A DNA stretch of 20,696 nt from a virus, in the UHGV virus genome UHGV-0115176. One strand, given 5' to 3'. The notes beneath the pieces were generated by a model. It was given only the letters and a program-made list of their open reading frames with translations, searched no databases and had not been told where the DNA came from. The translations under genes and the position numbers were made by a program. The number at the start of each line of letters is the position of its first letter. Position 1 is the first letter of the stretch. Shown here piece after piece: positions 1 to 20,696 of the stretch.

Positions 1-338
1 GCGCCAGAGAATTTCTGGTCGTAGATGATGTCTTCCGCTCGTGATGTGACGTCAGAAAAACCTTCCATTGACCGGAAGGTTCCCCATGTTTGCCTGGTGA
101 TATCAAGGAAGGTACACAATCCTGAAATAGTCATGGCTCGCATCTTAGGAAGATTAGCCTTAATTATTTCTCCCTGATATGAAAATACCTTACCCTCCCA
201 TAGCGGGTTAGCTTCCACCCACTCGAAGTATTCACAACAAGCAGCCCACAGCGCCTCAGGCGATTCGAATTTAGGGTTTCGCCCATGACTACTGCGGGCC
301 TCCCAGAATCGGTTGCCCTTTGGTGCTGCCATATTCAT
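1..338 (-). CDS. Terminase small subunit, 5' portion only (gene continues beyond the left edge)
   Basis: Minus-strand frame opens with ATG at 336-338 (second ATG 330-332) and has no stop down to position 3. Translation [49 protein letters not shown]... recalls small terminase subunits of enterobacterial prophages. Absent from the ORF track because there is no stop inside the window. Confidence 0.55.
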
Positions 339-367
339 CTCACTTAATCGTTATTTCAGGTTGAGCA

Positions 368-610
368 TCATGCTCCGGTGGTGAACAGGTCTAACGCTTC
401 CTTCGATTTACGCACCGCTTCGATAGTGCGGGTCGTGATATCTGAATTAGCGCCACCTGACTGGAAGTGAATTTTGAATAGCTCAAGCTTCAGCTCGTCA
501 GTGCCAATGAACTGAAATGCTTCTTCTGCGGCTGCGTTCTGGTTCATGACCAGCTTGTAAATCTCTAACTGGAATTTCTGTTCTTCAGTCATGGGAATAA
601 TCTCTGCCAT
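368..610 (-). CDS. Hypothetical small protein (80 aa) immediately upstream of the terminase gene
   Basis: ORF-track ORF; ATG start at 608-610 with GGAG-type SD upstream on the minus strand; position typical of a small gene preceding terS. Confidence 0.55.
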   Translation of the reverse strand: MAEIIPMTEEQKFQLEIYKLVMNQNAAAEEAFQFIGTDELKLELFKIHFQSGGANSDITTRTIEAVRKSKEALDLFTTGA

Positions 611-962
611 TGTTGGCTCCGTTTATCCGTTAAAAGGGATATCAGTTAAGTTATCCCGTGTAGGGTATAAGTCATTGTCGAGACCACTCATTGAATGGTC
701 TCTGCAATAACCGATGTCTTTCCATCAGTCCGCCACCACAAAGAATCTTTTTTGCCATAAGGCAGGAGGTTCATCTTTCAGTGGCTGCCAGTGTTATTTC
801 CCCACTTTCTGGCTTGGGTTGTTTCGCTGTATTGCCGCAACTGGTGGTGCACAGATTTAGTTAAATCTGTTCTCGCCTGAACTATCTTTTACATACCCGG
901 ATTGTGGGGATGTAAATCACGGTTTCATTATCAAGCCCACCCGTAGATGGGCTTTGGAATGG

Positions 963-1220
963 CTACTTCGCTTTTGCTTCCGCTCGCTTACGCCGGCGCT
1001 CTTCTTTCCTCTCGGCTTTTGCCATGTCCATGAATGCCTGCATGATCGAGTTCCGCATCATGTAGCTAACAAAGTGATGATTGACACAGCCGTTGAGGCG
1101 CAGCTGCTCGCCAAACTCATCCACCGAGGCCAATGCTTCCATCATGCCCTTCTCGCCTTTCATGAACTCTGAGAAGTCGCGCCCCGCTCTGGAGGCGCAT
1201 TCAATAACACGATCACTCAT
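963..1220 (-). CDS. Hypothetical protein (85 aa), Lys/Arg-rich C-terminus
   Basis: ORF-track ORF; its start overlaps the stop of the upstream KilA-N gene (ATGA-type overlap at 1217-1220), suggesting translational coupling. Confidence 0.55.
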   Translation of the reverse strand: MSDRVIECASRAGRDFSEFMKGEKGMMEALASVDEFGEQLRLNGCVNHHFVSYMMRNSIMQAFMDMAKAERKEERRRKRAEAKAK

Positions 1221-1714
1221 CCCGGAAGCCCGGGGATCGTAATCTGCAGCTGGTTAGCCAGGGAGTTAATCTCAGCGACCAACACTGGCTTCGTATAGCG
1301 CCATGCTGCCAGCCCTTGTCCGCAGAAGCTCGCCATGTCTTTCTTCTGGTCAAACTCATGACATTTCATGTTGAGCTGCGCACTTAAGCTGTTGCGATGC
1401 TGAAGTTCTCCGGTGAAGTAGTCATCGAGGACTTTATAGGCCGCGTACTTGAACCCGGGGTTTAACCAAGCCGCATAATCGTAAGCAACAAACTTCCCGC
1501 CATATGTTCCACCGTGTACACCGCGCTCAGTAAAAACCACAGATTCGTGGTTTTTCTCCAGCTCGGCTAAGAACTCTTTGGTCTGCTTGTTTCGCAGGTA
1601 GTGGTAAGGCGATTCAGATTCACTTTTACCACTGGCTTTCCACATATCAGTGAGGCAGATCATGCCATCTTCACCGATACGAATTGGTTGATTGAAGAGG
1701 GTTAATGATTTCAT
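1217..1714 (-). CDS. KilA-N domain DNA-binding protein
   Basis: 165 aa; N-terminus MKSLTLFNQPIRIGEDGMICLTDMWKASGK matches the KilA-N/APSES-type fold pattern from memory; ATG start at 1712-1714. Confidence 0.65.
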   Translation of the reverse strand: MKSLTLFNQPIRIGEDGMICLTDMWKASGKSESESPYHYLRNKQTKEFLAELEKNHESVVFTERGVHGGTYGGKFVAYDYAAWLNPGFKYAAYKVLDDYFTGELQHRNSLSAQLNMKCHEFDQKKDMASFCGQGLAAWRYTKPVLVAEINSLANQLQITIPGLPG

Positions 1715-1829
1715 AGCGTGTACCTACTCTTTGAAATGAACCTTTGCCGCACAGGAAACCAGCCCACCGAGGCTCGCCAGCACTACCTGGTATCCTCAAA
1801 GGCCCATTCCAAAGGGGCAGGTTCGGTGT

Positions 1830-1854
1830 AAAAAACATGCGTTGCGGTACGCAT
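1830..1854 (-). terminator. Candidate intrinsic terminator (second of a tandem pair) downstream of Rz/Rz1
   Basis: Inverted repeat ATGCGT (1837-1842) / ACGCAT (1849-1854); on the minus-strand RNA the hairpin is followed by G then U6 (plus-strand A-run 1830-1835). Confidence 0.45.
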
Positions 1855-1861
1855 TTATTGC

Positions 1862-1884
1862 AAAAAGCCCCGCATCGCGAGGCT
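1862..1884 (-). terminator. Candidate intrinsic terminator (first of a tandem pair) downstream of Rz/Rz1
   Basis: Minus-strand RNA AGCCUCGC-GAU-GCGGGGCU (8 bp stem with one G-U) followed by UUUUU (plus-strand A-run 1862-1866); about 30 nt after the Rz stop at 1916. Confidence 0.5.
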
Positions 1885-1915
1885 CATTAAATTGACTTTG
1901 TGATTTGCAAAAAAA

Positions 1916-2353
1916 TTATTTCAGGCATTGCGTCCTGATGTATTCCTGCAGGTAGTTAACCTGCGCGGTTATCCTGTCGATTCCACTTCTGAGACGGTAA
2001 TAATTGAGTTCAGCATCTGCTGTAAGTCTTGGGCTTTCTCCATCGCCCATGCTGCTGGCTCCGGTCGTTGACTTTGCACAGGTGGCGGCGACTTGCAGGC
2101 GCTTACGACCAGCAGAAACATCAGCACGGAGACTTTCGATAGTCGCGTTAGCATCAGCAAGCTCCTTTGTGTATCTGGCGTCAAGTTCTGCTACATCACG
2201 TTGACGCTTCTGCATGTCAGCAATTGTGGATGCGGCCTTATCGCGCTGCTCTTTGTAGGCGATTGCGTTATCACGGTAATGATTAACAGCCCATGACAGG
2301 CAGACGATGATGCAGATAACCAGAGCGGAGATAATCGCGGTTACTCTGTTCAT
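1916..2353 (-). CDS. Rz: Rz-type i-spanin (inner-membrane spanin)
   Basis: N-terminal TM helix ([23 protein letters not shown]) then a charged, coiled-coil-like periplasmic domain; ATG at 2351-2353 overlaps the endolysin stop (ATGA). The ORF-track start at 2365 is a GTG; the ATG is preferred. Confidence 0.8.
1969..2154 (-). CDS. Rz1: Rz1-type o-spanin lipoprotein, embedded in the +1 frame of Rz
   Basis: ORF 1969..2184 contains [20 protein letters not shown] (signal peptide with lipobox LVVSAC) followed by a Pro-rich short mature region; fully nested in Rz, the classic Rz/Rz1 arrangement. Start chosen at the Met preceding the signal peptide. Confidence 0.75.
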
Positions 2354-2853
2354 TGCTGACCCCACAAACAGATTTCACGCTCAATCTCACGACGAGTCAT
2401 GAGACCTTTCCATTGCTTACCGCCAGCATATGTCCAGCGACGTAGCTGATCACATGCACCTTTGATATCACCCTGGTTGATTTTGCGAAGAAGCGTCGAT
2501 GTTCTGAAATTGCCTGCGCCCACGTTATAGACGAACGAATAAAGAGCGCCGCGCGTTGTTTCCGGTATATCGACTTTGATGTACGGGTTAATTTGTCTGG
2601 CGACAGTGGCAAGGTCTTTATTCAAGAGTGCTTTGCATTCTGCTTTGGTATACGTTTTACCGAGCATGATGTCTTTTCCTGTATGCCCGTGACATACAGT
2701 CCATACACCAACAATATCTTTGTATGGTATGTAGCTGACACCTTCCAGGCCATCGTTACCACTTGGTCCAGTGATTAACACAGATGCTATAGCAATAGCC
2801 CCGCCACTTATCGCCGCTATTACGCTATTTCGTAGTGCCGGTGACATTGCCAT
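2350..2853 (-). CDS. R: SAR endolysin (phage lysozyme, P21 R-like)
   Basis: 167 aa; N-terminal signal-arrest-release segment [17 protein letters not shown] followed by a T4-lysozyme-type catalytic region; as I recall it is almost identical to phage 21 endolysin R21. ATG start at 2851-2853. Confidence 0.9.
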
Positions 2854-3028
2854 TCAATCTGTCCTCGCGCTCTTTGCGCTTGTAGTACCAGTTGATGCCA
2901 AATGTGCCGACAGTACAAAGAATACCAATGATGACAGCCCAGTCATTCAGGGAGAGAATGCCACCCATCGCAGTCAGTCCTCCGAAGCTGTAACTGAACC
3001 ATTCTCTGATTTTGTCCATACGGTACAT
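2825..3028 (-). CDS. S: Class II holin (pinholin-like) with dual-start motif
   Basis: 67 aa with two predicted TM segments and a charged C-terminus; begins MYRMDKI (Met1 and Met4 separated by Arg), the holin/antiholin dual-start pattern; overlaps the endolysin start by 29 nt. Confidence 0.8.
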
Positions 3029-3034
3029 GCTCTA

Positions 3035-3050
3035 CCCCTTCATTGAGGGG
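3035..3050 (-). promoter_or_regulatory. Small hairpin sequestering the holin Shine-Dalgarno (sdi-like)
   Basis: Minus-strand RNA CCCCU-CAAUGA-AGGGG; the 3' arm is the G-rich SD located 6 nt before the holin ATG. Confidence 0.35.
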
Positions 3051-3430
3051 ATTTGCTCTATTTAATTAGGAATAAGGTCGATTACTGATAGAACAAATCC
3101 AGGCTACTGTGTTTAGTAATCAGATTTGTTCGTGACCGATATGCACGGGCAAAACGGCAGGAGGTTGTTAGCGCAACCTCTTGCCACCCGCTTTCACGAA
3201 GGTCATGTGTAGAAGGCCGCAGCGTAACTATCACTGATGAATTCAGGATAGCCAGTGGCTACGGCTCAGTTTGGGTTGTGCTGTTGCTGGGCGGCGATGA
3301 CGCCTGTACGCATTTGGTGATCCGGTTCTGCTTCCGGTATTCGCTTAATTCAGCACAACGGAAAGAGCACTGGCTAACCAGGCGCGCCGACTCTTCACGA
3401 TTATCGACTCAATGCTCTTACCTGTTGTGC

Positions 3431-3478
3431 AAATAAAAAAAGCCACCGTTGCAACTTAAGAGTCACTAACGGCAGCTT
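3431..3478 (-). terminator. Candidate intrinsic terminator immediately 3' of HNH endonuclease gene 1
   Basis: Minus-strand RNA stem GCUGCCGUU / AACGGUGGC (9 bp including 2 G-U) with a 17-nt loop, followed by U7AUUU (plus-strand A-run 3431-3441). The long loop lowers confidence. Confidence 0.35.
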
Positions 3479-3484
3479 ACATCT

Positions 3485-3997
3485 TTAAACGGTATGATAT
3501 TTCATTCTGGCTGCCTCAAAAGCCGCAGCGGCAAGTTCGGCAGTGTCATGGTATCCAAGGTTAATACACTTTCCAGACGCATTAATTCTTGCTCTCCATT
3601 TCCCGTACTTAGCATCCCAAGACACGCCACGGTATCCAGATTTATTATTCTTCTGAATTTTCCTGTTTTGCATATTTTCGGAATGAGTGACAAGACGAAG
3701 ATTTGATATCCGGTTATCTGTTCTTACCCTGTTGATGTGATCAATAAAACCATCGGGCATGGTGCCATAAACAATCAACCATGCCAGTCTGTGAGCAGGG
3801 CATGCTTTACCATTAATCATAATCATTAAATACCCATCAGAATTTATTGATGAGCATTTCTTGAAAGCAAAACGAGAGTTCCATGTCAAAGTGGTCCTCT
3901 CTCTCCCCTGCCTCCATCTCCAGTGAAAGTCGCCTGATGATGGATTGTAATCAACAACAGAAAGCACCATTTCTGGCGTTAATTTTATTTCTTTCAT
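3485..3997 (-). CDS. HNH homing endonuclease with C-terminal AP2-type DNA-binding domain (copy 1)
   Basis: 170 aa; motif GFIDHINRVRTDNRISNLRLVTHSENMQN (HNH) then YRGVSWDAKYGKWRARI...GYHDTAELAAAAFEAA (AP2-like). ATG at 3995-3997 with AAGGT SD. Confidence 0.85.
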   Translation of the reverse strand: MKEIKLTPEMVLSVVDYNPSSGDFHWRWRQGRERTTLTWNSRFAFKKCSSINSDGYLMIMINGKACPAHRLAWLIVYGTMPDGFIDHINRVRTDNRISNLRLVTHSENMQNRKIQKNNKSGYRGVSWDAKYGKWRARINASGKCINLGYHDTAELAAAAFEAARMKYHTV

Positions 3998-4115
3998 CGC
4001 TTTACCTTAGGGATAGAGCCTGTTCGCGTAGATATGACAGCCAAGAGCGGAGCGATGTTTCCACCACCATATCTCAGGCCCATATCACTAAGACTCTTGT
4101 TTTGATTGCACGCGA

Positions 4116-4144
4116 ATGCAAAAAAGCCCACAGGAGGTGGGCTT
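4116..4144 (-). terminator. tR'-like intrinsic terminator downstream of Q
   Basis: Minus-strand RNA AAGCCCAC-CUCCU-GUGGGCUU (perfect 8-bp stem) followed by UUUUUUGC; about 50 nt after the Q stop codon (4192-4194). Confidence 0.6.
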
Positions 4145-4184
4145 GTGATGGTTGCTGAATGCAAAAGCAGCAGCATATGTGAAT

Positions 4185-4214
4185 ATTATGGCTAAATGGC
4201 TAATTGCATGTCAA
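4185..4214 (-). promoter_or_regulatory. Candidate late promoter pR' (-35 TTGACA, -10 CATAAT) overlapping the 3' end of Q
   Basis: Minus-strand TTGACA (plus 4209-4214), 18-nt spacer, CATAAT (plus 4185-4190) directly after the Q stop; the predicted start would give a short (~60 nt) terminated leader ending at the tR'-like hairpin, analogous to lambda 6S RNA. Confidence 0.4.
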
Positions 4215-4710
4215 GACTTTTAACAGCAACATGCTTAACTTTCTCAACACGTTTACGCATTTTGAAAGCATTTTGCATTGGTTGGTACAAAACAAATAAC
4301 GACGCTTTCAGGATGTCGTCAATTTCGTTTCTACAGGTTGCCATTGAAGGTTTTCTCCATCCCTCGCCACCACGTCCACACATCTTGCGTGGCTTTGCAG
4401 TCGCGTGATAGTAGGATGCAATTGCTCGCTTAGATGAACCATGAGCGTAGTAGCTGAGGAGGATGCCAAAGGCTTTCTTGTCAATGTACATGACGGAATC
4501 GACGACCTGAGAAATCAACATTCCATCATCATCATTACACATTGGCCTTGTCATAACTCTTCCCGGCTCTACGCTCTCCATGAACTTCGCTATTACGCTG
4601 CTCATGCGCTTTTCCAGACGACCTGAATAAACCCATGCGCCCCACAGTTCAAGCCAGCCATTCAGCCACTCATGCTGTTCTTTGGTGAGGTTTAGTTCTC
4701 TTATGCCCAC
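4192..4710 (-). CDS. Late-gene antiterminator Q (QuuD-type family)
   Basis: 172 aa; LELWGAW... and [14 protein letters not shown] motifs resemble Q-family antiterminators of E. coli prophages; sits between ninI and the lysis cassette. The start at 4708-4710 is GTG, overlapping the ninI stop. Confidence 0.75.
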
Positions 4711-5372
4711 GCGCCTTCTCCCTGTACCTGAATCAATGTGAGATTTCCGCAGAACACTGCGCCGGTATCGATATACATCTGGTTGGCAAATTTGAGCGGT
4801 TTCACTGCTGGCGTATGACCAAAGATGAACATGTCCGCGCCTTTGATTTCTTTCACGATCCCGTCTTGTGAGTTGCTGATTCGTTCGCGGTTCCAGATTA
4901 CCTGCTGATGATCAACTGGCTTTCCAAACTCGTATTCGTCACAAGGATAATCGGCGTGGCAGATGACATATTTTTTATCTTTGCTCACCAGTTCGATGAT
5001 TAACGGAAGTTCATCTGCTTTATGGGCAAGAGCTTTAGCCAGAATTTCTTTGTCGTAATCGAGATTAAAGAACCAGCCACCGCCATTAAGCAGCCAGTGA
5101 TTGACGTTTCCACGCTCTGATAAGCCATCAATCATCATGTGCTCATGGTTTCCACGTACAGCTCTGAACCAGGGGAATGTGATTAATTCCAGGCATTCAA
5201 CGTTCTCTGCACCACGATCAACCAAATCGCCAACCGAGATAAGCAGGTCTTTTTTGGTGTCGAATCCAATCGTATCCAGTTTGTTCATCAGGTTCGTGTA
5301 GCATCCGTGCAGGTCGCCAGCTACCCAAATATTTCGGTATTTGCTGCCATCAATTCTTTCGTAGATATTCAT
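4701..5372 (-). CDS. ninI: Ser/Thr protein phosphatase NinI (lambda PPase)
   Basis: 223 aa; metallophosphatase motifs GDLHG, GDLVDRG, GNHE; near-identical over its length to lambda NinI as I recall it; the ATG overlaps the ninG stop. Confidence 0.9.
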
Positions 5373-5980
5373 GCTGCCTCACTTCTGCTGTTTCGCAGAT
5401 TTTTAAGTTTCTGCTGATACTCCGCCTTGATGGCCCTGCACTCTTCGACAGTCCAGCGATGGCGGTTATGGTTTAATTCGATTTCGTCTACTGCTTCCTG
5501 CCCGATGCGATTAATCAGTTCGACGCGATACGGAACGAGATTTCCGCTTTTGTGCTGGTTGCACACCACGCATTGCTTGTGAATATTGCGTTCATCAAAT
5601 CGGAGTTGAGGTGCCGCAGCAGTTGTCCGGTAATGTCCGGCATCCCACTGAGCAGACGTGAGCGTTCCGCACGAGATACATGGTAAGTCGCGGTCTCTTT
5701 CTCTGATGAAGGCGTTTACGGCTTGTTGGGCTTGTTTAATCCAGTAACTGCGGGGCTTTAAGGCGAGTTTTCGAATCTTAAGTTTATCTTTCTGTTTCTG
5801 CTCCTCTCGTCGTCGTTTCTTCTCTGCTGCTTTTTCCGCTTTTTCGCGTTCTTTACTTCGTCGTTCGAGTGCTATCTTGGTTCCACACTCTGGAGAGCAC
5901 CACCACTGATTAGCGAATGCAGGATGAAACCATTCCCGACATTTATCGTTTTTACATCGTCTTCGCGCTGGTTTAGCCAT
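5369..5980 (-). CDS. ninG: NinG (Rap) recombination-associated protein
   Basis: 203 aa; [41 protein letters not shown]... essentially lambda NinG from memory. Confidence 0.9.
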
Positions 5981-6143
5981 CGTCTTCTTCCTCGTGCATC
6001 GAGCTATTCGGATCGCTCATCAGTTCTGCACAGCAGTGCTCACACACGTGAACTTCCAGCACATGCAGCTTCTGACCGCAGTTAGCGCACGTTAAAGCTC
6101 GCTCGACGCTTTCTTGTTCGTAACTTCGATTTTGGTCAATCAC
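5973..6143 (-). CDS. ninF: NinF-like small Cys-rich protein (GTG start)
   Basis: Not in the ORF track (56 aa). Hand translation from GTG at 6141-6143 gives [56 protein letters not shown], matching the lambda NinF C-terminal two-thirds. The stop overlaps the ninG start and the GTG overlaps the ninE stop. Confidence 0.7.
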
Positions 6144-6322
6144 CTTGTTTTCCTCGCACGTTCTCTAAGCCACCGGATATCCCACAGGTGAGCCGTGTAG
6201 TTGAAGGTTTTTACGTCAGATTCTTTTGGGATTGGCTTGGGTTTATTTCTGGAGCGTTTCGTTGGAAGGTATTTGCAGTTTTCGCAGATTATGTCGGTGA
6301 AACTTCGTCGCTGTCGTCTCAT
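6140..6322 (-). CDS. ninE: NinE
   Basis: 60 aa from the internal ATG at 6320-6322: [60 protein letters not shown], near-identical to lambda NinE; the ORF-track ORF 6140..6382 carries an upstream extension. Confidence 0.85.
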
Positions 6323-6759
6323 GCCGCCCTGTCTCCCCATCGCGCTTTCCATTCGAGAGCCAGTCGCGCTTCGTCTGACCACTTAACGCCACGCTCTGTA
6401 CCGAATGCCTGTATAAGCTCTAATAGCTCCGCAAATTCGCTTACACGCATCCTGCTGGTTGACTGGCCTATTACCACAAAGCCATTCCCGGCAAGGTTAG
6501 GAACAACGTCCTGCTGCTTTAATGCTGCGGTAAACACACACTTCCAGCTTTCTGCATCCAGCCAGCGCCCATGCCATTCAACCTGACGAGAGACGTCACC
6601 AAGGCAAGCCCAAAGCTTTCGATTCTGGTCTAAGCTGCGGTTGCGTTCCTGAATGCTTACTACGATTGGTTTGGTTGGGTCTGGAAGGATTTGCTGGATA
6701 GCTTGAATGGCGTTCTGCTGATGGATGGGGCTTCTTAGTTCAAATGTTAGTTTCCTCAT
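6319..6759 (-). CDS. ninB: NinB (Orf) recombination mediator
   Basis: 146 aa from the ATG at 6757-6759 ([34 protein letters not shown]...), near-identical to lambda NinB; the stop overlaps the ninE start. Confidence 0.9.
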
Positions 6760-6922
6760 CACCCTTAATCCTCTCGAAGTTCTTCTCGAAGTTTTTGGTG
6801 TCGAACACTGACCACCGACCATTATGAATGGCGTATGCACAGGTCTTGTTTTCGTCCTGATAAACTACCCTTACCTTGCGATAAAACCGTGGCTTAATCT
6901 CTCTGAATATTTGCTCGCTCAT
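6740..6922 (-). CDS. Hypothetical small protein (60 aa)
   Basis: ATG at 6920-6922 preceded by GAAGGAG SD; MSEQIFREIKPRFYRKVRVVYQDENKTCAYAIHNGRWSVF...; overlaps the ninB start by 20 nt in another frame. Confidence 0.6.
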   Translation of the reverse strand: MSEQIFREIKPRFYRKVRVVYQDENKTCAYAIHNGRWSVFDTKNFEKNFERIKGDEETNI

Positions 6923-6932
6923 GCTCACTCCT

Positions 6933-7148
6933 TCACTTTAAATCCAGACTCCGGATTATTCTGTTGCGCTGAAACTCATTGTTGAGTCTGAACAACCGCC
7001 GAAGAACACGGTCACGCGGATAGCGTCGTGCGGCAGGTGAATGCTCATACAACTCATCAAGCGGCAAACTGGACGATGAACGATACCGATACCAACGCGC
7101 CAACTCTTCACGAAAATTAGCCCTGACAAGCTCAGCTATCGTACTCAT
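6933..7148 (-). CDS. Hypothetical Arg-rich small protein (71 aa)
   Basis: ATG at 7146-7148 with TGGAGGA SD 8-9 nt upstream; no family recognised. Confidence 0.6.
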   Translation of the reverse strand: MSTIAELVRANFREELARWYRYRSSSSLPLDELYEHSPAARRYPRDRVLRRLFRLNNEFQRNRIIRSLDLK

Positions 7149-7171
7149 TTCTTAAATCCTCCAATTACTCT

Positions 7172-7210
7172 CCCCCAAATAAAAAGGCCTGCGATTACCA
7201 GCAGGCCTTT
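7172..7210. terminator. Strong hairpin / candidate bidirectional intrinsic terminator overlapping the stop of HNH gene 2
   Basis: Perfect 10-bp inverted repeat AAAGGCCTGC (7183-7192) / GCAGGCCTTT (7201-7210) with an 8-nt loop; U-rich tracts follow on both strands (minus UUUUAUUUG; plus AUCUUUUUUU). Confidence 0.6.
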
Positions 7211-7820
7211 ATCTTTTTTTAACACGCTTTCGAGTCCTTTTAGATTTTTCCTTAAGATATTCCGCAAGTTTATCCTCATCATTATTAAATTGAGATAAAA
7301 GCTCATGCTCGCAATTAAGTGCTTTACTCGCATAAGTTCCATATAGTTTCTTTCTTGCTAGTGCTGCTATGAATGCTGCATCTTCTTTGCTATCGAAATA
7401 CCCTAACGATATTGTCTTATTTTTATAACCAACATAAGACTTCCACCTGCCAGTTGTCTTATCCCAAGACACTCCAATCGCACCGGATGTGTTTAACCTA
7501 TTCCCTACAATGTTTCTTGCATTCTGCTCCTCTGTTGCCAGTCTTAGATTTGAAATCCTATTGTCAAGTCTGTTCCCATTTACATGATCAATAAACTTAG
7601 GAGGCCATTTTTTGTATACATAGAACCAAGCAAGTCTATGCGCATAATACAAAACATTATTTATGCTAATGCATATATAACCACCACTAACACCTCCAGC
7701 AATACTACCTTTTACTCTTACTACTGAATTTGTTTTTAGCCATTTAAATATTCCTGTTTCTGAGTCATATGATAATGTTGACAGAAGCTCATCGTGATCA
7801 ATTAGTTTTTTTATTCGCAT
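7209..7820 (-). CDS. HNH homing endonuclease with AP2-type domain (copy 2, AT-rich)
   Basis: 203 aa; FIDHVNGNRLDNRISNLRLATEEQNARN (HNH) and GVSWDKTTGRWKSYVGYKNKTISLGYFDSKEDAAFIAA (AP2-like); paralogous to 3485..3997. Markedly AT-rich with no recognisable SD before the ATG at 7818-7820. Confidence 0.85.
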   Translation of the reverse strand: MRIKKLIDHDELLSTLSYDSETGIFKWLKTNSVVRVKGSIAGGVSGGYICISINNVLYYAHRLAWFYVYKKWPPKFIDHVNGNRLDNRISNLRLATEEQNARNIVGNRLNTSGAIGVSWDKTTGRWKSYVGYKNKTISLGYFDSKEDAAFIAALARKKLYGTYASKALNCEHELLSQFNNDEDKLAEYLKEKSKRTRKRVKKR

Positions 7821-7902
7821 AAAGAATATACTTAATAATATATACAGTAAGAACCATTAGTAACGATAACCCTGCTATCAGCTCAGTGATGTAGATGGCC
7901 AT

Positions 7903-9783
7903 TTAATACTCCGTCACGTTTTCCTGTCGCCACGCCTCGTCATATTCCGATTTCGGCATATTGGCGATGTAGCTATATGGCGATCCTGATTCAAGTTGCA
8001 GGAACTGGTGCGATTGCTCGTCAAGGAACAACGGGACACCACCTTCCCAACCTTCGCCGTTACGTTGTTTTTCAAGCATCAAAACAGATGCAGGAGACGC
8101 CAGTAGCTGTTCGTCCTTCTCTGACATCTTTTCACCACTCTGAACTCTCTGTAACGCTCTCTCGCGAGCCTTGTTACGCCAGATGATGAAAAGGTTGTCT
8201 GTCAGGTCTGTTATCGCTCCAGAGCCTTTTACGTCCATTTTCCCGGTTGGTTTTTCTTCGCTGTCTCCTTTTCGCGAGTGAGTAACGAGAATGACGTGGG
8301 AGTTTGTTTTGTTTTTGAAGTCGCAAATCGAGTCAACAAACGCCTTCTGCCCGTTATAGTCATCGTCGCCTATGCCACATTTCATCAGGCTGTCGATGAT
8401 GAATAACTGGATCCCGTATCGGCGGCGAGCGTAGTCGAATATTTCGATCAGCCTGTCGGCTTTCGCCGTTCCGGTCAGGCCAAACACCCAAAGTCTTTCG
8501 TCATAAAATTTAAATGCAGAGTCAATTTCCAGCACTGGCGGCATCTTGCAGCACGTCGCCTGACGGGTAAGGCGCTTAAGGAGAATACCAGGCTTCAGCT
8601 CAAGTGACGCGATGCACGTCTTCACACCCTGACGCATTGCCTCAAGTGCCATATGCCCGACAACCTCCGTTTTTCCGTGACCGTTCACCCCATTGACCAG
8701 CGTCAACTCTGCCTCACGGAACTGGAATTTATCTGCCAGAGATTCCCACGGTGGATTAAACAGATACTGCTGCTTGCCGTAGAAAGCGTTGATAGTGTCC
8801 TGGTAAAACTCTCGCGCGCTGTAGAGTTCTTCAGGATCGAAGTAGGATGCCGTGCCGATGTACTGCCAGATTTCATCCTCGGTAACACCGTTCATCAGGC
8901 ATTCGTTGATGTCTTTGTACGGCAGAGTAACAAGACGGCAACGATGTTCACCGAGTCGGCTTGCGATTTCCCTTGCGGCTTCACGACCAACATCATCAAC
9001 GTCCATCGAGATGAATATTTCCTCAAACCTGTCGAGGTTGTGATACTCAAACTCAATCCACTGTTGCTTAGCGCCTTTCCCGCCACCAAACGGCACGGAT
9101 AACGCCGAGATGCCGTATTGCGCATAGCTCATACAATCAATTTCGCCTTCGCAAAGCACAACCGCCCTCACGCCAGCGTCCAGAGCCTGCCATCCGAACA
9201 GGCAAGGTTCGCAATCACCTTCTGCCATAATGACTTTCTTCCCGTCCGGGCGCTCAGTGCTGATTCGCTTGACCTGCAACAACTCACCATCGCGTTTGTA
9301 CGGAATCACCAGAGCATCCAGTTCCCGCTCTCCATTCCACACCTTGCCGCTGACAACCTCGTAGCGCTTTACGATTTCTGGCGATATGCCACGCGATTGC
9401 AGGTACTCAAGATGGGATTCTGTTCTGGTAACGTAGCGGGCGATTTTCTTACGATCAGGTCTGGAGAATTTCTTCTCACGTCTGGCATCGAAATGGTGAT
9501 CGTCATCCTTGATACCGAGAAATGCTTTCGCTTCCTGCATAGCCTGATGCAGGTTAATTCCACGACATGCCATCCACAAATCAAGCATGTCACCGCCGTC
9601 TCCCTCAGCGAAATCAGCCCATTTTTTCTTGCCGCTAAGGTTGACCTTAAGGCTGTTTCCCTTGTCACCGTTGACGTTACCGGCAACCCACTCATGCCCC
9701 TCTTTCTTGCCGTTTGGCAACAGGTGTGGAGCCACCCTGTCAACCTGCGCCCAAAGCAGGTAGCTAAGTTCACTTGGAGTCAT
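7903..9783 (-). CDS. Bifunctional DNA primase / replicative helicase (TOPRIM + P-loop DnaB/gp4-like)
   Basis: 626 aa; TOPRIM-like acidic motif VVLCEGEIDCMSYAQYGI, Walker A GVNGHGKT, Walker B-like FIIDSLMKCGIGDDD; ATG at 9781-9783 with GAGGG SD. Confidence 0.8.
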   Translation of the reverse strand: MTPSELSYLLWAQVDRVAPHLLPNGKKEGHEWVAGNVNGDKGNSLKVNLSGKKKWADFAEGDGGDMLDLWMACRGINLHQAMQEAKAFLGIKDDDHHFDARREKKFSRPDRKKIARYVTRTESHLEYLQSRGISPEIVKRYEVVSGKVWNGERELDALVIPYKRDGELLQVKRISTERPDGKKVIMAEGDCEPCLFGWQALDAGVRAVVLCEGEIDCMSYAQYGISALSVPFGGGKGAKQQWIEFEYHNLDRFEEIFISMDVDDVGREAAREIASRLGEHRCRLVTLPYKDINECLMNGVTEDEIWQYIGTASYFDPEELYSAREFYQDTINAFYGKQQYLFNPPWESLADKFQFREAELTLVNGVNGHGKTEVVGHMALEAMRQGVKTCIASLELKPGILLKRLTRQATCCKMPPVLEIDSAFKFYDERLWVFGLTGTAKADRLIEIFDYARRRYGIQLFIIDSLMKCGIGDDDYNGQKAFVDSICDFKNKTNSHVILVTHSRKGDSEEKPTGKMDVKGSGAITDLTDNLFIIWRNKARERALQRVQSGEKMSEKDEQLLASPASVLMLEKQRNGEGWEGGVPLFLDEQSHQFLQLESGSPYSYIANMPKSEYDEAWRQENVTEY

Positions 9784-9887
9784 GATTCCCTCAGATTGAG
9801 ATTTTTAAACCAGAAATCGACAAACGAAATACTTAACCAGCCGTGGTTATAACCAGCGACCAGTAACGATTTGATTTTTGATTTCAT
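9780..9887 (-). CDS. Possible small ORF (35 aa) bridging the initiator and primase-helicase genes
   Basis: Hand translation MKSKIKSLLVAGYNHGWLSISFVDFWFKNLNLRES; ATG at 9885-9887 lies 3 nt after the initiator stop, and its TGA overlaps the primase-helicase ATG. Below the ORF-track size cutoff. Confidence 0.3.
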   Translation of the reverse strand: MKSKIKSLLVAGYNHGWLSISFVDFWFKNLNLRES

Positions 9888-9890
9888 GGT

Positions 9891-10682
9891 TCACCTGTCG
9901 AAAAACACGTAGCCAGTTTTCGATACGGTGATTGCGGATGATGGTTTGGATTGTGGTTGAATAGTTTCTGGCTTCTCGTCGTTCCAGCGCTGACCGTTCA
10001 GGTAGCTCGATGGTAACAACCTGTCGAATCCGAACTGCTTACCATTCCTGCATGCGATGTCTTCTGCCAGCATCGTGGCAAACTCGCTTGCCGTACCCCT
10101 GGTAGTTTTACGCCATTCCCTGAACTGTGTTCTGAATGCTGAAGCTGCGTTTTTCTTCCCGGCTTTCCGCATGCCTGCACACCAGAATATTTCCTCGAAT
10201 GCCTTGTCGGTTTCTTCGTGACGGTCAGGAGTTTTTTCACACTCTGTTCGGACATGTTCGAACATAATGTTTTTAGGTTCATTGACTGGTTCAAAAGAGT
10301 GACTGGTTCTGGGTGAATCTCCTGCACTACCCCCTGGTGCAACTCCTGCACTACCTGGTGAATTTGCTGCACCAGATAGTGAATTATTTGCACTACCCCC
10401 TAGTGAATCTCCTGCACCATCCAGATGAAGGAGATAGATATTACTTGAGTTACCTTTTTCACCTTTCCGGGTGACTTTTTTTACCAGCCCGGACTCACAA
10501 AGGGCCGCAATATGATTCATCACAGAACGTTTGCTAATCTCGCACTGGTCAGCAATATGCTGGTAGCTGGGCCAGCACTCACCCTGATCGCTGGCATTAT
10601 CAGCCAGCTTGATCAGAACCAGTTTTCGCAATGGATTACCCACTCGAATTTTCATCGCTTTAACCATCAGCTCCATACTCAT
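9891..10682 (-). CDS. Replication initiator (HTH DNA-binding, lambda O-like role) containing an internal iteron array
   Basis: 263 aa; N-terminal winged-helix/HTH-like region (KIRVGNPLRKLVLIKLADNASDQGECWPSYQHIADQCEISKRSVMNHIAALCESGLVKKV), then a Gly/Ser/Ala low-complexity linker encoded by the direct repeats, then a C-terminal domain; the ATG overlaps the upstream stop. Confidence 0.7.
   Translation of the reverse strand: MSMELMVKAMKIRVGNPLRKLVLIKLADNASDQGECWPSYQHIADQCEISKRSVMNHIAALCESGLVKKVTRKGEKGNSSNIYLLHLDGAGDSLGGSANNSLSGAANSPGSAGVAPGGSAGDSPRTSHSFEPVNEPKNIMFEHVRTECEKTPDRHEETDKAFEEIFWCAGMRKAGKKNAASAFRTQFREWRKTTRGTASEFATMLAEDIACRNGKQFGFDRLLPSSYLNGQRWNDEKPETIQPQSKPSSAITVSKTGYVFFDR
10312..10422. 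repeat. Five imperfect 21-24 bp direct repeats (iterons), candidate replication origin inside the initiator gene
   Basis: Plus-strand units start near 10312, 10336, 10357, 10379 and 10403 with core GTGAAT(C/T)T(C/G)CTGCAC(T/C)A(C)C; flanked at 10427-10470 by a more AT-rich stretch. Confidence 0.6.
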
Positions 10683-10903
10683 GCTGCACCTCCGAGATGC
10701 TTCATGTTTTTTCCGGAGCGAAAGGCTATAAGCGGCATACTGACGCGGTAATTACGGCCCAGCGGTTCACAAACCACCTTCTGACATTCACGGTCAACCA
10801 GGCTAACACGTAGAACATGCCCTGCAGGCGTGGTGTACCACTGACCCGGACGAGGACAACGGAAAGTATGATTGGTAAACCGTTTGAAAATATTCCGGAT
10901 CAT
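10679..10903 (-). CDS. Hypothetical small protein (74 aa) with three Cys (possible zinc-ribbon-like)
   Basis: ORF-track ORF; 4-nt overlaps with both neighbours (ends 10900/10903 and 10679/10682) imply a translationally coupled operon member. Confidence 0.55.
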   Translation of the reverse strand: MIRNIFKRFTNHTFRCPRPGQWYTTPAGHVLRVSLVDRECQKVVCEPLGRNYRVSMPLIAFRSGKNMKHLGGAA

Positions 10904-12060
10904 TTGCGCCCCCTTACCTCTGAAGGGTTCAGCGACAAATTTATGAGACTGGCCAGTAGCGCCGCGTCGTTGATGCGGTCATACAGACTTACAGCCAGCG
11001 GGGATTCGGCTTTTGCCAACATGGGATAAAGCTGCTGCAGCCAGACCTTGTGGATTACCGACAGGTGGGAGTAAAGCACGCTGGCGTTATCTGCGGCATC
11101 GCTCAGCGTGGATGGCTTTGAAAGCAGTTTTTCCATCTGGTTAAAGGCATTTATGTATGCCTCTTTGAACCGGGCAGCACGTTTACCCGTGAAACCCATA
11201 GCAAGAAACGCAAAACCGTCTCGTGTGATTTGATAGCAAGGGAGCTTGCGTGTACCACCGTTCGGTTGATTTACCGAAATCGATGTCTCCGCAAAATTGC
11301 GGGCACAAAACTCTGGGGAACAATCCAGAGTGCGGATCTTTTTCAGCACATCGTCGTGACGCTTGGAGAAGAAGTTGGCAACAGCCAAAGAAGTGGTAAC
11401 GGCCTGGCCGTTGTCAATGGTGATTTCAGGTTGAGTGAGGGCTGGGATCGTAGCCATGATGGCAGCCTCCGTTGACAGTGAAAAACTTCCACCACCGGAA
11501 ACGCCAATTTCACTGGTGGTGAACTGGACGGGGTTGGCGTAACCGGCGTCAACGGAGACCGGCGCACCTTTCGGTGCCCCCGCCCAGCCCACCATAATCT
11601 GGATGTGAGCAAATGCGGACGATAAAAAAGACGCTGGCGCGTCATACATCGCCGTTGACAATTTCAGGACGCCAATCCCGGCACCCGCTTTATAAGGTGC
11701 CTGAGCAGTGTAACGTCCCGGAATTGCAGAATCAATATGCTGGTGGTCCTTCACACTCAACAAAATCACGCCTGAATTTCCACAAAGGACTAAAGCACTC
11801 ATGCGGGTAGTCTTTGCGAAGATAGATAACGCGCTGTGTTTCTGGCTCCCAACGAATAACATGGACATAAAGCCCTCTTCCGTCACGAAACCAGCGGTTA
11901 AGTTCCTGCACAACTCGCCCCCCACAGTCAGGTAAAGTTCTCTGTGGTTACTTACAGCCAGGTGATTTGGTAATCTGCATTCATGCCGTAACAACAGGTG
12001 TTCAGCGACGCTGACCACCAGCTGTTGCGACAAACGGTTATTTGCCGTTAAACTATTCAT
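10900..12060 (-). CDS. Rha-family phage regulatory protein, long ORF with a ~200-codon N-terminal extension (canonical Rha start at 11457)
   Basis: The segment from the internal ATG at 11455-11457 (GGAGG SD 8 nt upstream) reads MATIPALTQPEITIDNGQAVTTSLAVANFFSKRHDDVLKKIRTLD...ITRDGFAFLAMGFTGKRAARFKEAYINAFN, a Rha-type N-terminus. The same frame stays open for 201 further codons upstream to an ATG at 12058-12060 that overlaps the preceding gene's stop. Confidence 0.55.
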   Translation of the reverse strand: MNSLTANNRLSQQLVVSVAEHLLLRHECRLPNHLAVSNHRELYLTVGGELCRNLTAGFVTEEGFMSMLFVGSQKHSALSIFAKTTRMSALVLCGNSGVILLSVKDHQHIDSAIPGRYTAQAPYKAGAGIGVLKLSTAMYDAPASFLSSAFAHIQIMVGWAGAPKGAPVSVDAGYANPVQFTTSEIGVSGGGSFSLSTEAAIMATIPALTQPEITIDNGQAVTTSLAVANFFSKRHDDVLKKIRTLDCSPEFCARNFAETSISVNQPNGGTRKLPCYQITRDGFAFLAMGFTGKRAARFKEAYINAFNQMEKLLSKPSTLSDAADNASVLYSHLSVIHKVWLQQLYPMLAKAESPLAVSLYDRINDAALLASLINLSLNPSEVRGRK

Positions 12061-12626
12061 GCGTTAGTTTCTCCACAACCAGAAGCAATCGACGCCACGA
12101 CGCCCGGAGCTGCACACTCGCGGGCGTCACTCTTTTCTGGAGCGCAAAAGATTTTGTAGACCAGTGCTGCATGCTCCTGGAGCTTCGAAATTGACAGATA
12201 CAACTCATCATTAATTGCTGTCTGCTCGTGTGGCTCCACTACCCCATCTTCGATTGCCGAACGAATCTGCTTTGAGTAACTCCCGATCTGTTCGATGACT
12301 TCCAGCAGGCGCTGGTTTATATCGGCATTCTCTACTTCCTCAATTTCAGGAAGCGATACAAACACCCCACCAGCAGACTGTGCGACAGCATCCGCAATGT
12401 AGTGAGTGCCAGCCGCGCGCTGTAAAATCATTGCCCATCCCAGCGGGAAAATCTGATCGCCATCTGCACGAAGGCGGTTGAATAAAGCGTTCTCTGTTAC
12501 ATCCAGCCACTCAGCAGCTTCAGCGTAACCCCCCGGCAACGCCGCGATAGTTTTTCTGACAGCTTTCACGTACCACTCAGGCTGTTTTTCTACTTTCCAG
12601 TGATGCTTACCCACGGTTAGCCTCAT
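12057..12626 (-). CDS. CII/YdaT-like early regulatory protein (family assignment tentative)
   Basis: 189 aa; second gene of the rightward early operon, directly after cro, the position of cII/ydaT-type genes in lambdoid and Rac-like prophages; family from memory only. Confidence 0.6.
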   Translation of the reverse strand: MRLTVGKHHWKVEKQPEWYVKAVRKTIAALPGGYAEAAEWLDVTENALFNRLRADGDQIFPLGWAMILQRAAGTHYIADAVAQSAGGVFVSLPEIEEVENADINQRLLEVIEQIGSYSKQIRSAIEDGVVEPHEQTAINDELYLSISKLQEHAALVYKIFCAPEKSDARECAAPGVVASIASGCGETNA

Positions 12627-12657
12627 CGTTCTGTGGTTAAAAATTGAAGGTGTTCTG

Positions 12658-12858
12658 TTAATCTTTCGGATAGATATCCGGTCTTAAGTCAGATTTCGTA
12701 ATTGCACCTGACGTGCATTGCTCAAGTTTTTTAGCCAGCACAAAACTGGCTTTTTTATAACCATTGAAAACCAGCCGTAAGTAGCCTGGTGTTGAGCCAA
12801 CTTTTCCGGCCAACTCGCCCTGCTGTTCTTTGGTTAAAGAGTCCCAATACGCTTTCAT
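12658..12858 (-). CDS. Cro/YdaS-like HTH repressor
   Basis: 66 aa from the ATG at 12856-12858 (MKAYWDSLTKEQQGELAGKVGSTPGYLRLVFNGYKKASFVLAKKLEQCTSGAITKSDLRPDIYPKD), with GGAGG SD 7 nt upstream; divergent from the cI-like gene. The longer ORF-track ORF to 13161 would run through the operator region and the cI start. Confidence 0.75.
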   Translation of the reverse strand: MKAYWDSLTKEQQGELAGKVGSTPGYLRLVFNGYKKASFVLAKKLEQCTSGAITKSDLRPDIYPKD

Positions 12859-12861
12859 ACA

Positions 12862-12884
12862 ATATGTACCTCCGATATACATAT
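12862..12884. promoter_or_regulatory. Candidate operator OR-a (ATATGTACC-N5-GATATACATAT dyad)
   Basis: Inverted arms ATATGTA (12862-12868) / TACATAT (12878-12884) overlapping the pR -10 and the cro SD; a further TACAT copy at 12885-12889. Confidence 0.5.
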
Positions 12885-12913
12885 TACATGATTGAGATGA
12901 ACCTTCAAGATAC

Positions 12914-12932
12914 TTGTACCCTATCGGTACAA
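12914..12932. promoter_or_regulatory. Candidate operator OR-b (TTGTACC-N5-GGTACAA perfect dyad)
   Basis: Perfect 7-bp inverted repeat around a 5-bp spacer, overlapping the candidate pRM -35 and lying just upstream of the pR -35. Confidence 0.45.
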
Positions 12933-12948
12933 AGGTTTTAATTTCGTT

Positions 12949-13623
12949 ATGAAAACAGTCCATGACATCCGGCGGTCTAACGCCAGAAAACTGAGAGATG
13001 GTGTTGGCGGGAATTCTTCCTTTGCCACCATGATTGATCGCGAGCCAACCCAGACCAGCAGGTTTATGGGAGATGGTGCTACTAAAAATATCGGTGACAG
13101 CATGGCACGGCACATCGAAAAATGTTTCGACCTGCCTGTCGGATGGCTTGATCAAGAACACCAGACAACAAACATCACAAAAAAACCTGATGTTTCAATT
13201 ACTAACAAACAAATAACGTTAGTCCCTGTCATATCATGGGTACAGGCCGGAGCATGGAAAGAAGTTGGCTATTCTGAGGTTGATTTGAGCACAGCAGAAA
13301 CTTATCCCTGCCCTGTACCCTGTGGCGAAATGACTTATATCTTGCGGGTGATTGGTGATTCAATGATTGATGAGTACCGCCCGGGAGACATGATTTTTGT
13401 AGATCCTGAAGTCCCTGCCTGCCACGGTGACGACGTTATTGCATTGATGCACGATACGGGCGAAACCACCTTTAAGCGGTTGATAGAAGATGGAACACAG
13501 CGTTACCTCAAAGCATTAAACCCAAACTGGCCTGAACCTTACATTAAGATCAACGGTAATTGCTCTATAATTGGTACAGTAATTTTCTCAGGAAAACCAA
13601 GAAGATACAAAATAAAGGCCTAA
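12949..13623 (+). CDS. CI-like prophage repressor (N-terminal HTH, C-terminal S24 LexA-type autopeptidase)
   Basis: 224 aa; HTH-like N-terminus (ARKLRDGVGGNSSFATMIDREPTQTSRFMGDGATKNIGDSMARHIEKCF); C-terminal S24 signature with Ser in VIGDSM and Lys in TTFKRL; divergent from cro. Confidence 0.85.
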   Translation: MKTVHDIRRSNARKLRDGVGGNSSFATMIDREPTQTSRFMGDGATKNIGDSMARHIEKCFDLPVGWLDQEHQTTNITKKPDVSITNKQITLVPVISWVQAGAWKEVGYSEVDLSTAETYPCPVPCGEMTYILRVIGDSMIDEYRPGDMIFVDPEVPACHGDDVIALMHDTGETTFKRLIEDGTQRYLKALNPNWPEPYIKINGNCSIIGTVIFSGKPRRYKIKA

Positions 13624-13634
13624 TCAATATTTAT

Positions 13635-13658
13635 AACCTGCTTCGGCAGGTTTTTTTA
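13635..13658 (+). terminator. Intrinsic terminator after the repressor gene
   Basis: AACCTGC-TTCG-GCAGGTT (7-bp stem, tetraloop) followed by T7 (13651-13657), 12 nt after the cI stop. Confidence 0.75.
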
Positions 13659-13661
13659 TAC

Positions 13662-13694
13662 TTGACAATGTACCCTTGAGATACATAATGTATC
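13662..13694 (+). promoter_or_regulatory. pL-like promoter (TTGACA-N16-CATAAT) with overlapping operator dyads
   Basis: Consensus -35 TTGACA (13662-13667) and -10 CATAAT (13684-13689); dyad ATGTA (13668-13672) / TACAT (13682-13686) and perfect palindrome GATACATAATGTATC (13680-13694); the 23-mer 13666-13688 matches OR-a at 16 of 23 positions. Confidence 0.6.
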
Positions 13695-14181
13695 TAAAAG
13701 AAACATGCCACAGGCAAGATTAAACAAAATTTGGTTGTAACACGGCGTATGGCACATGCGTCGTTAGCGGTCTGGGGACGTTAAAGGGGACAATCCACTC
13801 CTTGCTCGGGCAAACAAACCAGGTAGCCGGAATGTGCAAGTCAATGATGATGCTGATAAGACGCCTAACCAGCGTGGCGATTCGGTTTGACGCCTGGGAA
13901 GAGACCAGGACGCAACGATGAGAGCATTGACGAGCAAGGCATAAGTGCTGGTTCAATTCCAGACAGTCCCATTCAGATGGGAGGGTTGGGCAGGGAAAAG
14001 GTCCGTTCGATTCGGACACCGGCAATGCTCTCAGCGTTGTGGTGAATGCGCAGGCTGATGCGCGAAAGACATTGCAGCTATTGCGGAAAAGAGCTGTTCG
14101 GCGGGGCAATCAAACGCCCGTGAGAGTCTGAAATAACCGCAAGCCGGAGATCAGCACCGGCACCACAACAGCCACTGCTTT

Positions 14182-14228
14182 GGCGGTACCAGTTTGTACA
14201 CTTGCTTCCGGCTGGTACCGCTCTTTTT
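14182..14228 (+). terminator. Strong intrinsic terminator inside the pL leader, ~140 nt before the first early-left gene
   Basis: Stem GGCGGTACCAG (14182-14192) / CTGGTACCGCT (14212-14222), 10-11 bp and GC-rich, followed by CTTTTT (14223-14228); the 19-nt loop contains TTGTACA. Confidence 0.6.
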
Positions 14229-14365
14229 ACAAAACAGAGAAGAGCATCACCGGACGACGGGCTCATAACCCAATCCATCCGGGCGGCTGTCACCGCAGGT
14301 GTTCTTCTCTGTTTTGTGGAGAAACCAACCGACCTTGCAGGGTCGGTATGATGAGGAGCAGCAAA

Positions 14366-14728
14366 ATGGCTAGCGTACGCAGTACTGATGTGCAGGTATT
14401 TATCGTAGAACTGGACGGCGGCGTATTTGAAACCAAACTCGGCGCAGTTCTCAGTGAAGTCGCTTCCGGTGTGATGAACACGAAAAACAAAGGTAAAGTC
14501 TCGGTCAATCTGGACATCGAACCGTTTGATGAGAACCGTGTGAAAATCAAACACAAACTCTCATATGTTCGCCCGACTAACCGCGGGAAAATTTCCGAAG
14601 AAGACACCACCGAAACACCGATGTATGTCAATCGCGGTGGTCGCCTGACTATTCTGCAGGAAGACCAGGGACAATTACTGACTCTTGCCGGTGAACCTGA
14701 CGGAAAACTACGCGCAGCAGGTCATTAA
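14366..14728 (+). CDS. yfdP: YfdP-like early protein (120 aa), first gene of the leftward early operon
   Basis: ATG at 14366 with GAGGAG SD 7 nt upstream (MASVRSTDVQVFIVELDGGVFETKLGAV...); the upstream in-frame portion of ORF 14180..14728 is Cys/Arg/Pro-rich and looks noncoding. Identity inferred mainly from synteny with the clearer yfdQ/yfdR/yfdS matches. Confidence 0.6.
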   Translation: MASVRSTDVQVFIVELDGGVFETKLGAVLSEVASGVMNTKNKGKVSVNLDIEPFDENRVKIKHKLSYVRPTNRGKISEEDTTETPMYVNRGGRLTILQEDQGQLLTLAGEPDGKLRAAGH

Positions 14729-14793
14729 TATCGTTCTTAATTAACTGATTATTTATCTCATCACTGAATATCTTAATATAGTGAGGACTTATT

Positions 14794-15618
14794 ATGTCTC
14801 AGAACTTAGACGCAACCGCAATTAATCAAATCCATGCCCTTATTTCTGCTCAGGGTGTTAATGAAATTATCAGTAAGATTGGTGCCGATGCTGTGGCATT
14901 GCCTGAGAATTTCCGCATTCATGATCTGGAAAAATTTAATTTAAATCGCTTCCGTTTCCGTGGTGCGCTTTCCACTGCCAGCATCGATGACTTTACCCGT
15001 TATTCTAAAGATCTTGCAGATGAAGGCACCCGCTGCTTTATCGATGCCGATAATATGCGAGCCATCAGTGTGCTTAACCTGGGTACTATTGATGAACCAG
15101 GTCACGCAGATAACACCGCCACTCTCAAACTGAAAAAGACAGCACCGTTCTCTGCCCTGCTGTCTGTTAATGGCGAGCGTAACTCCCAGAAGTCACTGGC
15201 AGAATGGATTGAAGACTGGGCCGACTATCTTGTGGGCTTTGATGCTAATGGTGACGCTATTAAGGCAACAAAAGCGGCTGCGGCAGTCCGTAAAATCACG
15301 ATTGAAGCAAACCAGACCGCTGATTTTGAAGATAATGACTTCAGCGGCAAACGCTCTTTGATGGAGTCTGTCGAAGCGAAAACCAAAGACATTATGCCAG
15401 TAGCATTTGAGTTTAAATGCGTTCCGTTTGAAGGCCTGAAAGAACGTCCGTTTAAATTACGCCTCAGCATTATCACTGGTGATCGCCCTGTACTGGTTCT
15501 GCGCATTATTCAGCTGGAAGCAGTGCAGGAAGAAATGGCTAACGAATTTCGTGATCTGCTTGTTGAAAAATTCAAAGACAGCAAAGTAGAAACCTTTATT
15601 GGTACTTTCACCGCCTGA
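14794..15618 (+). CDS. yfdQ: YfdQ-like protein (DUF2303 family)
   Basis: 274 aa, [48 protein letters not shown]...; matches my recollection of E. coli K-12 CPS-53 YfdQ; GAGG SD 7 nt before the ATG. Confidence 0.75.
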
Positions 15619-15631
15619 TTTCATTACTGCA

Positions 15632-15651
15632 AATGCCCCTGCGGGGGCATT
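15632..15651 (+). other. Intercistronic hairpin between yfdQ and yfdR (weak terminator or attenuator candidate)
   Basis: AATGCCCC-TGCG-GGGGCATT (perfect 8-bp stem, tetraloop) followed by a short U-tract (TTAT). Confidence 0.3.
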
Positions 15652-15746
15652 TATGGAAACGTAATTAACTCAATAATCGCCGGATGGTGCGGGATTCCTT
15701 TTACCCGAATTCAGCGCGGTGCAGCGCATATAAAGTGGAGAACGAA

Positions 15747-16283
15747 ATGTCATTTATTAAAACTTTTTCCGGGAAGCATTTTTATTATGACAAGATAAAT
15801 AAAGACGACATCGTGATTAACGATATCGCGGTTTCCCTTTCAAATATCTGTCGCTTTGCAGGACATCTTTCACACTTCTACAGTGTCGCCCAGCATGCGG
15901 TGCTTTGCAGCCAGCTGGTGCCGCAGGAATTTGCTTTTGAAGCGTTAATGCATGATGCAACAGAAGCGTATTGCCAGGATATTCCCGCTCCACTGAAACG
16001 CCTTCTTCCTGACTATAAACGGATGGAAGAAAAAATAGACGCCGTAATCCGTGAGAAATACGGGTTACCCCCGGTTATGAGCACGCCTGTGAAATATGCC
16101 GATCTCATCATGCTGGCAACCGAACGCCGCGATCTCGGGCTTGATGATGGCTCTTTCTGGCCAGTACTGGAAGGTATCCCGGCAACAGAAATGTTCAAAG
16201 TTATTCCACTGGCTCCGAGCCATGCCTACGGGATGTTTATGGAACGTTTTAACGAGTTATCGGAGTTACGCAAATGCGCATGA
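15747..16283 (+). CDS. yfdR: HD-domain phosphohydrolase (YfdR-type 5'-deoxynucleotidase)
   Basis: 178 aa from the ATG at 15747 (MSFIKTFSGKHFYYDKINKDDIVINDIAVSLSNICRFAGHL...EALMHDATEAYCQDIP...), with HD-type His/Asp metal-ligand motifs; GGAG SD upstream. The ORF-track start at 15684 is an upstream extension. Confidence 0.8.
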   Translation: MSFIKTFSGKHFYYDKINKDDIVINDIAVSLSNICRFAGHLSHFYSVAQHAVLCSQLVPQEFAFEALMHDATEAYCQDIPAPLKRLLPDYKRMEEKIDAVIREKYGLPPVMSTPVKYADLIMLATERRDLGLDDGSFWPVLEGIPATEMFKVIPLAPSHAYGMFMERFNELSELRKCA

Positions 16284-16636
16284 ATGTTTTCGAAATGGAA
16301 GGGTTTCTTCGCGGGAAATGTGTACCACGAGATCTGAAAGTGAATGAAACAAATGCTGAGTACCTGGTACGTAAATTCGATGCGCTTGAAGCTAAATGTG
16401 CGGCACTGGAAAACAAAATAATACCAGTGTCAGCTGAACTGCCGCCAGCAAATGAAAGTGTTCTGTTATTTGATGCTAACGGAGAAGGCTGGCTAATTGG
16501 CTGGCGTTCTCTCTGGTACACCTGGGGACAAAAAGAAACCGGAGAATGGCTGTGGACATTTCAGGTCGGGGACCTTGAAAACGTCAATATCACTCACTGG
16601 GCAGTAATGCCGAAAGCACCGAAGAATAAAAAATGA
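16274..16636 (+). CDS. yfdS: YfdS-like DUF551 protein
   Basis: 120 aa, MRMNVFEMEGFLRGKCVPRDLKVNETNAEYLVRKFDALEAK...ITHWAVMPKAPKNKK; overlaps the yfdR end by 10 nt. Confidence 0.7.
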   Translation: MRMNVFEMEGFLRGKCVPRDLKVNETNAEYLVRKFDALEAKCAALENKIIPVSAELPPANESVLLFDANGEGWLIGWRSLWYTWGQKETGEWLWTFQVGDLENVNITHWAVMPKAPKNKK

Positions 16637-16836
16637 GCGTGATAAAAACTCATACAGGAATTGTTATCACCCGAGACGGTCCGCAGGTAAAAAAACTGCA
16701 CCAGACAAAGCGGATGTGGGTCGTCGGAAAAAACGAGTTTTACCACAAAGAAACCGGACGCCGCCACTTTGCAGAAAATACTCGCCGCCGACTGCTGATC
16801 GATACCATCAAGCCTATCGAGGTGAAGCATGTTTAA
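16633..16836 (+). CDS. Hypothetical basic small protein (67 aa)
   Basis: ATG at 16633 overlaps the yfdS stop (ATGA). Confidence 0.55.
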   Translation: MSVIKTHTGIVITRDGPQVKKLHQTKRMWVVGKNEFYHKETGRRHFAENTRRRLLIDTIKPIEVKHV

Positions 16837-17068
16837 ACAGAACGAAAAATCTATCGCTCAAATTGCTGAGTATATCCCGCGTGCGTGCCGGGGTATGCAG
16901 TTGCAGGAAGCCAAAGCACGCCTGGAGAAAAAAATTGCGCTCTATATCGATGACGGCTGTGATACTGCCGTTCTTAACGCGGCGTTCGCGCCAGCTCTTA
17001 ACAGTCATACGCGAAAGTCTTTTTTTTCGTGCATCGCAGCGCAGATCCGTAAAGGAGGCAACCAGTGA
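16829..17068 (+). CDS. Hypothetical protein (79 aa)
   Basis: ATG at 16829 with GAGGTG SD; overlaps neighbours at both ends. Confidence 0.55.
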   Translation: MFKQNEKSIAQIAEYIPRACRGMQLQEAKARLEKKIALYIDDGCDTAVLNAAFAPALNSHTRKSFFSCIAAQIRKGGNQ

Positions 17069-17601
17069 GCAACATTAACTATCAGGTACTGCGTGAGGCG
17101 GCAGAACGTGCAATTCCAGCAATGGAACGCCTGTTAATGTTGCCAGCTGATGATGATTTGTTAAGTGAACAGGAACTTAAAGATTACGGTGTGGATATTG
17201 ATGCGCTCAATGCCTTCAAATTTCTGACCGGACCAGAAACCGTGCTGGCACTACTGGATGAACGGGAAAGAAACCAGCAATACATCAAACGCCGCGACCA
17301 GGAGAACGAGGATATTGCGCTTACGGTTGGGAAGCTGCGCGTTGAGCTTGAAGCAGCAAAATCAAAACTCAACGAGCAGCGCGAGTATTACGAGGGAGTT
17401 ATCTCTGATGGGTGCAAGCGTATTGCTGAACTGGAAGCGCGGGAAGTTCAATTACCGACTCGCTACGACCTTCGATATGGACACCCGATAAATGCAGATG
17501 AGCGACAAGTCATGATACCTAAAGAAAATGGCAGTTGGCTTTACCTGATTGACCTAGAACACGCATTACGCGTCGCTGACATTCGCATCAAAGGAGAGTG
17601 A
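17065..17601 (+). CDS. Ead/Ea22-like early protein (GTG start)
   Basis: 178 aa; start codon is GTG at 17065-17067 preceded by AAAGGAGG 6 nt upstream and overlapping the upstream stop (GTGA); central coiled-coil-like segment; the MSNINYQ... N-terminus resembles Ea22-type proteins of lambdoid phages as I recall them. Confidence 0.6.
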   Translation: MSNINYQVLREAAERAIPAMERLLMLPADDDLLSEQELKDYGVDIDALNAFKFLTGPETVLALLDERERNQQYIKRRDQENEDIALTVGKLRVELEAAKSKLNEQREYYEGVISDGCKRIAELEAREVQLPTRYDLRYGHPINADERQVMIPKENGSWLYLIDLEHALRVADIRIKGE

Positions 17602-17602
17602 T

Positions 17603-17866
17603 ATGGCAACTTTGACAAAAAAAGAACAAGCATGGTTGAGCGAATTACAGGACGTTCTTGATCGCTGCCCATCACCGAAAAAAATTGGTTTTTACACCAT
17701 TGGCGATAAAAGCATTTACCTGTATGACCTGCGCCGCATGGATGAAATCATGGAGGCTCTTGATAATCGTTCGTCAATGGATTGGTGTGTTGCTGTTCAT
17801 GATATGAATGCCGGATTTGATGAAAAGATTTTATTCCCCTCATCAGTTGAAAGTACAGCAGGATAA
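17603..17866 (+). CDS. Hypothetical protein (87 aa)
   Basis: ATG at 17603 with AAGGAG SD. Confidence 0.55.
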   Translation: MATLTKKEQAWLSELQDVLDRCPSPKKIGFYTIGDKSIYLYDLRRMDEIMEALDNRSSMDWCVAVHDMNAGFDEKILFPSSVESTAG

Positions 17867-17876
17867 GGACTAACAC

Positions 17877-18638
17877 ATGACCACTATTACCAAAGAGCGA
17901 CTGCTGACAATCAGGCAGTGGCGCGAAACATACGGACCTGGTAGCAACGTTGTACTGCCAGCAGAAGAAGCGGAAGAACTGGCACGAATTGCTCTGGCAT
18001 CGCTGGAAGCAGAGCCGATAGGTTTCCGTTGCAGGCGCAATGATAACCTTGGTGATTGGAGTTACGTATATCATCGAGAGCCAGATGATTTTGAGCGCAA
18101 ACATTTAGTGATAGAGGGCATTTACGCCGCCCCTCCAGCACCGGTAGTGCCTGAAGAAGCAACTCCGGAAAACGTAGAAATGCTCTCTGGCTATGTTTCA
18201 ACGTACAAATTAACCGATAGCGAGCGCGATATTGCTGCCGAAATATGGAACGCCTGCCGCGCCGCCATGCTTCAGTCCGGAAACTTTCGGGAAAACAAGA
18301 ATTCGTCAACCAATAATTTTCGGGAAATCGCGGAAACGTCAACCAACTATCCGGCAATTCCTAGTGAGGTGTTGTCCGCAATCCTGAAGGTTGCCAGGAT
18401 TCGTGCCGATTTCGATGATTTTGACGGTGACAGGCGAGGTATCGGTGATTGTCTGGATGAGGCTGAGCAAGAGCTTATCGTTACCATTAACAAATATGCC
18501 AGTCAGTTGGCAGCAGAACCTATAGCGCCTAATGACGTTCGAGAGCAGACAGCCATTCCACAAGTTCCGGTAACTCCGGATGGTTGGATAAGCTGTAGTG
18601 AGCGAATGCCGGACGACAGGCAGGAGGTGAATCAATGA
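17877..18638 (+). CDS. Hypothetical acidic protein (253 aa)
   Basis: ATG at 17877 with AAGGA SD; the C-terminal ...PDGWISCSERMPDD resembles the beginning of DUF551-type domains but the frame stops 9 codons later. Confidence 0.6.
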   Translation: MTTITKERLLTIRQWRETYGPGSNVVLPAEEAEELARIALASLEAEPIGFRCRRNDNLGDWSYVYHREPDDFERKHLVIEGIYAAPPAPVVPEEATPENVEMLSGYVSTYKLTDSERDIAAEIWNACRAAMLQSGNFRENKNSSTNNFREIAETSTNYPAIPSEVLSAILKVARIRADFDDFDGDRRGIGDCLDEAEQELIVTINKYASQLAAEPIAPNDVREQTAIPQVPVTPDGWISCSERMPDDRQEVNQ

Positions 18639-18718
18639 GCTGGCCTGATGCAATCGTAACTCTGGGGGTGGTCTTCGCAGCAGCGTTTGTTGTGTTCTCG
18701 ATTTGTCGATGGGGATAA
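18635..18718 (+). CDS. Possible small hydrophobic peptide (27 aa, single TM helix)
   Basis: Hand translation MSWPDAIVTLGVVFAAAFVVFSICRWG; ATG at 18635-18637 overlaps the upstream TGA (ATGA) and is preceded by AGGAGGTGA; below the ORF-track cutoff. Confidence 0.35.
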   Translation: MSWPDAIVTLGVVFAAAFVVFSICRWG

Positions 18719-18722
18719 CCAC

Positions 18723-18965
18723 ATGTTCGCTTTGATTCAACGCGGTCAGATATACACGGACAGAGCTGGATACCCCGTGGTGATTACTCGCATCACTGAG
18801 CACTCAGTGTTCTTTCGACGGATGGACGGACGATCCGGGCGGGTACGCATTGGTGAGTTAAACTGCCTGTTCGAACATATTGACCACCAGGAGTACCGCA
18901 AAATTCTCGCGGACACTGAGCAGGAAAAGCACCTGAAAAAATTACGAGCCATGAAAAGGAAGTAA
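18723..18965 (+). CDS. Small hypothetical protein (80 aa; DUF4222-like, tentative)
   Basis: Internal ATG at 18723 of ORF 18687..18965 (MFALIQRGQIYTDRAGYPVVITRITEHSVFFRRMDGRSGRVRIGELN...). Confidence 0.55.
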   Translation: MFALIQRGQIYTDRAGYPVVITRITEHSVFFRRMDGRSGRVRIGELNCLFEHIDHQEYRKILADTEQEKHLKKLRAMKRK

Positions 18966-18968
18966 ACA

Positions 18969-19103
18969 ATGAATAAAGCATTTGAACGATGGGTCCACCA
19001 GCGTTACGGCAATCGCTATGATCTGACGCGAGATGTTGACGGTTTCTACTGTCGTGAAGTTGTGAAGCGAATGTTTGAAGTGTGGTGCCACTGCCGTGGA
19101 TGA
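18969..19103 (+). CDS. Possible small Cys-containing ORF (44 aa)
   Basis: Hand translation MNKAFERWVHQRYGNRYDLTRDVDGFYCREVVKRMFEVWCHCRG; starts 3 nt after the upstream stop. Confidence 0.3.
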   Translation: MNKAFERWVHQRYGNRYDLTRDVDGFYCREVVKRMFEVWCHCRG

Positions 19104-19121
19104 AAGTTTTATGAGGTTGGC

Positions 19122-19376
19122 ATGCAGACAATCATCTATCAGATAACCCCCAGCAAATGGTGTACGGAGAGAGTCCTTATTGCATCAACAGGGCTAAAGC
19201 CTGGCACCATTGAGCGGGCAAGAAGAAAGTCATGGATGCAGGGAAAAGAATACCGCCATTACGCTGTAGAAGGTGATCCGGGGCACTACAGTGAATGCCT
19301 GTACAACATCGAAGAAATTATGCGATGGATCGAAAACCAGAAACAACCAGGTGCCAAAAATGCAAGTTCCGGTTAA
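19122..19376 (+). CDS. xis: Excisionase-like DNA-binding protein (Xis)
   Basis: 84 aa immediately upstream of the integrase on the same strand; W...G(K/R)EY pattern reminiscent of lambda-type Xis; GAGG SD. Confidence 0.6.
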   Translation: MQTIIYQITPSKWCTERVLIASTGLKPGTIERARRKSWMQGKEYRHYAVEGDPGHYSECLYNIEEIMRWIENQKQPGAKNASSG

Positions 19377-19409
19377 CCTGTTAATGCTCCTGGACGTCTG
19401 GGAGGTTTA

Positions 19410-20696
19410 ATGAGTAACGCATCATACCCGACAGGCGTTGAAAACCATGGAGGATCACTCCGTATATGGTTTCACTATAATGGCAAACGTGTCAGAGAAA
19501 ACCTCGGTGTTCCTGACACAGCCAAAAACCGGAAGATCGCTGGTGAACTTCGCACTTCCGTTTGTTTTGCAATCAGAATGGGGAGTTTCGACTACGCCGC
19601 GCAGTTCCCTAATTCCCCTAACCTGAAACACTTTGGTCTGGGAAAAAGAGAGATAACCGTTAAGGCACTTTCGGAAAAATGGTTGGACCTTAAGAAAATT
19701 GAGATTTGTGCGAATGCACTTAACCGTTACCAGTCAGTAATTAAAAACATGTTACCAATGTTAGGTGAAAAAAAACTGGTTTCATCCATAACAAAAGAGG
19801 ATTTACTTTTCGTAAGGAGAGATTTGTTGACCGGTTACCAAAAGCTTTCTAATGGAAAGACTTCTTCCATAAAAGGGCGCTCAGTGGTCACGGTAAACTA
19901 CTATATGACAACCATAGCTGGAATGTTTCAATTTGCAACAGATAATGGTTATACCTCAGGAAACCCATTTAACGGTCTGGCTCCCTTAAAAAAGTCCAAG
20001 GTAAAACCAGATCCTCTCACCCGTGACGAATTTATTCGTTTTATTGAGGCTTGCCGTCATCAACAAACAAAAAACCTGTGGATTCTCGCTGTATACACGG
20101 GTATTCGTCACGGGGAGTTGGTATCGCTGGCATGGGAAGATATAGACCTTAAAGCAAGGACTATAACCATCCGTAGAAATTATACAAAACTTGGCGAATT
20201 CACTCCACCAAAAACCGATGCAGGCACCGGAAGGACAATTCATCTGGTTCAACCAGCTATTGATGCTCTTAAAAGCCAGGCGGAAATGACCATGCTTGGA
20301 AAGCAACATTCTGTAGAGGTGAAGCAGAGGGAATATGGGAGAACTGCTGTGCATAAATGCACTTTTGTTTTTAGTCCTCAGGTAACAAAACAGCAGCAGT
20401 TGTCCGGACCTCACTACAAGGTTGACTCCATCAGGGAGTCATGGACAAGTATCTTAAAACGCGCAGGTCTGAGACACAGAAAATCGTACCAATCCAGGCA
20501 TACTTATGCATGCTGGTCACTTGCCGCAGGAGCTAATCCTAGTTTTATCGCAAGCCAGATGGGCCACACAAACGCACAAATGGTATTCAATGTTTACGGA
20601 GCATGGATGAAAGACAACAATCACGAACAGATAGAACTCCTTAACAAAAGACTATCTGAAAGTGTCCCATGTATGCCCCATAAGAAAGTTGGGTAA
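19410..20696 (+). CDS. int: Tyrosine-type site-specific integrase
   Basis: 428 aa; arm-binding-type N-terminus, catalytic-type residues in ...TGIRHGELVSLAWEDID..., ...SRHTYACWSLAAG... (HxxR) and ...VYGAW... (Tyr); stop at the last bases of the window. AT-rich relative to neighbours. Confidence 0.9.
   Translation: MSNASYPTGVENHGGSLRIWFHYNGKRVRENLGVPDTAKNRKIAGELRTSVCFAIRMGSFDYAAQFPNSPNLKHFGLGKREITVKALSEKWLDLKKIEICANALNRYQSVIKNMLPMLGEKKLVSSITKEDLLFVRRDLLTGYQKLSNGKTSSIKGRSVVTVNYYMTTIAGMFQFATDNGYTSGNPFNGLAPLKKSKVKPDPLTRDEFIRFIEACRHQQTKNLWILAVYTGIRHGELVSLAWEDIDLKARTITIRRNYTKLGEFTPPKTDAGTGRTIHLVQPAIDALKSQAEMTMLGKQHSVEVKQREYGRTAVHKCTFVFSPQVTKQQQLSGPHYKVDSIRESWTSILKRAGLRHRKSYQSRHTYACWSLAAGANPSFIASQMGHTNAQMVFNVYGAWMKDNNHEQIELLNKRLSESVPCMPHKKVG

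Follow-up and report, generated by a model that had tools for sequence, protein, structure and literature searches.

Leaderless maintenance repressors recur in temperate phages as well as in cryptic prophages, and the described examples are lambda cI, RacR of Rac, DicA of Qin, PaaR2 of CP-933P and ymfK (cohE) of e14. Leaderless translation affects the amount of repressor in the lysogen and, because of this, the stability of the lysogenic state. In E. coli this mode of translation strictly requires AUG as the start codon. Phage lambda makes two kinds of cI transcript, a leaderless one from PRM and a leadered one from PRE. For RacR, DicA and PaaR2, which are all divergent from a cro- or ydaS-like gene, the mapped 5' ends are situated 0-3 nt from the start codon, and leaderless translation of PaaR2 has been confirmed by 5'-RACE and N-terminal sequencing.

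The closest described system to the switch analyzed here is that of e14 in E. coli K-12, where ymfK (NC_000913.3, 1202259-1202933, complement) encodes the CI-like repressor CohE. The SOS-inducible functions of e14, which are not controlled by LexA, have been attributed to this repressor. Primary 5' ends in K-12 were mapped by TAP-differential RNA-seq (dRNA-seq) by Romero et al. 2014 (PMC4681348), and their Table S3 contains a class I transcription start site (TSS) for ymfK, RVS_(I)-1202156, with a “Length of leader (nt)” of 0. Since Table S2 of the same paper labels this TSS 1202157, the leader is either 0 or 1 nt. The offset between these coordinates and the current K-12 coordinates is 777, which is consistent with the ymfK start codon at 1202933, and the TSS on the start codon is the sole class I TSS near ymfK (PMC4681348). 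An independent, Rend-seq-based classification by Zhang et al. 2022 (PMC8794815) also places cohE among the leaderless genes, the criterion being a Rend-seq 5'UTR of at most 5 nt, not exactly 0, together with active expression; by Ribo-seq, cohE was expressed in K-12. In the same study endogenous leaderless mRNAs were no less sensitive to kasugamycin than bulk mRNAs, and for this reason a 70S-initiation route cannot be assumed for the repressor (PMC8794815). The leaderless start of the repressor is in other words already known experimentally for ymfK/cohE of e14, which is near-identical to the gene described below.

The locus and its relation to e14

The stretch of DNA that we analyzed, in the following called the window, comprises 20,696 nt of the virus genome UHGV-0115176. 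It is a lambdoid early region, with a leftward operon carrying Rha/Ash, DnaD-like and primase-helicase genes and a rightward operon ending in an integrase gene. Over positions 12600-13750 the identity to phages cdtI, Ayreon, 2H10, SfV and SfIV and to Stx2c-converting phages amounts to 95.6-99.2%, and the repressor region shows 97-100% identity to the e14/SfV/cdtI immunity region. By this near-identical sequence and by its gene order we assign the locus to the e14/SfV/cdtI-type immunity regions (ymfK-ymfT-ymfL). Matches to the immunity region are present in 1,691 of 5,426 complete E. coli genomes, in which its genes bear the annotations ymfK (LexA-family), ymfT (YdaS-family HTH) and ymfL. This immunity type is a common switch, carried by about one in three complete E. 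coli genomes as well as by cdt- and Stx2c-converting phages. The features of the switch region are collected in Table 1.

Table 1 Features of the repressor switch and its surroundings, with positions in the window.
Feature	Position	Strand	Basis or remark
-35 hexamer TTGTAC, PRM-like repressor promoter	12914-12919	+	Direct reading; doubles as left half of operator O3
Promoter spacer CCTATCGGTACAAAGGT, 17 nt	12920-12936	+	Direct reading
-10 hexamer TTTAAT (family consensus TnTAAT)	12937-12942	+	Direct reading and matrix
Discriminator TTCGTT, 6 nt, from -10 to +1	12943-12948	+	Length conserved across the family, sequence not
Inferred TSS, A of the start codon	12949	+	Matrix prediction; K-12 e14 orthologue mapped with leader 0
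Start codon ATG	12949-12951	+	Direct reading
cI-like repressor CDS, ymfK/cohE orthologue, 224 aa	12949-13623	+	N-terminal DNA-binding domain and Peptidase_S24
Operator O3 TGTACCCTATCGGTACA, perfect palindrome, centre -26	12915-12931	.	Over -35 and spacer of repressor promoter; family-conserved
Operator-like O2 TGAACCTTCAAGATACT, 3 mismatches, centre -43	12898-12914	.	Covers PR -35; abuts O3
Operator O1 TGTACCTCCGATATACA, 1 mismatch, centre -76	12865-12881	.	Over predicted PR start; centre contains complement of cro SD
Predicted PR-like cro promoter: TTGAAG 12908-12903, 16 nt, TAATAT 12886-12881, TSS near 12874	12881-12908	-	8.99 bits, best minus-strand match
cro-like gene, ymfT/croE orthologue, 66 aa	12658-12858	-	SD GGAGG 12873-12869
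ymfL orthologue, CII-family regulator	12057-12626	-	Pfam Phage_CP76
Intrinsic terminator-like hairpin after repressor gene	13635-13652	+	Scan; annotated terminator in SfV and Ayreon
PL-like promoter TTGACA-16-CATAAT, operator TGTACCCTTGAGATACA (13669-13685) in spacer	13662-13689	+	Scan; annotated promoter in phage Ayreon

The repressor contains a Peptidase_S24 domain between residues 93 and 212 (Pfam, E = 1.5e-26). Ala100-Gly101 and Ser138 are invariant in a four-way alignment with homologues from other genera, and Lys176 is situated within TFKRL, so that both the Ser/Lys dyad and the Ala-Gly cleavage site expected of an S24 repressor of the LexA/lambda-CI type are present. The N-terminal DNA-binding domain (12949-13185, aa 1-79) was not recognised by Pfam, while the cro-like protein gave a weak YdaS/HTH_3 match.

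The switch shares gene family, immunity type and the gene order ymfK/ymfT/ymfL with K-12 e14, and the two align without gaps. The -35 and -10 hexamers, the discriminator and the ATG are identical; nearby, only three bases of the promoter spacer have been substituted, and within the first ten codons the sole protein difference is V4I. The O1 operator is perfect in K-12 and has one mismatch in the window. The prophage in the window is also a fuller, SfV/cdtI-like element with different downstream early genes (among them a Rha/Ash module, replication genes and an integrase), whereas e14 is a defective remnant. The evidence on the 5' end is transferred from e14, whose promoter differs at three spacer bases, and the prophage in the window would be expected to behave like e14.

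Anatomy of the repressor promoter

A preliminary description of this DNA had pointed to the hexamers TTGTAC and TTTAAT, with a 17-nt spacer, upstream from the cI start codon, and direct reading of the sequence bears this out (Table 1). It had also called this the best plus-strand promoter of the divergent region. Scored with our own approximate sigma-70 position-weight matrix the promoter reaches 9.89 bits, which is indeed the top plus-strand score in the 90-nt divergent spacer, with 7.09 bits for the runner-up. Scores equal to or above that of the repressor promoter are found at only 14 positions in the window (2 x 20.7 kb), or approximately one per 3 kb of single strand, and with this low frequency it is improbable that chance alone would have put one into the 90-nt spacer and also in register with the ATG. 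The promoter is a weak match to the consensus, with three of six positions in the -35 hexamer, a T rather than an A at the second position of the -10 hexamer (-11), and eight of twelve positions overall. It is absent from the output of a sigma-70 consensus scan, since the rules of that scan demand at least four of six matches per hexamer and an A at the second -10 position. On its own the promoter call is best described as plausible but not compelling. The consensus scan also flagged positions 12914-12932 as “terminator-like”, a call that we rejected because this stretch is the perfect palindrome O3, has a poor T-run and is conserved as an operator in the family.

The TSS was placed 7 nt after the -10 hexamer, which is the A of the start codon. 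This matrix position and the mapped e14 orthologue together support the claim that transcription starts at, or within a few nucleotides of, the cI ATG, and by transfer from K-12 the 5' end of the message in the window would likewise be at or near the start codon. The preliminary description had named two observations that would speak against it, a cI 5' end well upstream and an alternative in-frame start with a functional SD sequence. The K-12 TSS list shows no far-upstream 5' end next to ymfK, and no such alternative start was found; between the stop codon TGA at 12898-12900 and the ATG there is no in-frame ATG, GTG or TTG.

It is equally clear that the ATG lacks a convincing SD sequence, as had been stated. 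In the 20 nt upstream from it the best anti-SD pairing is -3.8 kcal/mol, compared with -10.9 kcal/mol for the GGAGG of cro, and random positions in the window have a 25th percentile of -3.9 and a median of -2.5 kcal/mol. Since this best SD-like pairing is located 12-20 nt upstream from the ATG, within the promoter spacer, it would not be transcribed in any case. An AUG start, the lack of an SD sequence and the lack of an upstream in-frame start, which together characterize leaderless mRNAs, are all found at 12949. The folding of the 5'-terminal 60 nt of the message is not unusually strong (z = 0.17), with nucleotides 1-22 unpaired in the centroid. The parallel to leaderless cI from lambda PRM, also drawn in the preliminary description, goes as far as the exact spacing: in both cases the -10 hexamer is followed by exactly 6 nt and the ATG (TAGATT-taacgt-ATG in lambda, TTTAAT-ttcgtt-ATG in the window), with the mRNA starting on the AUG and no SD sequence.

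Conservation of the spacing between promoter and start codon

A genome scan restricted to one genome per species yielded 30 repressor loci with protein identities from 100 to 40%, distributed over approximately 20 named genera that include Escherichia, Klebsiella, Pantoea, Serratia, Proteus, Morganella, Edwardsiella, Symbiopectobacterium, Salinicola, Vreelandella, Vibrio and Pseudomonas. A scan of viral contigs contributed no diversity, as all copies in it were 100% identical, and the divergent set comes from the scan of genome contigs. In each of the 30 genomic homologues the alignment begins at residue 1, and the four-way alignment of the repressors from Escherichia, Pseudomonas and Vibrio phages likewise begins at Met1. 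The start codon is ATG in 33 of 33 family members, and the anti-SD energies in the family are all -5.2 kcal/mol or weaker.

The promoters were located by a fixed rule, in which the single best plus-strand matrix match in the 90 nt upstream from the ATG was taken for each of 31 distinct upstream regions. The -10 hexamer ends 6-7 nt before the ATG in 24 of the 31 regions, against 3.5% in shuffled controls, where it must be kept in mind that the family sequences are related and that the 24 cases are not 24 independent events. When 6-9 nt are allowed the number is 26 of 31, with gaps of 8-9 nt in Symbiopectobacterium. The gap is 6 nt in 19 regions and 7 nt in five, with 20 different discriminator sequences. 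The five upstream regions that do not fit under the fixed rule come from Salinicola (L109 and L110), Vibrio (L115), Pseudomonas (L116) and Vreelandella (L114).

In 18 sequences that share the same register, T-12, A-8 and T-7 are invariant, A-9 is present in 17, and the TGTAC of the -35 region is invariant in all 18. Positions -6 to -1 are near random with 0.12-0.88 bits per column, after which the ATG is again invariant. From codon 2 onwards the conservation has a 3-nt periodicity with low information at +9, +15, +21 and +27, and because this codon-periodic pattern appears directly after the ATG we conclude that protein-coding constraint applies from the first codons. A fixed distance between the -10 hexamer and the ATG, bridged by drifting bases, is what a leaderless start requires. 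This conservation of geometry across the family, together with that of the three-operator layout, is a new, if modest, addition to the published work, and it speaks for selection of the leaderless arrangement.

At -11 (position 12938 in the window) 17 of the 18 in-register members have T, C or G where a near-invariant A is normally found. The avoidance of A at this position suggests selection for a weak or activator-dependent promoter.

The N-terminal domain (aa 1-79) is 54-58% identical to that of Pseudomonas phage and prophage CI proteins (L004 and L116), which have different linker and C-terminal parts. These Pseudomonas relatives keep the TGTAC-N7-GTACA operators, which indicates shuffling of a cassette consisting of the domain plus its operators. 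One may go further and imagine that the DNA-binding domain, the three TGTAC-N7-GTACA operators, a deliberately sub-consensus TnTAAT and the 5'-terminal AUG are passed on as a single conserved cassette among prophages of approximately 20 named gamma-proteobacterial genera and that leaderlessness is itself selected in it, a proposal to which we assign slightly less than an even chance. If so, leaderlessness would not be an accident of a single phage but could serve to set a low, low-noise or stress-robust synthesis of repressor, and comparisons within the family would lend themselves naturally to studying the reason for leaderlessness in maintenance repressors.

Operators and divergent promoters

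The palindrome TGTAC-N7-GTACA, with at most one mismatch, is found at three sites in the window where 0.2 would be expected. Counted from the ATG, O1, O2 and O3 are centred at -76, -43 and -26, and most homologues show this arrangement again; the O2 site, specifically, is found between -42 and -45 in most of them (at -47 in one locus) with two to three mismatches. Judged from these positions the locus has the layout of a lambda PRM-type switch, with divergent PR and PRM promoters, one operator over PRM and one abutting the -35 region at about -42. The similarity to lambda includes three operators with a middle centre at -43, compared with -42 for OR2, a LexA-like S24 C-terminal domain in the repressor, and a second operator-controlled promoter downstream from the repressor gene.

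The differences from lambda are equally evident. The DNA-binding domain and the operator sequence are unrelated to those of lambda CI, the Cro protein resembles YdaS, and the CII-like protein is a member of the CP76 family. The outer operators are also positioned differently (-76 and -26 for O1 and O3, -66 and -19 for OR1 and OR3), and the best palindrome here is the one that covers the promoter of the repressor itself, whereas OR3 is the weakest CI site in lambda. RacR, DicA and PaaR2 are shorter than the 224-residue repressor of the window and have different operator sequences. To our knowledge they also lack the S24 autocleavage domain.

By its position alone, the site at -43 could mediate positive autoregulation, and the site overlapping PRM negative autoregulation. 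A weak -10 hexamer without A at -11 would be compatible with the former, and the promoter may depend on an activator.

The SD sequence of cro is contained in the central spacer of O1, and its CCTCC core is conserved in the family. With the PR start predicted near 12874 the cro leader would be only some 15-18 nt and begin roughly at the SD sequence, and both genes of the switch would for that reason have unusually short 5' ends.

Alternative origins of the repressor protein

The repressor could in principle be made mainly from a leadered transcript that starts further upstream, with SD-independent initiation at the then internal AUG. Such a transcript could come from TTCATA-16-TATACA, for which a TSS near 12888 is predicted, or from a PRE-like promoter that is activated by CII and situated within cro or beyond it. 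In its favor one may cite the second plus-strand promoter-like match of 7.09 bits, the membership of ymfL in the CII family, and the class II and III TSSs 1203046 and 1203132 (U00096.2), which in K-12 are situated where ymfL and ymfM meet, on the same strand as ymfK and approximately 0.9 kb upstream from it (PMC4681348). That it should be the main source of repressor we nevertheless consider improbable, as the only class I TSS near K-12 ymfK is on the start codon, the dominant Rend-seq 5' end is at most 5 nt from the cohE start, a leadered message would have no SD sequence available, and the conservation in the family follows the spacing from the -10 hexamer to the ATG. A leadered establishment transcript may well exist, given that the locus has a CII-family gene, and as in lambda it would complement the leaderless maintenance transcript and not replace it. 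A brief look for a PRE-like promoter or CII-binding repeats revealed GTTCTGT twice, approximately 24 nt apart, near 12628-12658 at the cro-ymfL junction, which was not convincing.

Even less probable, to the point where we would be very surprised, is a misassigned start codon with translation beginning at M28 (13030), M40 (13066) or M52 (13102) behind a leader of 81-153 nt. All three ATGs are indeed in frame, and the best SD-like pairing among them, a modest -6.0 kcal/mol, is that of M52, but the four-way cross-genus alignment has R8, N11, A12, L15, G20, G21, F25 and A26 as invariant residues, the variation at third codon positions begins right after the ATG at 12949, and a later start would truncate the N-terminal domain. 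With this conservation of residues 1-27 and the alignment of every genomic homologue from Met1 we rejected all three downstream starts. We give similarly negligible credence to the notion that the hexamers are a chance match and that the repressor lacks its own promoter at this locus. The match to only eight of twelve consensus positions, the failure of the consensus scan to detect it and the 14 equal or better matrix scores in the window could all be taken that way; what decides against it is that a published primary TSS is found at exactly the predicted base behind an identical core promoter, and that the hexamers are conserved over the named genera while the flanking bases drift.

Two minor observations concern this upstream region. 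The K-12 TSSs 1203046 and 1203132, corresponding to approximately 7824 and 7910 on the minus strand of L003, the K-12 sequence, may be antisense or establishment-type starts. A plus-strand terminator-like hairpin with a T-run is present at 12733-12751, antisense within the cro coding sequence, and may either stop an establishment-type transcript on its way to the repressor gene or be coincidental.

A model for repressor synthesis in the lysogen

Taken together we find it highly probable that this is the maintenance (PRM-type) promoter in a lambdoid prophage of the e14/SfV/cdtI type, and that the repressor mRNA made from it starts on its own AUG. In the lysogen, sigma-70 RNA polymerase would use TTGTAC-17-TTTAAT and start at A12949, plus or minus 1 nt, and with this start the repressor mRNA would begin with its own AUG and be devoid of an SD sequence. 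The LexA-family repressor of 224 residues would then be translated from the 5'-terminal AUG, as suggested by the conservation of residues 1-27, the codon periodicity from codon 2 and the Ribo-seq data from K-12.

The repressor, and probably also the Cro-like YmfT, would bind to the 17-bp TGTAC-N7-GTACA palindromes, the protein acting at each site being assigned here by position. Binding at O1 would cover the start of the divergent cro promoter, while binding at O3 would cover the -35 region and spacer of the repressor promoter and presumably result in autorepression. The weak O2 site at -43 is where lambda CI bound to OR2 activates PRM, and a corresponding activation may take place here. The further operator in the PL-like promoter downstream from the repressor gene would be a target as well. 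The main value of the work at this locus is that a reading of the bare DNA recovered a fact already present in the literature.

Observations on neighbouring regions

In the plus-strand region 13662-14790 the strong, operator-controlled PL-like promoter is followed by approximately 1.1 kb with no convincing ORF, and in phage cdtI nothing is annotated on the corresponding strand downstream from this promoter until orf39 and a YfdQ-family gene. Rfam gave no match within the switch, and none downstream from the PL-like promoter even at E <= 1.

On the minus strand Rfam identified a C4 antisense RNA at 11512-11599 (81 bits) and isrK at 11624-11700 (62 bits), both within the 386-residue ORF at 10900-12060. 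The C4 and isrK matches share both strand and DNA (11425-11712) with the part of this ORF that gives a Pfam Phage_ASH match (aa 117-212), and the C-terminal part of the ORF matches Phage_pRha; in phage cdtI the whole is annotated as a single “transcriptional regulator”. Either the ORF is over-called across the sRNA leader of an antirepressor module resembling P1 immI or Gifsy isrK, or the protein family is in part a reflection of translated RNA genes.

Follow-up and report, generated by a model that had tools for sequence, protein, structure and literature searches.

The window, a 20,696-nucleotide stretch of DNA from the virus genome UHGV-0115176, contains a cI-like repressor gene followed by its intrinsic terminator and, immediately downstream, by a consensus promoter (pL) with two operator dyads (Table 1). 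The same promoter is annotated in the record of phage Ayreon, and transcription from it is expected to start near position 13696. The dyads are of the 19-bp type ATGTAY-N7-RTACAT: the upstream one is perfect, the downstream one carries one mismatch, and three further dyads of the pL type lie between cro and cI. Six operator sites were counted against 2.15 expected, the count of six being reached by 2 of 100 shuffled sequences.

The first credible gene, a yfdP-like gene (phrog_204 match at 2.5e-48) preceded by a Shine-Dalgarno (SD) sequence, begins about 670 nt beyond the promoter. Plus-strand open reading frames within 13694-14365 are only 30-52 aa long, in agreement with the earlier note on this DNA, which had reported none of 60 aa or more; the frame 14180-14728, whose upstream in-frame part had been described as noncoding in appearance, consists of the real gene, starting at its ATG, and a spurious upstream extension. 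Behind terminator T and helix module I1, a 7-kb early-left operon, with yfdP/Q/R-like genes first, extends to xis and int. No strong plus-strand promoter was found inside this operon and, as the earlier note had anticipated, no N-like gene was found in it, Pfam and phrog matching included.

Table 1. Predicted features of the early-left region, in coordinates of the window.
Feature	Position	Strand	Description
cI-like repressor gene	12949-13623		upstream of the 13635-13652 terminator; Pfam Peptidase_S24 match
Intrinsic terminator of cI-like repressor gene	13635-13652	+	7-bp stem, loop TTCG, T-run
pL promoter	13662-13689	+	TTGACA-16-CATAAT; 11 of 12 positions match consensus
Two operator dyads	13668-13706		13668-13686 and 13688-13706; overlap and follow pL
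Module A, pseudoknotted RNA core	13742-13909	+	five helices and a covarying pseudoknot, about 170 nt
Module A, helix P1	13742-13747/13759-13764
Module A, helix P2	13767-13775/13819-13827		encloses variable hairpin
Module A, variable hairpin	13841-13860
Module A, helix Hd	13861-13864/13872-13875
Module A, pseudoknot PK2	13867-13870/13884-13887		covaries
Module A, helix He	13893-13897/13905-13909
Module A, possible pseudoknot PK1	13752-13757/13832-13837		GCACAT/ATGTGC
Helix module B	13913-14039	+	16-20-bp closing helix, arms 13913-13932 and 14020-14039, variable tip
T-arm look-alikes in tip of module B	13949-13965 and 14001-14017
tRNA-like cassette C	14039-14169	+	acceptor-, D-arm- and T-arm-like helices, central branched arm; 128 nt
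Intrinsic terminator T	14182-14228	+	13-bp stem, 15-nt loop, UCUUUUU; -21.2 kcal/mol, z -3.4
Helix module I1	14229-14320	+	hairpin of at least 20 bp ending in UGUUUUGUGG; terminator-like on both strands
Start of yfdP-like first gene	14328-14368	+	small hairpin 14328-14347, SD GAGGAG 14353-14358, ATG 14366

The segment between pL and the first gene is conserved and covarying across hundreds of phages. The earlier note had called it GC-rich with many hairpins. Its structured nature was borne out by the folding z-score of the whole 537-nt transcript (-2.24) and by those of the sub-domains 13910-14042 and 14229-14365 (-5.25 and -5.26); the GC enrichment is modest, 0.51-0.575 in the leader vs 0.34-0.49 in the flanks.

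Rfam searches in gathering mode matched C4 and isrK only in the window, both outside the leader, and only true tRNAs in 11 related loci. A permissive scan of 13600-14420 with Rfam 15 (4227 models) gave nothing above 24 bits, compared with thresholds of 35-66. HDV-like, glmS, hatchet and twister ribozymes, T-box, tmRNA, RNase P and Y-RNA were also considered; none fitted the topology by eye or had an Rfam match.

These findings identify 13694-14365, with little doubt, as a non-coding, modular early transcript from the cI-controlled pL, in which module A is the constant part and exchangeable modules lie behind it. Rather than a simple leader, the segment is a mosaic whose RNA modules move independently. 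This mosaic organization, the widespread core, the cassette in the tRNA-Arg slot and the second hairpin after T were absent from the earlier note. The layout of promoter, leader, terminator and operon that it had proposed was confirmed in its elements, in the terminator and in the absence of N. Given a structured non-coding leader, a repressor-controlled pL, a terminator and no N, conditional read-through and a discrete ncRNA of about 540 nt are both live readings.

Structure and distribution of module A

Module A begins about 46 nt past the presumed start site of pL. The covariance model built for it (R1) matched the window once, at 13722-13920, with 170.6 bits (E 8e-52). Among 90 variants, 95.7% of the cells were paired and 16 of the 32 pairs had changed on both sides; this level of pairing was reached by none of 500 shuffles, and slid controls gave 28-43%. 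Pseudoknot PK2 covaries, with CG in 68 and AU in 20 variants and one fully compensatory variant. Both strands of the candidate pseudoknot PK1 are near-invariant, even when loci were retrieved with an independent anchor, and the singleton changes break the pairing three times and keep it twice. The stretches CCGGAATGTGCAAG and TATGGCACATG are almost invariant and unpaired, again also in loci retrieved via the independent anchor.

Module A is an undescribed RNA family, outside every Rfam family. A literature search by sequence words and keywords found no description of it. The Pas sRNA was considered as a possible identity and set aside, the Pas loci of the corresponding preprint being different and located in the late region.

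The family occurs in at least 200 viral contigs, in P1/P7 and in epsilon15-like and lambdoid phages, and also in Shiga-toxin phages and many Klebsiella, Salmonella and Citrobacter prophages. It was found in 1857 of 5426 complete E. coli genomes, about a third, and is never annotated there; all 23 confirmed genome matches belong to Enterobacterales, and the family is restricted to temperate phages of this order. E. coli O104:H4 2011C-3493 and O145:H28 RM13514 are among the strains with module A. Several records label the DNA of module A as "hypothetical protein", and in some phages CDSs are annotated over it.

In unrelated backbones, the first conserved element behind a repressor-type promoter, at a distance of 12-125 nt, is module A. 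These backbones include lambdoid pL regions of several immunity types, the HK97-like mEp390 and epsilon15-like morons, in which an operator dyad covers the -10. Of 127 loci, 50 have a cI-like repressor gene upstream of module A in the same orientation. In 47 of the 127, a tRNA is located within 1.5 kb of module A and shares its strand without exception; it is either tRNA-Ile2/Met(CAT), which stops about 14 nt short of module A, or tRNA-Arg(TCT), which starts at the helix end. P1 carries module A in the middle of an operon, flanked by trnI and ban, and has no terminator behind it.

The genes downstream of module A belong to at least 14 unrelated families, and the unit moves as a moron between unrelated genomes. 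The strand of the nearest downstream ORF was left out as a measure, since spurious ORFs over the G+C-rich RNA confound it. No N is annotated in Stx2a_1447 or mEp390, and none was found among ten families of first downstream genes. Each phage carries one copy of module A, and none lies in the pR operon. Other elements can stand at this junction behind pL: putL in HK022-type phages and, in SfV and ST64B, which share the C-like cassette, T and I1 with the window, a distinct conserved and structured element, here called A-prime.

Exchangeable modules downstream from module A

Helix module B has arms that are 90% complementary and folds at -55.3 kcal/mol, with a z-score of -5.25. The arms covary between loci (CAACGATGAGAGCA/TGCTCTCAGCGTTG vs CAACAGGTAAGAGCA/TGCTCTTTCCGTTG, CAACTGAAAGAGCGCGG/CCGCTCTTTTTCAGTTG and GATGATGACT/AGTCATCAGC), and the tip varies in length from 1 to 271 nt. 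Covariation was read from the sequences because the alignment cannot hold variants with a 1-nt bulge in one register; the arm alignment omits eight arm pairs that had been extracted wrongly.

Module B is followed by cassette C, which occupies the exact slot of the tRNA-Arg(TCT) of relatives: both start with the same G after ...GCGTT, and the cassette ends with CACCAC-A before the same downstream sequence as in the tRNA-Arg loci. After ...GTTG, 46 loci continue with GTGGCATTA, the true tRNA-Arg, and 53 with GTGGTGAAT, the cassette C type. The 3' arm of the helix adjoins G1 of the tRNA without a spacer. The acceptor-like helix of the cassette, GTGGTG/CACCAC, can be extended to GTTGTGGTG/CACCACAAC; a D-arm-like hairpin lies at 14048-14064 and a T-arm-like hairpin has the form CCGG-N9-CCGG. 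A genuine tRNA was considered for cassette C and rejected: ARAGORN found none in the window, the Rfam tRNA model gave no match and the central arm is branched.

Terminator T, which the earlier note had placed correctly, is predicted from its hairpin and U-run and is conserved in position among relatives. A consensus terminator scan missed it because its loop is longer than 8 nt. Within 1 kb behind module A, a terminator-like hairpin is present in 135 of 171 unique contexts, the median distance from the 5' end of module A to the first terminator being 415 nt. The stems of the T-like family, GGCGGT[var]...[var]ACCGCC-TTTTTACAG, covary, and the conserved flanks of the hairpin point to T as a functional RNA 3' end.

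Module I1 resembles helix module B, and 14229-14365 folds at -59.4 kcal/mol. In mEp390 and ST64B, too, an I1-type helix and then GTGGAGAA follow a T-like hairpin. In ZX5, two terminators follow module A; the second, GCCCGG-TTCG-CCGGGC-ATTTTTT, lies 17 nt before the ATG of the cargo gene, with no promoter in between.

Possible modes of action

Our preferred, tentative reading is that module A works on transcription in cis, resembling put in function though not by descent. Directly after initiation it would fold as part of the nascent RNA and, once folded, act in cis on the elongating transcription complex of the host. RNA polymerase, which the RNA would presumably contact, would thereby cross a long untranslated, Rho-exposed stretch with the embedded terminators T and I1, and the promoter-less early-left operon, from the yfdP/Q/R-like genes to xis and int, would be transcribed past both. 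The job of lambda N/nut and of the HK022 put RNA would here fall to module A, which is related to neither. As cargo, the tRNA or tRNA-like cassette would presumably be cut out by RNase P at its 0-nt junction with the helix.

In favour of this reading are the position of module A behind early promoters of the repressor type, the terminators that stand before promoter-less genes, and the absence of N. The restriction to Enterobacterales and the invariant unpaired bases fit the binding of module A to a conserved host machine. The unrelated families of downstream genes point to a generic function, which was counted in favour of cis action, as was the occurrence of A-prime and putL at the junction of module A, indicating positional replacement. 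HK639, for which a putL-like element and no putR are annotated, provides a precedent for one RNA antiterminator per phage. Specialists have noted the yfdP/Q/R-type lambdoid phages without N and guessed at put-like antitermination (PMC12315714).

Several observations stand against cis action: the mid-operon module A of P1 has no terminator after it; relative to put, module A is 2.5 times as large, with a different architecture and no detectable homology; it occurs in one copy per phage and not in the pR operon; and its strand-consistent association with tRNAs is left unexplained by antitermination. That association and the conserved flanks of T are at least as compatible with a stable processed RNA. 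SfV and ST64B have both T and I1 but lack module A, so module A is not the sole means of passing T, and the determinant could reside in what is shared. We consider it possible, though doubtful, that module A represents a second, independently evolved class of RNA-only processive antiterminators, or some other RNA that acts directly on the host transcription complex. Together with put and the A-prime hairpin it would then form a set of pL-proximal cassettes that N-less temperate phages of Enterobacterales use interchangeably in place of lambda N/nut, and module A would in addition escort rare-codon tRNA or tRNA-like cargo through terminators.

Cis action is the most likely of the readings, and a stand-alone, stable, trans-acting ncRNA is nearly as likely. 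In the latter case, a pL transcript of about 530 nt would end at T and be processed by RNase P; a cut at the 5' end of the cassette would release an RNA of about 300 nt comprising module A and the helix, a tRNA-like RNA of about 130 nt and a 3' trailer with the terminator hairpin. Module A would act on a conserved host protein or RNA, and downstream genes would be expressed through leaky termination. The same-strand tRNAs in 47 of 127 loci and the spacerless junction of helix and tRNA argue for such an RNA, as do the unit's own promoter and conserved terminator, at a median distance of 415 nt, and its mobility as a moron between unrelated genomes. GOLLD and ROOL, the nearest analogues of such an RNA, are likewise "often near tRNA islands", and tRNAs sometimes lie inside the GOLLD linker (PMC12286853). 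Trans action fits less well with the structured helix modules that continue past T to the first gene (I1; mEp390 and ST64B), or with whole operons, including xis and int, located behind T without a strong promoter of their own. The canonical terminator of ZX5, so close to the cargo start codon, is hard to square with simple leakiness; moreover, the Rfam models of GOLLD and ROOL gave no match, and such an RNA has no known target.

The remaining explanations are much less probable. The order of promoter, pseudoknotted domain, terminator and genes is that of a riboswitch or tRNA-sensing attenuator, in which a ligand (a metabolite or a tRNA) on module A would decide whether T forms; the invariant junction nucleotides could form a binding pocket, and tRNAs are adjacent. 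We regard this as improbable: at least 270 nt, variable and filled with exchangeable cassettes, separate module A from T, no alternative pairing partner for the T stem was found beside module A, P1 has module A without any terminator, the downstream genes are functionally unrelated (at least 14 families) and no Rfam riboswitch or T-box matched. Slightly less probable still is antitermination by host Nus factors, rrn- or lambda-nut-like, through boxA-like leader sequences, with module A irrelevant. The consensus of boxA is TGCTCTTTAACAA, that of lambda boxA CGCTCTTA and that of boxC GGTGTGTG; CGCTCTTTTTACAA at 14219-14232 and the helix 3' arms (TGCTCTTTCC, TGCTCTCAGC), with GTTGTGG next to them, show a likeness to boxA and boxC, and the transcripts are untranslated and tRNA-bearing, as are rrn operons. 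This was rejected as the main explanation because the stretches are paired and variable: they lie in strongly covarying helices or within the terminator U-tract, and the variants GTGCGCTTCC and AGTCATCAGC lose the resemblance. There is also no boxB hairpin and no N. Least probable is that the leader belongs to the put family of HK022 or is a decayed gene for an N-like or another protein; the earlier note had named put and a decayed N-like gene among its options. The position matches that of putL in a phage without N, and putL and module A share CGGCG...CATGCGTCG..AGCG. The leader is nevertheless no put RNA, the covariance models being negative in both directions: model R2, built from seven put sequences, scored 94.6 bits on putL and 53.3 bits on putR but no more than 6.4 bits (E 3.5) in 13694-14365, where it detected no put signature (GAACGGCNCG ... 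GGCGGGTTCAGGATGAACGGCAAT, two stems), and R1 had no match on HK022, putL and putR included, at E up to 10. Alignment of the leader with putL and putR by blastn gave words of 9-10 nt only (E 0.17-0.67), and the shared words are absent from putR. As to a coding gene, a minus-strand ORF of 129 aa matches phrog_36251 ("unknown function"), the sole match of the segment, and some phage records place CDSs on this DNA; the match probably derives from mis-annotated ORFs over it. Coding, a decayed gene included, is ruled out: lengths of module A modulo 3 are distributed 35/40/15, with no preference for triplet indels, variability by codon phase is flat (0.21/0.21/0.20), without third-position excess, and the compensatory changes are of the RNA-helix type. 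There is also no Pfam match.

About one in three complete E. coli genomes carries, without annotation, a strongly conserved pseudoknotted RNA. Module A and A-prime are candidates for the expression of early-left genes, including int and xis, in N-less lambdoid phages of the yfdP/Q/R class (PMC12315714). If module A proved to modify RNA polymerase, as in the preferred reading, just one class of RNA-only antiterminators would precede it in phages, and it could serve as a compact synthetic tool for read-through control; a trans-acting RNA would be an enterobacterial counterpart of the tRNA-linked GOLLD and ROOL in a genetically tractable host. Under either reading, annotation is corrected and one family is added to RNA databases.

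Likeness to known systems

The leader shares with lambda nutL/N and rrn boxA the slot between pL and the first early-left gene, and with nutL/N an apparent need, terminators ahead of early genes that include int and xis, as well as loose boxA-like strings. It differs in belonging to a phage without N and boxB, and its boxA-like strings are paired and not conserved as such.

The put elements of HK022 and HK639 are likewise located just downstream of pL in lambdoid phages without N (PMC9378689). In both systems, a structured nascent RNA is followed by terminators and a promoter-less early operon, only enterobacterial phages are involved and the pL copy can be the single one, as annotated for HK639. 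Put is a cis-acting, protein-independent processive antiterminator, which acts on the zinc-binding domain of the RNA polymerase beta' subunit and suppresses pausing and termination. It is about 70 nt long, with two stem-loops and no pseudoknot, and starts at +2/+3 (putL), whereas module A has about 170 nt, five helices and a pseudoknot. Unlike put, module A also occurs in P1 and in epsilon15-like morons and is linked to tRNAs, and its function is putative.

GOLLD and ROOL are also phage-borne and highly structured, with pseudoknots and with tRNAs adjacent or enclosed (PMC12286853). They too combine a conserved domain with variable linkers, and function is unassigned in both cases (PMC12286853). 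Module A has no Rfam match, its conserved core measures 170 nt against more than 500 nt, and it lies directly behind repressor-controlled early promoters. The hosts of GOLLD and ROOL are Firmicutes, Actinobacteria and marine organisms, those of module A Enterobacterales. GOLLD and ROOL form homo-oligomeric cages.

The C4 RNA of P1/P7 is made by RNase P, and stable RNAs of the T4 tRNA cluster mature together with tRNAs. A C4 RNA gene is present, according to Rfam, within the window that carries module A. Although these RNAs have no sequence relation to module A, they too are small structured phage RNAs co-transcribed with tRNAs or tRNA-like elements, and the ends of module A could likewise be set by tRNA-processing enzymes.

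The early-left leader and its conserved RNA core

The window comes from an SfV/cdtI/mEp460-like lambdoid prophage, of which it is the immunity and early-left region, and is 100% identical to the chromosome of E. coli EC9682. The earlier note had described a GC-rich untranslated leader with a strong terminator, lying between a consensus promoter with operator dyads (pL) and the first credible gene, with no N-like gene visible. This description was found to be correct: two 19-bp dyads overlap or trail the predicted promoter and another three of this type are found between cro and cI (6 operator-type sites in total, against 2.15 expected); plus-strand ORFs within 13694-14365 do not exceed 52 aa; the GC content is 0.51-0.575, compared with 0.34-0.49 in the flanking DNA; and the predicted terminator T forms a 13-bp hairpin (-21.2 kcal/mol, z -3.4) followed by UCUUUUU. 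Neither an N-like gene nor a strong internal promoter was found in the 7-kb operon that follows T and the terminator-like hairpin I1 in the window and reaches xis and int. The transcript start, 3' end and processing are predictions from sequence.

Positions of features in the window and of A-prime in related loci
Feature	Position	Strand	Remarks
C4 antisense RNA	11512-11599	-	81 bits
isrK RNA	11624-11700	-	62 bits
cI-like S24 repressor	12949-13623	+	opposite-strand neighbours are cro-, cII- and Rha/Ash-type genes
Predicted terminator of cI	13635-13652	+	
Predicted promoter (pL), TTGACA-16-CATAAT	13662-13689	+	11/12 match; 3' of cI terminator
Module A	13742-13909	+	pseudoknotted RNA core
Helix module B	13913-14039		
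Cassette C	14039-14169		tRNA-like
Terminator T	14182-14228		predicted
I1	14229-14320		helix/terminator-like hairpin
First real gene	ATG 14366		yfdP-like protein; GAGGAG ahead; phrog_204 match
A-prime, L129 (SfV)	~1000-1075		corresponding window junction 13711-13720
A-prime, L243 (ST64B)	~1245-1315		corresponding window junction 13711-13720

Similarity searches showed that phages of very different kinds share separate parts of the leader. Segment 13729-13906 matched P1/P7 (~79%) in the unannotated gap from tRNA-Ile (trnI) to ban; 13742-13928 and 13819-14042 matched epsilon15-like podophages directly 5' of tRNA-Arg; 14023-14170 matched Klebsiella and Salmonella phages; and 14181-14370 is the only leader part present in SfV. 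Module A was the constant part of the fetched loci (124), 13910-14040 occurring in 8, 14039-14170 in 32 and the terminator plus remainder in ~37.

A search of IMG/VR with the exact 18-mer GTAGCCGGAATGTGCAAG matched at least 120 contigs, and a second, independent anchor in the 3' half of module A gave at least 120 further matches, 107/123 of which keep the exact 18-mer. Since loci were retrieved through exact words, the method of retrieval itself accounts for part of the invariance of these words, the second retrieval serving as control. Alignment A2, of 90 distinct variants, was used to test a model of five helices and two pseudoknots. Paired cells amounted to 95.7%, against 86.9% in shuffles and 28-43% with slid partners; both sides had changed in 16/32 pairs, and the observed values were reached by 0/500 shuffles. 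Double changes were clear at 13747-13759 (GC 52, AU 36), 13773-13821 (CG 48, UA 41), 13862-13874, 13864-13872 and all five pairs of 13893-97/13905-09. Pseudoknot PK2 (13867-70/13884-87) covaries (CG 68, AU 20), one variant being fully compensated (GGTC/GACC). PK1, which would pair GCACAT (13752-57) with ATGTGC (13832-37), is a candidate pseudoknot whose two strands never vary. G-U pairs lie on the plus strand (for example 13745-13761), and in every tRNA-bearing locus module A is on the strand of the tRNA. Module A is genuinely a structured RNA. With its covariance model (CM), R1, a single copy was detected in the window (13722-13920, 170.6 bits) and likewise a single one in each related phage region; E-values are approximate because the calibration was shortened.

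A decayed N-like gene had been the alternative. Module A lengths modulo 3 are distributed 35/40/15, variability is flat across codon phases and no Pfam match was obtained for a leader protein; the coding reading was rejected. "Hypothetical protein" CDSs are annotated over module A on either strand in mEp460, Ayreon and mEp390 (L003 2462-2830; L001 2703-2822; L242 3511-3753), and a minus-strand window ORF (13720-14109) matches phrog_36251; these are probably a mis-annotated RNA gene.

Within another long ORF of the window (10900-12060, minus strand) lie both the C4 and isrK RNAs. Because its Pfam Phage_ASH match (aa 116-211, ~nt 11425-11712) overlaps both, this "Ash-Rha" ORF probably consists, over its N-terminal third, of RNA genes of a P1 immI-like module and does not encode protein there.

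Genomic setting and neighbouring elements

Repressor-type promoters precede module A by 12-125 nt; they include pL in several immunity types and the promoters of HK97-like mEp390 and of epsilon15-like morons, the last carrying an operator dyad. A cI-like gene is found 5' on the same strand in 50/127 loci. Downstream, the first genes come from 14 or more unrelated families, and no N-like family is among them. The family was confined to Enterobacterales: of 27 exact 18-mer loci, 23 were CM-confirmed and the other four were chance matches. It occurs in 1857/5426 complete E. coli genomes and is annotated in none. In the E. coli genome collection 488/2518 matching places were plasmid-borne, with up to 5 copies per genome; single genomes of Phytobacter, Citrobacter and Kosakonia carry 2-3 copies each.

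A long helix invariably trails module A; its two arms, which in the window read CAACGATGAGAGCATT and AGTGCTCTCAGCGTTG, show covariation from locus to locus, and the length of its tip ranges from 1 to 271 nt. GTTG closes the 3' arm, the final G doubling as first base of the next element, which is a genuine tRNA-Arg(TCT) in 46 loci and a GTGGTGAAT...CACCACAAC cassette, like that of the window, in 53. In the window, the cassette combines helices resembling acceptor, D and T arms with a branched middle, and was not matched as a tRNA by ARAGORN or Rfam. P1-like elements carry a tRNA-Ile2/Met(CAT) ~14 nt 5' of module A.

T-arm look-alikes, each a stem with a TTCRANT loop, occur frequently in the variable tips and in cassettes (window 13949-13965 and 14001-14017; L100, L042, L051), and the cassettes of L051 and L087 resemble tRNAs with 40-50-nt insertions. 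Together these suggest ongoing tRNA-gene recombination or decay, or deliberate mimicry of the tRNA elbow.

A hairpin with a U-run follows module A within 1 kb in 135/171 unique contexts, the median distance from the module A 5' end to the first predicted terminator being 415 nt. The stems of the T family (GGCGGT...ACCGCC-TTTTTACAG) covary. Similar helices lie beyond T, both in the window (I1, with 3' end TGTTTTGTGGAGAA) and in mEp390 and ST64B. ZX5 has, in this order, a promoter, module A, the helix, tRNA-Arg, T1, T2 and the cargo; T2, a canonical terminator, stands 17 nt ahead of the ATG, and the gap holds no promoter. Between the tRNA 3' end and the T hairpin (window 14167-14228; L006 2320-2400 and equivalents), the conserved features are an AATCACG...CGTGAT hairpin, motif GCTGTGTGTAGTCTTGGCGGT and a terminator with U-tail; this part resembles an Hfq-type sRNA that derives from the 3' trailer of a tRNA.

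SfV and ST64B-type phages have the C-like cassette, T and I1, but module A is absent from them. Precisely at the corresponding junction 3' of pL they carry A-prime, another unannotated conserved hairpin element, of the form AGGCAGGACGCCCACGAAGTAGCCGCC-[5-bp covarying stem]-GGCRTAYGAAR-[stem]-ATGATTCG. It was found in 45 phage records (Shigella, Salmonella, Yersinia, Pantoea, Pectobacterium, Klebsiella), 3' of a cI-like gene in 7/7 records examined, and was matched by neither the put CM nor the module A CM.

Possible modes of action and comparison with known RNAs

There is good support for the identity of the region: an early non-coding transcript that is modular and has a new, conserved RNA core. 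As to the inferred mechanism, tentatively ranked first is an action in cis that would carry transcription across the untranslated leader and its terminators. This ranking is due to the recurrent layout (early promoter, module A, terminator or terminators, promoter-less unrelated genes), to the absence of N, to the host restriction and to the interchange, by position, of A-prime and put with module A. Nearly as likely is a stable trans-acting RNA, freed by tRNA-processing enzymes and with its 3' end at T, which would better explain the tRNA linkage and the conserved terminator. The cis mechanism and the stable RNA are compatible, not mutually exclusive. A riboswitch, a Nus/boxA mechanism, membership of the put family and a decayed gene are each either improbable or refuted.

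The leader had no Rfam match. HK022 put-type identity, suggested earlier, did not hold: the put CM (seven members) scored 94.6 bits for putL, 53.3 bits for putR and at most 6.4 bits in the leader, and R1 did not match put. As put is the obvious analogue and the CMs fail in both directions, module A may work like put yet is not put.

The put CM also gave a weak match (12.5-13 bits, E ~0.05) just 3' of cII in the pR operon (window 11965-12058, minus strand), and at the same place in Stx2a_1447 (L241 3180-3273, minus strand), which may be chance. The HK639 record has an "M3-like RNA" directly after cII; of put elements it annotates a putL-like one alone.

No prior description of the module A family was found in the open-access literature, and one in a subscription journal is possible. 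GOLLD and ROOL are phage RNAs found close to tRNA islands, and tRNAs may also lie inside the linker (PMC12286853). Homology to them is absent, but the architecture of the module A unit recalls theirs.

Follow-up and report, generated by a model that had tools for sequence, protein, structure and literature searches.

Introduction

Proteins that inhibit DnaA have been described in several systems, among them lambda P, which acts on domain III, and SirA of Bacillus subtilis, which acts on domain I at Phe49 (PMC4776307). The closest of these to the locus analyzed here is encoded by the CPS-53 (KplE1) remnant of Escherichia coli K-12. Purified K-12 YfdR binds DnaA domains I-II through a Phe46-dependent contact on domain I, using a surface to which DiaA and DnaB also bind, as does SirA in Bacillus (PMC4776307). 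In vivo, multicopy yfdQRS or yfdQRT inhibits initiation at oriC in the wild type and in hda, dnaAcos and seqA mutants, and extracts oversupplied with YfdQRST inhibit the oriC-dependent in vitro system (PMC4776307). For inhibition of oriC in K-12, YfdQ is needed alongside YfdR and yfdP is dispensable; stable binding of YfdQ, YfdS or YfdT to YfdR or DnaA was not found (PMC4776307). All of these functional data come from multicopy expression, the deletion of yfdQRST caused no replication phenotype, and the authors considered an overexpression artefact possible, suggesting at the same time a role in the ancestral phage resembling that of lambda P (PMC4776307). [quoted passage not shown]

In this work, a stretch of 20,696 nucleotides from the virus genome UHGV-0115176 (hereafter, the window) was analyzed. 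[quoted passage not shown] The locus was read as the pL (early-left) operon of an E. coli lambdoid prophage, probably one of the "no Rec module" type; it carries a CPS-53/KplE1-type accessory cassette, preceded by a conserved leader RNA.

Results and Discussion

Identity of the Cassette Genes

The four cassette proteins were compared by global alignment with the CPS-53 proteins of E. coli K-12 MG1655, and identities of 93-99% were obtained. All of the genes lie on the + strand: the yfdP orthologue at 14366-14728 (120 aa, 112/120 residues identical), the yfdQ orthologue at 14794-15618 (274 aa, 270/274), the yfdR orthologue at 15747-16283 (178 aa, 175/178) and the yfdS orthologue at 16274-16636 (120 aa, 115/120). 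The longest open reading frame of yfdR begins at 15684; the annotated start of the 178-aa protein is 15747, with a GGAG Shine-Dalgarno sequence. A single co-linear DNA match with K-12 covers positions 14347-16624 of the window (2278 bp, 96.3% identity), and all four proteins share gene order and near-identical full-length sequence with their K-12 CPS-53 orthologues. The predicted positions (14366-16636, + strand) were exact and the family assignments were also correct.

YfdQ belongs to the DUF2303 family (PF10065), matching over residues 7-272 of 274 with 306.9 bits, against a gathering cut-off of 26.6. A homologue was found in PDB entry 9o7m (E = 1.6e-44), a 36-chain deposit that yielded no functional clue when it was considered as a guide to YfdQ, and no whole-protein fold match was found for the AF2 model of YfdQ (pLDDT 75.7). 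YfdP matches phrog_204, and PF27127 appears in its precomputed annotation. YfdS combines a coiled N-terminus with a DUF551-like C-terminus; it matches phrog_583 (1.9e-81) and marginally misses DUF551 (PF04448), with 21.0 bits over residues 50-117 against a cut-off of 22.

The arrangement of the cassette is ordinary and was previously known: it is present in 3214 of the 5426 complete E. coli genomes and in 165 phage records, it is annotated in thousands of genomes, and its place in lambdoid early-left operons was published in 2025.

Layout of the Early-Left Operon

A cI-type (LexA/S24) prophage repressor is encoded at 12949-13623 (+; Peptidase_S24, 1.5e-26), annotated in identical E. coli loci as LexA family protein or ymfK, and a cro-like gene lies divergently from it at 12658-12858 (-). 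The repressor gene sets the direction of the early-left operon. An intrinsic-terminator-like hairpin at 13635-13652 (+), formed by a 7-bp stem and followed by TTTTTTTA, probably closes the repressor transcript, and phage Ayreon has an annotated terminator at the corresponding position. It is followed by a pL-like sigma-70 promoter at 13662-13689 (+; TTGACA-16-CATAAT, 11/12 positions matching), whose spacer contains a putative repressor operator at 13669-13685 (+; TGTACCCTTGAGATACA / TGTACCNNNNNNNTACA). The same type of operator occurs twice between cro and cI, at 12865-12881 and 12915-12931, and the motif has five matches in total against 0.68 expected. This operator-bearing promoter lies beyond the repressor as seen from cro and reads towards xis/int, as does the pL of lambda.

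According to the Pfam and PHROG scans, the rest of the operon (16633-19376, +) consists of small open reading frames, an Ead/Ea22-like gene (17065-17601, +), a gene for a DUF551-start protein (17877-18638, +), a DUF4222 gene (18687-18965, +) and the excisionase gene xis (19122-19376, +), and the integrase gene (19410-20696) stands at the end. The order of repressor, terminator, operator-bearing promoter, cassette, xis and int bears out the predicted early-left position beside the immunity region. The statement that the cassette holds the first genes transcribed from pL has to be amended, since a conserved and structured leader of about 670 nt (13696-14365) precedes yfdP.

No N antiterminator was found as the first gene or, by the Pfam and PHROG scans, elsewhere in the operon, and the interval 13690-14365 contains no credible open reading frame. 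Two terminator-like hairpins were detected on the + strand downstream of the promoter, one inside the leader (14183-14228; 12-bp stem followed by UCUUUUU, centroid -19.5 kcal/mol) and another between yfdQ and yfdR (15633-15654; 9-bp GC-rich stem followed by UUUAU, z = -3.1), where a terminator is also annotated in phage Ayreon. With these two hairpins in the path and no N gene, expression of the cassette from the predicted pL is no more than plausible. An N-less lambdoid operon with terminator-like hairpins raises in itself the question of read-through.

Recombination and Replication Functions

As the original prediction had stated, a lambda-type Rec module is absent: Pfam and PHROG scans detected no exo, bet, gam, erf, recT or abc family in any open reading frame between 14366 and 18965, and no recombinase, nuclease, annealing-protein or anti-RecBCD family in the early-left operon. 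NinB and NinG are present in the phage, the NinG homologue in the nin region. Moreover, four Chi sites were counted against 0.62 expected, three of them on the lambda-convention top strand, in the 20.7 kb covered, the cos-proximal part lying outside. The missing Rec module, NinB and NinG, and the four Chi sites are compatible with the class described in PMC12315714, which is marked by the lack of Rec proteins and by surplus Chi sites on the strand that serves RecBCD coming in from the right end, with a genome-wide bias towards the end nearest cos. For replication, the window encodes an initiator (HTH_36/DnaD_N, 9891-10682) and a Toprim-DnaB-type primase-helicase (7903-9783).

Proposed Function of the Cassette

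The original prediction had contrasted the cassette with the host-takeover genes of lambda, but the only activity for which it has been tested is precisely host-directed, namely DnaA binding and inhibition of oriC by the K-12 copies (PMC4776307). The YfdR of the window is 98% identical to the K-12 protein that binds DnaA, and the set sufficient for inhibition, Q+R+S, is present. Gene identity and operon layout were established for the window, and the biochemistry and genetics for the K-12 orthologues; from these we infer that the same activity would be exerted during phage growth. We give an even chance to the reading that YfdQRS, expressed from pL, blocks initiation at the host oriC through the YfdR-DnaA contact in this N-less, Rec-less lambdoid prophage.

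In this mechanism, inactivation of the cI-type repressor, or infection, would lead to transcription from the operator-controlled promoter at 13662-13689, and the transcript would pass the structured leader of about 670 nt, allowing the expression of the cassette. YfdR, an HD-fold protein and presumably a weak dNMP phosphatase, would contact the Phe46 surface of domain I in the host DnaA and, together with YfdQ and YfdS, would block new rounds of initiation at oriC. Phage replication should escape the block because an initiator and a primase-helicase are encoded by the phage itself, and recombination would be handled by the host RecBCD/Chi system and the phage NinB and NinG.

A different reading, rather unlikely although of some weight, is that YfdR is mainly a phosphohydrolase of dNMPs or other nucleotides that reshapes the early-phage nucleotide pool, its binding to DnaA being incidental. 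YfdR carries the conserved H...HD...D residues of the HD-domain metal-dependent phosphohydrolase superfamily: its metal-binding motif, H50...H69-D70...D78, is intact and aligns with VAQH / HDA.E / D of the homologous HD hydrolase Atu1052 (PDB 2gz4; 7.9e-14). It also matches phrog_318, annotated as "deoxyribonucleoside 5' monophosphate phosphatase" (2.4e-111), and the RefSeq name of the protein is 5'-deoxynucleotidase. The phage records with a YfdR-type HD protein number 333 and span widely differing hosts, with large Caulobacter, Bacillus and Stenotrophomonas phages among them, and for most of them no YfdQ-like neighbour is listed; this wide distribution points to enzymatic activity as the function conserved in the family, DnaA binding perhaps being a local add-on. 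By contrast, YfdR scored below the cut-offs of the YfbR-like families PF12917 (24.0 against 25.9 bits) and NCBIfam NF003009 (19.9 against 122), and also below that of HD_3 (16.7 bits against 22.5). [quoted passage not shown] A role in the nucleotide pool would, in addition, leave unexplained why the cellular phenotype depends on yfdQ together with yfdS or yfdT.

It is improbable that the cassette serves the lysogen, a low expression from the prophage slowing initiation and so helping the host to withstand oxidative or acid stress or DNA damage. Such a benefit would agree with the survival of the cassette in K-12, whose decayed CPS-53 remnant lacks the leader and the immunity region, with its frequency in E. 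coli (3214/5426 genomes), and with the increased sensitivity to H2O2 or acid after deletion of yfdQ, yfdS or the whole of CPS-53 (cited in PMC4776307). The reported phenotypes are weak, and the cassette of an intact prophage should be silent in the lysogen because it stands behind a repressor-controlled promoter and terminator-like hairpins, which argues against this reading.

The counter-defence function put forward by the original prediction was not supported and is considered very improbable. In the form considered here, the HD enzyme would destroy nucleotide second messengers or deplete nucleotides, acting against systems such as CBASS, Pycsar, Thoeris or type III CRISPR, or else the cassette would exclude superinfecting phages. 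The HD superfamily includes cyclic-nucleotide phosphodiesterases, the cassette is mosaic and mobile, and its immediate-early slot beside the immunity region would be a typical home for such genes. Nevertheless, the closest relatives of YfdR are HD proteins of the monophosphatase (dNMP-phosphatase) type and not phosphodiesterases. The ten proteins of the pL operon gave no match at E <= 0.01 in PADLOC-DB, a collection of models for components of anti-phage defence systems. No report of counter-defence or phage exclusion was found among the papers retrieved on yfdQ, yfdR and DUF2303, no such phenotype being on record, and a different target, DnaA, has experimental support.

The least probable reading makes YfdP and YfdQ cryptic recombination or DNA-end-handling proteins that replace exo/bet/gam, as the Rec-module slot filled by the cassette, the weak sensitivity to MMS and H2O2 caused by deletion of yfdQ (cited in PMC4776307) and the large assembly of the YfdQ homologue (36 chains in PDB 9o7m) might suggest, but ArgO145 and other phages carry the cluster alongside a separate, complete Rec module, and this role was judged unlikely (PMC12315714).

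For the preferred reading, the inhibition of host initiation by YfdQRS, this intact prophage is better suited than the decayed K-12 remnant to a test of the role of the cassette in phage growth, because it combines its own primase-helicase, a repressor-controlled promoter and the sufficient Q+R+S set.

A Conserved RNA in the pL Leader

The non-coding leader contains, at 13742-14063 (+), a conserved structured RNA of about 320 nt. It was modelled as a pseudoknotted core (13742-13916, +), a long stem in which 13913-13929 pairs with 14023-14039 (+) and whose enclosed insert bears two T-loop-like (tRNA-elbow-like) hairpins, and a conserved 3' tail hairpin (14039-14063, +). Further downstream, shortly before yfdP, a very stable long hairpin was predicted at 14226-14320 (+; -49.1 kcal/mol, z = -7.8 against 200 shuffles). 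In an alignment of 37 diverse sequences, 95.8% of the cells were paired and compensatory changes were observed in 13 of 30 pairs; none of 500 shuffles scored as high, and slid controls reached 29-43% paired. The junction AGCCGGAAUGUGCAAG is invariant, and an invariant 14-mer of the RNA has at least 120 matches in IMG/VR.

The occurrences of this RNA belong to the Enterobacterales. Often its neighbours are tRNA genes of the same strand. In P1, P7 and D6 it belongs to the ban operon, which C1 controls, and directly follows tRNA-Ile; in phages of the epsilon15 type, tRNA-Arg follows about 50-110 nt further downstream. Stand-alone genes for it, in some phages, combine a separate promoter-like site with a terminator-like 3' end. 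The literature on the ban-operon region of P1 yielded no description of any RNA there.

Several identities were considered for the RNA and set aside. No tRNA or tmRNA was found in the window by ARAGORN. The covariance models of Rfam 15 gave no match at E <= 1 in 12000-20696 and chance-level hits only (E >= 0.5) in 13650-14400, and at the loci of P1, the epsilon15-like phages and the stand-alone copies the element was left without any Rfam match, which argues against a known family. The idea of a put-like cis element was weakened by the stand-alone copies and by the nhmmer search, which returned a single copy each for the window and related phages and no hit within 22-32 kb of HK022. Additionally, a conserved block of 40 nt overlaps the annotated "plp" CDS of P1 on the opposite strand; the equivalent frame in the window is broken and without a signal peptide, and the block is therefore read as RNA and not as protein.

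On balance, the evidence is evenly poised for the leader RNA being a member of a widespread family of Enterobacterales phage RNAs that acts in trans and is linked to tRNA, for example as a tRNA mimic or decoy or by binding the machinery of processing or translation, and that occupies here the slot of lambda N. It may be among the more than 10,000 unnamed candidates of PMC10690425. As an unclassified RNA with covariation support that accompanies tRNA genes in unrelated phages, it could matter more than the cassette.

Comparison With Known Systems

The cassette of the window has the same genes, order and spacing as K-12 CPS-53, and runs in both towards the excisionase. The window has three features that have disappeared from K-12, namely the immunity region, the pL promoter and the structured leader in its entirety. 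In K-12, yfdS is followed by yfdT, whereas an unrelated 67-aa open reading frame (phrog_1226) occupies this place in the window. [quoted passage not shown] These phages also resemble the window in lacking an N homologue, in having Chi sites and in carrying a NinG homologue in the nin region, but LLS has only an O-like gene where the phage of the window has a primase-helicase replication module.

The leader RNA and putL of HK022 both lie just downstream of pL in an N-less lambdoid phage. The put RNAs occur as related copies behind both pL and pR and act in cis on the polymerase that transcribes them; the leader RNA differs from them in occurring as one copy per phage and in having no match to the early region of HK022. 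ROOL and GOLLD are phage-borne, highly structured RNAs that often adjoin tRNA genes of the same strand; the leader RNA is likewise phage-borne, structured and tRNA-adjacent, and matches neither model.

Regarding the proteins, YfdR and YfbR have in common the HD fold, the H...HD...D metal site and the 5'-deoxynucleotidase annotation. The logic proposed for YfdR, the blocking of host initiation by binding to DnaA, is shared with lambda P, SirA and DiaA competition; unlike P and SirA, YfdR is an unrelated protein of the HD fold that needs YfdQ and either YfdS or YfdT in vivo.

Organization of the early regions and identity of the cassette

The early region of a lambdoid E. coli prophage makes up the window, whose - strand corresponds to the rightward direction of lambda. 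On this strand, a cro-like gene (12658-12858) is followed by the genes for a CII/CP76-type regulator (12057-12626), a Rha/Ash protein (10900-12060), an HTH_36/DnaD_N initiator (9891-10682), a Toprim-DnaB primase-helicase (7903-9783), NinB (6319-6840), NinG (5369-5980), a metallophosphatase (4701-5372) and the Q antiterminator (4192-4710), past which the lysis genes are found. The Rha/Ash protein is encoded by one 386-aa ORF, flanked by the CII-like gene and the replication genes, which combines an Ash-family domain with a Rha regulatory domain and has two Chi sites inside. Two ORFs with HNH_3 and AP2 domains, resembling homing endonucleases, were also detected on the - strand, one (7209-7820) after the primase-helicase gene and the other (3485-3997) after the Q antiterminator gene.

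On the + strand, the LexA/S24-type repressor gene (12949-13623) is followed by the yfd cassette, the excisionase gene (19122-19376) and the integrase gene (19410-20696), which closes the strand. Because of this order, the + strand 3' of the repressor was identified as the counterpart of the lambda early-left operon. The cassette comprises yfdP (14366-14728), yfdQ (14794-15618), yfdR (15747-16283 as annotated, with 15684 as the start of the longest ORF) and yfdS (16274-16636), all on the + strand, whose products are identical to those of K-12 MG1655 at 112 of 120, 270 of 274, 175 of 178 and 115 of 120 residues, respectively. DNA homology to CPS-53, the cryptic K-12 prophage carrying the same genes, extends from 14347 to 16624 (96.3%). 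Family searches gave a DUF2303 match of 306.9 bits for YfdQ, a strong match of YfdR to the PHROG family annotated as deoxyribonucleoside 5'-monophosphate phosphatase, membership of phrog_204/PF27127 for YfdP and a marginal DUF551 match for YfdS; the HD motif of YfdR (H50, H69-D70, D78) is intact. No match to a nuclease, an annealing protein, an anti-RecBCD protein, N, Kil or CIII was obtained for any ORF between 14366 and 18965. The original prediction had placed a yfdPQRS-type module at exactly 14366-16636 in the early-left operon, with exo/bet/gam, kil and cIII absent; position, coordinates, gene identities, family assignments and absences were all confirmed. The observation therefore stands, while its interpretation holds only in part.

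Distribution of the arrangement

This cassette arrangement is common and has already been described, so that the finding as stated was already known. Among 5426 complete E. coli genomes, 3214 matched a 3.3-kb query consisting of the leader (13696-14365) and the cassette (881 with at least 80% query coverage). The query also matched 165 phage records, among them mEp460, cdtI, Ayreon, 1720a-02 and many Stx2c phages. The RefSeq gene names are already 'YfdP family', 'YfdQ family protein', 'yfdR: 5'-deoxynucleotidase' and 'YfdS family'. A paper of 2025 dealing with lambdoid phages that lack recombination modules also covers the yfd cluster; it describes these phages as N-less and Chi-rich, and the cluster as neither confined to them nor present in all of them (PMC12315714). 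Four Chi sites (GCTGGTGG) were found in the 20.7-kb window against 0.62 expected, three of the four on the lambda-convention top strand; three are clustered in the cII-like/Rha region (11739-12374) and the other lies at 18995-19002. As far as 20.7 kb can show, the Chi excess, NinB and NinG of the prophage are compatible with the Rec-less, Chi-rich class.

Promoter, leader and read-through

A terminator hairpin (13635-13652) follows the repressor gene, and after it lies a near-consensus promoter, TTGACA-16-CATAAT (13662-13689, + strand), whose spacer contains TGTACCCTTGAGATACA, the 17-bp operator type of the two sites between cro and cI. Five hits of this operator type were observed against 0.68 expected. 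Judged by these sites, the early-left operon is predicted to be under repressor control. About 670 nt without a credible ORF separate the promoter from the start codon of yfdP. This structured leader contradicts the earlier proposal that yfdP comes first from pL. Compared with shuffled controls, the leader folds much better (z = -5.4), and it contains a terminator-like hairpin with a 12-bp stem and UCUUUUU (14183-14228, + strand), an exceptionally stable 95-nt hairpin (14226-14320, + strand; -49 kcal/mol, z = -7.8) and a small hairpin immediately 5' of the GAGGAG Shine-Dalgarno of yfdP. Between yfdQ and yfdR lies another terminator-like hairpin (15633-15654, + strand), and a terminator is annotated at the equivalent position in phage Ayreon. 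An N gene is absent, and read-through of transcription to yfdR, yfdS, xis and int in such an N-less phage merits further attention.

A mobile RNA family in the leader

The leader RNA is a real, mobile phage RNA family. In phage P1, the C1-controlled ban operon has an unannotated segment between tRNA-Ile and ban to which positions 13729-13906 are 79% identical. An invariant 14-mer (CCGGAATGTGCAAG) gave at least 120 IMG/VR matches, and a stricter pattern recovered the element in 20 contigs (17 species-representative genomes), all from Enterobacterales except one, a MAG labelled Bacillota. In an alignment of 37 sequences less than 92% identical to one another, the core is composed of a 9-bp 5' hairpin, a helix around a variable hairpin, an invariant AGCCGGAAUGUGCAAG, a hairpin whose U(C/A)ACC loop pairs with a downstream GGU(G/U)U to give a pseudoknot with a C:G to A:U exchange, an invariant GGCGA and a hairpin with a GAAGAGA loop. 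In this structure, 95.8% of the cells are paired and compensatory changes support 13 of the 30 pairs, figures that were not attained in any of 500 shuffles; in slid controls, 29-43% were paired. After the core, a long stem (13913-13929 pairing with 14023-14039, + strand) has an insert that contains a pair of T-loop-like hairpins (UUCAAUU and UUCGAUU) and is followed by a conserved tail hairpin. The whole conserved RNA occupies 13742-14063 (+ strand) at the head of the pL transcript. It matched no Rfam family, and no tRNA or tmRNA was called by ARAGORN in the window.

The same element was found, one copy per phage, in P7, D6 and related phage-plasmids, with tRNA-Ile 5' of it in the ban operon of P1, P7 and D6. 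In epsilon15-like phages (phiV10, SPN1S), the element precedes a tRNA-Arg by about 50-110 nt. A tRNA gene lies within 600 nt in 39 of 121 copies, on the same strand every time, and yfdP is located 3' of the RNA in 32 of the 100 copies whose flanks were long enough for this comparison. Some copies are stand-alone units, with a promoter-like site of their own and a 3' end resembling a terminator. No similarity to the early region of HK022 was found, and a trans-acting RNA is more likely than a put-like cis element. The RNA may be one of the candidates left unnamed in PMC10690425, and such a structured RNA at the head of an operon deserves a closer look.

Part of the 3' end of the RNA, GCUCUCAGCGUUGUGGUGAAUGCGCAGGCUGAUG (~14035-14065, + strand), recurs in many Klebsiella phages, with 31 nt at 100% identity in T765 and KP6 (~160 kb). 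In P1 (L004:1795-1835, in the P1 locus) and D6 this part falls within 'plp', a CDS annotated on the other strand that may therefore be spurious. Between upl and tciA of P1 (L004:2071-2190), the Rfam sRNA STnc100 gave a match below threshold (33.4 bits vs 47, E = 0.001), a further pointer hinting that the P1 ban operon region may be rich in non-coding RNAs.

Possible functions of the cassette

Arrest of host replication initiation is the best-supported mechanism for the cassette, with about an even chance of being correct. The experiments on yfd genes concern the K-12 copies only, and their functional evidence comes from overexpression throughout, deletion giving no phenotype (PMC4776307). A multicopy yfdQRST fragment suppressed the over-initiation of an hda mutant, for which yfdQ, yfdR and either yfdS or yfdT were needed and yfdP was dispensable; the same plasmids inhibited initiation in wild-type, dnaAcos and seqA cells, and extracts oversupplied with YfdQRST inhibited oriC replication in vitro (PMC4776307). 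Initiation arrest is favored here because the Q+R+S set, sufficient in K-12, is intact behind a repressor-controlled early promoter, and because the phage has its own initiator and primase-helicase; a block of the DnaA-DnaB step at oriC should spare such a phage.

A serious rival is that YfdR is purely enzymatic, a nucleotide-pool enzyme. Its metal site is intact and HD proteins of the YfdR type were found in 333 phage records (hosts including Bacillus, Caulobacter, Vibrio and Pseudomonas), but its nucleotide affinity is reported to be much lower than that of YfbR, and it scores under the curated cut-offs of the YfbR families. A cryptic recombination system is unlikely, since ArgO145 has the cluster together with a complete Rec module (PMC12315714), and the AF2 models of YfdQ and YfdP revealed no annealing-protein, nuclease or Gam-like fold. 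PDB 9o7m, deposited as 'YfdQ Protein', contains 36 chains of a homologue of the window YfdQ (14794-15618; E = 1.6e-44), which implies that YfdQ forms a large assembly; a literature search found no publication on this entry. The counter-defence role originally proposed, with gene position as its one argument, found no support, as there was no PADLOC match, the nearest YfdR relatives are monophosphatases, the literature found under the yfd gene and family names deals with other topics, and another, experimentally grounded function exists.

For that function, arrest of host initiation, a comparison with lambda is available: the authors of the K-12 work suggested that these genes once acted like lambda P for a propagating phage, shutting down host initiation (PMC4776307).
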